The notes beneath the pieces were generated by a model, which was not told where the DNA came from, ran no database searches, and saw nothing but the letters and a program-made list of their open reading frames with translations. A stretch of 64,000 nt of DNA, taken from the IMG/VR virus record IMGVR_UViG_3300035232_000453; one strand, given 5' to 3'. The DNA comes from a virus. The translations under genes and the position numbers were made by a program. Shown in pieces: positions 1-64,000 of the stretch; position 1 is the stretch's first letter, and the number at the start of each line of letters is the position of its first letter.

Positions 1-70
1 CAGTTTTAGTTGCACCAAAACCAACTTTCTTAAATAGATAGTCTAACTTTTGATTATCGGAAATTGCCAT
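1..70 (-). CDS. 5' fragment of a probable virion structural protein (MAISDNQKLDYLFKKVGFGATKT...), runs off the window
   Basis: ATG at 70-68 overlaps the TAA of the upstream gene (TAATG coupling); frame open to the window edge. Confidence 0.7.
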   Translation of the reverse strand, partial: MAISDNQKLDYLFKKVGFGATKT

Positions 71-3000
71 TAACTAGCCTCCCCAATTGATATACTAGTT
101 ATTTCTTTTCCACTTGCTAATGCTACTCTAACCAACACAACATTATTTGTTGCGTTACTCATATTTTCACTACCTAGTGTCATTGTATAACTTGAATTGA
201 TACTGGAACCTGTTGGAACAACATCAGCACCTGTTAACGCACAACCATCTGCACCGTTACCGCCATTAGCAGTATCGCTACCCGGTATACCAGCACCTGC
301 GTACTGACTTGTACATTCAATCCATCCATTTAATCCACTAGCATTATCTACGCCAGTTCCAGGAGCTGCAATCCACATACCAGCTATTCCGTTTGAAGTA
401 ATGTTAATATCAAAATTAGCAACAACTTGTCTGCGGAAAGCAAAAGTAAAATACTGTGTTCCAGTATCTGCACTTCTGTCTGGTCCAACTGGTAAAAATC
501 CTGTTGAATAGTCTGTAGTATTATGTTCTAATGTACCCCATCTTACAGTAGCTTCTTGTGTTCCACTTACACTTACTGCACCAGTAAATGGTGTAGCAGT
601 ATAATCTGTTGAACCTGTTATAGTTGGTGTATCAGTTGTAGCATTTACAAAATCTGCAATACGCAAACCGTCTTCAGTAATTGTTCCATTACCTAAGCTA
701 TTTGCTACTGGTATATTGTCTTCTATAACACCTGTAGGATTAGCAGTATGCACCTGTACAGCGGTGTTAGTTAGTTCTGCATAGTTTGAGCTACCATTTA
801 CATTATTCGCTTTAAATTTAAGCGTTTCGACTGCTTTAACACTACTTGTAGTAATGTTAATTGTTTGGTCTGCTAATGCATATGATGAACCAAATCCAGT
901 ATTAGCATTTGGTATACCTGCTGTTAAATACGAAACTGCTTCCAGGTTTGCATATCCTTTATACTGTGTACTAATGGTTGCACCACTTGTACTTTCTGAA
1001 TTAGTACCGTTAGCAATTTCAAATACATTGTTTGTATCTCTATATGCTTGACCAATCCAGTCAGAAAGTGATGCACCACTAAGTGTGAGGGTAGGGCTTC
1101 CTGTGTTGTAGTATGGAATTCCAGATATGTATCTGTAACTACCTGCGGTGCTTTCTGTCAAAGTAGCACTTGTTAAGTCAATAGTAGGAACGCTAGTTAA
1201 GTCATCACAAATAACTGTCACGTAGTTAGTATTGCCTGTTGCATTATGCTCTATTCTTTGATCATTAACACCAGTTGAATATTCAGCAAATGGTTTAGTA
1301 ATTTTTGCATCAAATGTTTGGAAAAATCCAGTAGGATAAGTTGAAGAACTTATACTGTCATTTGCATCTCTTTGATCACTAATTACCAAGCTGTCAAAAG
1401 TACCGTTTTCATTTAAGGAAGTAGTAAACGCTTTTGAACCATCTGCTGAACCGTTAACAATTGCAGTTGCAGTACCACTTAAACCATTATATACATTTTG
1501 TGCAATGCTGGTGTCAATAGTACCGTTAGTATATCGTCTTTCGGTATTTGTTTTTAAACTTGCTCCAGCCGAGACTGGTGATGTTGCACTATTATCAGTA
1601 AAGTTATTAGCTAGTTTAGGATCAATACCCTGTGCGGAATCAGTAAGTGTAATTGTTTTTGTACTTAATCCGCCTGGTGCGTTTGGCACTGCATTAACTT
1701 GAAAAGTTAAGCTGGCCGAATCTGTTTGAGCTGTTATATCTGGAGTACCTGTTGCGGTAAAATCTAATTGATAGTTACCCGGTGTTACTCCTGTAAAGTC
1801 GTGTTGGACACTTGTTAGTCCTGCTTCATTATTATTAGCACTACCATCGTTCCAATCGTATTCATGATTGTCACCATTTTCACTTGTGTTGTTTACAGTA
1901 ACTAATGCTCTGTTTACGCCGGTATAATCTACGCCGTCATATACATCATATTGATTATCGCCGTTGCGATCTGAAACTGTATCTGCACTACCCAAGATGT
2001 TTGCTCTAACATCTGGTTCTACGTGAATTACAAAATCTATACTTTCAAAAGGACTGCTAGTATGATCGCTTAAAACTTGCAAATTACCTGTGTAGTCCAT
2101 TGCTACACTATTATCTAATAAAGTGTATTTGTGTGTTATTGTTCTAGCAGTATCTCCACTTTGATTACTGCCTACATTTACAGTTGTAATTGTACCATCG
2201 CCAAAGTCCCATAGATAACGTGTTCCGTATGTACTATAGCTTCCTATAGTTGCTTCAGTGCCATTAGTAAATGTTACTGTTAATCCGTTATTTGATTCTT
2301 CGTTAATACCTGTTGTAATGTCTGATGTTGCATCTGGTGTATGTGTGTCATAAATTTTATAACTTGCATCATCATCTAATGGAAGTAATGATGGCGTAGC
2401 TGTGCTATGACTGTCTAATGTTAGTGTAACGGTTCTTTGCACTTCTTGTTGTGTGCTAAGAGCAAATGTGTGGGCTATACGTCCTCCGCCTACGCCACCT
2501 GCTACACTATCTAAGTTAATAACATCATCTGCGGAACCATCTGCCCAATCCCATGTGTATTGAATTACTGCTCCCGATGTGTTAGTTGTTGTATTTTCAA
2601 AATAGACAGTATCGCCATCATCCCAATGTGTAATTGCGTTGCCACCAGTTGGTGCATCGTATACTACAAATGAAACGGCTGGATCGCCTGTGAAGATTGT
2701 AATATAATCTTCTCTTAATTTTTGTACTGAGCTACCAGCGCCTGTTCCTGTGTTATTAAATGCTGTAACATTTACATCAAAGGGACTACCAGTGTTGGTT
2801 GCGTATGTGTGAGTTGGAGTTGAGTCTGTTGTTGCGGTTGTTTGAGTGCCATCGCCCCAATCAATTGTATATCTGTTTGGGTCGCCAACAGTACTGATGG
2901 TTAATGTTGCAGTTAGTCCTGCTCCACCTGTTACTATATCAGAAACAAAATCTACAGACTTAACATAAGCACCTATTCTTATGTTTTCAATAATTTCTAA

Positions 3001-3213
3001 AACAGTAGCAGTATCGGCATCGCCGCCTGCATCAACATTTGATATTGCTGTTTCTAAAAATACTTTTGTTACAAGGTCTTGCGGGTCAACTGGGTCTGAT
3101 GCGTTTTTTACAATTTTAGCGGAAACATCAATATTGTTTGCCGCTCCTGCATCTAGTATTAGATCAGATTCAGATTTAATTTTATCTGCCTGATGATTTA
3201 TGTTTATAGCCAA
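70..3213 (-). CDS. Large virion structural/decoration protein with multiple PKD (Ig-like) domains
   Basis: 1047 aa, T/S/G/N-rich; PKD signatures YTIDWGDG, YTWDWADG, YLWDFGDG, YDWNDG; TTG start. Confidence 0.75.
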   Translation of the reverse strand: MAININHQADKIKSESDLILDAGAANNIDVSAKIVKNASDPVDPQDLVTKVFLETAISNVDAGGDADTATVLEIIENIRIGAYVKSVDFVSDIVTGGAGLTATLTISTVGDPNRYTIDWGDGTQTTATTDSTPTHTYATNTGSPFDVNVTAFNNTGTGAGSSVQKLREDYITIFTGDPAVSFVVYDAPTGGNAITHWDDGDTVYFENTTTNTSGAVIQYTWDWADGSADDVINLDSVAGGVGGGRIAHTFALSTQQEVQRTVTLTLDSHSTATPSLLPLDDDASYKIYDTHTPDATSDITTGINEESNNGLTVTFTNGTEATIGSYSTYGTRYLWDFGDGTITTVNVGSNQSGDTARTITHKYTLLDNSVAMDYTGNLQVLSDHTSSPFESIDFVIHVEPDVRANILGSADTVSDRNGDNQYDVYDGVDYTGVNRALVTVNNTSENGDNHEYDWNDGSANNNEAGLTSVQHDFTGVTPGNYQLDFTATGTPDITAQTDSASLTFQVNAVPNAPGGLSTKTITLTDSAQGIDPKLANNFTDNSATSPVSAGASLKTNTERRYTNGTIDTSIAQNVYNGLSGTATAIVNGSADGSKAFTTSLNENGTFDSLVISDQRDANDSISSSTYPTGFFQTFDAKITKPFAEYSTGVNDQRIEHNATGNTNYVTVICDDLTSVPTIDLTSATLTESTAGSYRYISGIPYYNTGSPTLTLSGASLSDWIGQAYRDTNNVFEIANGTNSESTSGATISTQYKGYANLEAVSYLTAGIPNANTGFGSSYALADQTINITTSSVKAVETLKFKANNVNGSSNYAELTNTAVQVHTANPTGVIEDNIPVANSLGNGTITEDGLRIADFVNATTDTPTITGSTDYTATPFTGAVSVSGTQEATVRWGTLEHNTTDYSTGFLPVGPDRSADTGTQYFTFAFRRQVVANFDINITSNGIAGMWIAAPGTGVDNASGLNGWIECTSQYAGAGIPGSDTANGGNGADGCALTGADVVPTGSSINSSYTMTLGSENMSNATNNVVLVRVALASGKEITSISIGEAS

Positions 3214-3289
3214 CTTCTTCTATTCCTCACAATTTCGCCGCTCTTGCGTTTTTGTTATACTTACTTATTTAACCAGCGTTTATTAATTA

Positions 3290-3898
3290 TTAATTTACGC
3301 TAGGGTTTCCATATAAGGAAAGAATAGCCCAACCAGACTCAGTAAAAATAAATTCTGCACACTGACCAATGGTTACAAATGATATGTCTGTTCCATTTAA
3401 GAACGTGTCTGGTGTGACAACAATTGTACTACTTGGAGTATCAGTTACTACTAAAATTTTTCTTTCACCTTCAATGCCATCTGCTAATGTTAGTGCAGTG
3501 CTAGTTGATGCATTTAGATAAACTGTGCCAGATGTTGATAAGGATACAGAGTTTGTAGCTGATGTTTTAACTGATACTACTTTTTGTAAAAATGCAATAT
3601 CCCAAGGACTACTATTTGTTCCTAGATCATATTGTATTCCAGAATCAGTATTTGGTACAACATTACTGTTTACGTTTGCATTCAGCGTTAATGATCCTCC
3701 TGCGTTTCCTAATGATATAACGTTTCCGTTTACAACAAGAGTACCGCCGACATATAAATTGTCTAATATGCCTGCTCCGCCTCTTACGCAAAGAGCAGAT
3801 GTTGTTGATGCTAAATTCAAATCAGCAGCATTAACGTCTAATACGTTAGTGCTTTCTATTACTAGTGTTCCAGAATCTGGGTTAATGTGTGATGACAT
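3290..3898 (-). CDS. Virion structural protein (fibre/appendage-like)
   Basis: 202 aa beta-rich (VRGGAGILDNLYVGG, YDLGTNSSPW, LTLADGIEGERK); GATAAATA motif upstream. Confidence 0.6.
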   Translation of the reverse strand: MSSHINPDSGTLVIESTNVLDVNAADLNLASTTSALCVRGGAGILDNLYVGGTLVVNGNVISLGNAGGSLTLNANVNSNVVPNTDSGIQYDLGTNSSPWDIAFLQKVVSVKTSATNSVSLSTSGTVYLNASTSTALTLADGIEGERKILVVTDTPSSTIVVTPDTFLNGTDISFVTIGQCAEFIFTESGWAILSLYGNPSVN

Positions 3899-3935
3899 AA
3901 TACTTTCTTCCTACTACTTCCTTTTATTATATATG

Positions 3936-3943
3936 TATTTATC
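3936..3943 (-). promoter_or_regulatory. T4-type late promoter (GATAAATA)
   Basis: 7/8 match to TATAAATA upstream of a structural gene; motif recurs in most intergenic gaps. Confidence 0.6.
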
Positions 3944-3971
3944 AAAGACAAACCTTTTTGGCTGCTCAAAG

Positions 3972-3995
3972 AAAAAGACGCCAAAGCGTCTTTTT
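3972..3995 (-). terminator. Intrinsic terminator (possibly bidirectional)
   Basis: AAAAAGACGC-caaa-GCGTCTTTTT inverted repeat with T-runs on both strands. Confidence 0.75.
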
Positions 3996-4214
3996 AGAAT
4001 AAGCAAAATAGGTAGGATTCGGTTATACCTACAACCCCATAACACAGATACCATCTGAAATAAGGGAGCCAAGTTCCGCTTAGTATTGCGATGTGACACA
4101 GCGTATTTCTACTACCACGCCTGGGTACTACCCCTAACTTGCCAAGTTCGACCCTCTGGTAAAGGCCTCTTCCTTGCACTATAAACATTGAGCCGCTAAA
4201 CTCTTTGTTGCTAT
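3972..4214 (-). ncRNA. Candidate ~245-nt structured non-coding RNA, family unassigned
   Basis: Own sigma70-type promoter and terminator, GC higher than flanks, many hairpins, 5'/3' closing stem, no credible RBS-led ORF. Confidence 0.65.
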
Positions 4215-4220
4215 GTACTT

Positions 4221-4249
4221 AATATACAACATATTTGTACAAAGGTCAA
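4221..4249 (-). promoter_or_regulatory. sigma70-type promoter TTGACC-N17-TATATT
   Basis: -35 at 4249-4244, -10 at 4226-4221, 17-nt spacer, just downstream of the capsid-gene terminator. Confidence 0.7.
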
Positions 4250-4290
4250 CCTTTATTTAATAAAAAATTAATCTTTTTTAAAAATAAGCC

Positions 4291-4321
4291 AAAAAAATAG
4301 GCCCAATAAAGGGCCTATTTT
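4291..4321 (-). terminator. Intrinsic terminator of the major capsid gene
   Basis: AAAATAGGCCC-aataaa-GGGCCTATTTT; T7 run on the minus strand; begins ~20 nt after the gp23 stop. Confidence 0.85.
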
Positions 4322-4343
4322 AGTATTACTTGTTAAGTTCGGT

Positions 4344-5507
4344 TTATGAGAACTTAAGGTTACCTGATGCAACGTCAATTTTCGCTAAGTAGTCAGCTGC
4401 ATTACCAAGAGATGAAGCTTGGTTGTTTAGCTCAACATAGCCATAACGTGTCATAAATGATACTGTTGGCTCGAAAGTTGATGGATCAAGTACTGTGCCT
4501 GAAGACATTAATGGAATGTATGGGCAATAGAATGCTGCCGCATCAATTTCACCGTCGCCTTTATAGCCAACTAGTACTGGAGCATTATCTGCCGCGTACT
4601 GGTCAACGAAAACACGCATAGTATTATTCAAAGTACCAACAAATTTAGTGTTAGTTGGAGCTTCAAATGGACCTTCAGTTGTTCTTGCAAACGCTGAAGT
4701 TGTCGCACTTTGTAGTACTGTTAACATTGTTGGTGAAACAACAACGTAGTTACCTGCGCCACGACGTGTACGTGTAGCGATTAGGTTTGCAGATCTGTTA
4801 ATAAGAACCGCTAGTGCAGCATGCTCGTCACCGACGAAAGTTGCTTGTCCTGAAACAGCGCCTTGGTCGTATGTGTCTGCAGCTGTACCTGCTAATGTAC
4901 GTAGTGAAGTTAAAACTTCTTGATCGATTTCAGCAGTAATTTCTTGTGCAAGTGCTTGCATGATTTCTGCTTCAACGTCTAGACCGTGCATTGAATTAGC
5001 ATCTTGTGCCGCTTCAAAAGTCCAACGTGCTGATAGTTTACGTGTTTTAGCTTCAACAGTTTGTTTCAATACTTGGATTGAAAGTTTACGACCTGCTTCT
5101 GCTTCTAAAGAAGAAGTTGAAGTCGCTTTACCTGTTGCTGCGTCACCTGAGTAACCTTTTGCAATTGCAAATGGGCTTAGTGCTTCGTCGCCTGCTGTTG
5201 CAGTTGCGGCTGTTTCACCATATCTTACTCTTAGTGTGTGAATTTGTCCTACTGGACCTGTCATAGGTTGTACACCTACTAGTTCGTTCGCGATAACTGT
5301 TGGCATTACACGACGAATAACTGGAAGAATCACTTTGTTAAGTGATGCAACGTTACCTGCCATTGTTGTACCAGCTGCGGCTGATTCTGAAAGATAGCTC
5401 TTAGTGTTTTCTAGAACTGACTCCATAACAACCTTTTTGTTACCTGATAAACCATCTGTTAGTGCGTCTTTAGTTACGCCCCAATTTTCAAATAGATTCT
5501 GTGTCAT
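4344..5507 (-). CDS. gp23: T4-like major capsid protein
   Basis: IRRVMPTVIANELVGVQPMTGP, VEAKTRKLSARWT, EITAEID, AFYCPYIPL, FMTRYG; AGGAG RBS. Confidence 0.95.
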   Translation of the reverse strand: MTQNLFENWGVTKDALTDGLSGNKKVVMESVLENTKSYLSESAAAGTTMAGNVASLNKVILPVIRRVMPTVIANELVGVQPMTGPVGQIHTLRVRYGETAATATAGDEALSPFAIAKGYSGDAATGKATSTSSLEAEAGRKLSIQVLKQTVEAKTRKLSARWTFEAAQDANSMHGLDVEAEIMQALAQEITAEIDQEVLTSLRTLAGTAADTYDQGAVSGQATFVGDEHAALAVLINRSANLIATRTRRGAGNYVVVSPTMLTVLQSATTSAFARTTEGPFEAPTNTKFVGTLNNTMRVFVDQYAADNAPVLVGYKGDGEIDAAAFYCPYIPLMSSGTVLDPSTFEPTVSFMTRYGYVELNNQASSLGNAADYLAKIDVASGNLKFS

Positions 5508-5519
5508 TTGGAATTCTCC

Positions 5520-6617
5520 TTAGTTGATTCCTGCTAACTTTTTAAGGTTAATAATTTCGGCTTCATTTGCAGTTTCATTTGCAGTTGCTGCCTTGTTACC
5601 GGTAATCACAGTCTTCTGTGATTCTGTTAGTTTTTGTGATTTAACTGTGCTTGATTCATTTAATACTGTTGGTAAGTATTTGTTGAATTGAGCTTTAAGT
5701 TTACTTGTGCTTACGCTTTCAAGTAAGTTGTTCATTAATTCACGCTTATCTTTAGATAGTGGAGACATAAGTTCAGTTATAACTGCCTCACGCTCACGGC
5801 TTTCGTTAATTGCTGCAACTTTATCAGTTGCTTCGGTAATTTTTGCCTCTCTATCTGCAATTTCTTTTTGTGATTCGTCAAGTTGACTCTTCACATCTGA
5901 AAGTTCTTTTGAAAGTTTAGAAATATGTGTTCCTTCAGCTATATGTGAACTCATAAACTCAGCTGCAAAAGTTTCGAACAGTTTACGTCCAAACATATTT
6001 TCTTTTGCTTGCTTTATATCTTCTTTCAACGTACCTAATTCAGTTGATAATGTTGTATCAACAATATTAGCTAGTTTAGTTGAAGCTTTGTCAATGAAAT
6101 CAGTTTTAGCTTGATTGATCATTTCTTTACCTTCCGCAACAAGTTTTACCTTTTGTTCAATAAGGTCTTTCTTGTCATTATGGAATTCATTAAGTTCTGA
6201 AGTAAGTTGTTCCATCACAAAATCTTCTAGCTTCTCAAAGTTGCCTTCTTGTAGCTTTCTGTCTTTGCGTAGTTCTGTAATTTCCTTGTTAAGCGTTTCC
6301 ATAACAAACTTATCAAGTATTTCTGCATGTTCTGAGATTTTACGTTTGTACTCAACTTGAGCTTCTACTGCCGCTTTTTTGTCCGCTGCAAATTCTTGCA
6401 ATTCAGTGTTAATCGTATCTGATACCATGGCATCTAGTGCTTCCACCATTGATGTCTTATCAGTTTCGTATCTGTTTGCGAATTCTTCACGTAATTCAGC
6501 AGTGATCTCTTCTCGAGCTTCTGTTAAACGTTCTTCCCATGCTTCTGAAAGTGTTGAACGCACTTCCTCAGAAAGGACTTCGGAACTTAGGAGTTGTTCT
6601 ATTGCATTATTAGCCAT
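5520..6617 (-). CDS. gp22: Prohead core scaffold protein (gp22-like)
   Basis: Coiled-coil, E/K-rich; between protease and capsid genes; GRKLFETFAAEF; C-terminal LKKLAG. Confidence 0.8.
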   Translation of the reverse strand: MANNAIEQLLSSEVLSEEVRSTLSEAWEERLTEAREEITAELREEFANRYETDKTSMVEALDAMVSDTINTELQEFAADKKAAVEAQVEYKRKISEHAEILDKFVMETLNKEITELRKDRKLQEGNFEKLEDFVMEQLTSELNEFHNDKKDLIEQKVKLVAEGKEMINQAKTDFIDKASTKLANIVDTTLSTELGTLKEDIKQAKENMFGRKLFETFAAEFMSSHIAEGTHISKLSKELSDVKSQLDESQKEIADREAKITEATDKVAAINESREREAVITELMSPLSKDKRELMNNLLESVSTSKLKAQFNKYLPTVLNESSTVKSQKLTESQKTVITGNKAATANETANEAEIINLKKLAGIN

Positions 6618-7247
6618 CTAGCTTCTCCTAATGTTTAGTTTTTCAATGAACTTTAATACTTCCTTCTGGAGGTATTGATTTGCTATTGTGTCGTCTTTTA
6701 CTGCGGTTGCAACATCCAATAAAATATTACCACGGTGTCCATTCATGATCTGCTCATATAGAGGATCTGGGTATGCATCCGGGGCACTTGGATTAGCAAC
6801 AATATCAACAGTTTGTATTTCAAAATCACTGACATTACCGCTTTCTGCTACGTTACCACTACCTCTTGACGAAACGCCAAGTTTTACTCCGTTTTCTAAA
6901 AGGGTTTTACAAATATTTCCCATTGGAGTTGGTAACAGTTTTAAACGACCATAACCGTCTTGGCCGTCCATCCACATTTTTTCAATCATGTGAGATACAC
7001 GGTCCAAATTGACTTGCAAATCATCTGGATGATCTGCTTCGCCTAATACTGAATAACCAGTTTCAATTTTTTCTTGTATTGCCTTAACGGCTTTTGAAAT
7101 TTCTGTAACTGGATAAACTCTACTATTTTGATTACGCTTGTCACCTTGTACAAAGATACCTTGCATAAACAAGTTCTTACCTTCCTGATCTGACTCAGTA
7201 ATGATTTTTGCTTGATCGTAACTTAGGTTCTCTTTTAGTGTAAGCAT
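6618..7247 (-). CDS. gp21: Prohead maturation protease
   Basis: NQNSRVYP, LGEADHP, GVSSRGSG, DIVANPSAPDA motifs. Confidence 0.93.
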   Translation of the reverse strand: MLTLKENLSYDQAKIITESDQEGKNLFMQGIFVQGDKRNQNSRVYPVTEISKAVKAIQEKIETGYSVLGEADHPDDLQVNLDRVSHMIEKMWMDGQDGYGRLKLLPTPMGNICKTLLENGVKLGVSSRGSGNVAESGNVSDFEIQTVDIVANPSAPDAYPDPLYEQIMNGHRGNILLDVATAVKDDTIANQYLQKEVLKFIEKLNIRRS

Positions 7248-7249
7248 AA

Positions 7250-8092
7250 TTAGTTAGCCTTGCCTTTTTTCTCAGCACCGTGGCCTGCTGGGTTTGCTTT
7301 AAGATCGTCTATGTCTTGTGGACCATCAACGTTCATATCTTTAGCATCGCCTGTTAAGCCTTTTTTAGCGCCTTCTGAAGATTTCTTAGACATGTCTACT
7401 GTTTCGCCGCCCATGTCGTTCTTACCTGCAACTGGTGACGCTTTACCGTCATCGCCTGCTGGCATACTTACTGGAGCTGCTTTTAGTTCTGCACCTTCTT
7501 CGATTTCTTCTGAGTCTTCATCAGTTTCAGCATCAGTTTCTTCAATTACTGGAGATACTGCTTCTTCCATTTCTGGTTCCATTTCTGGTTCCATTTCTGG
7601 CATAGCTTCTTCTTCTGAATCACCCATTACTTTGGCAAATTCTGCTTTAAGATCTGCTAGTGCGTCTTCGACGTTTACTAACTTATCTTCAATTTCTTCA
7701 TGCTCTTCTTCGTGTGCTGATTCTTCACCATCACCGTCAAAGTCCATGTCGCCATCTTCGTCTGATAATTCCATTTCAGCTTCTGGGTCGCTTAGATCTG
7801 ATTCAGGAGCGTCTTCGCCGTCTTCATCTTCACCGAACATTTCTTCTGCTTCGATTTCTTCATCATCTTCTTCGATGTCGCCGATAAAGTCGTCAGCTTT
7901 TTCGTCGCTGATCGCTTCATCAATTTCTTCTTCTGCAACTTCATCTTCAACAACTTCGTCAGCTTCGACTAGGTCATTCCAGATTTCACGTGCTTTTTCT
8001 ACGAATGCTTCGTGTAATAGATCCGATGCTTGTGCTTCTTCACCATTAACTAGGCTTTCAATTACTTTAATATAACGTTCGCGAGTACTCAT
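7250..8092 (-). CDS. Highly acidic prohead core protein (gp67/68-like position)
   Basis: Start moved to ATG 8092 (AGGAG at 8105-8101); 280 aa, very D/E-rich; between portal and protease. Confidence 0.7.
   Translation of the reverse strand: MSTRERYIKVIESLVNGEEAQASDLLHEAFVEKAREIWNDLVEADEVVEDEVAEEEIDEAISDEKADDFIGDIEEDDEEIEAEEMFGEDEDGEDAPESDLSDPEAEMELSDEDGDMDFDGDGEESAHEEEHEEIEDKLVNVEDALADLKAEFAKVMGDSEEEAMPEMEPEMEPEMEEAVSPVIEETDAETDEDSEEIEEGAELKAAPVSMPAGDDGKASPVAGKNDMGGETVDMSKKSSEGAKKGLTGDAKDMNVDGPQDIDDLKANPAGHGAEKKGKAN
7565..7600. repeat. Perfect 12-bp tandem repeat x3 (TTCCATTTCTGG), encoding PEME repeats
   Basis: Three exact copies; in frame as MPEMEPEMEPEMEE. Confidence 0.9.
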
Positions 8093-8124
8093 TTGACATT
8101 CTCCTTTAAAGGTTATAACATGTG

Positions 8125-8131
8125 TATTTAG
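8125..8131 (-). promoter_or_regulatory. Late promoter-like CTAAATA
   Basis: TAAATA core ~30 nt upstream of the core/protease/scaffold/capsid operon. Confidence 0.5.
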
Positions 8132-8161
8132 TCTTGGCATAGAGCAAGATGTCTTAAATAC

Positions 8162-8190
8162 AAAAAAAACCGTGGTTTTGAAGTCACGGT
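8162..8190 (-). terminator. Probable intrinsic terminator after the portal operon
   Basis: Minus strand ACCGTG-N10-CACGGT followed by a T run. Confidence 0.55.
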
Positions 8191-8224
8191 AGTGATTTTA
8201 GGCATTATAAGTGTATATTACTTA

Positions 8225-8419
8225 CTATGCTTCGGGGCTAGCGCCGTACTGTAGTTGCACATCTTCTATCTTATCTGCATGCTCACTACGAGTCATTTCG
8301 CGTCTATTACGCATTTTGTTTAGATGTTTTAGTGTCAATTTAGGTCTACGAGTATCATCCTCGTCCCATTTATTGAAGTTATCATCTTGTTCATTTTGTG
8401 CTAATTCATTAAATCGCAT
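8225..8419 (-). CDS. Small head-module protein (64 aa, MRFNELAQNE...DTRRPKLTLKHLNKMR)
   Basis: Start moved to ATG 8419 (GGAG upstream), overlapping the portal 3' end. Confidence 0.65.
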   Translation of the reverse strand: MRFNELAQNEQDDNFNKWDEDDTRRPKLTLKHLNKMRNRREMTRSEHADKIEDVQLQYGASPEA

Positions 8420-16935: not shown

Positions 16936-17512
16936 CTTGTAATCTATCTGAATAATCGTTTAATTTATCTATTGTTTCAGTATCACCAGACATTTTTGCT
17001 ATTTTTTTAGCAATGTCTAAATTATTTGTTGTATATTTTTTTAATTCTTCTTTAGTAATATCTAGATGCGTATTACAATCAATAAACAAATCTTCATAAT
17101 CAACGTAAATTAATTCGTGTACTTTTTTTAATGTTTCTTCTGCTTCGTTATAATTATCTAGTGTAAAATTTTTACTTGCATCAACAATTGTATTTAAAGT
17201 AAACTGTTTAAGATAATCTTCATCATGGGTATGTTCTATAGTTCTAAGCCAAATAAGATACGATAAACAAAATACAGTAGGAGCCATTAAGTTTCCAACT
17301 TCTAGTTCATACTCTTCTTTTATATGAGTTTGAATATCTGTTAATTGTTGTTTTTCTTGTTCGGTTAAAAAATTAGGTACACCAGAAATGCCTTTGTGTT
17401 TTTGCATTTTCTTAATACCTAGTTGCATTTCGCTAAACCAATTTGGTCTTACTATAATTGCTTTTTCAGAATCACCAAGTCTAGTAATTCCATAGTTCAT
17501 AAAATTAAGCAT
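16928..17512 (-). CDS. Hypothetical protein
   Basis: 194-aa ORF coupled to the gp46 stop. Confidence 0.6.
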   Translation of the reverse strand: MLNFMNYGITRLGDSEKAIIVRPNWFSEMQLGIKKMQKHKGISGVPNFLTEQEKQQLTDIQTHIKEEYELEVGNLMAPTVFCLSYLIWLRTIEHTHDEDYLKQFTLNTIVDASKNFTLDNYNEAEETLKKVHELIYVDYEDLFIDCNTHLDITKEELKKYTTNNLDIAKKIAKMSGDTETIDKLNDYSDRLQGG

Positions 17513-19280
17513 CTATTACCTCTATCTCTGTATTAAATGTAGTGAAGCCATTTTCTTTAGTAACTTGCAATACACTTTGTACACGACCAACTAGCTCATC
17601 TCTATGTGAAATAAGTAGAATATTCTTTTCTCTATCACGTTCCATCTTTTTCAATACGCCTAATGCACTTTCTACACCAATTGTATCCATACCACTGTCA
17701 ACTAGTTCGTCAATACAAACAAAGTTAATAGGATGATTCATACTTTCAAAGACATCACGGAAACTCCAACTCAGTCCAAGTATTAATCTGTTACGCTCAC
17801 CTCTTGACAAGTTATCAAAATCTAAATCTTGTCCAAGTTGTGTAATAGTTACAGTTAGGTCACTTTGGAATTGTACTTCGTGTGGTAAACCTAAACGTGT
17901 AATATAATATTCTAATCGTGTGTTTAAGAACTGCAAGTTCTGTTCAATAATCTTTTTACGAATAAAACTATCTTTGTTAGTTAATAGTTTTAATAAAAAG
18001 TCTTGATGTTCTCTTAGTTCCTCAAGTCTATTTACCTCTGCCCAATTTACTTCTTGTAGGCCAGTTTCTGTTAGACTATCAATTTGTTCTATATATGGAT
18101 TTGTTTCTTCCTTAGCATTATTTAATGCAGTTTGTAACTTATCTATTTTGCTTTGATGTTTGTATGCTTCTTGTAGTGTGTTATACTCTGTGCGTGGTGC
18201 AACACCTAGCTCTCCTAAGTCTGCAATTGCAGTATTGTATTCTGTAATTAATTGATTATCATCGTCTAAATGTTTTTGACTTTCATCTACAAGTTCTGTT
18301 TTTTGTACAACAATTTTATCATGTTGTTCGTCGTGTATTTCTTGTCCACATGCATAACATTTGTGTTCTAATGTTGAATTTAGATCAGTTTGTGCTTTAG
18401 TTAAACGCTTAGTCTCACGCTCAACACTACTTGTTAGTCTAGCAATCTCGGCAGTTAATGTATCTATTTGATTCTTTTTTTCATTAAATTTTGTAAATTC
18501 TTCGTGTGCTTTTATTTCAGCATCAATGTCGATGTGTTCTAATGCAGCCAGTTCGCTAGTGTTTTCTTGTATGCGTTCTTGTAGTTGTGTAGCCCATGTT
18601 TTTTGCCTACGCTCTAAATCTTTAATGCTACTGCCAATGCGATCATTAGCATCTTCTATGCCTTTGATTCTAAATGTTTCTTCTGTAATTCTGTCTTTAG
18701 TGCCTTTAAGAAGGTCTTTTAGTATGTCTGCCTTCTCACTAAGTTTAGTAATACCTAGCAACTGTTCAATCATTTCACGCTGATCGTTTGCTCGCATACT
18801 TAGGAATGGATCAGTGTAAGTGTTCAGTGCAACAATGTGCTTAAACATTGTATGACTCATGCCTAGTAGTTGTTCAATTACTGCTTGACTCTGTCTACCT
18901 TCGCCTTGCATCTCATCTGTAATGCCTTCGTTGTTATCTATGTCATTGATTAGATATTTAAATACATTAGGCTTACGACCACGTTCAATTCTATACGCTT
19001 GTCCGTTCATTTCAAAGTCACAAGTAACCATCATGTTTTTATTATTGGTTTTGTTGACTAAGTTATCTTTTTTAATATTATAAAGTGCAGCACCATATAG
19101 TGCATAACTAAGTGCGTTAACAATGGTAGTTTTACCTGTACCATTACGAGAGCCATCGCCACCCAAGTCCAAGTTGTTACCCAACACAAGTGTTAAGCCT
19201 GCGTTGTCAAAGTGAACTGCCTGTGTGACATTGCCCACACTCATAAAATTCTTTACAGTGATATTTTTAATTATTAGCAT
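17505..19280 (-). CDS. gp46: Recombination endonuclease ATPase subunit (SbcC/Rad50-like)
   Basis: Walker A GSRNGTGKTT, coiled coil with CYAC zinc hook, LSRGE signature, Walker B CIDE, ISH. Confidence 0.93.
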   Translation of the reverse strand: MLIIKNITVKNFMSVGNVTQAVHFDNAGLTLVLGNNLDLGGDGSRNGTGKTTIVNALSYALYGAALYNIKKDNLVNKTNNKNMMVTCDFEMNGQAYRIERGRKPNVFKYLINDIDNNEGITDEMQGEGRQSQAVIEQLLGMSHTMFKHIVALNTYTDPFLSMRANDQREMIEQLLGITKLSEKADILKDLLKGTKDRITEETFRIKGIEDANDRIGSSIKDLERRQKTWATQLQERIQENTSELAALEHIDIDAEIKAHEEFTKFNEKKNQIDTLTAEIARLTSSVERETKRLTKAQTDLNSTLEHKCYACGQEIHDEQHDKIVVQKTELVDESQKHLDDDNQLITEYNTAIADLGELGVAPRTEYNTLQEAYKHQSKIDKLQTALNNAKEETNPYIEQIDSLTETGLQEVNWAEVNRLEELREHQDFLLKLLTNKDSFIRKKIIEQNLQFLNTRLEYYITRLGLPHEVQFQSDLTVTITQLGQDLDFDNLSRGERNRLILGLSWSFRDVFESMNHPINFVCIDELVDSGMDTIGVESALGVLKKMERDREKNILLISHRDELVGRVQSVLQVTKENGFTTFNTEIEVIDA

Positions 19281-19282
19281 GT

Positions 19283-20305
19283 TTAAGTTGTTAGTCCTGT
19301 ATAAATGTCTACTAGTATTTGTTTCTTGATAGTATCGCTTTGTACTGATTCTAATTGCGACAATACAATAGTGTCTACATTTTCTACTTGAATGTCTACA
19401 CCTTTATTCCAGTCTTGTGTGTGTTCTTCTTTTTTACTTGGCATAAGAGTAATCTCACGCAAGTCGTATTGTTTAGCAAATGTTTCTTTAATAAAGTTTG
19501 CTTCTTCATATGTAATGCCTACATCTAAACTAACACGAGCATGTGTTTTAGATCCCAAGAACTTGTCTGGGTTATCAATTAGTTTACTTAATGTTAGTGT
19601 ACGATACTTTGGTGCATCTGGCCATGCTTGATAATCAATTGTGCCATCCCAATCTAAGAACATACATCCTCTATCATCATCCCATGCATCAGCATAGTTG
19701 TGTGGGAAGCAGTTACCTGGATAAATTACATTACCACGCTCTTGTCTTTTATGGAAGTGTCCACTAAAAACTTTCTCAGGTCTTGATAAATCTTCTGCTT
19801 TAAGTCCGCCGTGATCTGGCATTTGTACAAGTGCATTCATATAAAAACTAGGCAATTCAAAATGCCCAAACATAAATTTACAATCAATCTCTTTTAGTTT
19901 CTTCCACTCGTCATCACATAACCAAGGAATAAACGCAACACCATCTTCAATAAACATTTCATTGTTTATCATTCTAATGTTTTTAAATTCTTCGATCATT
20001 GATAAACTATGTATCTCACGCTTCTCACGATAATATAAATCGTGATTGCCTGTAATCATAATAACTTCTTCAAATGATTCACTGAGTTTACGCAAATTAC
20101 TAGTTGTGTAATTGAGTGTACTAACATTAATGCTTGCACGGTTGTGATGCCAGTCGCCTAAAAAGAAACATTTTTTAATGCCTCGTTTATGTGCTTCTTC
20201 GATCATCCATGTAATAAAATCTTCACAATCCTGATTGTGATGTCTACTGTTATTCTTCATGCCAAAGTGAATATCAGTAAAAATTACTGCCTTATCAAAA
20301 AACAT
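19283..20305 (-). CDS. gp47: Recombination endonuclease nuclease subunit (SbcD/Mre11-like)
   Basis: DIHFG, LGDWHH, GNHD, GHF, SGHFH metallophosphoesterase motifs. Confidence 0.93.
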   Translation of the reverse strand: MFFDKAVIFTDIHFGMKNNSRHHNQDCEDFITWMIEEAHKRGIKKCFFLGDWHHNRASINVSTLNYTTSNLRKLSESFEEVIMITGNHDLYYREKREIHSLSMIEEFKNIRMINNEMFIEDGVAFIPWLCDDEWKKLKEIDCKFMFGHFELPSFYMNALVQMPDHGGLKAEDLSRPEKVFSGHFHKRQERGNVIYPGNCFPHNYADAWDDDRGCMFLDWDGTIDYQAWPDAPKYRTLTLSKLIDNPDKFLGSKTHARVSLDVGITYEEANFIKETFAKQYDLREITLMPSKKEEHTQDWNKGVDIQVENVDTIVLSQLESVQSDTIKKQILVDIYTGLTT

Positions 20306-21223
20306 TTATTCTCCAGTTTCTTCGTTGTCTACTTCTGGTACTTTATAGTTTGTTACTTTAACTGTAGGATTCATTTCTTTTTTCTTAGTCTCATTTTTAA
20401 TATGAGCTTCCCATTCAGCATTAAATGTTCTAGTGCTACTTGGGTTTAATCCTTCTTCTTCTAGTAAGTCATCTCTGATATTTTGACTACGCTTTTCTAA
20501 GTTTAACACTCTTGTAAAACTATTATTGATTGCTGCAGTATAATAAGCAAATGGATTTTGTGATTTAAGTTCATTAAATTGCAATCCAATTTGTGCAAGT
20601 TGCAATAATGCTTGTCCACGCATTTCATCTACATATGTATAACCTCTCCAGTTACCACGCATGCTATAGCGTTCGCATAATTTAATATACATTCTTGCTA
20701 GTTGTTCTGTTGTTTGACCGTGATGGACATTGAAGTGTCCATTGTCTTTGCCACCTTCCCAATGACTACGTGCTACTTCTGACCAATCACCTTTAATTAC
20801 TGCATAGTGTTTAAAAGGAGGAAAGTTACATTTAGCATGTAGATCAGCTTCAGTCTTTGGTTTGTTTTTTCTGTTTTCTTCTGGCACATGTTCAAATGTC
20901 ATTACTCTTACTACAATGTCGTCGTCATTGATAGTTTCAACATCTACTGCAAAATCTGCCGCTCTTGGCTTAGTTTTTTTGCCTGTTAAGCCTTGTTCCC
21001 AACGAGCAACCTCTGCCTGATGAGCTAGTTTTTGTAGTCTTGTTGCTCTATTTTGTTTTGCTTCAGCAACGGCTTCCGGAGTAATTTCATCAAAACCTGT
21101 TACAATAAGATCAAAGTGTGTATAGTTTTCATCATGTGTCCAACAATATGTCATTTTACTGTTATGTATTTCTCTTAACAAGTCTTTGTTTGTTAAGTAA
21201 AAAGTCTTTTTTGGTTTATTCAT
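20306..21223 (-). CDS. gp55: Late-transcription sigma factor, gp55-like, with an N-terminal insertion
   Basis: YLTNKDLL, NWRGYTYVDEM, KSQNPFAYYT; T4-like synteny 55-47-46. Confidence 0.8.
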   Translation of the reverse strand: MNKPKKTFYLTNKDLLREIHNSKMTYCWTHDENYTHFDLIVTGFDEITPEAVAEAKQNRATRLQKLAHQAEVARWEQGLTGKKTKPRAADFAVDVETINDDDIVVRVMTFEHVPEENRKNKPKTEADLHAKCNFPPFKHYAVIKGDWSEVARSHWEGGKDNGHFNVHHGQTTEQLARMYIKLCERYSMRGNWRGYTYVDEMRGQALLQLAQIGLQFNELKSQNPFAYYTAAINNSFTRVLNLEKRSQNIRDDLLEEEGLNPSSTRTFNAEWEAHIKNETKKKEMNPTVKVTNYKVPEVDNEETGE

Positions 21224-21251
21224 ATCTTGAGATTTCCTTTATTTACTTAGT

Positions 21252-21281
21252 ATTATACAGCAGACCCGGCCCTAATGTCAA
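21252..21281 (-). promoter_or_regulatory. Consensus sigma70 promoter TTGACA-N18-TATAAT for the gp55-47-46 operon
   Basis: Perfect hexamers: -35 at 21281-21276, -10 at 21257-21252. Confidence 0.8.
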
Positions 21282-21297
21282 CCGGTTTTTTCAATTA

Positions 21298-21305
21298 GAT
21301 AAATA
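21298..21305 (+). promoter_or_regulatory. Late promoter GATAAATA for the baseplate operon
   Basis: 20 nt upstream of ATG 21326, GGAG RBS in between. Confidence 0.6.
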
Positions 21306-21325
21306 CTACGAACGGAGAAGTAATT

Positions 21326-21937
21326 ATGTTAATTGAACATGTTTTAAAAGAGGAAGTTGACAACATAGCTGTATTTTATGGCGGTCGTTTCCAACCTATG
21401 CACCAAGGACATCACGATGTTTATAAACATCTGGTTCAAAAGTTTGGTGCGGATAATGTATTTATCGCCACAACATTTAGTCAAAAAGCTGTCAAAGCCC
21501 ACTCAAAAGGTGACTTTAGTAGTGATCCCTTTACATTTGATGAAAAGGCAAGCATTATGAATAAGATGTTTAATATACCCGGAGATAAGATTATTAAAAC
21601 AAATCCATACAGACCAGATATGGATGCAGCAGGCAGAGATCCAAACACCACTGCACAGATACTTGTGTATGGTGAGAAGGACGCAAATAGACTTGCAACA
21701 GGCGGAGAAGGGTTCTTACATAAACTACCAAATGATATGAATGAATTGATTCCAACTGCACAAGAAAGAGGCTACGTATATGTAGCACCACTAATGCAAG
21801 GTGGAATGAGTGCAAGTGACTTCCGTGCAGACATGGCAAGCGAAGGTAACGAAGAATCTAAAAAGCAAGCATTTACTAAGTTCTTTGGAAAATACAATGA
21901 ACAGATTTTTAAGTTTATTGAAGAGAGGTTAACATAA
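21326..21937 (+). CDS. Cytidylyltransferase-like (HIGH-motif) nucleotidyltransferase
   Basis: YGGRFQPMHQGH (HxGH), DPFTFDEK, YGEKD, MSASDFR. Confidence 0.8.
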   Translation: MLIEHVLKEEVDNIAVFYGGRFQPMHQGHHDVYKHLVQKFGADNVFIATTFSQKAVKAHSKGDFSSDPFTFDEKASIMNKMFNIPGDKIIKTNPYRPDMDAAGRDPNTTAQILVYGEKDANRLATGGEGFLHKLPNDMNELIPTAQERGYVYVAPLMQGGMSASDFRADMASEGNEESKKQAFTKFFGKYNEQIFKFIEERLT

Positions 21938-22560
21938 TGGCAGGCATATCAGAATCAAATAAAGTAAGTTTAGTACTTAAACAAAAAGGTAAACCATTTT
22001 TTACAATGGGAATATTGAGACCTTTAAGTGAAATAGGCGGTGTACTTTTTCCATATACTCCAACTATTCAAGTATCGCATGCTGCTAATTACGGAACATA
22101 TGATATAACAGGATCAGTTTATCAACAGAATTATTATATTAATACTGCAAACCCAGGACTAAGTGTAACTGCTATGTTTACATGCAACACAGAAGAAGAA
22201 ACACTATATACGGCAGCAGCTTTTCAATTTTTTAAAACTTGTACTAAATCTGAGTTTGGTATATCTGCTGGAGATAAAGCTGGTACTCCTCCTCCAATTT
22301 TAAGATTTAATGCGTATGGATCTGTGCACCATAGAAACGTGCCATGCATATTGCGAAGCTTTACATATACATTACCAGAAGATGTTGACTATGTAGAAGT
22401 AGACGTTGCAGGTGAAAAAATAAGTCTACCTACCCAAACTATTGTGTCGCTTGAACTTACACCGCAATTACCTCCAAAGACAGTAAAAGATAAATTTAAT
22501 ATAAGAACATTTGCATCGGGTAGTTTACTTAGCGGTGGAAACAACGGAGGGTTTATGTAA
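21937..22560 (+). CDS. Tail-tube initiator / baseplate tube-cap-like protein
   Basis: FPYTPTI, GTPPPILRFNAYG...NVPCILRSFTYTLP; precedes LysM and hub genes as in contractile tails. Confidence 0.6.
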   Translation: MAGISESNKVSLVLKQKGKPFFTMGILRPLSEIGGVLFPYTPTIQVSHAANYGTYDITGSVYQQNYYINTANPGLSVTAMFTCNTEEETLYTAAAFQFFKTCTKSEFGISAGDKAGTPPPILRFNAYGSVHHRNVPCILRSFTYTLPEDVDYVEVDVAGEKISLPTQTIVSLELTPQLPPKTVKDKFNIRTFASGSLLSGGNNGGFM

Positions 22561-22844
22561 TGGCAACATACAGAACAGATAGCGTATACAGAGATACAGA
22601 AATTATCAATGATCAATATCTAGACATATTAAATATTGATACAATTGATGTTAAAAATACCACAACTAAAATTATTACACTGGATTCAAAATATGATCAA
22701 AAACCAGACCTATTAGCAAATGACTTATATAATAATGCAAAGCTATGGTGGGTATTTGCATTATTCAATCAAGACAGTTTAGTAGATCCAATTGTGGACT
22801 TTAAAGCAGGATTAAAAATTAAAGTACCAACAAGGTTCTCATAA
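22560..22844 (+). CDS. gp53: Baseplate wedge protein, gp53-like (LysM-type)
   Basis: KPDLLANDLYNNAKLWWVFALFN...DPI.DF..G..I.VP. Confidence 0.75.
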   Translation: MATYRTDSVYRDTEIINDQYLDILNIDTIDVKNTTTKIITLDSKYDQKPDLLANDLYNNAKLWWVFALFNQDSLVDPIVDFKAGLKIKVPTRFS

Positions 22845-22845
22845 C

Positions 22846-25227
22846 ATGGCAAATACACTAGCGGACAGAAACAACAATCCAGGTAATATAAGATATAACA
22901 GTAACATACCTTGGCAAGAGAAAATACCCGGCGGAGGCGAAGGAGGATTTGAAGGATTCACCACTCCCGAGCATGGGGTAAGAGCCGCTGCTAAAAATCT
23001 ATATACATCTCAAGAACGATATGGAAATAATTCAGTAGCGTCTATTGTTTCACAATGGGCACCACCAGGTGAAAATCCTACGGATGCATACATAAGCAAA
23101 GTAGCAAATGATTTGGGCGTTGATCCATATGCTGATCTAGGATCACTAAGAGATAATCCACAACTAACCGCAGACTTGGTAAAGTCCATGACAAATATGG
23201 AAGGTGGTACTGTTGGCGCTGATGGAAAATACACAGATAACGTAATTAAAAATGGTGTGGCTTTAGCAAACGGAACACCAGAGTCAGATATTACATTTTC
23301 CGAACAAGACACAGACCATAACCCAAATTTATATAGTGAAGCAGAAAACAACACAGATGAAATTGATACAAGTGAGGCAGCAGCAGAAAGCAGTTCTAGT
23401 AGCATAGCTACTGTAAGTGATATAATTACACCAAACTGGTTAAGTACTGTTGATAGCCCAACTTATAGGTGGACGTTATACATAGTTGATAACGAAACTT
23501 TTAACAATCCAAGCTCACTAGGAAATGATGACGCATTGCTTAATAGCAAGAAAGCATTTATTATTGCTAAGACAGGAGAGACAACGGAATTTTCTATAGA
23601 CAACTTTGCATGTATATCAGTTGTTACACCTGGACAACGTCACGGTAATACAACTCCTGGAATAATACAATTTGATTTATTTGAGACATTGGGTTTTACG
23701 TTTTTAGACAAGGCGCTTAAAGCAGGTATAGTATTAAACAAGCCAGCAAGTTTACATTCTCAGAATTATATTTTAAAACTAGAATTTCTAGGAAGAGATG
23801 CAGCAACAGGCGGCTCAACAATATATCCAGGAACATTTTTATATCCAGTAAAATTAAATCAAATTAGAAGTACAACTGGTCCAGAAGGAACACGCTATAA
23901 TATAGTTGCATGGTCGATAATCAAACATGCACAAACTGAAAGTGTCACTGATACACCGATAACAATAAAATCTGTAACTACAGTAAAAGATTTTGCTGAA
24001 GGTTTAGAAAAGGCATATAATACTGGAATCATAGATGGAATGAATCCAAAAGACTATAAAGAAGGTACTCCTCCTCCTAAGCAAATAAAAATTGTATTTG
24101 ATAAATCATCAAGAATAGTATCACGTCCTAATACAATTACAGCAAAATTAGATAGTTTTGATTTAAAATATAATGCATGGGGTGAAGCAGATGGAAGTGG
24201 CGGTCCACGTTCGTTTTCAGATGTAAATTCATTTGATGTAACAATAGAAAGAGAAACAAATCTATCAATGAGCATTGCAGAGTTGATTGAAAAGAATTGT
24301 ATACCTTGGCAAAATTATGTTATAAAGTCACAAGAAGAAGGCCTTACTCCGTATATTACAGTAGATCCAATATATGCATATCCTCCACGTGCACCAAGAA
24401 AGTACTATGCTAATTTAGAGCCAATACTAATTACATATCATATTAAAATAGGAATAAGTACTAGTACGCCAAATCTAAGTATAGCTGAACATAATAAACA
24501 ATTTAAGGATGCATCCTTTCAAACATCAAAAATTAATTCATTACCTATTGAAAAATCATATACGTTTTTATATTCTGGATTAAATACAGAAGTAATAAAT
24601 TATCAAATTGATTTAGAGGGATTGTATGTAGTAGTTGACACTCCTGCTTCTGGAGTATACAGAAACGGAAAAGATGCAGATGGTGAAGAACAATTTGTTA
24701 GCACAGAATTAACGTCTCCTTATTTAGAAGATATACCACAAGGTTCTATTTCATCTGGATTTAATAATTTAGTAGTAGGTGGAACTGCAAAAGCAGATTC
24801 GGCAGATAATGCACAAGTAAATGAAATTAGTAAAAATAATATTGCAGCGATATCCTCTAGGGCATCACAAATGGCAAAGCGTGAATTTGATGCTTATCAG
24901 TTTGATTTAGAAATTAAAGGTGATCCGTACTGGATGGGAAATATGCAAGCAACTATCAAAGGAAAACTACAAACACCAGATTATAGTACACGCGATGCAT
25001 TGATAAGTTTTGTACAATACAATCCCAATGCAGATAAGTTGCTCACCGAGCAAACAAAAGGACCAGTTGATATTGTTTCATCTGGAATATATAAATTAAC
25101 AAAAATTGAAAGTAGATTTCAAGGTGGACGTTTTACACAATCATTAAGTGGTTACAAGGATGTTACAACAAATACAGCATTGGTTTTAAATAAACTAATA
25201 GATTTATCAGAAAAAGGCGGAGGTTAA
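22846..25227 (+). CDS. Baseplate hub protein (gp27/VgrG-like) with an N-terminal putative muramidase domain
   Basis: N-terminal RNNNPGNIR...WAPPGEN...AY...MEG; C-terminal IKGDPYW, GIYKLTKIESRFQGGRFTQSL. Confidence 0.7.
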   Translation: MANTLADRNNNPGNIRYNSNIPWQEKIPGGGEGGFEGFTTPEHGVRAAAKNLYTSQERYGNNSVASIVSQWAPPGENPTDAYISKVANDLGVDPYADLGSLRDNPQLTADLVKSMTNMEGGTVGADGKYTDNVIKNGVALANGTPESDITFSEQDTDHNPNLYSEAENNTDEIDTSEAAAESSSSSIATVSDIITPNWLSTVDSPTYRWTLYIVDNETFNNPSSLGNDDALLNSKKAFIIAKTGETTEFSIDNFACISVVTPGQRHGNTTPGIIQFDLFETLGFTFLDKALKAGIVLNKPASLHSQNYILKLEFLGRDAATGGSTIYPGTFLYPVKLNQIRSTTGPEGTRYNIVAWSIIKHAQTESVTDTPITIKSVTTVKDFAEGLEKAYNTGIIDGMNPKDYKEGTPPPKQIKIVFDKSSRIVSRPNTITAKLDSFDLKYNAWGEADGSGGPRSFSDVNSFDVTIERETNLSMSIAELIEKNCIPWQNYVIKSQEEGLTPYITVDPIYAYPPRAPRKYYANLEPILITYHIKIGISTSTPNLSIAEHNKQFKDASFQTSKINSLPIEKSYTFLYSGLNTEVINYQIDLEGLYVVVDTPASGVYRNGKDADGEEQFVSTELTSPYLEDIPQGSISSGFNNLVVGGTAKADSADNAQVNEISKNNIAAISSRASQMAKREFDAYQFDLEIKGDPYWMGNMQATIKGKLQTPDYSTRDALISFVQYNPNADKLLTEQTKGPVDIVSSGIYKLTKIESRFQGGRFTQSLSGYKDVTTNTALVLNKLIDLSEKGGG

Positions 25228-25229
25228 AA

Positions 25230-26438
25230 ATGGCAGGACTAATAAAGCACGACGGTGTGCATGTTTCAAGTAGAGGCAAACAAAGCAGTGGAGTAGGTGT
25301 TAATAATCTCAGCGGAATATACATAGGCGAAGTTATAGATAATAAAGACAGTTTATATACTGGCAGAATAACTGTGCGTATATCTGAATTTGGTGCAAAG
25401 GATAATGATCGAATTTGCCTATTAGCAGTACCATACGGCGGCCACTCAAAAGTCAATGATAGTGGAGCAGATGAACAAAATGAAGCAGAAGCACCGCTTA
25501 GTTATGGAATGTGGCCACAGCCACCAGAACTAGGATCAAATGTTATTGTTGCATATACAACCAGTCACGAAAATGGTGTTGTAATGGGTTCATTGATCTC
25601 AAAAGATAGAAATGCTATGATGGGCGGAAGAGCAAGCGGACCAATATATGCAGACGGCGAAACTAGCCTAGGACCAATTGGTGCTGAGAAAAATCCAAGA
25701 GATAAAAATGATGCAGACACAAAACCACTAGATGAATACTTCCAGTCAGTATTAAATCAACAAGGCCTAAGTGTTGACTATGTTAGAGGACATAGTCAAA
25801 GTAGTGCAAGAAGAGAATCACCTAGTAAGGTATTTGGAATTACGACACGCCAAGGACATGTACTGTCAATGGACGACGGTGATGACAGTGGTGCTAGTAA
25901 CAATATTAGATTGAGAACTAGAAGCGGCGCTCAGATTTTAATGGATGATAGTAATGGATTTGTTTTCGTTACAAATCAATCAGGCGATGCTTGGGTTGAA
26001 ATGGATGCTTCTGGACATGTAGATGTTTATAGTAAAGCAGGCATAAGCATGCACACTGAAGGCGACTATAATGTACACGCTAAAGGTAGTATTAACATGG
26101 AAGCCGAAATTGGAGTTAACATAAAAAGTTCAGGCGGCGATGGAATAAAATTAGAAACAACAAGTGGTGGGATAGATATTTTTAGTGAACTATCTATGCA
26201 CATAGAATCAAAAGCAAATTATCATTTATTAGTAAGGGGTAATCAAGTTATCAAAGGCGCCAAGATAGACATGAACGGACCACAGCCAGAATCTGCTACA
26301 AAAACTACAGTACAAAATCAAACACCAAATGATAACGTAAAAACTAGTGTAGCTAGTAGAGTTCCAGAACATCATCCTTGGAAGGGTGTTAGTGCAGTCG
26401 AAGAAACGTTCACTGCTGGTAAGGGTAATACTGTATAA
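25230..26438 (+). CDS. gp5: Baseplate central spike, gp5/gpV-like (OB-fold plus beta-helix, no lysozyme domain)
   Basis: YIGEVIDNKD...GRITVRI, PPELGSNVIV, RTRSGAQILMDD, periodic beta-helix repeats, C-terminal RVPEHHPW. Confidence 0.75.
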   Translation: MAGLIKHDGVHVSSRGKQSSGVGVNNLSGIYIGEVIDNKDSLYTGRITVRISEFGAKDNDRICLLAVPYGGHSKVNDSGADEQNEAEAPLSYGMWPQPPELGSNVIVAYTTSHENGVVMGSLISKDRNAMMGGRASGPIYADGETSLGPIGAEKNPRDKNDADTKPLDEYFQSVLNQQGLSVDYVRGHSQSSARRESPSKVFGITTRQGHVLSMDDGDDSGASNNIRLRTRSGAQILMDDSNGFVFVTNQSGDAWVEMDASGHVDVYSKAGISMHTEGDYNVHAKGSINMEAEIGVNIKSSGGDGIKLETTSGGIDIFSELSMHIESKANYHLLVRGNQVIKGAKIDMNGPQPESATKTTVQNQTPNDNVKTSVASRVPEHHPWKGVSAVEETFTAGKGNTV

Positions 26439-27145
26439 TGCAATCGTTTAATTTACAATCAACTGTTAATAATAAAAACCTAATAGACTATTCTCTATTT
26501 AAAGTTTTAGATAGTGTTGCAACAAGCACACAGATACCATTGTCGCAACTAGAAGCAAGTGACAAATTAATAAACTTAAAACTTAGAACTACTGAATGGC
26601 TTGGATATGAAAAAAATTCCATGATAGGATATAAATCAAAAACTGGCTTAGGTGGATCAGGAATAACAGAACAAGATGCTTATATTGTTTGGATAGAAGA
26701 TTTTAAAGATAAAGAAAAAAGATTTAAAAAGTTATTTCCATTAACTTCATTAACACAATCACAATACGATTCTATGCTAGGTCTATACACAGATACCGGT
26801 TCGTTTAGATTTGTTGGTACTGAAAATAGAAAATTTGAACTACAACAATTTATTATTGACGGCAAATGGGATCATGTCGCTACTGCTTTAACAATTAGCG
26901 GCGCAAACAGATTATCGAGACAAGCAGAAGCAAAAATACTAATGCTTGGAGATTACGGAGCAACTAAAAGTAGAACACTTATTAAGCAACAAGGAATACA
27001 AACACTTGTTAAAGAATACAGTAACAAGCAACTATCTGATTTACAATCAAATCAAGCCGAATATGTTTATTATGCTGAAACAAAAAGATTTTTACCTAAC
27101 ATGACTGAAAGTAGAAAACAATTACTAGTTAAACAACTCAGTTAA
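26438..27145 (+). CDS. Lysozyme-fold protein, apparently degenerate
   Basis: MIGY, LTQSQYDSML and RLSRQAEA resemble GH24 TIGY, LTQNQFDAL and LxxRRxxE motifs. Confidence 0.5.
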   Translation: MQSFNLQSTVNNKNLIDYSLFKVLDSVATSTQIPLSQLEASDKLINLKLRTTEWLGYEKNSMIGYKSKTGLGGSGITEQDAYIVWIEDFKDKEKRFKKLFPLTSLTQSQYDSMLGLYTDTGSFRFVGTENRKFELQQFIIDGKWDHVATALTISGANRLSRQAEAKILMLGDYGATKSRTLIKQQGIQTLVKEYSNKQLSDLQSNQAEYVYYAETKRFLPNMTESRKQLLVKQLS

Positions 27146-27152
27146 CTCACTG

Positions 27153-27160
27153 CATAAATA
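27153..27160 (+). promoter_or_regulatory. Late promoter CATAAATA
   Basis: In the gap upstream of the HNH gene. Confidence 0.55.
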
Positions 27161-27194
27161 TTTAAATACTAATATAATACAAGGAATTTTTATC

Positions 27195-27749
27195 TTGAAT
27201 AAAAGCGTTTTACTACTTAATGCTGATGGGCAACCATTATCACAAATGCCACTTAGCACAGTTAGTTGGCAAGATGCAATCAAGGCCATGTGGTCACAAA
27301 AAGTACATGTAATTAGAAATTATGATGATGAGTTTCTCCGGTCACCGAGAGTAACTATTCCATACCCAAGCATTATTATGCTTAACACTTATCACAAACA
27401 ACCCTCCAAAGCAAAATTCACTCGTAGAAATTTATATGTCAGAGACAAATACTGTTGCCAATACTGTGGCGATAGGTTTGCTTATGCTGACTTAACAATT
27501 GATCATGTTATTCCAAAGTCAAAAGGTGGAAGACTAACATGGGAAAACAGTGTTACTGCTTGTGGTCCGTGCAATGTAAAGAAAGGCGATAGCTTATATC
27601 CTTTACCTATGCAACGACCAACACACCCTTCGTGGTACCAAATAAACTATGCTTACCAGCATCATACACTCACAATACCAGACGCAGCCTGGCAAAAGTA
27701 CATACATTGGCAAGAAGATAAGCTAATTATAGAGCCGTTATCTACCTAG
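27195..27749 (+). CDS. Free-standing HNH endonuclease
   Basis: RDKYCCQYCG...TIDHVIPKSKGG..TWEN.VTACGPCN..KG; TTG start. Confidence 0.9.
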   Translation: MNKSVLLLNADGQPLSQMPLSTVSWQDAIKAMWSQKVHVIRNYDDEFLRSPRVTIPYPSIIMLNTYHKQPSKAKFTRRNLYVRDKYCCQYCGDRFAYADLTIDHVIPKSKGGRLTWENSVTACGPCNVKKGDSLYPLPMQRPTHPSWYQINYAYQHHTLTIPDAAWQKYIHWQEDKLIIEPLST

Positions 27750-27760
27750 TTAATCTTTTG

Positions 27761-27768
27761 CATAAATA
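27761..27768 (+). promoter_or_regulatory. Late promoter CATAAATA, probably giving a leaderless gp25 mRNA
   Basis: Only 5 nt between the motif and ATG 27774; no SD sequence. Confidence 0.55.
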
Positions 27769-27773
27769 GTTGT

Positions 27774-28160
27774 ATGAGTAATAATATATTTGGATATACA
27801 ACAATTAATCAACCTTATACTAGTAAAAGCCTTAGCGGCTTAGATCTAGCGAAGCAGGACTTATTGAATCATTTTAAAATCCGTAAAGGAGAAAAATGGT
27901 CAAATCCTGACTTTGGTTGCGACTTAGAATTATATGTGTTTGAACCACTAGACCAAGCAACACAAGATGCTATCGAAGAAGAAGTATATAATGTTGTGAG
28001 CTATGACCCTAGATTTGAAGTAAACAATTCAGATATAAGTGTAAACCACGACACACATTCAGTAACAGTTAATGTGAAACTGACTTACCTACCAACAACA
28101 ACTGCAACAGAGTTGCAGATTAAATTCGATAAAGAATTTACAGAAAACGCAGAGTTTTAA
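27774..28160 (+). CDS. gp25: Baseplate wedge subunit gp25
   Basis: KQDLLNHFKIRKGEK..NPDFGC....VFEPL, YDPRF. Confidence 0.88.
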   Translation: MSNNIFGYTTINQPYTSKSLSGLDLAKQDLLNHFKIRKGEKWSNPDFGCDLELYVFEPLDQATQDAIEEEVYNVVSYDPRFEVNNSDISVNHDTHSVTVNVKLTYLPTTTATELQIKFDKEFTENAEF

Positions 28161-28162
28161 TT

Positions 28163-31100
28163 ATGGCACAAAAATCAAGACAAAATAGACTATTTGCGGC
28201 AGAGGACTTTACAGTAATCTACGAATCATATATCAATGCAAACTTTCAAGCATTTGATTATGATACTATTAGAACTGCAATGGTTGACTATGTACGCAAT
28301 AATTATCCAGAGAACTACAACGACTGGGTAGAATCAGCTGAATTTGTATCACTACTAGATGTAGTTGCACAGTTTGGACACAACTTAGCATATCGAGTAG
28401 ATGTGAATGCGAGGAACAATTTTTTAAGTACCGCAGAAAAACAAGAGAGTGTTTACAAATTAGCAGAATTTTTAGGATATCAACCAAGACGCAATGTGCC
28501 AGCGTATGGTGAAATGAAAATAGTTAGCGTAAAAACAAACGAGCCAGTTATTGGTAGTGCGGGTATTAGTTTAGGTGGAACAGATTTAAAGTACGAAGTA
28601 TCTAACAATGTAAATAATTTAGATGACTTTGTTACTGTAGTAAATGCAGTACTACAAAACAGTAACCAATTTGGTAGTCCAAAAAAATCAGTAGTAATTA
28701 ATAATATAAAAACAGAATTCTACGATTTTAATAATACACCCAATCAGGTTAAATTTGATGCACAAGGATCAGTATCTGGTGCAAGTGTTACATTTAATAT
28801 CATAAGCAGTGACTATGATAATTATACAAGATCATTTACAGAGAAATACCCTGACCCAGTTAATTCATTTGGATTATATTATAAAAATGATGGCAAGGGA
28901 ATAAGCAGTGTCAATACTGGATTCTTTTTTGGATTAAAGCAAGGCTCGTTGCAGTATGAGGATATTGTGATTAGTGAGCCTATTGACAATGCTTCTTTTG
29001 ATATTAATGCAACAAACGTAAATAATTCAGATGTATGGGTACAAAATATTAATAGCACAGGAAACGTTTTAAAGAACTGGACAAAGGTTGTTGACGTTAA
29101 CAGTAATGTAATTTATAATAATCTAGCACAAGGCGAAAGAGATGTTTTCAGTGTAAAAACTAGAAAAGACAATGCAATATCTGTTGTGTTTCCTGATCGT
29201 ACATTTGGTAACGTTCCAACAGACACATTAAGAGTTTGGTATAGAACAAGTGTTAACAGTACATACATTTTAAGACCAGATGACATTGCAACACAAAAAG
29301 TACAAATAAATTATACAGGAAGTGATGGCAACAACTACAATGCAGTATTCACTTTACAATTAAAGCAATCAATATCAACTGCAAGTTCAAATGAAACATT
29401 AGATCAAATTAGAGAAAATGCTCCAAGAAACTATGCTAGTCAAGATAGAATGATTACCGCACAAGATTATAATACAATGCTTGGTAATAGTAACGGCGGC
29501 ATCTTAAAAATTAAAAGTGTAAACAGAACATTTAGTGGACATAGTAGATATTCTAAATTTACAGATCCAACTGGAACATACAGTAATTTATACTTGCAAG
29601 GAAATGACGCAACGTTATATTCTGAAAATAAATTAGTAGCAGTATCGGCTTCAATTTCAGATACGGCAAATGGGATATATCAAAAATATGTTAAAGATAT
29701 ATTAGACAATGACGAATTCATAAACTTATATTATGATGGATTTAGGTCAGCAACAGAAACTCTTAAGACTACTGATCAAACACTTGATTCAAATGGTAAC
29801 GTTGCAGTATTTACATGGAACAACGAAAGTAATTCTGCAAGTGGTGTACTAAGTGGATATTTAACAGACCCAGTAACATCTAACACAACTAGAGTAGGTA
29901 CAACTGCTACTACATATATGAAACATCTTAAGCCAGGCGCATTAGTTAAATTTGCCGGAGGCAGTGTAACGGCTGGTAGTTTTGTTGTGGGAACAGAATA
30001 TGAAATTACAGTACCAGGCGACACAGACTTTACATTAATCGGATCACCAAACAGTTATGCAGGTACAGTATTCACTGCCGCAGGTGTCGGAATAGGAACA
30101 GGAAAAGTTAAGCCTACTAAAAATATTTGGGCAAAGGTTGTTGACGTAAACAATAATGGACTTGGTGTAGAAGGAACCGGTGTTAACGCAGGTAAGCCTA
30201 CAGGGCTACAATCAAATGGAACTGGCGCTATAGTGTTAGATAGAAAAATACCTACTAACAGTACAGTTGATGTTATCTATCCTGCACTATCGAGAAAATT
30301 TTCTAACAGAGAAAAAGATTTATTTATTTCTTATTTTGAAAAGAAAAAGCCATTTAGCATAAAATATAACCAACAAAAAACAACATGGGAAATTGATACT
30401 ACACCTCCTCCATTTTCTCAAAATGATACATACCCAGCTAACTTTAACGTAGCTGATATTGACAACAACTGGGTAGTCTATTTTAACTACACAGGTGTGT
30501 CTTATGATATCTATATTAGAACAAGAAGATTTATTTTTAATAGTGCATCTACTAAATTGGGAAATATCCAAAACGAAGTAGAAATAGGCTCGTTTACTAA
30601 AAAAGCAAAAAGAGATACTATTACTCTTAAGCAAGTAAACACAGACTTTAGTAACCCACAGTTTATTAGTGCTGGATCATTTTATGTATATGGATATGAT
30701 TCTGCAAGTTCAAATGAATACAGACTATCTCTAATTGATAGTAATGCTGATTCAAGACCAGATAATCCAAATGTATTTTATGATATTGTTGGATTAAGTA
30801 ACACGTCCGAAACATCAAGTGGAAACAGTGAGAATGGTAAAATAAACAACCAATTCGAATGGGAGCATATTGCTGCTGATAATCAAGTTGTTGATCCTAG
30901 TTTCACTAATGTTATTGATGTGTTTGCATTATCAAAATCATATGATACTGAATACAAGAATTATCTAAAAGGCGCAACAACTACAGTACCTACTCCGCCA
31001 ACTAGTTATGAACTAGGAACACAATTCACAGGCGTAGTGGACAAAAAAGCAGTAAGTGACACCGTTGTATATAAACCAGTTAAGTACCGACCGTTGTTTG

Positions 31101-31459
31101 GTACACATGCTGATCCACAGCTTAAAGCTAGATTTAGAATTATTAAACTATACGGCTCAAATGTTACAGATACTGATTTAAAAACAAAAACAGTAGATGC
31201 AATTGATTCATTTTTTAATTCGAGTAATTGGGACTTTGGTGAAACTTTTTACTTCACTGAATTAGCTGCATATGTACATAAAGAACTAGCAGGACTATTG
31301 AGTAGTTTTGTTATTGTACCACAAGGTGCAGGAAGTGTATTTGGCGATATGTTTGAATTTACGCCAAACGCAGACGAACTTATTATTGCAGATGTAAATG
31401 TCAATGACGTTGATATTATTACAAATATTACAGATGCAAATATTAAAGCAGGAACATAA
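28163..31459 (+). CDS. gp6: Baseplate wedge protein, gp6-like
   Basis: FDYDTIR...YNDWVES, FLSTAEKQESVYKLAEFLGY, ETLDQIRENAP..YASQDRMITAQDY; follows gp25. Confidence 0.8.
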   Translation: MAQKSRQNRLFAAEDFTVIYESYINANFQAFDYDTIRTAMVDYVRNNYPENYNDWVESAEFVSLLDVVAQFGHNLAYRVDVNARNNFLSTAEKQESVYKLAEFLGYQPRRNVPAYGEMKIVSVKTNEPVIGSAGISLGGTDLKYEVSNNVNNLDDFVTVVNAVLQNSNQFGSPKKSVVINNIKTEFYDFNNTPNQVKFDAQGSVSGASVTFNIISSDYDNYTRSFTEKYPDPVNSFGLYYKNDGKGISSVNTGFFFGLKQGSLQYEDIVISEPIDNASFDINATNVNNSDVWVQNINSTGNVLKNWTKVVDVNSNVIYNNLAQGERDVFSVKTRKDNAISVVFPDRTFGNVPTDTLRVWYRTSVNSTYILRPDDIATQKVQINYTGSDGNNYNAVFTLQLKQSISTASSNETLDQIRENAPRNYASQDRMITAQDYNTMLGNSNGGILKIKSVNRTFSGHSRYSKFTDPTGTYSNLYLQGNDATLYSENKLVAVSASISDTANGIYQKYVKDILDNDEFINLYYDGFRSATETLKTTDQTLDSNGNVAVFTWNNESNSASGVLSGYLTDPVTSNTTRVGTTATTYMKHLKPGALVKFAGGSVTAGSFVVGTEYEITVPGDTDFTLIGSPNSYAGTVFTAAGVGIGTGKVKPTKNIWAKVVDVNNNGLGVEGTGVNAGKPTGLQSNGTGAIVLDRKIPTNSTVDVIYPALSRKFSNREKDLFISYFEKKKPFSIKYNQQKTTWEIDTTPPPFSQNDTYPANFNVADIDNNWVVYFNYTGVSYDIYIRTRRFIFNSASTKLGNIQNEVEIGSFTKKAKRDTITLKQVNTDFSNPQFISAGSFYVYGYDSASSNEYRLSLIDSNADSRPDNPNVFYDIVGLSNTSETSSGNSENGKINNQFEWEHIAADNQVVDPSFTNVIDVFALSKSYDTEYKNYLKGATTTVPTPPTSYELGTQFTGVVDKKAVSDTVVYKPVKYRPLFGTHADPQLKARFRIIKLYGSNVTDTDLKTKTVDAIDSFFNSSNWDFGETFYFTELAAYVHKELAGLLSSFVIVPQGAGSVFGDMFEFTPNADELIIADVNVNDVDIITNITDANIKAGT

Positions 31460-31461
31460 TA

Positions 31462-34400
31462 ATGGCTAAGAAAAAAGCAGGCAAACAACAAGTCAATAAT
31501 ATAAAAACTAGTAATTTTTTACCAAATGTTTTTCAAACAGACTTAAATAAAAATTGGTTAGACAGTACACTAGATCAAATGGTGTCAAAGGGACCATTAG
31601 ATGATATAGATGTATTTGTTGGTAGTAGAAAAGGTGATGTAGCTGAAAGTGGTGATGTATACTTAGAACCAAAAGTTTATAAAGACCTGCAACGAACTAC
31701 ACAACTTTCTCCTGGAATTGTTGCATATAACAACTCAGGAAAAACAACAAACACTATTACATTTGATGACGTAGCTCATTCAATCAATCAAAACTTTAGT
31801 ACATATAATTATAATTCTGCATACGCCTCACATAAGTATGGATTTAACCCACCAATTGATATTGATAAATTTGTTAACTATGTAAACTATCGTTGGGTAG
31901 AAGAGTTGCCTATATACGAAAGTATATATACAGGAAGTACAGTAAATCCATTAACAGAAATTAATACTAATAACATGTCAACTATAACAGATGATAATAA
32001 TTCTTTTGTACTTGAAAATCAAATGCTTATTAAGTTCACTGGCAGTGGTTGGCATACTGACGTTTTAAACAAAACATATATTGTTACAGGTAGTGTATCA
32101 AAATATACATTACGTGAATATATCAGCAATGACGGTATAAGTCGAGTATATGAAAATAATGTTAAGCACAGTGTTTCTGCAAACGGTGTATGGTTTAATA
32201 AAATATTATACAATGCAGAATTAAACTCGGCATATGGAGCAAGTAGTACTCCAGAACAATTAGTAGATGATTATAATAATACACCTGTTAACAGTAGATT
32301 ACCATTCTTTGATGGGTTTGATTTCCCACAGTTAGAATCTAACACTACTGTTCTTGATAAAGATATACTTGTAAAATTTACAGGCACCTGGACACATGGC
32401 AGTGGAACAAACAATAATGATATATTTTCATTAACAATTAATGCTACTACTGGCAACGTATCTATATTACCAGCAACTACTCAACAAATTACTTTAGCAG
32501 AAACAACACTATCACCGGATAATAATTTAATGTATAACGATGGTATAGTAATCTCACCAGACAAAGATTACATTGTTGTTAACAAAAATGACTCATATCA
32601 ATCTGCATGGAGTAGAAATAATCATTGGGTAAACATAAGCACAATTAATAAACTACAAGAATTAATCACTGGATATGATTTTACTGAAATAAGAAATAAA
32701 CAAAGAATAGCACTTAGACCAATTATTGAATTTAATGCATCAATTGAATTTTATACCCATGCTGGATATAAGCAAGATCAGTATGTTGGTGCAGTTACAC
32801 ACGGTATTAAACAAAATGATAGTGTACCAACCGGAGCAGGTGAAACATATGTATATGTTGATAATCATATTCCGTCAGGAACTGATCATAAAATTTATGT
32901 AGTTGGTGGCACAGACATAGTACTAGAAGAAAATGACACATTTACTATTAATAATGCCGTCGACACTACATATAAAAATGCAGACATGTATTTCACAGAT
33001 AAAATTAAATTTGCTCAACAAAAGCACACAGTCAATCAAAATCCACTTTATAGCTTTTACAATCACTACGGAAACTACCTAGGATCAATAAATGGTAAAA
33101 AGTTTGATGGAGATAAAATATTTGGCTACAAAATTGGAACAGGCGCAAACGACACTGAACTAGGATTTCCATTAAGTTATAAAGACACTCCAAAGGGAGC
33201 TGAGTATGAATTTGAAAACTTTATTATAACACAAAAATATTATAGTAATTATGCAAATTCTGAGTATTCAAGAGGAACATATTCAAAAGATCAAATTGGT
33301 TTTAATTTGTTTAAACAACATGGTGTATTAAAATCAATATATGCACCATCTGGTGATCCTGCTGGCGCACACGAACACAAACAATATAAAATTAATGCTG
33401 CTGACGATTCTTTTGTAATACCGTATGGATGGGATAACTGGAGACAGGATGATGAATTTGTTGTTCATCAAGAACTTGAGACATTTGTACTTACAAGAAA
33501 AAATATCAGTGGAAATAATAACTTAATAGATCAAACACACCAAGTATATACAGTAGGCGAAAGTCAAGAAATTAAATTTACTAACCTGACTGGAGACACT
33601 TTATACATAAAATCACATGGATCTGTTATTTCAGATAACTCAGCTTCGTGGGTAGACACTTATACATCTTCTGGAAGCATAACAACATTAACAACTAGTG
33701 CATCAAGTAACGACACATATTTTGATATATATCTAGACAACGAATTGGTACAATGTTTTATTGTGTCAAAACAATATGACCAACCATTTTACAAAATAAC
33801 ACAAAATGGGAATCCAATATCTCCTAGTAATATTACAGTTACAAATTCTTCGATTACATTAGATCAAAGTATTCTTGTAGAAAATGACTTAATTGATTTT
33901 GAATGGACTAACAATGATCTAAATAATAGTACACTTAATGTAAGCATGCCAGATGTACACAAACATAATGCAAACAATGATATATTGGAAACATTTACAA
34001 TTAGTCAAACTTTAAATCATTGGAAAGACAAACTAAATGTTATGCCAGGATTTGATAATAACACATTTGGCGAAAATAATTATGCCAGCGTTCCACATAC
34101 TCCATATTATGGCGGTACAATCTTTTTACACGAAGATCTAAGTATAATGCACGATATCAACTATGCTGATACTAAGCTATCTATTACTGGTTCGTTACTC
34201 GAACAGGGTACAGAGTTTGTTGCATTTAGACAACGAGTATCAGATGCGGCAAGGAAAATTTGGACCAAAACCGGCGCTATGACAATACAACAATTAACTG
34301 ATAATGCTATTGGTTCAGTAACAAAAGTAAAACCAATTTATACCAACTCAAACATGCTTGTACTTCAATCAGCTGATAGACAAGAATTTATATTAAGAGA

Positions 34401-37400
34401 CATAGATACTACACAAAACAAAACATTTAATACAAGGTTTGAATTTAACGGAGACGTTAATATACGTGACCATGTGTATGTTTACTTAACACAAGATAAT
34501 GGAAATGAAACACAAGTACGAAAGCTTCTTATAAAAGACAAAGACTATACAATGATAGGAAACACTATTAAATTAATACTATCATATGAGCCATTGGATA
34601 GTAAACTTACTAACCCAATGTTAGAAGTGTACTGGACAGGCATGGACGACTGGTGTTTTGTTCCTGCTAGTTTAGTAAAGCTAGGACTAGGATTTGCTAC
34701 AGAGCCACAAGTTAATAACAATATATTGTATACACATGATGGTACTGAAATAGATGTAACTGGAAAAGATTTAGAAAATGTTAATGCAGGTGCAAGTTTT
34801 GATCCTGCTAATGCAGTAATATTTGAGATGGAAAAACGTATATATAATGGTCTTGTTAAAGAAGATAATATGTATAAGAGTTCTTCTGTAATTAACGTAG
34901 GCTTAGAAAAGTACCATAGCCCGATTAAATATTTGCCAGCACCTCATCACAACACATGGTATGAATTAGCCGATTTAAATAACTATTTAGAAAAACATTA
35001 TTACCAATGGACAACTAACAATAATATTAAAACATTAAATTCTAGTAACTACTATGATGCTAATGATAGCAGTACATGGAACTATAGTACTCTATCAGCA
35101 GGAGGCGATTTTACAGACAAGTTGCCAGGACATTGGAAAGGTGCATACACACATATATTTGGAACGTGTACACCACATATTACTCCGTGGCACATGCTAG
35201 GCTACGCATTTAAACCAACTTGGTGGGATAAGCACTACAGTTGGACAGATCCAACAAAACGTGATAAACTAATAGTTGCATTAAAAACTGGATTAACATC
35301 GGAACCAGGATTACCAAAAACACATGTACCGTTGTTTGCAAGACACACATGGAATTGGTCAACACAATGCCCAGTTACTACAACAGGCACATTACAAGAT
35401 CCTAGCACAGTATTAGATCCTACATCATCTCTTTCAAATGTAGATAAAGAAAAAGAATTTGTATTTGGAGATTGGGGACCAGTTGAATTTAAATGGAGAT
35501 CAAGTGATATAGGCAGATCATTATTACTAGACGGTGTGTTAAAGTTAAACCCAACAAAAGCATGGTCAGACTTTTTTCAACCAGGAAGTATTAGTAAACA
35601 TAATTCACTAATAAGAAGCATAACTCATTATGATAGATTATTACCATCAAGTCATTCATTTAAAACACCTAATAAAGTTTATGGAAAAACTATCACATCT
35701 ATAAAAATTAAACCTGGCTCGTCACCTAGCACATTTGAAAATAACGGATTCTTCCAACTACTTGACGACTTTGATAGTACACTAGGCAGAGCTAATTTTG
35801 AAATTACAGAATCATCTGGGCCTGGCACTATTACTGCAATAAGTATGATTGAACGTCCACTAGACATAGTAGGACAATATATTATTTCATATGCTGGCAA
35901 CGATGCAGACCCATCGGGCATAGACTTTGATGTTAAACTTAATACTGTTTCTTTTGTTGCAAATGGTATAGCACAAGCACAGTACAACTTTTTAACTAGA
36001 CATGGTCGTGAGAACATACTAGAAGAACATTATGGTAACTTGGATACTAAATTAGTATTCAAATTAGGTGGCTTTACAAGTAAACACCTACTACACCTAA
36101 GTACAGAAACAAGTGAACAAGGATGTGTAATACTAGGCGATGCAGACTACAATGTAGAAATGTATAAAGGTGCAGTATCAAAATTAATTACTGCAAGTGC
36201 ATTAACTATTACAAAAACATTAACAGGATATAAAGTATCTGGTATAAATCATAATACTAGAGAATTTAAATTCCTTGAACCAAATATTACTAACCCAACA
36301 GATTATGTATCTATTGAGATTTTGAATCAAACATTAAGACGTTATAATAAATTTGTTGTAACACCTAGCATAGTAGAATATGATGCTGAGTTTACAAAAA
36401 TACAAGATGTGTATAACTTTATTAGAGGATATTGGGAATGGATGCGTGTTAACGGATACGAGCTACAGTATGATGGAAACACATCAGCATACGACTTTGT
36501 TACATGGACTACTACTGCTGAAGTTGGATTTAGTCATATTTTACAAATAGGTAGAAAATTAAAGTACACACCAGCTCATGGTCATGTGTCAGAGTTTAAT
36601 ACACTAACTTATAATAACAATAGCATACTGTCAAGTGATTCTATAAAAATAGAAAATACAAAATTAGGTATTACACGTACAGACGGTAAAGTTTCAGTGG
36701 AAACAAAAAGTAAAGAATTTATAGGAAGTATCACTAGTGCAGAGCTAGACTTTGAACATGTAGTTATAATTGAAGACAGTACAACGTTAGGAATAACACT
36801 GTTTGATGACGTTAAAGATAGTATGCAATCTAGATTATGCTTATGTGGACAACGAACACAAAACTGGAATGGTGAGAAAAAAGCACCAGGATACTTAGTA
36901 TCAGACGATCATATTATACAAAACTTTGATAGTGCAGTACAAAGCATTGATGACTTGTATAGAACAGACGTAGATGAGTTTAATAGATCTTTTGGAAAAG
37001 CCAAAGACATAACAATTGGAAAAACAGAAGGTTTGTTGTTAGAAGGTTTGGGCCTTAATGAAAACATTCTTACTAATTATTATCAGGGAATGATAAAAGA
37101 AAAAGGTACACGCGGTGCTATAGAGCATATAGGTAAAAGTAATATATTAAACTTCAATGAGACTACTATATCTGCATATGAACAATACATGTTTAGACAG
37201 TCTGTTTTAGGAAATGACGATTTACAAGATCCACTAGAAATAGAAATAGTGTCAAGTGATATTAATTCTTCTCCTCAAACTATATCATTAAATACCGGAG
37301 CATCTGCTCCTAACTTCCAATCAGACGCTAATGTAATCGATGCATACATTGACGCAGATCAAGATAATATTAACGAAAGAATTGTTAACAATAAATCAAT

Positions 37401-40400
37401 AACATTTGATACATTAAGCTACGATGAATCAAACAGTGACATACTTACAGGTGGTGAAGCATTAGAAACAGAAACAACATACAGAGTTTTAAGCACATCT
37501 GATATATCATCGGTATTTGATAGCACAGCCGAATATGCTAATATCGAAACATGGGCTCCTAACAAAAGTTATCGTCTAGGTGATCAAGTAAGAATGAACG
37601 GTGAGTTATGGGAATGTAACGTTGAGTTTACTGGAGTAACACAAGTATCATCAAGTATTGAAGTAACTTCTAGAAGAGCAACTGATACTGCAATTATTCC
37701 AAATGGAACACAGGCTAATATTGCAGGCATACCTACTACACTTATAAAAAATGACGAAAGTTTTGCTAACGTTGTAGTTAATGGAAATGATGGCTCACAT
37801 ACATATGTTCCAATAACAGGTGATGCATCATCTACATTGGTAATAAATGGAGCGCCAATTACATTTAATAAGATTAAGTTAGTACCAACAATAAATGGAC
37901 CAGCAGTAATATATGCAGATGGAACTGGAGACTTTTCTGATCCTGTTACAGGTGTTACAAACCATTCAATAAGTATTACAACTAGAAAAACTCTTGCAAA
38001 CAACACCGTACAAGACACAACTCAGGTAGTTGACTTTGATACTACTCCAGGCAATATAACAGAAACATTTACAGGAGATGCAATTGAAACAATATTTACT
38101 CTCTCGCAACCGTTATTAGGAGCAAGGCCTAATAACTATAATGTTAGTTCTGTAACAGTTGATGGAGTGTTATTAACTGATCCAGCAGATTATAGTGTAG
38201 ACACAGGAGCAGGTAACATTACATTTACAACGGCTCCAAGTGTAGGGGTTGATAATATCGTAGTTGTATTAGTACACCAAGTTGATACAATGACTCAATC
38301 AGAAATTATAACTCATATTGATAGTTATAATATTCCTAACTTAACAACTTCTCTTACACCAATAAATGGTACACAAAGAATAACACTAAGTTTTCAAAGT
38401 TCAGATCACACAGAACGTTTAATATTAGACGCAGATCTCGGTAATGGTACAAATGCACAATTAGATTTACCTCCAGCTGGTATTAATGTTCAGCAAGATG
38501 TTACTGATGTTGAAGCTCCAGATGTTTTAACTGTTGAAGAAGTTAGAGACCAAATTAACAATACAAGTTCTTCATTGCTTACTTATATTTCAGCAAGTGT
38601 AATAACTGGTAACATAGTCATAACACAATCTAATAGATCAGACACTTCACCACTAGTTATGTCAGGAAATGTACTAACATCATTAGGACTATCAGCATCA
38701 ACTCCTGGTACAAGTTTACAAGTTCCGGTACCGGTTAGTTATGACGAAGCAGCAAGCCAAATACAAGCACAACTTACGCTTAATAGTATTACAGGCGTTA
38801 CTGTTATTGGACTTGGAAATAGAATTAAATTTGAATCTACAAATGCATCACTTGATTTAGGCGACACTAGTTTTAACACAGTAATTGGATTACCAACAGG
38901 AACAGTTACGTCTTCAGAAGTTAATGTTGATAATGAATGGGACACTGGCAGCACTCCACACCAGACAAAATTTACTAGAGTTGATCAGTCGCTGGACCCA
39001 GCATTATATAATATATTAATATCCGATGATAGTGATTTTGTAAACAGTACAGTGGGATCAACTGAAACAAAATTTTGGAGTTGGAATGTACTTCAAGTCA
39101 CACAAAGATATGCTGCTCCAGGCAACGAAACATTGTATACCAAACCCGATGAAGCTATAAACATAGTAACAGACAATCCAACTACATGCGGTATATGTGC
39201 AGGAACAGCCAGTATTGATGGTAACGATGCAGAAGTAACAACAAATGTTGACCATGGATTAAAAGTGGGCGATTACGTACAACTACTAAACACAACAACT
39301 ACACCTAACATTGATGGTATCCATAAAGTAACTAAAATTGGATCAAACAATAAAATATTTTATATAGATGAATATATTGAATCATGCGGTAATGCAGTTT
39401 CAGTTATGCCATTAGTTACTACTAGATTTGAAACAACTGAGCAGAAAAACTTAGCAGTCTCATCAACTGATTGGAACTTGCCTACTGGTACAACTGTATT
39501 TGTTAATAACAAAGACAATGTACGAGGAACATATGTGCATACAGTATCACAGTATAATACAGAATCAGTTGCAAATACAGTAACTGGCACTACATATAGA
39601 ATTATCACAACAGGTGATACTAACTTTACATCAATTGGAGCTGCAGACAGTGAACCTAACACTGTATTCACTGCAACTGGAATTGGATCAGGAACAGGTA
39701 CAGTTGAGAAAGTAACATACACTGATGTAAGAAGCACAACTACAAGACCTACTAACACAGATATAGACAGTGTATTAATTTATAGTCACACTAATAATCA
39801 ATCAAAAATACAACTAGAAATTTGGGATCCTATGAGAAAGATCTTGCCGGGTGTTGCACAGCAGAATTTAGACTACAGTAACTTTACAGACAATGCAGTG
39901 TACACAACATCAACAGATGACAACCAATATACAGATGTTGAGGTTGCATGGAGCAACGACCAAGTAGGTACAAGATGGTGGGACACAAGTAAAGTTCGTT
40001 ATTACGATTACGATCAGGGTGACTCTGTATACAAATCAAACTATTGGGGTAAATTATACCCAGGCAGTGAAGTAGTAGTTTGGGAATGGTCCAAGTCAAC
40101 AGTTTCGCCAGATGAGTACGCTGAGCAAGTTACTAATCAAAAAGAAATGTTTGGTAAACCTGCAACAGGTGAAGCTTATTCAAAATACGACAACACATTA
40201 AAAGAAACACTTTATTATTATACAACAGAACAAGAATGGAATGTTAGAACTAATGCATATGATACTGTTTATTACTTCTGGGTTAAAAATAAAACAACAA
40301 TAGAAGATAGTAGAATATTATCAGCATACGATGTAGCAAACATTATTGCTGATCCAACAAATGCAGGTGTTAGTTGGTTTGCAGTTATCAGTGATAAAGA

Positions 40401-42159
40401 ATTTATTGTTGATAATATTAATTACTACATAGACGATATAGGAACAGTACTACAGATTAATAAGGCAGGTAACAAATATAGTTCACATAACGAATGGACA
40501 CTTATTGCTAAGGATTCAGATACAATACCTGAATACTATATTGATAGAATGAAACGTAACTTTGCAGGAAGAGACTCTAACAAAGTAAACATTCCATTCT
40601 ATACGTTACATAAATTTAATAGGTATGGAGATGAAATAGAAATTGGACAAACTTGGTTTAAAGATTTATCCGATGCAAGAAGAAATGCAATAATAACAAT
40701 TAACTCACTAATGAAAAATATTAATTTAGCAGACGAGTATAAAGATACATGGGATAGAACATTTAACAAAAATAATTTCCCTTCATTCTTGTGGATATGG
40801 TCTGATTATGTATCAAGTACATATCACGGAACTTATAACTTTACTACAAAAATTAATGAATACAAAGACCTCAATACAATTGACAAAACTCTACATTCGG
40901 TAGTTAAGTATGAAATATTTGATACAGAAGTACAGCTTGACAGAAGTGAAACATACGCATATAATAAAGAAATATTAGCATGGGAATTAGTTTACAAGTC
41001 TAATAATACTATTCAGTTTAATGAAGAATTATTAGTAGCAACAGGTGGATGGGATGTTGAGTCATGGGATGCATGGCCATATGACCAGGCAGACATTGCA
41101 GAGTATTGGGAAACACTAATCGAAGCATTGTATAAAGATATGTTTGTTTCTTACAATGTATTAAAGATGAATACCTTCTTCTTTAGTGTGATACATTATG
41201 TACTGAGTTCGTTTGAACAAACTAACTGGATTAAGAAAACTACATATATCAAACTAGACTTAGTTGACCAAATAAGAACACAAAGTAGAAAATACAGAAA
41301 AGATAAAACAAATGATATACTAGGTTATATACATGAAGTTAAACCATATCACACTAAGTTAAGTAGTATTACTGCAAAAAATACGCACTTAGAAGATGTA
41401 ATGTTAACAGTTACTGAACAAGAACATAAAACACATATTACTATGAATATCAATGATACATCAAGTGAAAATAAATTTGGTGGCGGAATAGTATACGAAG
41501 GTGAAGACTTTAATGAAGGCGACACACCAACTGATATGTTTAGTCCAACAGTACTGACAGACTTTACAACTACACCAGATAACGAGATAGTGTACGGTGT
41601 AGACTTTACAGAAGCTCAAGCATTTAATTATATAGAAGAATTAGATGGCTTGCCACGTAATGGATACGTTAAACTTAGTCCAATTGAAAGATTAAGTATT
41701 GGTGTACAAACTAATACAGCAGGTAGTACACATAACAATAACTCTAGAACATTTGCACATATGATCGGATCAGATGGATTTGTTAGATCATATGCATTAA
41801 CAGAAGCAAACGAAACAACATTGACTGCAGACTTTACGGCAAGTGCTAACATAATACAAGTAGTTAGTACAAGCTCGTTTGATCAAACAGGCACAGCATA
41901 TGTAGGCGGCGAACTAATTGATTATACAATATTAGATGCTACTACATTATCTTGTACTAAGCGAGGTGTACTAGGAACATTTAATGTTTCTGCCCTCAAC
42001 GGAACATCGGTGATACAAGTTGATAAAACTCAACTTACATTTGCAAATGATGATCCAAGTGAATTGCAATATAACACACTTGGTGATACAATTTTAAACA
42101 GCCCAGGCTCATTACAAGCACAAGAGTTGCAAACATATGGCAAGGGTGTAGGATTATAA
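31462..42159 (+). CDS. Giant 3565-aa virion protein (baseplate wedge, gp7-like position)
   Basis: Uninterrupted ORF after gp6; N-terminal FLPNVFQT, YQGMIKEKGT, C-terminal YIHEVKPYHTK; accessory modules inside. Confidence 0.75.
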   Translation: MAKKKAGKQQVNNIKTSNFLPNVFQTDLNKNWLDSTLDQMVSKGPLDDIDVFVGSRKGDVAESGDVYLEPKVYKDLQRTTQLSPGIVAYNNSGKTTNTITFDDVAHSINQNFSTYNYNSAYASHKYGFNPPIDIDKFVNYVNYRWVEELPIYESIYTGSTVNPLTEINTNNMSTITDDNNSFVLENQMLIKFTGSGWHTDVLNKTYIVTGSVSKYTLREYISNDGISRVYENNVKHSVSANGVWFNKILYNAELNSAYGASSTPEQLVDDYNNTPVNSRLPFFDGFDFPQLESNTTVLDKDILVKFTGTWTHGSGTNNNDIFSLTINATTGNVSILPATTQQITLAETTLSPDNNLMYNDGIVISPDKDYIVVNKNDSYQSAWSRNNHWVNISTINKLQELITGYDFTEIRNKQRIALRPIIEFNASIEFYTHAGYKQDQYVGAVTHGIKQNDSVPTGAGETYVYVDNHIPSGTDHKIYVVGGTDIVLEENDTFTINNAVDTTYKNADMYFTDKIKFAQQKHTVNQNPLYSFYNHYGNYLGSINGKKFDGDKIFGYKIGTGANDTELGFPLSYKDTPKGAEYEFENFIITQKYYSNYANSEYSRGTYSKDQIGFNLFKQHGVLKSIYAPSGDPAGAHEHKQYKINAADDSFVIPYGWDNWRQDDEFVVHQELETFVLTRKNISGNNNLIDQTHQVYTVGESQEIKFTNLTGDTLYIKSHGSVISDNSASWVDTYTSSGSITTLTTSASSNDTYFDIYLDNELVQCFIVSKQYDQPFYKITQNGNPISPSNITVTNSSITLDQSILVENDLIDFEWTNNDLNNSTLNVSMPDVHKHNANNDILETFTISQTLNHWKDKLNVMPGFDNNTFGENNYASVPHTPYYGGTIFLHEDLSIMHDINYADTKLSITGSLLEQGTEFVAFRQRVSDAARKIWTKTGAMTIQQLTDNAIGSVTKVKPIYTNSNMLVLQSADRQEFILRDIDTTQNKTFNTRFEFNGDVNIRDHVYVYLTQDNGNETQVRKLLIKDKDYTMIGNTIKLILSYEPLDSKLTNPMLEVYWTGMDDWCFVPASLVKLGLGFATEPQVNNNILYTHDGTEIDVTGKDLENVNAGASFDPANAVIFEMEKRIYNGLVKEDNMYKSSSVINVGLEKYHSPIKYLPAPHHNTWYELADLNNYLEKHYYQWTTNNNIKTLNSSNYYDANDSSTWNYSTLSAGGDFTDKLPGHWKGAYTHIFGTCTPHITPWHMLGYAFKPTWWDKHYSWTDPTKRDKLIVALKTGLTSEPGLPKTHVPLFARHTWNWSTQCPVTTTGTLQDPSTVLDPTSSLSNVDKEKEFVFGDWGPVEFKWRSSDIGRSLLLDGVLKLNPTKAWSDFFQPGSISKHNSLIRSITHYDRLLPSSHSFKTPNKVYGKTITSIKIKPGSSPSTFENNGFFQLLDDFDSTLGRANFEITESSGPGTITAISMIERPLDIVGQYIISYAGNDADPSGIDFDVKLNTVSFVANGIAQAQYNFLTRHGRENILEEHYGNLDTKLVFKLGGFTSKHLLHLSTETSEQGCVILGDADYNVEMYKGAVSKLITASALTITKTLTGYKVSGINHNTREFKFLEPNITNPTDYVSIEILNQTLRRYNKFVVTPSIVEYDAEFTKIQDVYNFIRGYWEWMRVNGYELQYDGNTSAYDFVTWTTTAEVGFSHILQIGRKLKYTPAHGHVSEFNTLTYNNNSILSSDSIKIENTKLGITRTDGKVSVETKSKEFIGSITSAELDFEHVVIIEDSTTLGITLFDDVKDSMQSRLCLCGQRTQNWNGEKKAPGYLVSDDHIIQNFDSAVQSIDDLYRTDVDEFNRSFGKAKDITIGKTEGLLLEGLGLNENILTNYYQGMIKEKGTRGAIEHIGKSNILNFNETTISAYEQYMFRQSVLGNDDLQDPLEIEIVSSDINSSPQTISLNTGASAPNFQSDANVIDAYIDADQDNINERIVNNKSITFDTLSYDESNSDILTGGEALETETTYRVLSTSDISSVFDSTAEYANIETWAPNKSYRLGDQVRMNGELWECNVEFTGVTQVSSSIEVTSRRATDTAIIPNGTQANIAGIPTTLIKNDESFANVVVNGNDGSHTYVPITGDASSTLVINGAPITFNKIKLVPTINGPAVIYADGTGDFSDPVTGVTNHSISITTRKTLANNTVQDTTQVVDFDTTPGNITETFTGDAIETIFTLSQPLLGARPNNYNVSSVTVDGVLLTDPADYSVDTGAGNITFTTAPSVGVDNIVVVLVHQVDTMTQSEIITHIDSYNIPNLTTSLTPINGTQRITLSFQSSDHTERLILDADLGNGTNAQLDLPPAGINVQQDVTDVEAPDVLTVEEVRDQINNTSSSLLTYISASVITGNIVITQSNRSDTSPLVMSGNVLTSLGLSASTPGTSLQVPVPVSYDEAASQIQAQLTLNSITGVTVIGLGNRIKFESTNASLDLGDTSFNTVIGLPTGTVTSSEVNVDNEWDTGSTPHQTKFTRVDQSLDPALYNILISDDSDFVNSTVGSTETKFWSWNVLQVTQRYAAPGNETLYTKPDEAINIVTDNPTTCGICAGTASIDGNDAEVTTNVDHGLKVGDYVQLLNTTTTPNIDGIHKVTKIGSNNKIFYIDEYIESCGNAVSVMPLVTTRFETTEQKNLAVSSTDWNLPTGTTVFVNNKDNVRGTYVHTVSQYNTESVANTVTGTTYRIITTGDTNFTSIGAADSEPNTVFTATGIGSGTGTVEKVTYTDVRSTTTRPTNTDIDSVLIYSHTNNQSKIQLEIWDPMRKILPGVAQQNLDYSNFTDNAVYTTSTDDNQYTDVEVAWSNDQVGTRWWDTSKVRYYDYDQGDSVYKSNYWGKLYPGSEVVVWEWSKSTVSPDEYAEQVTNQKEMFGKPATGEAYSKYDNTLKETLYYYTTEQEWNVRTNAYDTVYYFWVKNKTTIEDSRILSAYDVANIIADPTNAGVSWFAVISDKEFIVDNINYYIDDIGTVLQINKAGNKYSSHNEWTLIAKDSDTIPEYYIDRMKRNFAGRDSNKVNIPFYTLHKFNRYGDEIEIGQTWFKDLSDARRNAIITINSLMKNINLADEYKDTWDRTFNKNNFPSFLWIWSDYVSSTYHGTYNFTTKINEYKDLNTIDKTLHSVVKYEIFDTEVQLDRSETYAYNKEILAWELVYKSNNTIQFNEELLVATGGWDVESWDAWPYDQADIAEYWETLIEALYKDMFVSYNVLKMNTFFFSVIHYVLSSFEQTNWIKKTTYIKLDLVDQIRTQSRKYRKDKTNDILGYIHEVKPYHTKLSSITAKNTHLEDVMLTVTEQEHKTHITMNINDTSSENKFGGGIVYEGEDFNEGDTPTDMFSPTVLTDFTTTPDNEIVYGVDFTEAQAFNYIEELDGLPRNGYVKLSPIERLSIGVQTNTAGSTHNNNSRTFAHMIGSDGFVRSYALTEANETTLTADFTASANIIQVVSTSSFDQTGTAYVGGELIDYTILDATTLSCTKRGVLGTFNVSALNGTSVIQVDKTQLTFANDDPSELQYNTLGDTILNSPGSLQAQELQTYGKGVGL

Positions 42160-42176
42160 TGCTATTTAACGATTTG

Positions 42177-42184
42177 TATAAATA
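42177..42184 (+). promoter_or_regulatory. T4 late promoter, exact consensus TATAAATA
   Basis: Perfect match 19 nt upstream of ATG 42204. Confidence 0.7.
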
Positions 42185-42203
42185 GTGTATAAGGAATAGG
42201 ATA

Positions 42204-42806
42204 ATGAAAACATTAAATGAAAACTCAAATGTCGCAGTAGAAGGGCACGTTTTAATCAAAGACTTTGATTCAGGCGAGGTTCTACTTGACAAATATAACG
42301 CTATAAACTTTCAAAACTTTGCATTTGCAGTAGCACATGCATTAGGAGGCGACGGCACAACATACGGTATATCAAAACTAGCACTTGGAATGGGCGGATC
42401 AACAGTTGAAGCAAACGGATCAGTTACATATAAACAACCAAAGGTAAGTGGAGCCACAGGCCAATTGTATACTGCATGTAAAGATAATTCAGGAGCATCG
42501 TCGGTTGACTTAACAGTGCCGGTAACTTTTGTAGTTAACAATGCATCAAATCAACCATATTCAGATTTAGAATGTCGTGCAGTGTTGGATTACAATTTTC
42601 CAGCAGATGCACAAGCAGTTGATAATTCGCCAACAATGGATGAGATATCTGATACTAATTTTATATTTGATGAAATTGGACTAATGACAGGCTCAACAAC
42701 AGGTGAAGGTAGTTTCTTAACACACTTAATTTTCCATCCTATTCAGAAAAGCAAGAACAGAAAACTAGAAATACTTTACACATTACGAATTAGAGCAGGA
42801 GTTTAA
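42204..42806 (+). CDS. Baseplate/tail-fibre attachment structural protein
   Basis: VEGHVLIKD, FIFDEIGL, LTHLIFHPIQKS..R...LYTLRI; within the baseplate module. Confidence 0.6.
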   Translation: MKTLNENSNVAVEGHVLIKDFDSGEVLLDKYNAINFQNFAFAVAHALGGDGTTYGISKLALGMGGSTVEANGSVTYKQPKVSGATGQLYTACKDNSGASSVDLTVPVTFVVNNASNQPYSDLECRAVLDYNFPADAQAVDNSPTMDEISDTNFIFDEIGLMTGSTTGEGSFLTHLIFHPIQKSKNRKLEILYTLRIRAGV

Positions 42807-42809
42807 ATT

Positions 42810-43733
42810 ATGGCATATAATATTAAAAAATATCCAAACGGAGCTTTAGACTATTTCAGAATCGATGACAACTCACAAAATGTTGCTAACACTAGTTTAA
42901 CACTAGTAGGCAAGTACTGGGTAGGCTACGGTGAAAGTATAGCACAAAATTCAGTAAGACTATTAGAAAACTTTGCAAGTGATACCGCACCAGATAATGC
43001 AATTGAAGGTCAGCTATGGTGGAAACCAGTAGAGCAGCAGTTGTTTATAAGACACAACAATGATTGGCTTGGTATAGACTCTGATTCAAAAACAACAGAA
43101 GTAATGGATACTAATAATGTAAAACATAAAGTTGTTGTATCTAAAGTAAATGGAGTTATTATATCAATAACAAGTTCAGACACTACACCTTGGGTTATTA
43201 ACACAAGCGAAACATTAATTGAACCTTATTTTAGAAACAACGGAGAAGTAACTATATCAGATAGTGCAACTATTCTTCCTGGTATTAATTTAACTACAGA
43301 TAAAAACAAAGAGGCAGTATTCCATGGTACAGCAACACACGCCAGATACGCTGACGTGGCAGAGCTTTATGCTTCGGATAACGAATATGGACCTGGACAC
43401 GTTATGAAAATTGGTGGAACTGATGAAGTTACAGAAACATCTCAAGAGCTTGACGAAGATGCAGTGGGAGTTGTTACAACAGACCCAGCATTGTTAATGA
43501 ACAGCAGATTACCTGGCATAACAGTAGGTATAGCACTACTTGGTAGAGTACCATGTAATGTTGTTGGTAAAGTTACCAAAGGGGATAGAATCGTTACAAG
43601 TAATACACCTGGACACGGCCAATCTGCACGTAATGTTAGTACGTATGGATATCAACATGTTATCGGAAGAGCAGTTGAAGATAAGACAACTGACGACACA
43701 GGAACCGTTGAAGTAATAGTTGGAGTAAAGTAA
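42810..43733 (+). CDS. Tail appendage protein with a C-terminal intramolecular-chaperone/autocleavage-like domain
   Basis: N-terminal SLTLVGK..GYGE....N..RLLENFA...P....GQLW; C-terminal ARYADVAELY..D..Y.PG.V, IALLGRVPC.V.G...KGD. Confidence 0.65.
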   Translation: MAYNIKKYPNGALDYFRIDDNSQNVANTSLTLVGKYWVGYGESIAQNSVRLLENFASDTAPDNAIEGQLWWKPVEQQLFIRHNNDWLGIDSDSKTTEVMDTNNVKHKVVVSKVNGVIISITSSDTTPWVINTSETLIEPYFRNNGEVTISDSATILPGINLTTDKNKEAVFHGTATHARYADVAELYASDNEYGPGHVMKIGGTDEVTETSQELDEDAVGVVTTDPALLMNSRLPGITVGIALLGRVPCNVVGKVTKGDRIVTSNTPGHGQSARNVSTYGYQHVIGRAVEDKTTDDTGTVEVIVGVK

Positions 43734-45368
43734 ATGCCAGTGTCATTAACACCTGTTAATACTGGAGACAAAGTAAAGGCACAAGACCTAATAGATCTAG
43801 TTGACTATTATAATGAAATATGGGACGGTGGCGCATACTTGTATGATGCAAATCATCACACTGATGCTGAAAGAAGGTATGGCTGGGGACAAGGACAAAT
43901 AACACTTAACACTCCACCTATCAGTTTTCAAAAAAATGGATCAGCAGTAATTGATGGTACACTAATAACTGCTACAGACTTAAACGAAATAACTGCATAC
44001 ATGAATGCAGGATTATATCATGGCGAAGACGATCCAATTTCATCGGCTAATGTAGAAGGCTTACATAACTTAATAGATTTAACTACTTACCCAAAAACAG
44101 AGATACTAGCTGCATATCACAACAGCATACTAAATAAAATTCAATGGTTTAGACAAGCTCCAAAAAACAAGTACCAAATAGACTGGGCTAACTTTGACTT
44201 AGCATCATTAACAACTACAACAACTGCTAATTGGGATAATAACTTAGAGATAGTTCATAAATTTACTTTTCAAAGTTATAATAAAGCAAGACATTTCTTT
44301 AATGCAGGTGGCGAACTAACACTTGAATTAGAAATGAATCCTGGAGGATCATCGGGTAATCAAGTATGGGAAGGTATATTTGATCAGTTTGATAGTATTA
44401 GAATAGGAGCAGAAGGATGTAGAGTAGTTGCAGATAATATCTATGATGTTATTGCTACTAGTGGTGTTAACTATGGATTTTACAACGGCTTACAGTATCT
44501 ATACGGTGGCGGGTCAACTGCTAGTGAAGATGATTTTAGAACTATCCTAGACGCAGGTGTATTTGCATACACAAATAATACTGCCACAGAAGCAACTGTA
44601 TACTTATACAGTGAGTATAACAGTAGAAGAATTAGACTTCAGATGCGAGCAGAAGATATAGGTTCTGAATTTAATATTTATGTAAGACTTATATTAGTTG
44701 AAGATATTGATGATAATTTTGATATCACTCAACCAATAACATTGAGCTCTGGATATGTACAACCAGCTACAACTCCGTTAGCAACTGATCCTAACTTAGC
44801 AAAATTTACTGTTGACAGTTATCCATATTATAAATTTACAGAAATACCTGCACCAGATGTTTCATTGGATACTAATTGGCAAGAACCAGCAATTAATGAA
44901 TCGCATGCTCAACTTGATTGGAGAGGTCATGCTGTATCAAATGTGGATGCAGGACACTTTATAACTGGACAAGAATATACAATTGTCTCTGTTAATGATA
45001 ATATCCAAGTAGAAATACCATACCCAGGCACTGGTGTACTAACACAACAAGTTATAACTGGAAAACAATACAGAATTGTATCAGTAGGCACAACTGACTT
45101 TACTAAGATGGGAGCAGCTAATAATAACGTAAACACTATATTCACTGCTACACGTAGAGGAACTGGTACTGGTATAGTCGGCGGCGCAACATCTGTTGAC
45201 ACTGACTTTGTATTAATAGGTGCCGTAGACAATGTCCCTGGTACTGTATTCACAGCCACTGGACCTGGAACAGGTTCGGGTATTGCAACCGAAACACCAA
45301 CTGGTTCACCAGTTGATCCAGGTGAGATATGGCAAAGCACCGGTTTATTCAGATATAACAAAATCTAA
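43734..45368 (+). CDS. Virion structural protein with nested C-terminal repeat modules
   Basis: YGWGQ, ARHFFNAGG; two copies of the G..Y.I...G.TDF..IGA...GTVFTATG.G.G module. Confidence 0.65.
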   Translation: MPVSLTPVNTGDKVKAQDLIDLVDYYNEIWDGGAYLYDANHHTDAERRYGWGQGQITLNTPPISFQKNGSAVIDGTLITATDLNEITAYMNAGLYHGEDDPISSANVEGLHNLIDLTTYPKTEILAAYHNSILNKIQWFRQAPKNKYQIDWANFDLASLTTTTTANWDNNLEIVHKFTFQSYNKARHFFNAGGELTLELEMNPGGSSGNQVWEGIFDQFDSIRIGAEGCRVVADNIYDVIATSGVNYGFYNGLQYLYGGGSTASEDDFRTILDAGVFAYTNNTATEATVYLYSEYNSRRIRLQMRAEDIGSEFNIYVRLILVEDIDDNFDITQPITLSSGYVQPATTPLATDPNLAKFTVDSYPYYKFTEIPAPDVSLDTNWQEPAINESHAQLDWRGHAVSNVDAGHFITGQEYTIVSVNDNIQVEIPYPGTGVLTQQVITGKQYRIVSVGTTDFTKMGAANNNVNTIFTATRRGTGTGIVGGATSVDTDFVLIGAVDNVPGTVFTATGPGTGSGIATETPTGSPVDPGEIWQSTGLFRYNKI

Positions 45369-45377
45369 AAATCCCTA

Positions 45378-45406
45378 TTGACAAATTCTACTAAATAGTG
45401 TATTAT
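45378..45406 (+). promoter_or_regulatory. sigma70-type promoter TTGACA-N17-TATTAT with an embedded late-type CTAAATA
   Basis: -35 45378-83, -10 45401-06, CTAAATA 45391-97; AAGGAG RBS before ATG 45433. Confidence 0.7.
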
Positions 45407-45432
45407 ATACATATATAATAAAGGAGTATTCT

Positions 45433-45780
45433 ATGGACGAAAGACTCGAGAAAGCACTAGACTTTAGTAATTATGCATTAACTTTAAATAATCAAAAAAG
45501 AAATATTCGAAACAGAGTAGCACAGTTACAAATCGTACATCACTTGGGTGGTGTGTTTATTGCTGATCACGAAACAATTGCTTTTGTAAAAACATTAATA
45601 GATTTAAAACATAAGGAATCTATTGTTATTGATAGCAAAAACAATCCTATTACAGTAAAAAGTTTATCTGAGCTATTAGAAAAACTTATCAATGCATATA
45701 CTAGTGCTACTACTGAATTTGATATTGAAAATGAAAAATTAAAGAAATCAAGAAACATTAAGAAAATTATGGACTGGTAA
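45433..45780 (+). CDS. Hypothetical protein, first gene of the modification cluster
   Basis: 115 aa, strong RBS, coupled to the next gene. Confidence 0.75.
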   Translation: MDERLEKALDFSNYALTLNNQKRNIRNRVAQLQIVHHLGGVFIADHETIAFVKTLIDLKHKESIVIDSKNNPITVKSLSELLEKLINAYTSATTEFDIENEKLKKSRNIKKIMDW

Positions 45781-46676
45781 TGCCTACTATTCAAGCACCA
45801 GAGGGTGTATGCTTTTTTGCATATAACAACAGTCAATTAGATTATGTTAACATGGCAATTACTAGTAGTAAGTTTGTTAAGAAGAATCTACAACTACCTG
45901 TTTGTTTAATTACAGACGAGGGTTCACTGTCTTGGCTAGAAGAAAGTCATTCAACAGAAGAAATTGAAAAATGTTTTGATTATATTGTAACAACTAATGA
46001 CAATATGAAGGCTAACAGTAGACGACACTATGATAGTCCTTGGACAGAATTTACTGCACAATTTAATAACAGCAACAAACATAAAATCTATCAATACAGT
46101 CCATTTGAAAAAACACTACTATTAGATATTGATTACATTGTTAAATCGGATACACTACTAAAATATTTTGATAGTGATTATTCAGTAAGTATGTTTGATA
46201 ATGCAACTACATTAAGAAATGAACCTCCGCTCTTCTTAGAAAGATTCTTATATGATGCTGGGATTAAAATGTGGTGGAGTACAGTTGTATATTTTGATCG
46301 CAGTGACTTTAGTGAACTATTTTTTAATACATGGTCGCATGTAGCAGATAATTATGACTACTATCAGTACCTATATAATTTTCCTAGAAAGATGTTTAGA
46401 ACAGACTACTGTGTTAGTATTGCAGTACATATACTTTCGGGCATGACTGCTGAGCAAGATAACATAGGTAACTTTGATGGAACATCATTACTTAATATGA
46501 GTCAGAAAGACGACATTATTGAAGTAACATCAGATAACACATGGGTTATGTTATCTCATGATTCAAAAGAAGTTTGGAAAAATATTTTAGTAAAAACAAA
46601 CAATCAAGATATACATCTTATGAATAAAAGAGCGTTTGACAGAATTATTCCAAAACTAACGGAGTATCTTTTATGA
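45780..46676 (+). CDS. Glycosyltransferase-like protein (GT-A fold)
   Basis: FAYNN..LDYVNMA, LITD, SPFEKTLLLDIDY (DxD), WSTVVYF, FRTDY. Confidence 0.65.
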   Translation: MPTIQAPEGVCFFAYNNSQLDYVNMAITSSKFVKKNLQLPVCLITDEGSLSWLEESHSTEEIEKCFDYIVTTNDNMKANSRRHYDSPWTEFTAQFNNSNKHKIYQYSPFEKTLLLDIDYIVKSDTLLKYFDSDYSVSMFDNATTLRNEPPLFLERFLYDAGIKMWWSTVVYFDRSDFSELFFNTWSHVADNYDYYQYLYNFPRKMFRTDYCVSIAVHILSGMTAEQDNIGNFDGTSLLNMSQKDDIIEVTSDNTWVMLSHDSKEVWKNILVKTNNQDIHLMNKRAFDRIIPKLTEYLL

Positions 46677-47524
46677 TTGAAAAACAAGAGCAGGGTTATG
46701 TAATAATTGCAATGCAAGAGTTTGAATATATTCAAGCAACTGCACTTGCATATAGTATTAAAATACATAACAAAGATGCTAGTGTTACATTAGTTACTAA
46801 CTACATAGACCGTGTTCCTGCACACTACGAAGAAGCATTTGATTATTTGGTAGACATGCCATTTCCTTGTAATGAGGTTACTAGAATTAACGACTGGCAG
46901 TTGTACTGGGCAACACCATATATACATAACATTGTAATAGACTGTGCAAGCCTTGTTAAAGAAAATCACGATAGCATATGGGAATATTTAAAAGATCAGC
47001 ATGACATATACTTTTTCAATCAGTCTTATGATTTTAAAGGTGATGTATTAAAAAACAAACAAGTTAAGACTATAGAAGCAGAGTACAAACTTAATGCAGT
47101 TTATTCGCATATGTTTTACTTTAAGTTTGATACAGATTTAGCACTTGCATTTTTTAAATTAGCAGATGTGTTTATGCAAAATTGGAGACAAGTAATGCCA
47201 AAGTTTTTCAATCAATCTCATTGCCCAGAATATTATAACAGTGACATAATGTATAGTCTGCTAAACACAATAGTATTGTACGAGCATCCTCCAATACATA
47301 ATATTATTAATACAATTAATATGCCAGTAACGTTAACTGATGGAGTGATTGGTCAGTGGGATAAATGGTCAGAAAGATTAAACGTTTGGAGTAGCAAAGG
47401 AGCAAAAGTAAAAATTCAAAACTTTGCAATGGGAACTAACCTATACTATGGAGAACACGAGTTTATAACAGAAGAGATATTTAATGAACACAGAGACACT
47501 TACAGAGCCACAAGTAAACATTAA
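46673..47524 (+). CDS. Glycosyltransferase-like paralog with a degenerate DxD
   Basis: GYVIIA...Y...A.ALAYSIK, NDWQLYWATPY..NIVIDCAS; colinear with the previous gene. Confidence 0.55.
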   Translation: MIEKQEQGYVIIAMQEFEYIQATALAYSIKIHNKDASVTLVTNYIDRVPAHYEEAFDYLVDMPFPCNEVTRINDWQLYWATPYIHNIVIDCASLVKENHDSIWEYLKDQHDIYFFNQSYDFKGDVLKNKQVKTIEAEYKLNAVYSHMFYFKFDTDLALAFFKLADVFMQNWRQVMPKFFNQSHCPEYYNSDIMYSLLNTIVLYEHPPIHNIINTINMPVTLTDGVIGQWDKWSERLNVWSSKGAKVKIQNFAMGTNLYYGEHEFITEEIFNEHRDTYRATSKH

Positions 47525-48452
47525 AAGAAAGTACTTTATAGTATTTAACAATGATAATGGAAAAATACTAAGAATTAATAGTACTAAGGTTACTAACATT
47601 GCTAACAATACAACTCAGGCTGAATCAACTGACCCAATATGCAAAAAATTAATCAATGGTACTAGTAGCTTAAAAAAGTATGGCATGATATGGGATTTAA
47701 TAAATCACAAATGGGAACTTAGTCACCGTGGGAATGTATTAATAATTGAATCAGATGATAATAAATTAGTACCGTTTGCAAAAGATGTTGCTCCCTCTTC
47801 TGTTGATTTGTATGTGAATATATTTTATAATTCAAATCAAATACTTGTAACTGCAAATATGCCTTCAATTAGAAAAAATAAAAATTTAGCAACAATATCA
47901 GAAATATCATTAAACGAAACTAATGCATTAGATATACATATTACAAGAAAGAATGATCCAGACTATCTAGTACATACACTTAAACTTGATCCAAAAGAAT
48001 TGTTTACACACGGACAACAAATTATAACACTTGACAAGAATATAGATAAAGAACTAGACTGGAACAACATTAGTCTGTATTCAAAACACGTATTTAATAA
48101 TTACGGATGGTCGTTAACTGAACTCAAAATAGAAAACCAACGCAACGAACATTTGTTACAAACTTCTGCAAAAACAAACGAACCAAGTCACATAAATATT
48201 AACGTAGTGGATAATAGATTAATAGTTAGTAATAATTTATCTATAGCCGATAAACATTTACTATCTGGTATTAAATTATTTAAATTTATTGTCTGTAATG
48301 AGACTCCGGACGTATTTGTAGGTGCAATTCAAATAGAACGATCTCAATTTGAAAATAAAACGTTTGAGATAGAAATAAACTTTGATTGGCCAGATACTCC
48401 ACTGTTAGTACACAAGTACAATAACATAGAAATAAATTTAGGAGAACAATAA
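47484..48452 (+). CDS. Hypothetical protein
   Basis: 322-aa ORF in the operon; ITRKNDPDYL. Confidence 0.65.
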   Translation: MNTETLTEPQVNIKRKYFIVFNNDNGKILRINSTKVTNIANNTTQAESTDPICKKLINGTSSLKKYGMIWDLINHKWELSHRGNVLIIESDDNKLVPFAKDVAPSSVDLYVNIFYNSNQILVTANMPSIRKNKNLATISEISLNETNALDIHITRKNDPDYLVHTLKLDPKELFTHGQQIITLDKNIDKELDWNNISLYSKHVFNNYGWSLTELKIENQRNEHLLQTSAKTNEPSHININVVDNRLIVSNNLSIADKHLLSGIKLFKFIVCNETPDVFVGAIQIERSQFENKTFEIEINFDWPDTPLLVHKYNNIEINLGEQ

Positions 48453-48453
48453 G

Positions 48454-49200
48454 ATGAATAAATTAAATCCCCTTGTATGGGAAAATAGACACACAACAAG
48501 ATTATTTTCAGACACAGGTCCAATACCAGATGAAGATGTCGAATATTTAGCAACAGTAATAAATCACGTTCCTACTCAATGTAGTATTAAATCTCATTTT
48601 TGGATGTATTTAGGCCAAGGCGATGAAGACATGAAGATGCGTACATGGCTAGCTGATAATATATATTACATGACTAATAAGGAAGAACACGGTGATGACA
48701 AAGAACACATGCTTGCAGTTGTACAAGCACCAGCAGTACTTGTATGTGTTAGAACTTCAACACCTTGGGCTAATCCAGAAGAAGGAAAATCAGCAGAAGA
48801 TCAAAATCATTTAGCAGATAGAAGTGAAGGCTTTGTTGCCGGAGCAATACTTTCTACATTATTAAATATGGGATACAGCGTTGCAACATTTGGATGTACA
48901 CATGGAATGCATGCAGAAGGAAATGGTCGAGAAAAATGTGAAACATTTACAAAAATGATCAAAGAAAGATTTGGAACTGAACTAGAAAATATGATTAACA
49001 CATATCCAGGAAAGCAAGGCAATTGGGATGATATTAGTTTTTTCCCAGGTCTTACTAATAGTTTTGGCCCAGAGGCAATAGATAGCCTAGCGCCAACAGA
49101 AGGTGAACTGGAAACATGGGTTAGTAAAGCAGGCAAAGAATATAAATTTATAAACGGAACAAAATTACGTACACCAGTTGATTCAACTGTTGGATTTTAA
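48454..49200 (+). CDS. Nitroreductase-family flavoprotein
   Basis: N-terminal NRHTTRLF...IP, downstream HVPTQCS, QAPAVL, GYSVATFGC. Confidence 0.6.
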   Translation: MNKLNPLVWENRHTTRLFSDTGPIPDEDVEYLATVINHVPTQCSIKSHFWMYLGQGDEDMKMRTWLADNIYYMTNKEEHGDDKEHMLAVVQAPAVLVCVRTSTPWANPEEGKSAEDQNHLADRSEGFVAGAILSTLLNMGYSVATFGCTHGMHAEGNGREKCETFTKMIKERFGTELENMINTYPGKQGNWDDISFFPGLTNSFGPEAIDSLAPTEGELETWVSKAGKEYKFINGTKLRTPVDSTVGF

Positions 49201-49209
49201 GGAGACACT

Positions 49210-50196
49210 ATGAGTAGTATGGAAAGTATTAATGAATTTGATATAGTGTTCATTAGCTATGATGAACCAAATGCAGATGAAAACTATAACGATTTAATTA
49301 ATAAAGCACCGTGGGCAAAGAGAAGCCACGGTGTGTTTGGCAGTGATGCAGCACATAAGGCAGCAGCCGACCTAGCAGAAACAGATAGATTTATTACTAT
49401 TGATGCAGACAACATTGTCAAGGATGATTTCTTTGGTGTTGAAGTAGACATGAGTAAAATAAAAAACACAGATGTTATTAGTTGGGCTGGAAAAAATACA
49501 GTGAACGGATTAGTATACGGAAACGGAGGCATTAAGTGTTGGCCAAAAGAAGTAGTATATGGAATGCAAACACATGAGAATGCACCAGCGGGCGACAAGC
49601 GAGCCCAAGTAGACTTCTGTTGGAATATCAACTATGTGCAAATGAATAACATATATTGCGATGTAATGAATAATGCGAGTCCACTACAAGCCTGGCGTGC
49701 AGGTTTCCGTGAAGGAGTTAAGATGGGATTAGTTGACGGAGACGTTATCGATCCATTACAACTAAAAGAAAAAGTACACGATAAGAACTACAAGCGACTG
49801 CTTACTTGGATGAGTGTTGGTGACGACAGTGAGAATGGACTGTGGGCAATATACGGTGCAAGACTTGGGTGCCACATGACAAACATTGGTAGAGAAGATT
49901 GGGACTGGAGAAATGTTCGAGACTTTGATTGGCTTACAAAATATTATAAAGAAAATGTATTACCTAACTTTGAGGCTGACAGTGATCAGTTATGTTCACG
50001 TACAGGTATGCGTTGGAATTACGACACACTACAAAACGAAAGTAACAGACTTGGTTACGATTTAAGATCTAAATTAGATTTAGAAATTGCAGACTTAGGA
50101 AAAGAAGGATCTAGATTTTTTAAGAAAGTATATATTAATCCAAGCCGCATGGGAGCTCAAATTAGAGAAGACCAGGTTGAGGATACATTAGAATAA
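49210..50196 (+). CDS. Glycosyltransferase-like protein (GT2/GT-A)
   Basis: FISYDEPNA, AHKAAA, FITIDADN (DxD), NGLVYGNGG, AWRAGFREGVK. Confidence 0.7.
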   Translation: MSSMESINEFDIVFISYDEPNADENYNDLINKAPWAKRSHGVFGSDAAHKAAADLAETDRFITIDADNIVKDDFFGVEVDMSKIKNTDVISWAGKNTVNGLVYGNGGIKCWPKEVVYGMQTHENAPAGDKRAQVDFCWNINYVQMNNIYCDVMNNASPLQAWRAGFREGVKMGLVDGDVIDPLQLKEKVHDKNYKRLLTWMSVGDDSENGLWAIYGARLGCHMTNIGREDWDWRNVRDFDWLTKYYKENVLPNFEADSDQLCSRTGMRWNYDTLQNESNRLGYDLRSKLDLEIADLGKEGSRFFKKVYINPSRMGAQIREDQVEDTLE

Positions 50197-50199
50197 GAT

Positions 50200-51204
50200 A
50201 TGGCATTAGGTGAACAAGGCTTCTATAATATACTTGACCATCATCACAAAGAAGCAAGTGATTGGGTTGTAGTAAATTGGAACTTGGGAAATATGTGCAA
50301 CTACAGTTGTTCGTATTGTCCTAGCATACTCAACGACGGCAGCTTTGGTTGGAATGATTTTACAGTAGTTCAAGGATTCATTGACGCTACTGCTAAACAC
50401 TATGCACCACGTAAAGTTTACTTTGAGTTCACTGGTGGCGAAGTTACACTATGGAAAGACTTTATTAAAGCTGTACAATACATTAAAGATATTGGACATG
50501 ACGTAGGATTTATCAGCAACGGTAGTAGAACATTACGCTGGTGGGAAAAGAATAAAGATAACTTTGATCATGTGTGTTTAAGTTTTCATCCTGAGCATGC
50601 AGATGCTGAGCACTTCTTTGAAGTAGTAAAGATAATGGCAGGCTACTGTCGTACACACGTAAATGTAATGGGTCACACTGATCCAGAATTATTCAACAAA
50701 GGTATTGCATTAAGTGAGAAGCTATGTATGGAAGTAGAAAACATCAGCATGGCATTCCAGCCTTTGGTAATAGACTTTGGTGAAGTACGTTTCCCATACA
50801 CAGATGAACAACAAAAGATATTTGATGATCAATGGAAGTTGTATGGTAGCAAAATAAAACACACAAAAGAATTTAAGTTATACAGAGGCAGCATGGATAT
50901 GCACGACACTGTTAACGCATTATCACAAAACAGTTCCGCACATAGATTTATTGCAGACAACAATAACAACTGGAAAGGTTGGGATTGCTGGGCAGGCATC
51001 GAACAGTTCATTGTGGACTTTGACGGTACAGTATGGAGAGGTTGGTGCAGGGTAGGAGGAACATTTGGTAATATACACGAACCAGATAAAATTAAATTTC
51101 CTACCAAGCCAGTAGCATGTAATAAGAGTTACTGTCATTGTAACTTTGATATTATGTGTAAAAAAGTATTGCCAGAACATAGATATGAGGTTATTGAAGA
51201 ATAA
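50200..51204 (+). CDS. Radical SAM enzyme with a C-terminal SPASM/twitch-like domain
   Basis: CNYSCSYC, TGGEVT, SNG, SFH; C-terminal CWAG...DG...C...C.K..C.C. Confidence 0.9.
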   Translation: MALGEQGFYNILDHHHKEASDWVVVNWNLGNMCNYSCSYCPSILNDGSFGWNDFTVVQGFIDATAKHYAPRKVYFEFTGGEVTLWKDFIKAVQYIKDIGHDVGFISNGSRTLRWWEKNKDNFDHVCLSFHPEHADAEHFFEVVKIMAGYCRTHVNVMGHTDPELFNKGIALSEKLCMEVENISMAFQPLVIDFGEVRFPYTDEQQKIFDDQWKLYGSKIKHTKEFKLYRGSMDMHDTVNALSQNSSAHRFIADNNNNWKGWDCWAGIEQFIVDFDGTVWRGWCRVGGTFGNIHEPDKIKFPTKPVACNKSYCHCNFDIMCKKVLPEHRYEVIEE

Positions 51205-52571
51205 TGAATGAAAATATACCATTACATAAAAAGGGAACATTTTGTGTTAAACCTTTTTTACAAAGTGCTATTACCAGCAACGGTATGTACCGAGTTTGTT
51301 GTGAGTGTGTGTTTGGCAAAAAAACTGGACCAGAGTATAACTTTGGAAAACTTATTAGGCCAAACGGCGAAACATATAATGCTAATAACAGTACAATACA
51401 AGAGACTAGGAATGCTCCTTTACTAAAAGAGATTCGAGCAAGTATGTTAAAAGGTGAGCAACATCCCGAATGTAGACAATGCTGGGAAACTGAAAAGCTA
51501 GGACTAGATAGTCTAAGAACATATATGAATAAAGAGTATGTTGGCGACATAGAAATGTGTAAAGAAAATACACTCGATGATGGTACTATTGATATTGCAC
51601 AAGTACCTTTAAAATATTTTGATATAAGACTAGGAAACAAATGTAATCAAAAATGCAGAATGTGTGGACCGGGCGATAGTAGTTTATGGCTAGATGACTG
51701 GGTTAAAATGGGTAATGCTAAAATAGATTTCTATGACGACAAGTACGACATTACCAAAGACGGAGAAAAATATTCTAGTATGATTGGTGACTGGAATAAA
51801 GAACCATTTGTAGCACAACTAAAAGACAATATGCATAACATTGATCGCATATACATGACAGGTGGCGAGCCTACAGTTATTAAAGAGTATTGGAATATTT
51901 TACAATATGCTATAGACAATGATTATGCAAAAAATATTAATTTAGAATACAACAGTAACATGTTTGTTATTCCACGCAATGCATGGGATATATGGAGCAA
52001 GTTCAAACGTGTCAGAATGACAATGAGTATTGATGGGTTAGGCGATGTACAAGATTATATTAGATTTCCAAGCAAGTGGCCAATCATTGAGCGTAACATT
52101 AATAAATTTTATGAACTTTCAAAAAAGTATACGAACATCTCGGCTACAATTGCACCAACTATTACAATATACAATGTAATGCAAATACCAGATATGGTAA
52201 AGTGGTACACTAACAGGTTTAGTACATTTGACTCAGTAATGGCTTTACATATATGTCATGGGCCTAGATTCTTAACAGTTCAAAATTATCCTAAAGCACA
52301 CAAGCAAAAAATTGTAGACAAGTACAATGAACTATTTGATTGGTGTAATAAAAATTTAGAAATTGGATTAGCACAACATATTATAAAAAAATATCAAGGA
52401 GTAATTGATTTTGCACTAGCAGATGATATTGAAACAGAAGTAACAGATGGTAAAGAGTGGACTAACAAAGATAGCTTCCTACAACATACACAAAAACTAG
52501 ACAGTATTAGAAATCAAACGTTAGAAGCTAACATACCTGATTTATACGAGGCAATAAAAGATTATGAGTAA
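51204..52571 (+). CDS. Radical SAM enzyme with an N-terminal twitch-like Cys domain
   Basis: FCVKPF...CC...CRQCW; CNQKCRMC; TGGEP; SIDG. Confidence 0.9.
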   Translation: MNENIPLHKKGTFCVKPFLQSAITSNGMYRVCCECVFGKKTGPEYNFGKLIRPNGETYNANNSTIQETRNAPLLKEIRASMLKGEQHPECRQCWETEKLGLDSLRTYMNKEYVGDIEMCKENTLDDGTIDIAQVPLKYFDIRLGNKCNQKCRMCGPGDSSLWLDDWVKMGNAKIDFYDDKYDITKDGEKYSSMIGDWNKEPFVAQLKDNMHNIDRIYMTGGEPTVIKEYWNILQYAIDNDYAKNINLEYNSNMFVIPRNAWDIWSKFKRVRMTMSIDGLGDVQDYIRFPSKWPIIERNINKFYELSKKYTNISATIAPTITIYNVMQIPDMVKWYTNRFSTFDSVMALHICHGPRFLTVQNYPKAHKQKIVDKYNELFDWCNKNLEIGLAQHIIKKYQGVIDFALADDIETEVTDGKEWTNKDSFLQHTQKLDSIRNQTLEANIPDLYEAIKDYE

Positions 52572-54024
52572 CCATAAGCGTTCTTTGTGTACACACCGTT
52601 GGGGATATAGTGTAATTGATTTTGGAAAGAATCAAGCAAGAACTTGTTGCAGAACAAAACTAAAAGATCAAGATGTCAGTCAATTATCAAATCTTAAAGA
52701 AGATTACTTTCTTAATGATTCATATCAGCTTGAGCGTAGATTAGAAATGCTCAAAGGACAAAGACATTCTAGTTGCGAAACATGTTGGTTACTAGAAGAC
52801 CAAGGCGTACAGAGTCCAAGAATATATAATGCTCCTACTGGATGGGATATACAAGATGATAAAGTTATAAACAAACTTACATTAGAGGAAACACTAATTA
52901 AAGATATTACTATAGAACATCCAATACTTCGAAGCACAAAGCCATACATGTTAGAAGTAAATCTTAGTAATCATTGTGACATGAGTTGTTTATATTGTAG
53001 TCCATACTTTAGTAGTACTTGGGCAAATGCAAATACTGATCTATGGGCAATGGGTATTAATCCTGATTGGGACTTTACTAAGGACGAACACAATAAATTA
53101 AAAGTACAAGTAAATGATCAAAATTTAGAAAACTTTAACAGTGAGTTTTGGAAATGGTTGAATACTAATTTATCACAATCAGATGATCCTAATCATCATC
53201 TTCGGTTGGGTATATTAGGTGGCGAGCCAATAAATAATCCTAGGCTACCTCAGTTCCTTGATAACTTGTGTAATATAATGGAAAGCATTCCCGTTGACAA
53301 ACGACCACACAGTGGATATTGGGATCATGCTAATAAAAAATCATTTCACCCAGGTAAGCCACTGCTTTGGTTTGTTACAAATGGAAATACTAGAGAAGCT
53401 TATTTTAAAAAGTTTATAGATAGATTGCCAAGGCTATGTGAACTTTTTACTGTAGAAATTAGTGTAAGTATTGAGTCTTATAAAGAACGTGCAGAATATA
53501 TTAGAATGAATCTAGTGTGGGATAGATTTGAAAAGAACATTAGAGAATATCTAAAATTAGATCTTCCTGACTTGCAAATAGGATTTCAAACTAGTATAAA
53601 CAATTTATGCATAAGCAGTATGCCTGATTTCTTACGCTGGTGTGTTGAGCTATATGATACATATGGTAAACCTTTATTTTTAAAACCCAATGTTGTTAAT
53701 GACCCAGACCATTATAGAGTTGAAATGCTGCCAGCTAGTTATATGAATTATATCAATGAGAGTATAAACATTCTCAAGACTAGAACCCCACAGGATATAA
53801 ATGATCCATATGCAACATGGCCTGCATATATTAATTTCTTGTCAACTATTAAGTGTACGCAAACAGGAACAACATTACAATATGAAAAATTATGTAAGTT
53901 TATAAACAATCTTGATTTGAGAAAAAATACTGATTGCAGAAATATTTTTCCAGAGATGTCGGAGTTTTGGAATATAGTACAAGAAACATCAAACGCTAAG
54001 TGGGAGGAGATACATAACATATGA
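52564..54024 (+). CDS. Radical SAM enzyme with an N-terminal twitch-like Cys domain
   Basis: LC..RW...CC...CETCW; CDMSCLYC; LGGEP; TNG. Confidence 0.9.
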   Translation: MSNHKRSLCTHRWGYSVIDFGKNQARTCCRTKLKDQDVSQLSNLKEDYFLNDSYQLERRLEMLKGQRHSSCETCWLLEDQGVQSPRIYNAPTGWDIQDDKVINKLTLEETLIKDITIEHPILRSTKPYMLEVNLSNHCDMSCLYCSPYFSSTWANANTDLWAMGINPDWDFTKDEHNKLKVQVNDQNLENFNSEFWKWLNTNLSQSDDPNHHLRLGILGGEPINNPRLPQFLDNLCNIMESIPVDKRPHSGYWDHANKKSFHPGKPLLWFVTNGNTREAYFKKFIDRLPRLCELFTVEISVSIESYKERAEYIRMNLVWDRFEKNIREYLKLDLPDLQIGFQTSINNLCISSMPDFLRWCVELYDTYGKPLFLKPNVVNDPDHYRVEMLPASYMNYINESINILKTRTPQDINDPYATWPAYINFLSTIKCTQTGTTLQYEKLCKFINNLDLRKNTDCRNIFPEMSEFWNIVQETSNAKWEEIHNI

Positions 54025-55169
54025 TAGATAATGATTTTACAGTTGGTCGCCCAGTTCGTGTTTATGATGGACAAAGACACTTTAGTGATTTAAGTACAGA
54101 AGAAGTTGTTGCAAAGCGTATTAATAATTTTTCAGGATGGAAGTGTGGAGCCGGCGTTGAAAATATTAATATCGACTTTGATGGATATGTACAGTTAGCT
54201 AGTTGTGGTGCTGGAACTAAGATTAATAAAGTCTTTACAGGAACACTAGGCAATGTGTATGACGGTTATCTTGTTATACCCGACCAATGGATAGATTGTA
54301 ATATCTCAGCTTGCAGTTGTGGATCTGATATATTCATTCCCAAATACAATCCAAAAATAGGAAACAAAGAATATCTTCTTAAATTAAAGCAACAGCCAGC
54401 AGATCAAAAATATAATCTTGGACCGAATGCGTTGGGAAATAATAATAATGCAGCAGTAGAAAGAACACACCTAGGTGGGTACAAGCAAGTGTTCTGGGAA
54501 CTAGGCAGACGTTGTAACTTTAACTGTAGTTATTGTCCAAGTGAAGTACATAACAATACTGAAAAAAAGAAAAATTGGGATCAGTTAAATGATGCATATC
54601 AACTAATTAAACAAAAATTTCTTTTGGATGGCAAGGCAAATTTTGTTGTAAGCGGAGGGGAACCAACTGTACACAAACACTATATAGAGTTTGCAAAAAT
54701 GATTTATGATGATGGACACAAACTAAGTACGCACAGTAATGGTAGCAGATTGCCTGCATATTATAGAGAGCTAGTTCGCTACAGTGACTTAAACATTAGT
54801 ATACATTTTGAATACATAGATAGATACGAAGAAAAGATATCTAATATAATAGATGGCATATGTAAAGAAAAACAAGAACGAGATGCTCAAGGATTGCATA
54901 GAGGTCACATGGAAGTTTACTTTATGGTAATGCCTGGCAGGATGGACGAAGCAATACAACTAGAAAAAGATATTATAAATGCATGCCCGGAATTTTTAAA
55001 TTATTGTACACATACATTTATGCCGTTGCGAACAAACGAATTAATACAACAAGCAAAGCAAGGTATTAAAAAAGATAGGCAAGGTAATACATTGCTAATA
55101 GATTATACAACTGACGAGATGATACAGATGGGAAGTAGAACAGAACGGTGCAAAAATGAGTACCAATAA
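54021..55169 (+). CDS. Radical SAM enzyme with an N-terminal SPASM-like domain
   Basis: N-terminal GWKCGAG...DFDG...C...C...CSC; CNFNCSYC; SGGEP; SNGSR. Confidence 0.9.
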   Translation: MIDNDFTVGRPVRVYDGQRHFSDLSTEEVVAKRINNFSGWKCGAGVENINIDFDGYVQLASCGAGTKINKVFTGTLGNVYDGYLVIPDQWIDCNISACSCGSDIFIPKYNPKIGNKEYLLKLKQQPADQKYNLGPNALGNNNNAAVERTHLGGYKQVFWELGRRCNFNCSYCPSEVHNNTEKKKNWDQLNDAYQLIKQKFLLDGKANFVVSGGEPTVHKHYIEFAKMIYDDGHKLSTHSNGSRLPAYYRELVRYSDLNISIHFEYIDRYEEKISNIIDGICKEKQERDAQGLHRGHMEVYFMVMPGRMDEAIQLEKDIINACPEFLNYCTHTFMPLRTNELIQQAKQGIKKDRQGNTLLIDYTTDEMIQMGSRTERCKNEYQ

Positions 55170-56376
55170 CTTTTGTAGTTTACCATGGACACAAATAGAA
55201 ATCCAAACTGATGGAACATATAGAGCGTGTTGTAGGCAAGTGGGTAAACAATATCACAATGACGACCAAGATGTGCTTAAATTTCCTGAAGCTGGATTTA
55301 AAGAAGCATGGGACAGTGATAGTTTACACGAACTAAGACGCAAATTCTTAAACAACGAGAAGCCAGCCGAATGTGCTAATTGTTGGAAAGAAGAAGCAGC
55401 TGGTATAGAAAGTCTACGATTAAATATGAGTAGAGAGCTTACCAACGAAGAACTTAACGATCCACACCCAACACTATTAGATTTAAAATTAGGAAGTCAT
55501 TGTAATATCAAATGTAGAATATGTAATCCTTATATAAGTAGTCAATGGACTACTGAAGCACATAAAGAAACCTCTAAGCAGTGGAACTTCTTTGATAAAA
55601 GTCTTGTTAAACATAAACGCAACGACAGTGTAATTACAGGAAACAAAGAAACACTAGATAAATGGTTACCAAATATAAAACAGATATGTGTGTATGGTGG
55701 AGAAACTTTTATGATTCCACCATTCTATGAACTACTAGATACATGCATAGAAAGTGGACACGCTGAACATATAGAATTAATATTTAATACCAATGGTACT
55801 TATTTTAAACAAGACGTAGCTGAAAAGTTAAATCATTTTAAAATGGTATTATTTCATTGGAGCATAGATGACATACACGAACGTTTTAATTATCAAAGAC
55901 ATCCAGCTAAATTTGATAATGTAATTGAAAATGTAAAACTTTGGAACAAGGCAATTAACAGAGATGTAATTAAAAACAAAGTATGGACTACAGTTAGTTT
56001 ATTAAATGTTGCTTATCTACCCGAGCTAGTAGAGTATTGGGATAAGAATTTAAGACAGTATATTGAATTAATTGATTTTGGTTATTGTCATGAGCCGCTT
56101 TATTATAATGTAAAGGCGTTGCCTAAACATACTAAGGATTGGATAACTGATAAACTATTGAATTCTAAGAGTATAGACATAGGCGATTGGGAGTATGCAA
56201 CGGATAAGAGTTGTAAAACTAATATAGATCATTTTGAAAAAATAACTGCGTTTATGAATAGTGAAGACTTGCATGATGAACATTGGGAAGACTTTGAAGA
56301 AGAATGCTCACGTGCTGACAAGTATCGCAAAGAAGACTTTGTAAGTACCTTTCCTGAACTGTGGTTAGAAATATAG
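55156..56376 (+). CDS. Radical SAM enzyme with an N-terminal twitch-like Cys domain
   Basis: FCSLPW...CC...CANCW; CNIKCRIC; YGGE; TNGT. Confidence 0.9.
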   Translation: MSTNNFCSLPWTQIEIQTDGTYRACCRQVGKQYHNDDQDVLKFPEAGFKEAWDSDSLHELRRKFLNNEKPAECANCWKEEAAGIESLRLNMSRELTNEELNDPHPTLLDLKLGSHCNIKCRICNPYISSQWTTEAHKETSKQWNFFDKSLVKHKRNDSVITGNKETLDKWLPNIKQICVYGGETFMIPPFYELLDTCIESGHAEHIELIFNTNGTYFKQDVAEKLNHFKMVLFHWSIDDIHERFNYQRHPAKFDNVIENVKLWNKAINRDVIKNKVWTTVSLLNVAYLPELVEYWDKNLRQYIELIDFGYCHEPLYYNVKALPKHTKDWITDKLLNSKSIDIGDWEYATDKSCKTNIDHFEKITAFMNSEDLHDEHWEDFEEECSRADKYRKEDFVSTFPELWLEI

Positions 56377-57879
56377 ATGGTTAATATTTTATTATGCAGT
56401 GTTCCATTAATGGACGTTGAAATGCCTGCTCCTGCTCCTTTTCATTTGAAAGGTCAGTTAACAGATAGTAACGTCATAGCAGAAGCAGTTGACACTAATG
56501 TAATCTTTTTTAATAGAGTAAAGGATCAATGGAACGATGTCATTGCTGCACTACTTAGTTCTCCAGACTATACTGTTGAAGCAGATGAACCAATTTTTGT
56601 TTTAATCAAAAGTGAATTAGAAAAAGTATTTCACGAACAGATAAAACTACACAACCCAACTTGGATAGGATTAAGTGTATTCACAAAAGTCAGTCGCTGG
56701 TGTACACAAATTGTATGTGAATATATAAAGAAACATTTTCCAGATGTAAAAATATTATTGGGTGGAGCCGGACTAGGATTAACATTGGGAGATTACACTG
56801 ATACGTTTGCTTCTGATCTTAAACAAAGAAATTTATGCGACGAATACATATTAGGTGAAGGAGAGATAAGTCTACAAAAGTTTTTTCAACATGTAAAATA
56901 TCCAGGCATAGCTAGCCAACCAGTACAGATAACAGACTTGAATGATGTGAAGTGGTCGGACTATAGTAGTGTTAACTGGAATCTTTATCCATTAAAGAGC
57001 AATGTTGGCCAAGGATCAACATTAGGTAGTATAGAAAATAAACATTATGTACTAACTGGAAGTAGAGGATGTGTTAGAAAATGCGATTTCTGTGATGTAT
57101 ATAAAATGTGGCCTAAGTATAGAAGTAGACGTGGTGAAGATATTGCAGAAGAAATGACACACCATTATAATCAAAGCAAAGTAAGACATTTTTATTTTAG
57201 TGATAGTTTGATCAATGGTAGTATGCGTGACTTTAGATCACTAAGTAAGACACTACTAGACAGTAAAGAGAATGGTACACTTGCAGAAGATATATATTGG
57301 GGCGGACAATTTATTGCAAGAACTAACGAACAAATGAACTTGGAAGATCTCAAACAGGCAAAACGTTCAGGCTTTGTGCATTGCAGTATTGGATTAGAGC
57401 ATGCTAGTGAACGCATAAGAGATTTCATGAACAAGAAAACTCCAGACGCTGCAGTATGGGATACTGTTGAAAACCTAGCAAAAGCTAATATTGTTACTGC
57501 ATATAACTTTATCATTGGACATCCTAGAGAAACTATAGAAGATTTAGAGTGTATTGTTAAGTGGCTACATGATTTTAAATGGGCAAGTGACGCAGGTCAT
57601 ATTGAAAAGATAAATTTACAAACAGGAATATATTTTTTAGAAGGTACTGATTTTTATACAAAGCGAGATAATCTAGTAGACTTTCAATATGGCGGCACAG
57701 AATTTTGGGTAAGTAAGTATGTACCCGATCTTAACTTTGCAGAAATATATAGAAGAAGAATGTATATAAGCGAAGTAGCAGAAAGTTTAGGTTATAGATT
57801 ACACGACGAAGATAGTTTAAAAAATTATATGAATCGAAAATTAAAAAGGTTTAAGGAACATGAAGAAAAGAATAGCTAA
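56377..57879 (+). CDS. Cobalamin-binding radical SAM enzyme (class B methyltransferase-like)
   Basis: N-terminal B12-binding-like WIGLSVF...ILLGG...GEGE; GSRGCVRKCDFC; FSDSLING; IGLE; IIGHPRET. Confidence 0.85.
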   Translation: MVNILLCSVPLMDVEMPAPAPFHLKGQLTDSNVIAEAVDTNVIFFNRVKDQWNDVIAALLSSPDYTVEADEPIFVLIKSELEKVFHEQIKLHNPTWIGLSVFTKVSRWCTQIVCEYIKKHFPDVKILLGGAGLGLTLGDYTDTFASDLKQRNLCDEYILGEGEISLQKFFQHVKYPGIASQPVQITDLNDVKWSDYSSVNWNLYPLKSNVGQGSTLGSIENKHYVLTGSRGCVRKCDFCDVYKMWPKYRSRRGEDIAEEMTHHYNQSKVRHFYFSDSLINGSMRDFRSLSKTLLDSKENGTLAEDIYWGGQFIARTNEQMNLEDLKQAKRSGFVHCSIGLEHASERIRDFMNKKTPDAAVWDTVENLAKANIVTAYNFIIGHPRETIEDLECIVKWLHDFKWASDAGHIEKINLQTGIYFLEGTDFYTKRDNLVDFQYGGTEFWVSKYVPDLNFAEIYRRRMYISEVAESLGYRLHDEDSLKNYMNRKLKRFKEHEEKNS

Positions 57880-57952
57880 AATAAAAGTGAAAATAAAATC
57901 CTTAATACGAAAGTTCCGAAATAGAAAAAAGCAAAGGCATATATATGAGTAA
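57860..57952 (+). CDS. 30-aa highly basic peptide MKKRIAKIKVKIKSLIRKFRNRKKQRHIYE (absent from the ORF track)
   Basis: AAGGA upstream; overlaps both neighbours; C-terminus similar to 62979-63086. Confidence 0.65.
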   Translation: MKKRIAKIKVKIKSLIRKFRNRKKQRHIYE

Positions 57953-58637
57953 TCTATTTGCAGTTGGTTGCAGTCATACTGAAGGATTTGAAATTACTGT
58001 CCCAAACACATTAAGTCCAATGGATTTAGAATTGCGATGGAGTAAGCGTCTTGCTGACCAATTAGGTATGCTAGAAATCAATAGCAGTAGAGGTGGAGCA
58101 GATTTAGAGATGGTTTCTGACTTTGCACTTGAATATATTCCTAAATTGACACCAGACGATATTTGTGTTATACTATGGCCAGAGCCTAGTAGACTAGTTG
58201 CTTATTTGCCTAACTATGACAATGAGTTTGGATTTTATGTAAACAGAATAAACAACTATACTAAAAAAGGATATATACCTGGCGAGGTAGAACTGTTTGG
58301 AGACACATACTTTGAACTTTTTAACAACAACTATAATATGGAAAAACGTTTTTATATGAATTATCTTTTAGTAGACAATGTTTACAGAAACAAAGGCATC
58401 AAGTTATTCCATAGCAGATACAGTACTGGCGCATATAAGCAACGTAATGTTTATAATTTTGGATATGCACAATCTCACTATCAACAAAATAAAAATGTAA
58501 TACCACATACATTTGTAGATTACTGTTTAGAAAAAGGATACGATCCACAAATAGATGGAAGAGATTATCACTTTACAGCAGATGCTCATAATGACTGGGC
58601 TAACTATGTTTATGAGGTTATTAAATGCAAGTCTTGA
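57945..58637 (+). CDS. SGNH/GDSL-like hydrolase or acyltransferase
   Basis: AVGCSHTEG (GxS block I), N...GG (block II), DGRDYHF...H. Confidence 0.65.
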   Translation: MSNLFAVGCSHTEGFEITVPNTLSPMDLELRWSKRLADQLGMLEINSSRGGADLEMVSDFALEYIPKLTPDDICVILWPEPSRLVAYLPNYDNEFGFYVNRINNYTKKGYIPGEVELFGDTYFELFNNNYNMEKRFYMNYLLVDNVYRNKGIKLFHSRYSTGAYKQRNVYNFGYAQSHYQQNKNVIPHTFVDYCLEKGYDPQIDGRDYHFTADAHNDWANYVYEVIKCKS

Positions 58638-59179
58638 TACCAATAACAGATACAAGCGATTTTTCAAAGATATTGCAAAACTCTTATATTTTAAAACATA
58701 ACTTTGCTTTTGTAATTGACAACGATATTAAACTTGCATACCGAGACTGGCAGTATCAAAACTATACTGCAATCAAAGAAAAGTTTAATGAGCCGTTGTA
58801 CGTATACGACTATGGTAACTTTAAAGACATAGGCGAATGTCATAGCTACCGAAAAGCATTTTATTACTTTAAAACATTTGGTAAATTTGTTGAGTCGAGT
58901 CCTGTAGTAATTACAAACATAGACTACGTTAAATATGCAGACACACTTGCAGAAGTAGTAGAAGAAGATCCAAACACACACGACGGTATATTACTAGACA
59001 ATGATTCAGCAATTGCATTTTATTGGTACATGGCAGGGAGATTTTGTCATGCAGTAGACGATAAAGATAAAAAGAATATAATACATTATAATCATTTAGA
59101 ACTATTAGAAACACTTGCTCGAGGCGAGCATTATGAATTATGGTCAAAAGACTATTCTGTAATTGAGTTAGAAAGATAA
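58625..59179 (+). CDS. Hypothetical protein
   Basis: 184-aa ORF coupled within the operon. Confidence 0.6.
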   Translation: MQVLIPITDTSDFSKILQNSYILKHNFAFVIDNDIKLAYRDWQYQNYTAIKEKFNEPLYVYDYGNFKDIGECHSYRKAFYYFKTFGKFVESSPVVITNIDYVKYADTLAEVVEEDPNTHDGILLDNDSAIAFYWYMAGRFCHAVDDKDKKNIIHYNHLELLETLARGEHYELWSKDYSVIELER

Positions 59180-59191
59180 AGGAAGTATAAC

Positions 59192-60232
59192 ATGGCAACA
59201 CACTTAAAAATAAAATGGCCTAATCACTACATTGTAGTAGAACTATGTAAATCTCCAGTTGTGGAGAAATGGAAACTGTGTATACAAGATGTTATTAAAA
59301 ATAATGCACCTCCGATGATTACACATGGTGCACCATTTTATCATGCGTATGGTGGACGAAACGAAGAACTGCAAGCAAAAGCTGTTAAAGAAATAAATTT
59401 AGCAATAGAAGAAGTTAATAAATTAGTTTCAGTTCCATTTCCTCATCGTGCATACGAAGACATGCCTTGGGAACAAACAAATCTAATACACAGATGTTTT
59501 ACAACAGCTCAAGTTAGTCATAGAACTTGGCAACTTAATCTAACAAGTAAACTTAAAGATCAATGCAAAGATGTTCCTGATGGCACCTTGCGTGATTGGT
59601 TACAAAGCATTGCTCCATTTGATTTTGATACTACAATGTGTTGGCAACCGTTTAGCAGTGCAAATAGTAGAATAAACAAATGGACACACATATATGAAGA
59701 CTTACGCATCAGTAAAAGAGCTGTAAATTTTAAAGACTTTGCAATAGAAAAATATGGAAAAGATATTCAATGTATTAATTTAGAACTAGATGTTTATCGC
59801 CCCGATGGACAAAAATGGTATACCTTCCAGGAGAGATGTAGCATAGAAGAGATCAAGTCTAGTTTTCCAGATAACAAAGAAGACTGTAACGTAACACTTA
59901 TGAAAAGTATTACTGGCAAAGATTACTTTCAATGCTATCAAGAGTATGACGATCCGACTGAATGGGATATTCAAAACGTAGGTGTTATTAAGGGTGGGTT
60001 AGCATACTATCCTCTTAACGAACTAAACAACGTACTACGTGGCAGTGACTTTGAAGCATGGTATAAAAGCTATGGACTGGCTCCTGAACAAGTCGAGCCA
60101 GTACCTTTAGGAAAAATAGTTGAAGACACAGTTGACTACAGTAAATTTGTAGTACACGAAACAAATCTTAATTCAGATGGTACACAGGCGATATGTGATG
60201 AATATAGAAATATGAAATACGAACTTATATGA
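59192..60232 (+). CDS. Hypothetical protein
   Basis: 346 aa, AAGGAAG RBS; NLIHRCFT, GKDYFQCY..YDDP. Confidence 0.7.
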   Translation: MATHLKIKWPNHYIVVELCKSPVVEKWKLCIQDVIKNNAPPMITHGAPFYHAYGGRNEELQAKAVKEINLAIEEVNKLVSVPFPHRAYEDMPWEQTNLIHRCFTTAQVSHRTWQLNLTSKLKDQCKDVPDGTLRDWLQSIAPFDFDTTMCWQPFSSANSRINKWTHIYEDLRISKRAVNFKDFAIEKYGKDIQCINLELDVYRPDGQKWYTFQERCSIEEIKSSFPDNKEDCNVTLMKSITGKDYFQCYQEYDDPTEWDIQNVGVIKGGLAYYPLNELNNVLRGSDFEAWYKSYGLAPEQVEPVPLGKIVEDTVDYSKFVVHETNLNSDGTQAICDEYRNMKYELI

Positions 60233-61512
60233 AAAAATGGCAACACCACCGAGATAATAATTCTGCATTTTGCATCTTACCATTCAGTCAGAGTCACATC
60301 AACACTGATGGTAGTTGCCATGTATGTTGTGTAGGAGATTGGGATCATGCATTAAGTAGAAATGTTTCCGACGAAGGAATACTTAATCTATGGCGTGGTG
60401 AAAAATATAAAGAAATAAGACAGAAAATGTTAGCAGGCGAAAGACCATCAGTGTGCCAGGGTTGTTATAATTTAGATGATGCTGCAGGTGGAAGCGACCG
60501 AAGTGTACTAACACATAATTTCTCAGAGCCGCATGACGATTGGGACATTGAAGTTGATGCAGGAAACACAGATGGTATTCCAAGTTGGTTAGACTGGAGA
60601 CCGGGTAATTTTTGTAACTTAAAATGTAGGATGTGTTTTCCAAGTGCTAGTAGTGGACTAATGGATGAACTTACAGATAACAAAGAACTAAACCCGTTCT
60701 ATGGGCATGATGGATATGAAATTGGTAACTGGCTAGATGATCCTGATAGGTTTGAAGAATTTAAAAAAATTATACCCTATGTAAGCAAATTAAAAATTGC
60801 AGGCGGCGAACCTATGTTTATGCAAGGTGTTATAAACATGTTTAGATATTGTGTAGATAATGATATTGCAAAGAATATTAGTTTAGATATCACTACAAAC
60901 GGCACAAGGAAGCAAGGCAAAGTTTTAAAAATGCTTACTGAATTTAAAACACTTGATGTTAACTTTAGTATTGATGGTATAGCTAACAGTCATGATTACA
61001 TTAGATACCCTAGCAAGATAGTAGACATTCTAAAAAACTATAAAGAGTATCAGGAAATAGCAAAGACAACTATACTAATGACAGTACAGATGTACAACAT
61101 ATTTGAAATACCTAGTGTTATAGAATGGTGGTATGAGAACAACAAGCATCATGATTATGAAAAGCACAAGATTAATTTTAATTTTGTAATTGTGCCAAAA
61201 GACTTAGACGTTAGATTATTACCAGAACAATATAAAAAACAAGTAGTGGAAGAAATTAATCAAGTGTTAGATAGAATACAACTGTCAGATAGTATGTTAC
61301 GCAGAACAAGAATAGCAGACATCATTCATAAATTAACTGTAGAAAGCACAGGTCCAGAGATGGCTGCTAAAAACAATCTTACTGTTGATCAAAAGCAAAA
61401 ACAATTTGTTGATCGTACAGTGAAGTTTGATCGAATTAGAAACCAAACAATAAAAAGTCTAGACCCTAGACTGGTAGAGATATTTGAGACATGGAGACAA
61501 CAACATGGCTAA
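60229..61512 (+). CDS. Radical SAM enzyme with an N-terminal twitch-like Cys domain
   Basis: FCILPF...CC...CQGCY; CNLKCRMC; AGGEP; TTNGT; SIDG. Confidence 0.9.
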   Translation: MKKWQHHRDNNSAFCILPFSQSHINTDGSCHVCCVGDWDHALSRNVSDEGILNLWRGEKYKEIRQKMLAGERPSVCQGCYNLDDAAGGSDRSVLTHNFSEPHDDWDIEVDAGNTDGIPSWLDWRPGNFCNLKCRMCFPSASSGLMDELTDNKELNPFYGHDGYEIGNWLDDPDRFEEFKKIIPYVSKLKIAGGEPMFMQGVINMFRYCVDNDIAKNISLDITTNGTRKQGKVLKMLTEFKTLDVNFSIDGIANSHDYIRYPSKIVDILKNYKEYQEIAKTTILMTVQMYNIFEIPSVIEWWYENNKHHDYEKHKINFNFVIVPKDLDVRLLPEQYKKQVVEEINQVLDRIQLSDSMLRRTRIADIIHKLTVESTGPEMAAKNNLTVDQKQKQFVDRTVKFDRIRNQTIKSLDPRLVEIFETWRQQHG

Positions 61513-62254
61513 AATATTTTATGTAAATGGATGTAGCCATACAGCAGGTGCTGAAATGGAATATGTTAAAAGCAAGGGTACAGAATATGACAAACAACAT
61601 AGCTATGCAAAACACATACACGATAATCTGTTTAGTGATTATGAATACATAAACCATGCATACAGTGGCAACAGTAACGAAAGTATGGCGTTGGATACAA
61701 TTAATAGTTTATCTCAAATGCTAGAACACACACCTGCAAGCGATATGTTTGTAATGTTAGGTCTTACTGATCCTAATAGATATCATTTTGATGTGCCACC
61801 TAATTGGCAAATTTATCGTAATCGAATTAGATTTTTTACAGGGCTAGATATAAATCCCGATTATAGATATAACTGTGCAACTGATTTTCCTTATGCAAAA
61901 GAATTATGGACTGGTATAAATGCAATGGCATCAAACTTTGAACAAGAATATAGAGTGTTCGCTAAAGACTATTCGTTGCTTGTTAACTTTTTAGAGTCTA
62001 ATAATTTACAGTATAGAATGATTCAAACACTTCATTGTTACGATCCTAAGTTTGTACCAGAACAATACAATAAAATTTACGAACATTATTTTAATAATTC
62101 TCATGTAGTTAACAAGAAAGGTTGGAATAATACTATGTTTGAGTGGTTAAAAGATAAAGGATACAGTAACTCTATAGACGGACGTACTGGACATTACAGA
62201 GAAGATGCTCACATAGCCTGGGCAGACTACTTGTTGAGTAGGATAACATTATGA
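61505..62254 (+). CDS. SGNH/GDSL-like hydrolase or acyltransferase
   Basis: Start moved to ATG 61505 (GGAG upstream); YVNGCSHTAG, NHAYSGNSN, DGRTGHY. Confidence 0.7.
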   Translation: MAKIFYVNGCSHTAGAEMEYVKSKGTEYDKQHSYAKHIHDNLFSDYEYINHAYSGNSNESMALDTINSLSQMLEHTPASDMFVMLGLTDPNRYHFDVPPNWQIYRNRIRFFTGLDINPDYRYNCATDFPYAKELWTGINAMASNFEQEYRVFAKDYSLLVNFLESNNLQYRMIQTLHCYDPKFVPEQYNKIYEHYFNNSHVVNKKGWNNTMFEWLKDKGYSNSIDGRTGHYREDAHIAWADYLLSRITL

Positions 62255-62991
62255 CTATATTGTATGTAAATGGATGTAGTCAAACTGCAGGCGCTGAAAT
62301 AGTATCACCGGGCATTGTTGATACACAAACTAATCCACACAATGATAATAGAAAACTAAGTTGGGCTGGACAAATACACAGCAATTTATTTAAAAATTGG
62401 GAATATGTTAATGCCGCATACTCGGGTAGTAACAATGAAAGTATTGCATTAAATACTATTAATGATATAGAACAATTAACTCCAAGCCAACGTTATGATG
62501 TAAGAGTATTAATAGGATGGACATATCCTGGTAGATATCAATTTGAAGTACCTAAGGACTTTGGTTGTTATAAACAGAAAGCCAAGTTCTTTGCAGGATA
62601 TGGGTTAAGTAACGACCTAGAAGAAATACCATATGCTGATGAACTGTGGAATGGGATTAATGGCATACATACTCCAATGGATGATTATAAAACATTTATA
62701 CGAGATTACACGTTGTTAAGCAGTTATCTTTACACAAACAATATAAGATATTGTATGTTACATTTTAATTGGCATCCTAAGACTGTAAGTACTGATAACA
62801 GATACACACACATGTATAACCGTTATGTCCATGATGACAATTTTATTTACAAGTACAATGATAGTGTAACTTGGTTACACAATAACAATTACATTGACAC
62901 CGAAGACGGACGCACTGGCCATTACACACAACAAGCACACGCTGAGTATAGTAAATTTATTAGCAAGGAAGTATTAGCATGTCTCCAATAA
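62251..62991 (+). CDS. SGNH/GDSL-like hydrolase or acyltransferase (tandem paralog)
   Basis: YVNGCSQTAG, NAAYSGSNN, DGRTGHY. Confidence 0.7.
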   Translation: MTILYVNGCSQTAGAEIVSPGIVDTQTNPHNDNRKLSWAGQIHSNLFKNWEYVNAAYSGSNNESIALNTINDIEQLTPSQRYDVRVLIGWTYPGRYQFEVPKDFGCYKQKAKFFAGYGLSNDLEEIPYADELWNGINGIHTPMDDYKTFIRDYTLLSSYLYTNNIRYCMLHFNWHPKTVSTDNRYTHMYNRYVHDDNFIYKYNDSVTWLHNNNYIDTEDGRTGHYTQQAHAEYSKFISKEVLACLQ

Positions 62992-63086
62992 AATGGATAA
63001 AAACAAAATACAAGCACTGGCGTATTAAACGACAAATGAATAAGAAAATCAAACGTGCAAAAAAGAACAAGCACATATACGATTAA
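62979..63086 (+). CDS. 35-aa highly basic peptide MSPIKWIKTKYKHWRIKRQMNKKIKRAKKNKHIYD (absent from the ORF track)
   Basis: AAGGAAG upstream; overlaps the previous stop; C-terminus similar to 57860-57952. Confidence 0.65.
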   Translation: MSPIKWIKTKYKHWRIKRQMNKKIKRAKKNKHIYD

Positions 63087-63092
63087 CCAGTA

Positions 63093-63099
63093 CTAAATA
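63093..63099 (+). promoter_or_regulatory. Late promoter-like CTAAATA
   Basis: In the gap before the HAD gene. Confidence 0.4.
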
Positions 63100-63120
63100 T
63101 ATAAAGCAACGGGAAAGATA

Positions 63121-63714
63121 ATGAAAACAATAATTTTTGATTTTGACGGTACACTTGCAGACTGCAAAGAACTACATCAAATTGCATTTCGTAATGCAGT
63201 ACAAGAGCTTTGTCCTGGTGCAGAATTTAGCAACGAAGACGTGGAAGGTAGGCCAACACGTGAGAAGATACGTATACTACACACAATGGGTTACGAGTTT
63301 AACGGTGATAAGTTAAATGATATCAAGCAAGCATATACACAAGAACACTTAGCAGAGTATGTAAAGTTTAACAAAGAACTACTAGATGAGATGTTGAGAT
63401 TAAAGCAAAGATATAAGCTATGCATAGCCAGTAATGCTACAGAATTATTTGTACTTAGAAGTTTAAGTATTATGCAAATGTATAAAGAATCAGGACAACA
63501 AGTGTTTGATAAAATTAATACTGCAACAGACTTTCCAGCTAAACCAGATACTACTACATTTATAGATTGTATGAGGTGGACCGGTAACACACCGGACAAC
63601 ACTATTATATTTGAGGATAGTGTAGTTGGAATACAATGTGCATTAAACACAGGTGCACAGGTTGTTAGAGTAATAGATGTAGATCACACTATAGAGGAAA
63701 TGAAGAAACTATGA
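63121..63714 (+). CDS. HAD-superfamily phosphatase (beta-PGM-like)
   Basis: IFDFDGTLAD, ASN, KP, FEDS..G. Confidence 0.9.
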   Translation: MKTIIFDFDGTLADCKELHQIAFRNAVQELCPGAEFSNEDVEGRPTREKIRILHTMGYEFNGDKLNDIKQAYTQEHLAEYVKFNKELLDEMLRLKQRYKLCIASNATELFVLRSLSIMQMYKESGQQVFDKINTATDFPAKPDTTTFIDCMRWTGNTPDNTIIFEDSVVGIQCALNTGAQVVRVIDVDHTIEEMKKL

Positions 63715-64000
63715 AACTAATAATGCCAATGGCGGGCTTAGGTAGTCGCTTTCCAGATCAAGTTAAACCCCTAATACCAGTTGGTGATGTTCCTATGTTT
63801 GTACACAGTGAACGTTGCATAGACTTGGAGTTTGATGAACGTATATTCATTGTACACAAGCAACACGATATTAAAAGTCGTGTGTTAGAATGGTATCCCG
63901 ATGCACACGTAATTGAATTGGACTACTTGACAGAAGGCACTGCTTGTAGTATAATGACTGCAAGGGAACACTTTGAAGATGGAAGTGATATCTTTGTTAG
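63711..64000 (+). CDS. Sugar-phosphate nucleotidyltransferase-like protein, runs off the window
   Basis: MKLIMPMAGLGSRF...KPLIPV...TEGTACS; ATGA overlap with the HAD stop. Confidence 0.8.
   Translation, partial: MKLIMPMAGLGSRFPDQVKPLIPVGDVPMFVHSERCIDLEFDERIFIVHKQHDIKSRVLEWYPDAHVIELDYLTEGTACSIMTAREHFEDGSDIFV

Follow-up and report, generated by a model that had tools for sequence, protein, structure and literature searches.

The RNA element that follows the major capsid gene of this phage is, as judged from its sequence, a divergent, sub-threshold member of the manA family (RF01745) in an uncultured marine giant phage, with the arrangement of an independent gene rather than that of a switch preceding another gene. 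The manA family itself is known. We consider it probable that the locus encodes a separately transcribed manA RNA, i.e. a discrete end product that probably self-assembles. The window, i.e. the whole stretch of 64,000 nucleotides that was analysed, contains the following features at this locus:

4344-5507, minus strand: major capsid gene of the gp23 type (Pfam Gp23, E 2.4e-100), directly upstream of the RNA unit
4294-4321, minus strand: intrinsic terminator of the capsid gene, an 11-bp stem followed by a T-run
4221-4249, minus strand: sigma-70-type promoter TTGACC-N17-TATATT, with 10 of 12 consensus matches and a predicted start near 4214
3999-4214, minus strand: RNA body of 216 nt, from the 5' strand through the 3' strand of P0 (covariance model R1, covariation, RNAalifold)
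4002-4200, minus strand: match to the Rfam manA RNA (RF01745), model positions 1-192 of 192, 50.2 bits
4208-4214, minus strand: P0 5' strand AUAGCAA, partner of 3999-4006 (covariation, RNAalifold)
3999-4006, minus strand: P0 3' strand UUGCUUAU, with one bulged U in the window copy (covariation, RNAalifold)
4186-4207, minus strand: P1 hairpin with the core GAGUU-UAGC-GGCUC (manA consensus, RNAalifold)
4123-4134, minus strand: P5 with loop L5 (GUAGUA, 4126-4131), 100% paired
4095-4121, minus strand: P6 with a GAAA tetraloop (4106-4109), 92.6% paired, 7 of 10 pairs covarying
4076-4091, minus strand: P7 with loop L7 (AAUACUAA, 4080-4087), 100% paired, 3 of 4 pairs covarying
4035-4066, minus strand: P8, outer CCCU/GGGG and inner CAGAU/AUCUG, with loop L8 UGGUA (4049-4053); outer register from RNAalifold
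4012-4032, minus strand: P9 hairpin, GUAGG, an 11-nt loop and CCUAC, 100% paired, 2 pairs covarying, manA consensus GugGGUAuacAguAAUCCcaC
3972-3995, minus strand: intrinsic terminator of the RNA unit, AAAAAGACGC-UUUG-GCGUCUUUUU, -10.1 kcal/mol for the 8-bp core
3935-3944, minus strand: TGATAAATAC, T4-type late-promoter-like (exact match to TATAAATA), 37 nt 5' of the ATG of the next gene
3290-3898, minus strand: next gene (ORF list), 202 aa, of no known family and without a match in Pfam or PHROG

The original prediction had described a structured non-coding RNA that lies within a late structural region and possesses a host-type promoter and a terminator, and this description stands: the capsid terminator, the promoter, the multi-helix RNA and the intrinsic terminator are all present on the minus strand. 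What has to be given up is the idea of an RNA without a family, as the manA match extends from end to end. At gathering thresholds, the Rfam scan reached no family in the window, and the manA match appeared only when an E-value threshold was used. With such relaxed thresholds, cmscan aligned the RNA to the full RF01745 model with 50.2 bits, corresponding to an E-value of 6e-12 in a search of 551 nt and of 7e-10 in the whole window. The gathering score of 55.2 bits is an operational cut-off and not a biological feature, and the subfamily straddles it, with four loci (L009, L004, L061, L016) at 57.5-61.9 bits and nine others at 40.4-53.8 bits. It had been stated beforehand that a strong Rfam hit would remove the novelty of the RNA, and by this measure the full-length match takes away most of it.

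Homology to accepted manA members can be traced via intermediate sequences. The RNA of the Pelagibacter phage Mosig EXVC030M (MT647606, 108164-108371) is 73% identical to the window RNA over 229 nt (E 4e-27), and it scores 64.0 bits against RF01745, which is above the gathering score. The covariance model R1, which was built from the window subfamily, gives 207 bits for the window (3997-4217) and 209 bits for Mosig, and both RNAs as well as 96 other matches are all high-scoring with this single model. The helix order P1, P2, P3a/b, four-way junction P4-P5-P6-P7, P8 and P9 is found in the window RNA and is backed by covariation; the helix numbering was confirmed from the supplement of a recent preprint (10.64898/2026.07.01.735769). 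An element at 4032-4012 that had been compared to a tRNA T-arm corresponds to P9 of manA, a hairpin with a 5-bp stem and an 11-nt loop. Hallmarks of tRNA and tmRNA had correctly been described as absent (ARAGORN, 0 genes in the window), and besides manA the sole match of the RNA locus below E 0.1 is a chance-level csRNA (E 0.0096; 34 bits vs. a cut-off of 57), which lies on the opposite strand across promoter and terminator.

The fold is carried by covariation. In total, 84.5-88.1% of the cells in the helices are paired vs. 35-50% in slid controls, the covariation score is 0.326 vs. at most 0.124 in these controls, and none of 500 shuffles reached the observed covariation. Independently, RNAalifold predicted 50 pairs, of which 33 show compensatory changes, and thereby recovered P0, P1, P3, P4, P5, P6, P8 and P9 but missed P2 and P7. 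The minimum-energy fold of the single window sequence is no more stable than that of shuffles (z = -0.58), and the stability of the single sequence is therefore uninformative. As to the alignment, MAFFT misplaced P1 (66% of cells paired) and the outer part of P8 (33%); realignment with the covariance model brought P8 to 73% only, and its covarying register, in which all 4 outer pairs covary, came from RNAalifold.

Several hairpins that had been proposed from the letters of the window turned out to be manA helices: GAGUU/GGCUC is P1, GGCCUU/AGGGUC is P3b, the GGG/CCC within GGGU/ACCC is P5, and CAGAU/AUCUG is P8b. All of them, and likewise GUAGG...CCUAC in P9, match the manA consensus and covary. 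The proposed pairing of the 5' AUAGCAA with the 3' UUGCUUAU is also real, as it covaries with 86.9-88% of the cells paired. The Rfam manA model does not contain this terminal helix P0, in which the two ends of the RNA pair; 5 of the 8 pairs of P0 are changed on both sides (CG to UA, AU to UA), and RNAalifold finds the helix independently. In case of P6, the GUA-GAAA-UAC tip agrees with the manA consensus and covaries, but the lower register is not the GGCGU/ACGCU that had been suggested. A local AACUU/AAGUU hairpin found no support, since CAAGUU (4141-4136) pairs with the distal AACUUG (4075-4070) and thereby forms P4, which is 99.5% paired and in which 5 of 6 pairs covary. The 9-mer GAACUUGGC indeed occurs twice (4149-4141 and 4076-4068), and because homologs do not keep this repeat, it is incidental. 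A switch composed of the AACUU/AAGUU hairpin and the duplicated GAACUUGGC was rejected, as the 5' copy is not kept complementary in homologs (in Mosig, AACUUG stands beside CAACUU) and as P4 covaries.

The subfamily is present on >120 IMG/VR contigs with 81 distinct loci, 60 of which are window-like and 21 of which belong to a second clade that includes Mosig. In 30 of the 60 window-like loci, a gp23-type capsid gene precedes the RNA. The capsid of the window phage is nearest to those of giant phages of the PA5oct, Phosso and Vibrio 2.275.O types, and neither R1 nor RF01745 matched in these three phages; in the cultured phages with the closest capsids, the capsid gene is followed by no more than a gap of ~100-120 nt. 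As the phages with the closest capsids are devoid of a manA-like RNA, the RNA unit has the appearance of a cassette that was inserted. In the nearest record (G001, 36.6 kb), no manA match was found. A 17-mer search of genome contigs resulted in 18 matches, of which only those on two contigs of one MAG are real and the others look like chance.

A promoter of the type TTGnnn-N16-18-TAnnnT is found at a fixed distance in all 81 distinct loci, 37-41 nt upstream of a conserved 17-mer in 80 of them and 33 nt upstream in one. Among the window-like loci, a strong terminator follows within 30 nt after the RNA in 51 of 60 and within 150 nt in 7 more. With such an arrangement, the terminator of the capsid gene would insulate the RNA unit from late transcription, and the host RNA polymerase would make a discrete transcript of ~225-245 nt as end product. 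The RNA probably does not serve as a leader for the 202-aa gene, which appears to own a late-type promoter: between the window RNA and the next ATG lie the terminator at 3995-3972, a spacer of 74 nt and the late-promoter-like motif. The late-promoter function of TGATAAATAC is putative; since the GATAAATAC motif is not enriched across the whole window, this role is based on position and on the T4 precedent only. A consensus terminator scanner did not list the hairpin at 3995-3972, probably because the U-run falls inside the maximal stem.

Could the RNA act in cis instead? The manA fold would then sense a metabolite or a protein, and the terminator at 3995-3972 would be the expression platform that gates early read-through into the 202-aa gene. 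In Rfam and in Weinberg et al. 2010 (PMC2864571), manA is listed among the likely cis-regulators and possible 5'-UTR riboswitches, and other branches of the family are indeed arranged in this way. In the 21 loci of the second clade and in the classic cyanophage form of P-SSM2, there is no terminator, and the RNA ends 11-106 nt before the start codon of gp32, rubrerythrin, peroxiredoxin or purS/L. This terminator-less layout fits a leader role, and the manA family may thus be cis-acting in at least some settings. The 5'-UTR position directly before a gene, which is characteristic for the Mosig-like clade and P-SSM2, is not found in the window, however, and for the window RNA we regard a riboswitch or leader function as unlikely. 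The terminator begins 1-8 nt beyond P0 in window-like loci (3-5 nt in the window, depending on the extent of the A-U stem) and never overlaps the fold, and its sequence varies among loci without a matching change in the RNA. All 52 transcripts tested keep it in their minimum-energy fold; when it is blocked, 12.8 kcal/mol are lost, which is close to its own stability of 12.3 kcal/mol, and re-pairing of the 5' arm regains a mean of 1.7 kcal/mol. A competing antiterminator structure was looked for in these 52 transcripts and none was found, i.e. there is no alternative pairing of comparable stability and no expression platform that competes with a sensing fold.

The genes behind the RNA also argue against a regulatory role at this type of locus. 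Although the next gene is co-directional in most loci, the downstream genes share no functional class: the nearest downstream ORFs fall into >15 unrelated clusters, which include an E1_FCCH-domain protein, a TonB-dependent receptor, a mannose-P isomerase/cytidylyltransferase and a PKD protein, and homologs of the 202-aa gene (cluster 11) come after the RNA in just 3 of 81 loci. At least five loci (L016, L062, L096, L095, L101) have their nearest long downstream ORF on the opposite strand, i.e. in convergent orientation. Moreover, the late-promoter-like ATAAATA recurs between the terminator and the next gene at many related loci. Contigs of four seawater RNA libraries span the terminator, which would fit a leader, but read-through or carried-over DNA could explain this. 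The stretch is contained in seawater RNA libraries of several studies, with 95% of the sampled words in X1. These RNA runs all consist of assembled contigs, from which starts, ends, strand and level are not readable; the X1 depth is higher in the RNA core than in the flanks, but contig depths sum relatives, and stretches without coverage carry no weight.

Even less probable is a mobile cassette that stabilises or insulates, similar to the T4-type promoter-early-stem-loop cassettes; it would shield transcripts or mark sites of recombination, and its RNA product itself would be functionless. The promoter-RNA-terminator unit does occur in many gene contexts, a TTGAC-like sequence is positioned just 3' of the terminator (CTTGAC at many loci, AAAGGTTTGTC in the window), and P0 sequesters the 5' end. 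However, the intricate covarying structure of ~200 nt together with the conserved loop-loop complementarity far exceeds what a stabiliser or insulator needs, and one fold is conserved from cyanophages to Photobacterium. It is also very improbable that the RNA is further processed before it acts, e.g. by circularisation through its paired ends: P0 places the two termini next to each other, but no joints were found in four RNA runs, all of which are contigs that rarely show joints. That the stretch encodes a 64-aa protein (ORF 4188-3994) can practically be dismissed. The window does contain an open frame that starts with ATG, but only 16 of 68 homologs keep the ATG and 7 of 68 the open frame, which refutes this reading. 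Moreover, substitutions track base-pairing and not codons, and Pfam and PHROG searches gave no match.

In the window, L5 (UAGUA) is complementary to L7 (UACUA) over 5 bp, and L8 (UGGU) is complementary to L9 (ACCG). For the 18 observed L5/L7 combinations, the duplex energy averages -2.5 kcal/mol vs. -0.8 kcal/mol for 108 unobserved ones, and the L5/L7 complementarity was equalled in 1 of 5000 permutations, that of L8/L9 in 166 of 5000. L1 contains a perfect palindrome (UAAUUA, UAGCUA, UUAUAA or AAUUAAUU) in 56 of 68 homologs; L1 of the window is a UAGC tetraloop without palindrome. The loop-loop covariation fits an intramolecular pseudoknot as well as an intermolecular contact.

Free-standing ornate ncRNAs that assemble into closed particles by loop-loop contacts are known from cryo-EM reports of 2024-2025 on the large phage- and prophage-associated RNAs ROOL, GOLLD and OLE, which are often phage-borne and whose function is unknown; with 500-800 nt they are larger than manA (~200 nt), to which they are unrelated in sequence and fold. 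For manA, cryo-EM has revealed intermolecular L5-L7' contacts in four RNAs, namely manA_A0F1, which forms a 60-mer cage, and 67AA, pho_A28C and pho34_A767, which form decamers; the cage additionally has L8-L9' and L1-L1' contacts, and all assemblies were formed in vitro at high RNA concentration (10.64898/2026.07.01.735769). The window subfamily belongs to the same family with the same helix numbering, and the L5-L7 and L8-L9 complementarities are kept and covary. By analogy with these RNAs, L5-L7 and L8-L9 would join copies head to tail, resulting in pentamer-based closed oligomers. There are differences as well: the L1 palindrome that is needed for the L1-L1' contact exists in most relatives but not in the window copy, none of the cryo-EM RNAs carries the signature sequence of the window subfamily, and their constructs lack P0. 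Also, manA is regarded in the preprint as a 5' UTR element with a putative cis-regulatory role, and free-standing genes are not discussed there (10.64898/2026.07.01.735769).

A comparison with the two closest described settings makes clear what is special about the window. The manA RNA motif RF01745 was described by Weinberg et al. 2010 (PMC2864571), and the classic copy of P-SSM2 (AY939844, 142837-143034) has in common with the window RNA the P1-P9 order with the P4-P7 four-way junction, a GNRA-type L6, the P9 hairpin, complementary L5/L7 loops, a sigma-70-type promoter just upstream (TTGACA-17-TATAAT in P-SSM2), and the occurrence in marine T4-type phages. In contrast, it scores 181.6 bits with RF01745 vs. 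50.2 bits for the window, and the primary sequence differs, e.g. in P2 (AUAG/CUAU in the window vs. GGGAG/CUCCC). With default filters and E <= 1, model R1 did not find the P-SSM2 copy. The window adds the covarying terminal helix P0, and its RNA is followed by a strong terminator and the late-promoter-like element, whereas the RNA of P-SSM2 abuts a start codon. The Mosig RNA, which is unannotated in its GenBank record, shares with the window the promoter spacing, P0 and the loop complementarity (GGUA/UACC). It has no terminator, though, and its 3' end is located 22 nt upstream of the start codon of rubrerythrin, within a region of replication genes (gp59-like, gp32), whereas the window RNA comes after the capsid gene.

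Since 2010, manA has been catalogued as a probable riboswitch without known ligand, and the 2026 preprint described RNA-only manA cages in vitro without offering a biological context. The locus and its >120 relatives constitute a widespread subfamily, which for the most part escapes standard Rfam annotation (40-62 bits vs. 55.2). The RNA of this subfamily has its own promoter, paired ends and, in most window-like loci, its own terminator, and the loops that form intermolecular contacts in other manA RNAs covary; together, this is evidence from genomes that selection acts on the RNA itself and probably on its assembly. It is possible, albeit doubtful, that manA is not a regulator in this large group of marine phages, but a gene that stands alone and specifies an RNA particle capable of self-assembly. 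The host polymerase would produce such a particle from a cassette usually located beside the capsid gene, it would be held together by L5-L7, L8-L9 and, in most relatives, L1-L1' contacts, and it would enclose, scaffold or sequester something during infection; scaffolding, or the sequestration of a host factor or small molecule, are guesses as to its role in the infected cell. The leader-type form is available in culture in the pair of Mosig and Pelagibacter HTCC1062. If the free-standing, self-assembling particle is true, this would be the first biological setting for the in-vitro RNA cage.

A gap of 445 nt separates the major capsid gene of the window from a 202-aa ORF, and the promoter, terminators and folded RNA that the original prediction had described there were all found again.

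Features of the locus, in minus-strand order:
5507-4344, minus strand, major capsid gene (Pfam Gp23, E 2.4e-100)
4321-4294, minus strand, capsid terminator, the first feature in the gap
4249-4221, minus strand, promoter TTGACC-N17-TATATT, matching 10 of 12 consensus positions
between promoter and hairpin, minus strand, GC-richer sequence of ~216 nt
3995-3972, minus strand, terminator hairpin AAAAAGACGC-UUUG-GCGUCUUUUU
3944-3935, minus strand, TGATAAATAC, downstream of the hairpin
last feature in the gap, minus strand, purine-rich ribosome-binding region
3898-3290, minus strand, 202-aa ORF without a family in Pfam or PHROG

The expectation of an RNA outside known families holds at Rfam gathering thresholds, which no family reaches in the 64-kb window, but not below them: 4200-4002 matches manA (RF01745) across the entire model with 50.2 bits, below the gathering score of 55.2 (Rfam search with E-value thresholds; E 6e-12 in a 551-nt search, 7e-10 with the whole window). 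ARAGORN found no tRNA or tmRNA, as predicted, and the whole-window Rfam scan (E <= 0.01) gave no match at 15666-16802. BLASTN against 50,697 phage records returned a single relative, Pelagibacter phage Mosig (229 nt aligned at 73% identity; E 4e-27), whose homologous region carries no annotation in its record and scores 64.0 bits with Rfam manA, above the cut-off; the classic member from Prochlorococcus phage P-SSM2 reaches 181.6 bits, compared with 50.2 for the window. The window element is almost certainly a divergent, sub-threshold member of the manA family, which was described by Weinberg et al. 2010 (PMC2864571), and as a member of this family it does not constitute a new RNA class.

At least 120 IMG/VR contigs contain TAGTGCAAGGAAGAGGC, a 17-mer that the window has in common with Mosig. 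The analysis used 81 distinct loci that had full flanks; alignment A1 comprises 68 distinct RNAs. The covariance model of this subfamily, R1, finds exactly one copy per locus, with 172-232 bits for full-length copies and 207 bits for the window. Against Rfam, the subfamily RNAs score 40-62 bits and only 4 of the 13 matches scored pass the gathering score, so that routine annotation would miss most of them, including the window copy. The RNA also scores 219.7 bits in each of two contigs, of 153 kb and 335 kb, that were assigned to a 'Neomarinimicrobiota' MAG from the Red Sea (L145 5644-5866, L146 6874-7096), and their capsids (L148, L149) are 78% identical to the window capsid; they look like giant-phage contigs inside a bacterial bin, and the bin might hint at a host. 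The viral contig L063, which carries a Mosig-type manA RNA, also has a permuted alphaproteobacterial tmRNA match at 4347-4594 (RF04321, 102 bits; RF01849, 89 bits). The match represents a tmRNA borne by the phage or else a fragment of host DNA, and it fits a SAR11-type host for the Mosig-type clade.

In A1, the manA helices together with a terminal helix, P0, have 84.5% standard pairs, versus 37-49% in controls with the 3' partners shifted 1-3 columns, and the covariation score is 0.326, versus at most 0.124 in these controls. The covariation score and paired fraction of A1, as well as its two counts of two-sided changes, are reached in none of 500 shuffles; the number of further pair types is unremarkable, being reached by 185 of the 500. 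P5, P7 and P9 are each 100% paired in A1, P4 99.5% (two-sided changes in 5 of 6 pairs), P3b 98.5% and P6 92.6% (7 of 10 pairs covary). The realignment A2, based on a covariance model, is 88.1% paired. Of the 50 pairs that RNAalifold predicts blind to the proposed structure, 33 show compensatory changes; it recovers P0, P1, P3, P4, P5, P6, P8 and P9; the outer P8 register was taken from it. P0 pairs 4214-4208 with 4006-3999 and is 87-88% paired, with two-sided changes in 5 of 8 pairs (AAGCA/UGCUU to AAGUA/UACUU, AUAGUA/UACUAU or AAUGC/GCAUU). It is neither included in the Rfam manA model nor present in the cryo-EM constructs of manA RNAs.

With this fold, an originally predicted AACUU/AAGUU hairpin proved wrong, as CAAGUU pairs with a distal AACUUG to form P4; the other hairpins reappear as P1, P3b, P5, the P6 tip, P8b and P9. 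The duplicated GAACUUGGC does occur in the window, but the repeat is not kept in homologs. A coding role of the 64-aa ORF can be dismissed: its ATG is present in 16 and its frame open in 7 of the 68 homologs, among which it is not conserved.

A second alternative would be a leader or riboswitch that controls the following gene. A TTGnnn-N16-18-TAnnnT promoter is present in all 81 loci, its -10 box ending 37-41 nt ahead of the conserved 17-mer in 80 of them and 33 nt ahead in one, and P-SSM2 has the same arrangement. The 21 Mosig-like loci (group b) have no terminator; here the RNA ends 11-106 nt ahead of a start codon and P0 is often directly followed by a perfect TATAAATA, and the downstream genes include gp32 (14 loci), rubrerythrin (3) and a peroxiredoxin (2). 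In the 60 window-like loci (group a), an intrinsic terminator starts at most 30 nt from P0 in 51 cases (mean stability -12.4 kcal/mol) and lies within 150 nt in 7; 2 have none. Folding of 52 group-a transcripts gave no sign of an antiterminator. The terminator starts 1-8 nt (median 6) past P0 and never overlaps with the fold; all 52 minimum-energy structures computed without constraints contain it. On average, 12.8 kcal/mol are lost when its 3' arm is blocked, close to the 12.3 kcal/mol of the terminator itself, and the freed 5' arm recovers only 1.7 kcal/mol by other pairing. The terminator sequence varies widely among loci.

The neighboring genes vary as well. Upstream in group a lies the capsid gene (30/60) or an AdoMet-decarboxylase-like ORF (13/60), and the ORFs downstream of the RNA belong to more than 15 unrelated clusters, among them an E1_FCCH-domain protein, a 139-aa protein of unknown family, a TonB-dependent receptor, a PKD protein, a cytidylyltransferase/mannose-6-P isomerase that echoes the manA motif name, and the 202-aa protein of the window, found after the RNA at just 3 loci. 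At L016, L062, L096, L095 and L101, the closest long downstream ORF is on the opposite strand, and the RNA therefore cannot be its leader. Two genes downstream of the RNA, window 70-3213 codes for a PKD-domain protein of 1047 aa (phrog_8578), which probably serves as a fibre or adhesin; L051 and L120 have a homolog of it after the RNA. In many loci, including the window, ATAAATA lies between the terminator and the next gene; it resembles the T4 late-promoter consensus, TATAAATA, and may by analogy act as a late promoter.

The closest cultured relatives of the window capsid (67-70% aa identity) are those of Sinorhizobium Phosso (469 kb), Vibrio 2.275.O (349 kb) and Pseudomonas PA5oct (287 kb), which have just ~100-120 nt after the capsid gene and no manA-like RNA anywhere in the genomes searched, and so the unit behaves like a cassette that was inserted. 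These capsid relatives are giant phages and not pelagimyophages or cyanophages, whereas the nearest relative of the RNA is in the pelagimyophage Mosig; the cassette apparently moves from one phage lineage to another. Right after the RNA terminator, a TTGAC-like -35 sequence appears again (CTTGAC in many loci; in the window AAAAAGGTTTGTCTTTG at 3945-3971, similar to AAAGGTTGACCTTTG of the promoter region at 4236-4262). Terminator-plus-promoter-like repeats thus flank the cassette, an arrangement that recalls the promoter-early-stem-loop cassettes of T4-type phages.

Related contigs carry further structured RNAs. A glutamine riboswitch aptamer (RF01739; 45-58 bits, cut-off 35) lies ~150-280 nt upstream of the manA-like RNA (L004 2812-2861, L009 1573-1622, L045 2831-2878, L059 1828-1875, L076 2909-2956, L078 2182-2230), in L009 between capsid gene and RNA promoter; the whole-window Rfam scan found none in the window. 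The 'freshwater-2' motif (RF02980) follows ~60 to ~500 nt downstream by locus, above the cut-off in five loci with 66-77 bits (L017 954-1040, L004 1882-1970, L078 1254-1339, L045 3324-3406, L059 852-934) and below it in L076 (3486-3559, 46.6 bits). L045 and L076 are among the loci where it stands after a GATAAATAC motif and ahead of a ~150-aa ORF with an E1_FCCH-like domain. By these matches, the post-capsid region is an island of up to three structured RNAs.

What could such an RNA do? A July 2026 preprint reports cryo-EM structures of five manA RNAs, none from this subfamily, which form a 60-mer T=1 icosahedral cage, decamers or an octamer/decamer mixture, always as pentamers joined by intermolecular kissing loops: L5-L7' in four of the five, L8-L9' and L1-L1' in the cage former, and L3-L8' plus an L6 GNRA-receptor contact in Photobacterium RNAs (10.64898/2026.07.01.735769). 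Our helix numbering agrees with its supplement. In the window, L5 UAGUA (in 4131-4126) is complementary to L7 UACUA (in 4087-4080); as the subfamily consensus is UGGUA/UACCG, this change is compensatory. Other clades have UUGUC/GACAG, UUGU/ACAA or GUGG/UCAC, and the duplex energy averages -2.5 kcal/mol in the 18 observed combinations versus -0.8 in 108 unobserved cross-combinations; only 1 of 5000 permutations equals this complementarity. L8-L9 (UGGU/ACCG in the window, up to AUGGAAU/AUUCCAU in relatives) is weaker, with 166 of 5000 permutations as good. L1 is a perfect palindrome in 56 of 68 RNAs and switches among UAAUUA, UAGCUA and UUAUAA by symmetry-keeping paired changes, which an L1-to-L1 contact of two copies would require; the window L1 is a UAGC tetraloop without palindrome. 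The L5-L7 complementarity is compatible with intra- or intermolecular pairing, between which the sequence does not tell, and oligomerisation of the window RNA in vivo is a tentative proposal, somewhat less probable than its absence.

The stretch is present in seawater metatranscriptome libraries from several studies. The four RNA runs compared are assembled contigs, which show presence in RNA libraries and not transcript ends, and we therefore infer the transcript boundaries; contigs bridge the terminator in all four (X1 record 1, X2 record 10, X4 record 18, X7 record 25), which may reflect read-through or DNA in the libraries. We consider it likely that the window RNA is a free-standing transcript at this locus. 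As far as published manA accounts were accessible, the covarying P0, the promoter-RNA-terminator layout lacking an expression platform, and the covariation of the loops that form intermolecular contacts in the cryo-EM structures go beyond them, and this layout argues that the RNA itself is the product in this clade.

Follow-up and report, generated by a model that had tools for sequence, protein, structure and literature searches.

Two basic micropeptide genes in a radical SAM-rich phage cluster appear to co-vary with SGNH esterase-like genes and look like members of a family accompanying tailoring modules

The analyzed window comprises 64,000 nucleotides of the IMG/VR virus record IMGVR_UViG_3300035232_000453 and carries a gene cluster encoded on the plus strand. 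Within this cluster, six consecutive radical SAM genes (50200-57879) featuring PF04055, SPASM or B12-binding matches in Pfam were observed, namely at positions 50200-51204, 51204-52571, 52564-54024, 54021-55169, 55156-56376 and 56377-57879, the last of which represents the B12-binding class according to Pfam. The second, third and fifth of these genes were assigned to NF033640, the NCBIfam family of N-terminal twitch radical SAM enzymes, as was a seventh gene of the same type located further downstream (60229-61512; 305 bits). Matches in Pfam and NCBIfam confirm the seven-radical-SAM cluster that had been described from the letters of the sequence. Two conserved genes encoding proteins of 184 and 346 amino acids (58625-60232) are kept in all relatives and were not assigned to any Pfam or NCBIfam family; for the 346-aa protein, AlphaFold2 gave no usable model (pLDDT 39.6). 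Furthermore, the cluster encodes a HAD phosphatase (63121-63714) and the beginning of a MobA-like nucleotidyltransferase (63711-63998), which runs off the window. In the related contig L063, the cluster further on harbors genes for a ribulose-phosphate epimerase, an SIS isomerase and a kinase-like protein, a carbamoyltransferase gene accompanied by a third micropeptide, and additional radical SAM genes. Pfam and NCBIfam searches of the cluster part inside the window, which ends mid-cluster, revealed no RRE/PqqD domain, peptidase or exporter, and no transmembrane-like segment was found in any protein encoded between positions 42204 and 64000. Based on its radical SAM, SGNH, HAD and nucleotidyltransferase genes, the cluster is interpreted as a soluble sugar-phosphate / nucleotide-sugar tailoring cluster.

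Two short ORFs reported within this block by the sequence-only reading were recovered with the translations given there: micropeptide 1 (57860-57952, plus strand) with 30 amino acids and the C-terminus RHIYE, and micropeptide 2 (62979-63086, plus strand) with 35 amino acids and the C-terminus KHIYD. Both start with ATG and possess a net charge of +13. The reported 14 Lys/Arg residues per peptide and the common end [KR]-H-I-Y-[DE]-stop were found as well, and start and stop positions verify that both ORFs overlap neighboring genes. Micropeptide 1 and the B12 radical SAM gene overlap by 20 nt at the 3' end of the latter, and the ATG of the next gene (57945) falls within the last codons of micropeptide 1; the start of micropeptide 2, preceded by the sequence AAGGAAG, is located 13 nt ahead of the stop codon of the gene at 62251-62991. 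Among the 442 small ORFs of 25-60 amino acids on both strands of the window, just four feature a Lys plus Arg content of at least 40%, and no other ORF of this set shows the same C-terminal motif. Moreover, orthologs of the peptides are present in every related contig examined. Because of the rare composition, the motif unique within the window and the orthologs in all related contigs, the ORFs are not regarded as chance occurrences. The codon-level comparison suggested by the sequence-only reading revealed strong purifying selection on both peptides at saturated synonymous sites, with pS values of 0.5-1.0 across ortholog pairs and third-position changes visible in the alignments. For micropeptide 2, pN was in the range of 0.08-0.17 in five of six pairs. 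The closest pair for micropeptide 1 (window and L063) showed a pN of 0.05 and a pS of 0.89, and a pN of 0.35 was calculated for both pairs involving G002, which contains the most divergent ortholog. Orthology and coding selection therefore uphold the claim of genuine unannotated genes, and both ORFs are, as judged at the sequence level, real and separately initiated micropeptide genes. Neither product contains a transmembrane helix (maximum 19-residue hydropathy of -0.24 and -1.37 for peptides 1 and 2, respectively), and amphipathicity as helix or strand (hydrophobic moment at 100 and 180 degrees) was overall not above that of shuffled controls.

The genes adjoining the micropeptides include paralogs predicted to share the SGNH fold. 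Paralog A (57945-58637, plus strand; 230 aa) is the gene starting inside micropeptide 1. Paralog B (61484-62254, plus strand) comprises 256 amino acids if translated from a TTG codon, but an ATG located 21 nt downstream is more likely to be its true start. Micropeptide 2 starts within the 3' end of paralog C (62251-62991, plus strand; 246 aa). Evidence for the fold of these paralogs originates from the AlphaFold2 model of paralog C (pLDDT 90.7), for which Foldseek matches to TesA, GDSL esterases, CE2 acetyl-xylan esterases and PatB were obtained (E-values of 1e-5 to 1e-3); a Pfam match was not found for this protein. Ser10 of block I and the catalytic His224 are invariant in 35-36 SGNH sequences, and paralog A aligns with its paralogs, the GCSHTxGxE block, an Arg and a His being invariant. 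Based on these models and alignments, the neighbors of approximately 250 amino acids are predicted to possess an SGNH/GDSL hydrolase fold.

Comparison across four related marine phage lineages indicated which genes the micropeptides accompany. In G002/L069, L063, L273, L296 and L302, the gene of peptide 1 invariably lies immediately 5' of the SGNH paralog of 230 amino acids. G003 keeps the B12 radical SAM gene and lacks both the 230-aa SGNH paralog and peptide 1, whereas G002 encodes peptide 1 although it lacks the B12 radical SAM gene. The upstream neighbor of peptide 1 varies, being a B12 radical SAM gene in the window, an FkbM methyltransferase gene in L063 and a twitch radical SAM gene in G002. 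Likewise, peptide 2 directly follows an SGNH paralog of 246-259 amino acids in L001, L005/G002, L063 and L243-L249, and is followed by a HAD gene, a ribulose-phosphate epimerase gene or the cluster end; in L001, the gene directly before micropeptide 2 is the ortholog of paralog B (53% identity). A third peptide ending in DPYIYE abuts the carbamoyltransferase gene in L063 and G002. In these two relatives, the carbamoyltransferase gene, together with its own peptide, lies at a distance of a few kb or on the opposite strand. No carbamoyltransferase gene is present inside the window. The 235-aa gene following the third peptide in L063 was not recognized as an SGNH paralog by hhalign. In loci chosen solely by their SGNH gene, an abutting small basic ORF was found in 18 loci and ended in [FH]IY[DEK] in 18/18; these loci include SGNH-peptide-carbamoyltransferase triads and the metagenomic locus L276, whose tail DPHIYD represents an intermediate bridging the HIY and DPF motifs. 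Outside the close clade, the SGNH family mostly occurs without a peptide, which was present at only 1/33 IMG/VR loci. As far as gene content tells, the peptides travel with the SGNH esterase-like genes and not with the radical SAM genes.

The proposed six-frame search, directed at short ORFs rich in basic residues with [HF]IY[DEK] ends, was productive. A large, wider family consists of basic peptides of 28-49 amino acids ending in DPF[IL]Y[KE], which are encoded at the junction of SGNH and carbamoyltransferase genes in numerous phages and in actinomycete genomes. In phage loci chosen by their carbamoyltransferase gene, an ORF of 33-48 amino acids ending in DP[FY]IY was present in 34/80; when the search was relaxed to frames only and [KR]HIY[DE] ends were accepted as well, such peptides were retrieved in 50/80. 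By this relaxed search, a soluble peptide was likewise found in 27/80 loci taken from genome assemblies of bacteria and archaea, of which many are MAGs and some possibly phage-derived. A stricter ORF scan detected soluble peptides in isolate assemblies of Streptomyces, Sphaerisporangium, Glycomyces, Nonomuraea, Nocardia and Dactylosporangium; the gene order in Streptomyces is peptide-carbamoyltransferase-DUF6071. Membrane-type neighbors in bacteria belong to PF19451 (DUF5989) and are arranged in the order carbamoyltransferase-SxtJ-DUF5989-GDSL. Tyr is the sole residue kept in all tail forms, i.e., HIY, PFIY, PYIY, PFLY and PFVY.

Detection of the HIY[DE] peptides themselves was confined to one clade of marine phages, and their pairing with SGNH genes is new here. 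A profile of five HIY peptides searched against 1.84 billion proteins yielded two matches only, both of them orthologs; a scan of IMG/VR for the HIY pattern retrieved only the same three contigs, and an over-specific DNA pattern had no match. PHROGs and Pfam searches assigned no family to any soluble peptide. Peptide 2 had no match in the ESM Atlas, where a DPFIYK peptide matched unnamed clusters only (501, 105 and 72 members). A tblastn search with a DPFIYK peptide yielded no match among GenBank phages, and in the annotations of the isolate phages HTVC008M and S-CAM8 no small ORF is recorded beside the carbamoyltransferase gene. Comparison of the 346-aa protein with the approximately 350-aa protein usually preceding DPFIYK peptides by hhalign was not significant. 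Fusions of a peptide with an SGNH protein or a carbamoyltransferase were not encountered; five singletons with unrelated N-terminal parts devoid of SGNH or carbamoyltransferase sequence were judged to be gene-call run-ons. A literature search for the tail motifs retrieved nothing relevant. Since an HMM of the DPFIY peptides did not separate HIY peptides from their shuffled versions, homology is supported by architecture, the Ile-Tyr tail in common, a single intermediate sequence and gene context. The third peptide beside the carbamoyltransferase ties the HIY peptides to the DPF[IL]Y[KE] family and to DUF5989/SxtK. Based on these features, both ORFs look like divergent, SGNH-linked members of a family accompanying O-carbamoyltransferase / SGNH (GDSL) tailoring modules, which would include soluble DPF[IL]Y[KE] peptides in phages and actinomycetes and membrane-type DUF5989/SxtK proteins in other bacteria.

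Small accessory subunits had been named as a fallback by the sequence-only reading. Co-variation with the SGNH genes favors this reading, and the micropeptides are tentatively proposed to be small partner subunits of tailoring enzymes, at a confidence somewhat short of even. The gain and loss of peptides and enzymes in pairs suggest that the adjoining enzyme is the direct partner. Synthesis of each peptide may be coordinated with that of the abutting SGNH enzyme by way of the overlapping start and stop codons, and the peptide may serve this enzyme as a small partner devoid of catalytic function. The conserved tail, consisting of an aromatic residue or His, Ile, Tyr, one further residue and the stop, would then represent a docking element or one that completes the active site, and the strongly basic body could bind an anionic partner such as the substrate, a membrane surface or nucleic acid. 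Membrane or polyanion binding by the basic part is a guess, since amphipathicity did not exceed that of the shuffled controls. A docking role in the cytoplasm is hard to reconcile with DUF5989, in which the PFIY motif follows a transmembrane helix. Complex prediction for peptide 1 and the 230-aa SGNH paralog gave a score of 0.10, which is below the mark and speaks neither for nor against binding.

The proposal that the peptides are RiPP precursors for the neighboring radical SAM maturases was not supported. According to this explanation, the C-terminal His/Phe-Ile-Tyr would be cross-linked or methylated by the twitch and B12 radical SAM enzymes and subsequently tailored, the peptides being precursors or scaffolds. 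It draws on the seven radical SAM genes in one operon-like block, the weak similarity of the B12 class enzyme to RiPP C-methyltransferases, the conserved C-terminal motif following variable N-termini and the presence of a radical SAM gene within 3 kb in about half of the DPFIY phage loci. However, presence and absence of the peptides tracks the SGNH paralogs and no radical SAM gene, and at 27/50 phage and 23/27 genome-assembly loci of the family no radical SAM gene lies within 3 kb. Neither an RRE/PqqD domain, a peptidase or an exporter in the cluster part inside the window nor a transmembrane protein between 42 and 64 kb was found, and the remainder of the cluster represents sugar-phosphate chemistry. 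Since the peptides co-occur with the SGNH genes, they look like members of the micropeptide family and not like RiPP precursors; the precursor explanation is considered unlikely, and the radical SAM enzymes probably do not act on the peptides. In an acceptor or carrier function, the abutting enzyme, an SGNH acyl-transferase/esterase or a carbamoyltransferase, would use the hydroxyl of the conserved Tyr or the C-terminus as its substrate, or one of these two groups would bear a sugar-derived intermediate. Such a function is in line with the Tyr retained in every tail form and with the group-transfer enzyme abutting every peptide. A single carrier would suffice, yet there is one peptide per enzyme, and the Tyr of DUF5989 is located beyond the transmembrane helix, so that this function appears improbable. 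The same low likelihood is attributed to covalent scaffolds, the Tyr or C-terminus of which would carry or join a sugar-derived product built by the radical SAM, SGNH and carbamoyltransferase enzymes. If true, this would amount to a phage-encoded peptide-templated pathway of RiPP-like or carrier-peptide type, with SxtK-type proteins as bacterial counterparts.

Two further explanations were considered. In cis-acting coupling or arrest, the ORFs would control translation of the overlapping gene, the poly-Lys body and the fixed tail acting in the ribosome tunnel. Start/stop codon overlaps on one or both sides at nearly all loci and the Lys-rich, A-rich coding sequence are consistent with such control. 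On the other hand, peptide 2 lies downstream of its constant neighbor and the gene after it varies, the same tail occurs in high-GC actinomycetes with Arg as the basic residue, and the membrane-type relatives clearly are structural proteins; regulation of this kind is quite improbable. A function as free cationic peptides that merely hitch-hike in the cluster and act on a separate target, for instance through disruption of membranes during lysis, nucleic-acid condensation or host interference, would be in line with the net charge of +13 over 30-35 residues. This possibility is very unlikely in view of the strict and repeated abutment to SGNH/carbamoyltransferase genes in distant phages and bacteria and of an amphipathic moment that is not significant.

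Soluble versions of sxtJ/sxtK-type small ORFs appear to be common in uncultured phages and actinomycete clusters and to be mostly missed by gene callers. The phage clade described here provides a natural dissection of such modules, featuring three paralogous micropeptides, two with SGNH paralogs and one with a carbamoyltransferase, and supplies simple peptide-enzyme pairs for direct testing. Furthermore, it advises caution, as conserved small ORFs located among many radical SAM genes need not all encode RiPP precursors.

Regarding known systems, the window peptides share with precursors of radical SAM/SPASM RiPPs (e.g., three-residue cyclophane or RaS-type) the short ORF, the conserved C-terminal aromatic motif and the radical SAM-rich block, but differ from them in showing no co-variation with a maturase, no RRE, protease or exporter, and a sugar-phosphate context. 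MbtH-like proteins are also small, are encoded inside biosynthetic clusters, and bind and activate a partner enzyme while being non-catalytic themselves; they comprise approximately 70 amino acids, are globular and are specific to NRPS adenylation domains. Their resemblance to the window peptides is a functional analogy only, with no relation in sequence or fold.

The short ORFs sxtJ and sxtK are adjacent to sxtI and were described in a 2010 review (PMC2885083) as not functionally characterized. Modules of the sxtI-sxtJ-sxtK-sxtL type combine a carbamoyltransferase with a GDSL/SGNH protein (PMC2885083), and DUF5989/SxtK proteins (PF19451), like the window peptides, are very small with a basic N-terminal part and a C-terminal aliphatic-Tyr motif. 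In contrast to them, the window peptides lack a transmembrane helix, end in [KR]HIY[DE]-stop instead of APFIYxxF, and abut SGNH genes, whereas the DUF5989/SxtK type abuts a carbamoyltransferase or SxtJ. Neither peptide matched PF19451 at E <= 10, nor did any sequence in a six-frame search of G001-G003; true members from L219, L217, L211 and L238 scored 38-87 bits at a membership cut-off of 27 bits. Compared with the DPF[IL]Y[KE] micropeptides, Lys/Arg-His replaces Asp-Pro-Phe so that only Ile-Tyr-x-stop is kept, the pairing is with SGNH genes without an adjacent carbamoyltransferase, and the similarity is statistically inseparable from composition. Both types nevertheless are strongly positive peptides in the range of 28-49 amino acids that end in Ile/Leu-Tyr-x-stop and overlap an SGNH or carbamoyltransferase gene at the start or stop codon. 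Moreover, many of the peptides begin with M-x-W-[IL], and the two types occur together in L063 and G002.

The two short basic ORFs that the sequence-only reading had placed in gaps of the radical SAM cluster were recovered with the translations described. Peptide 1 (57860-57952, plus strand) is a 30-aa ORF ending in RHIYE and peptide 2 (62979-63086, plus strand) a 35-aa ORF ending in KHIYD; both start with ATG, contain 14 Lys/Arg residues and carry a net charge of +13. Among the 442 small ORFs of 25–60 aa in the window, counting both strands, just four had a K+R content of at least 40%, and only peptides 1 and 2 of these occupy gene gaps in the cluster. Their ending was absent from all other small ORFs of this set. 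Peptide 1 shares 20 nt with the 3' end of a B12-type radical SAM gene, and the ATG (57945) of the next gene, encoding 230 aa, sits within its Tyr-Glu-stop codons. Peptide 2 starts 13 nt ahead of the stop of a gene encoding 246 aa and is preceded by an AAGGAAG box approximately 7 nt upstream.

A large T4-like or jumbo myovirus is the source of the window, which encodes a portal protein, an SbcCD-like nuclease, baseplate wedge and hub proteins and a 3565-aa protein, and features a GC content of about 34%. The portal protein is closest to its counterparts in PA5oct, Atu_ph07 and Phosso (about 50% identity). No close relative was found among the GenBank phages searched; related contigs are present in marine metagenomes, namely G001 (L002; near-identical), G003 (L001; protein identity about 60–83%), G002 (L059-L061, also L069; about 42–80%) and the Tara contig L063, besides further relatives. 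The 3565-aa ORF (31462-42159) is located among baseplate/tail genes immediately 5' of the biosynthetic block, and its counterparts in relatives (2886–4628 aa) showed faint carbohydrate-binding matches.

Orthologs of peptide 2 were detected in every relative examined and those of peptide 1 in all except G003. In pairwise codon counts for both peptides, synonymous sites were close to saturation (pS 0.5–1.0), whereas pN was 0.08–0.17 for peptide 2; for peptide 1 it was 0.05 in the comparison of the window with L063 and reached 0.35 with the G002 ortholog, the most divergent copy of this peptide. The codon alignment featured runs of third-position changes preserving Lys, Ile, His and Ala. Two stretches are invariant, namely the Lys...His-Ile-Tyr tail and, on the N-terminal side, an Ile-[KR]-x-Lys-[IY]-Lys block. 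On these comparative grounds, namely orthologs in relatives and near-saturated pS versus low pN, peptides 1 and 2 are shown to be real genes, as had been proposed for the unannotated ORFs.

The genes at 57945-58637, 61484-62254 and 62251-62991 are unannotated and code for mutually paralogous proteins of about 250 aa, which were not recognised in a Pfam search. A GCSHTxGxE block, an Arg and a His towards the C-terminus are invariant in them. The AlphaFold2 model of the 246-aa paralog was confident (pLDDT 90.7) and matched structures of SGNH/GDSL enzymes, i.e., TesA, CE2 acetyl-xylan esterases and the peptidoglycan O-acetyltransferase PatB. For the 256-aa paralog, the listed start is a TTG (61484), and the paralog alignment suggests an ATG 21 nt downstream (61484-61505).

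In all peptide 1 loci, the 230-aa paralog follows directly 3', regardless of the upstream gene. The upstream position is taken in the window by the B12 radical SAM gene, in L063 by an inserted gene for an FkbM methyltransferase and in G002, where the B12 gene is missing, by a twitch radical SAM gene. G003 has kept the B12 gene; the 230-aa paralog is missing there, as is peptide 1. Likewise, an SGNH paralog of 246–259 aa is always located directly 5' of peptide 2, irrespective of what lies 3' of it: a HAD gene in the window, a ribulose-phosphate epimerase gene in L063 and L001, and the cluster end in G002. Synteny across relatives thus shows that each peptide is inherited with its SGNH enzyme, the pair being gained and lost independently of the radical SAM genes; the translation signals of the peptides are coupled to the neighbouring gene. 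The radical SAM/SGNH block of G002 and the homologs of window region 42204-50196 are encoded on opposite strands there, and the G002 ortholog of the 230-aa paralog comprises 306 aa including insertions. Together with the missing B12 gene and the FkbM insertion in L063, these features indicate that the block is modular.

L063 (13778-13894) and G002 (L059:18764-18892) possess a third small basic ORF, which ends in DPYIYE and begins before the adjoining NodU/CmcH-type carbamoyltransferase gene has ended, thus overlapping its 3' end. The window stops short of the equivalent region, and its own phage may carry such a peptide. Among 80 IMG/VR loci picked by carbamoyltransferase, 34 contained a basic ORF of 33–48 aa ending in DP[FY]IY, usually overlapping each neighbour by 4 nt and followed 3' by the carbamoyltransferase gene or by a GDSL/DUF6071 gene preceding it. 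A looser, frame-only search also accepting [KR]HIY[DE] ends raised this number to 50 of the 80. One distant SGNH-family IMG/VR locus (L023) encodes an SGNH protein, a peptide ending in DPFIYK and a carbamoyltransferase in that order. Furthermore, one metagenome scan, with loci picked by SGNH family alone, yielded five additional SGNH-peptide-carbamoyltransferase triads and further orthologs of peptides 1 and 2, adjoined by an SGNH gene every time. It also contained a 30-aa basic ORF ending in DPHIYD immediately 5' of an SGNH-family gene (L276:2407-2499), whose tail appears intermediate between the DPFIYK and KHIY[DE] forms.

With an HMM derived from 28 DPFIY peptides, the HIY peptides scored no higher than their own shuffles. 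The link between both types therefore rests on size, charge, the shared Ile-Tyr-x-stop ending, a frequent M-x-W-[IL] start, shared gene context, their occurrence within one cluster and the L276 intermediate. Micropeptide, carbamoyltransferase and SGNH protein constitute a recurrent module, and the window clade possesses additional micropeptide copies joined to additional SGNH paralogs; the HIY form seems restricted to this single marine clade. In phages, the usual 5' neighbour of DPFIYK peptides is a conserved protein of about 350 aa without a Pfam family (L129:1872-2906, L118:1187-2248 and about 20 other loci), the gene order being 350-aa gene, DPFIYK peptide, GDSL, carbamoyltransferase. No significant similarity was found between this protein and the window's 346-aa protein.

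Domain searches confirmed the seven radical SAM genes of the cluster. NCBIfam NF033640 (N-terminal twitch radical SAM) matched the genes at 51204, 52564, 55156 and 60229, and the gene at 56377 belongs to the B12-binding class. The four NF033640 paralogs (51204-56376 and 60229-61512) feature a twitch/SPASM-like Cys domain ahead of the radical SAM core; in the genes at 50200 and 54021, core and Cys domain appear in opposite orders. The cluster genes outside the radical SAM group, which in the window encode a beta-phosphoglucomutase-like HAD protein and a MobA-like nucleotidyltransferase, and those added by L063 (ribulose-phosphate epimerase, SIS isomerase, kinase-like protein, nucleotidyltransferase fusion, carbamoyltransferase) represent sugar-phosphate chemistry. 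In L063 (8837-16738), the cluster runs at least 8 kb further, including a nucleotidyltransferase/kinase-like fusion and another radical SAM gene, and this continuation suggests a nucleotide-sugar pathway that involves extensive tailoring.

The interpretation initially preferred, namely that the peptides are RiPP precursors matured by the neighbouring radical SAM enzymes, found no support. Presence and absence of the peptides track the SGNH paralogs and not the radical SAM genes, domain searches of the cluster revealed no RRE/PqqD domain, peptidase or transporter, and no protein encoded between 42 and 64 kb contains a transmembrane-like segment. Moreover, the accompanying genes indicate sugar-phosphate chemistry, and no radical SAM gene was located within 3 kb in 27 of the 50 phage loci and 23 of the 27 genome-assembly loci having a family peptide. 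The specific neighbourhood argument for a RiPP is thereby removed; the peptide may still be modified, and a RiPP or scaffold function is considered unlikely. That the peptides serve as acceptors is quite unlikely. A function as translational coupling or arrest peptides appears very unlikely, and one as free cationic effectors is most improbable; amphipathicity of peptides 1 and 2 was not demonstrable in tests.

The fallback of small accessory subunits is favoured by the joint inheritance of peptide-enzyme pairs, whereas modelling and fusions lent it no support. The peptides may accordingly be small partners of the abutting tailoring enzymes, a tentative reading to which we would give slightly less than an even chance. 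Each peptide would associate with its adjoining enzyme, making functional contact through the conserved aromatic/His-Ile-Tyr tail, while its basic body might bind something anionic; this mechanism is a proposal. Complex prediction for peptide 1 and the 230-aa SGNH paralog gave a score of 0.10, counting neither for nor against binding, and a search for fused peptide-enzyme forms among database proteins provided no support for interaction. The candidates P0027-P0031 (89–169 aa) were rejected as true fusions and look like gene-call run-ons. They carry the DPFIYK peptide at the C-terminus (four proteins) or N-terminus (P0029) next to unrelated sequence including fragments matching UDG and CHASE2 in Pfam; four are single sequences, and all are located on one short contig each.

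Related peptides were also found among 80 loci picked by carbamoyltransferase in genome assemblies of bacteria and archaea. Soluble peptides ending in DPF[IL]YK are encoded immediately 5' of the carbamoyltransferase gene on genuine chromosomal contigs of Streptomyces, Sphaerisporangium, Glycomyces, Nonomuraea, Nocardia and Dactylosporangium as well as in many MAGs; the gene order in Streptomyces is peptide, carbamoyltransferase, DUF6071. More distant carbamoyltransferases, e.g., of Prochlorococcus (order: carbamoyltransferase, SxtJ (PF19588), DUF5989, GDSL-like), are followed by proteins of 47–70 aa with a C-terminal APF[IV]Y and three further residues. The latter possess a hydrophobic segment and match PF19451 (DUF5989; 38–87 bits), whereas the soluble peptides are not matched by this model. 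In the literature, sxtJ and sxtK are described just as short ORFs adjoining sxtI with unknown function (PMC2885083). SxtK-like/DPFIYK micropeptides are already known, albeit functionally uncharacterised, whereas the SGNH-linked form is new, and the window clade offers clean peptide-enzyme pairs for settling the role of this widespread, mostly unannotated micropeptide family.
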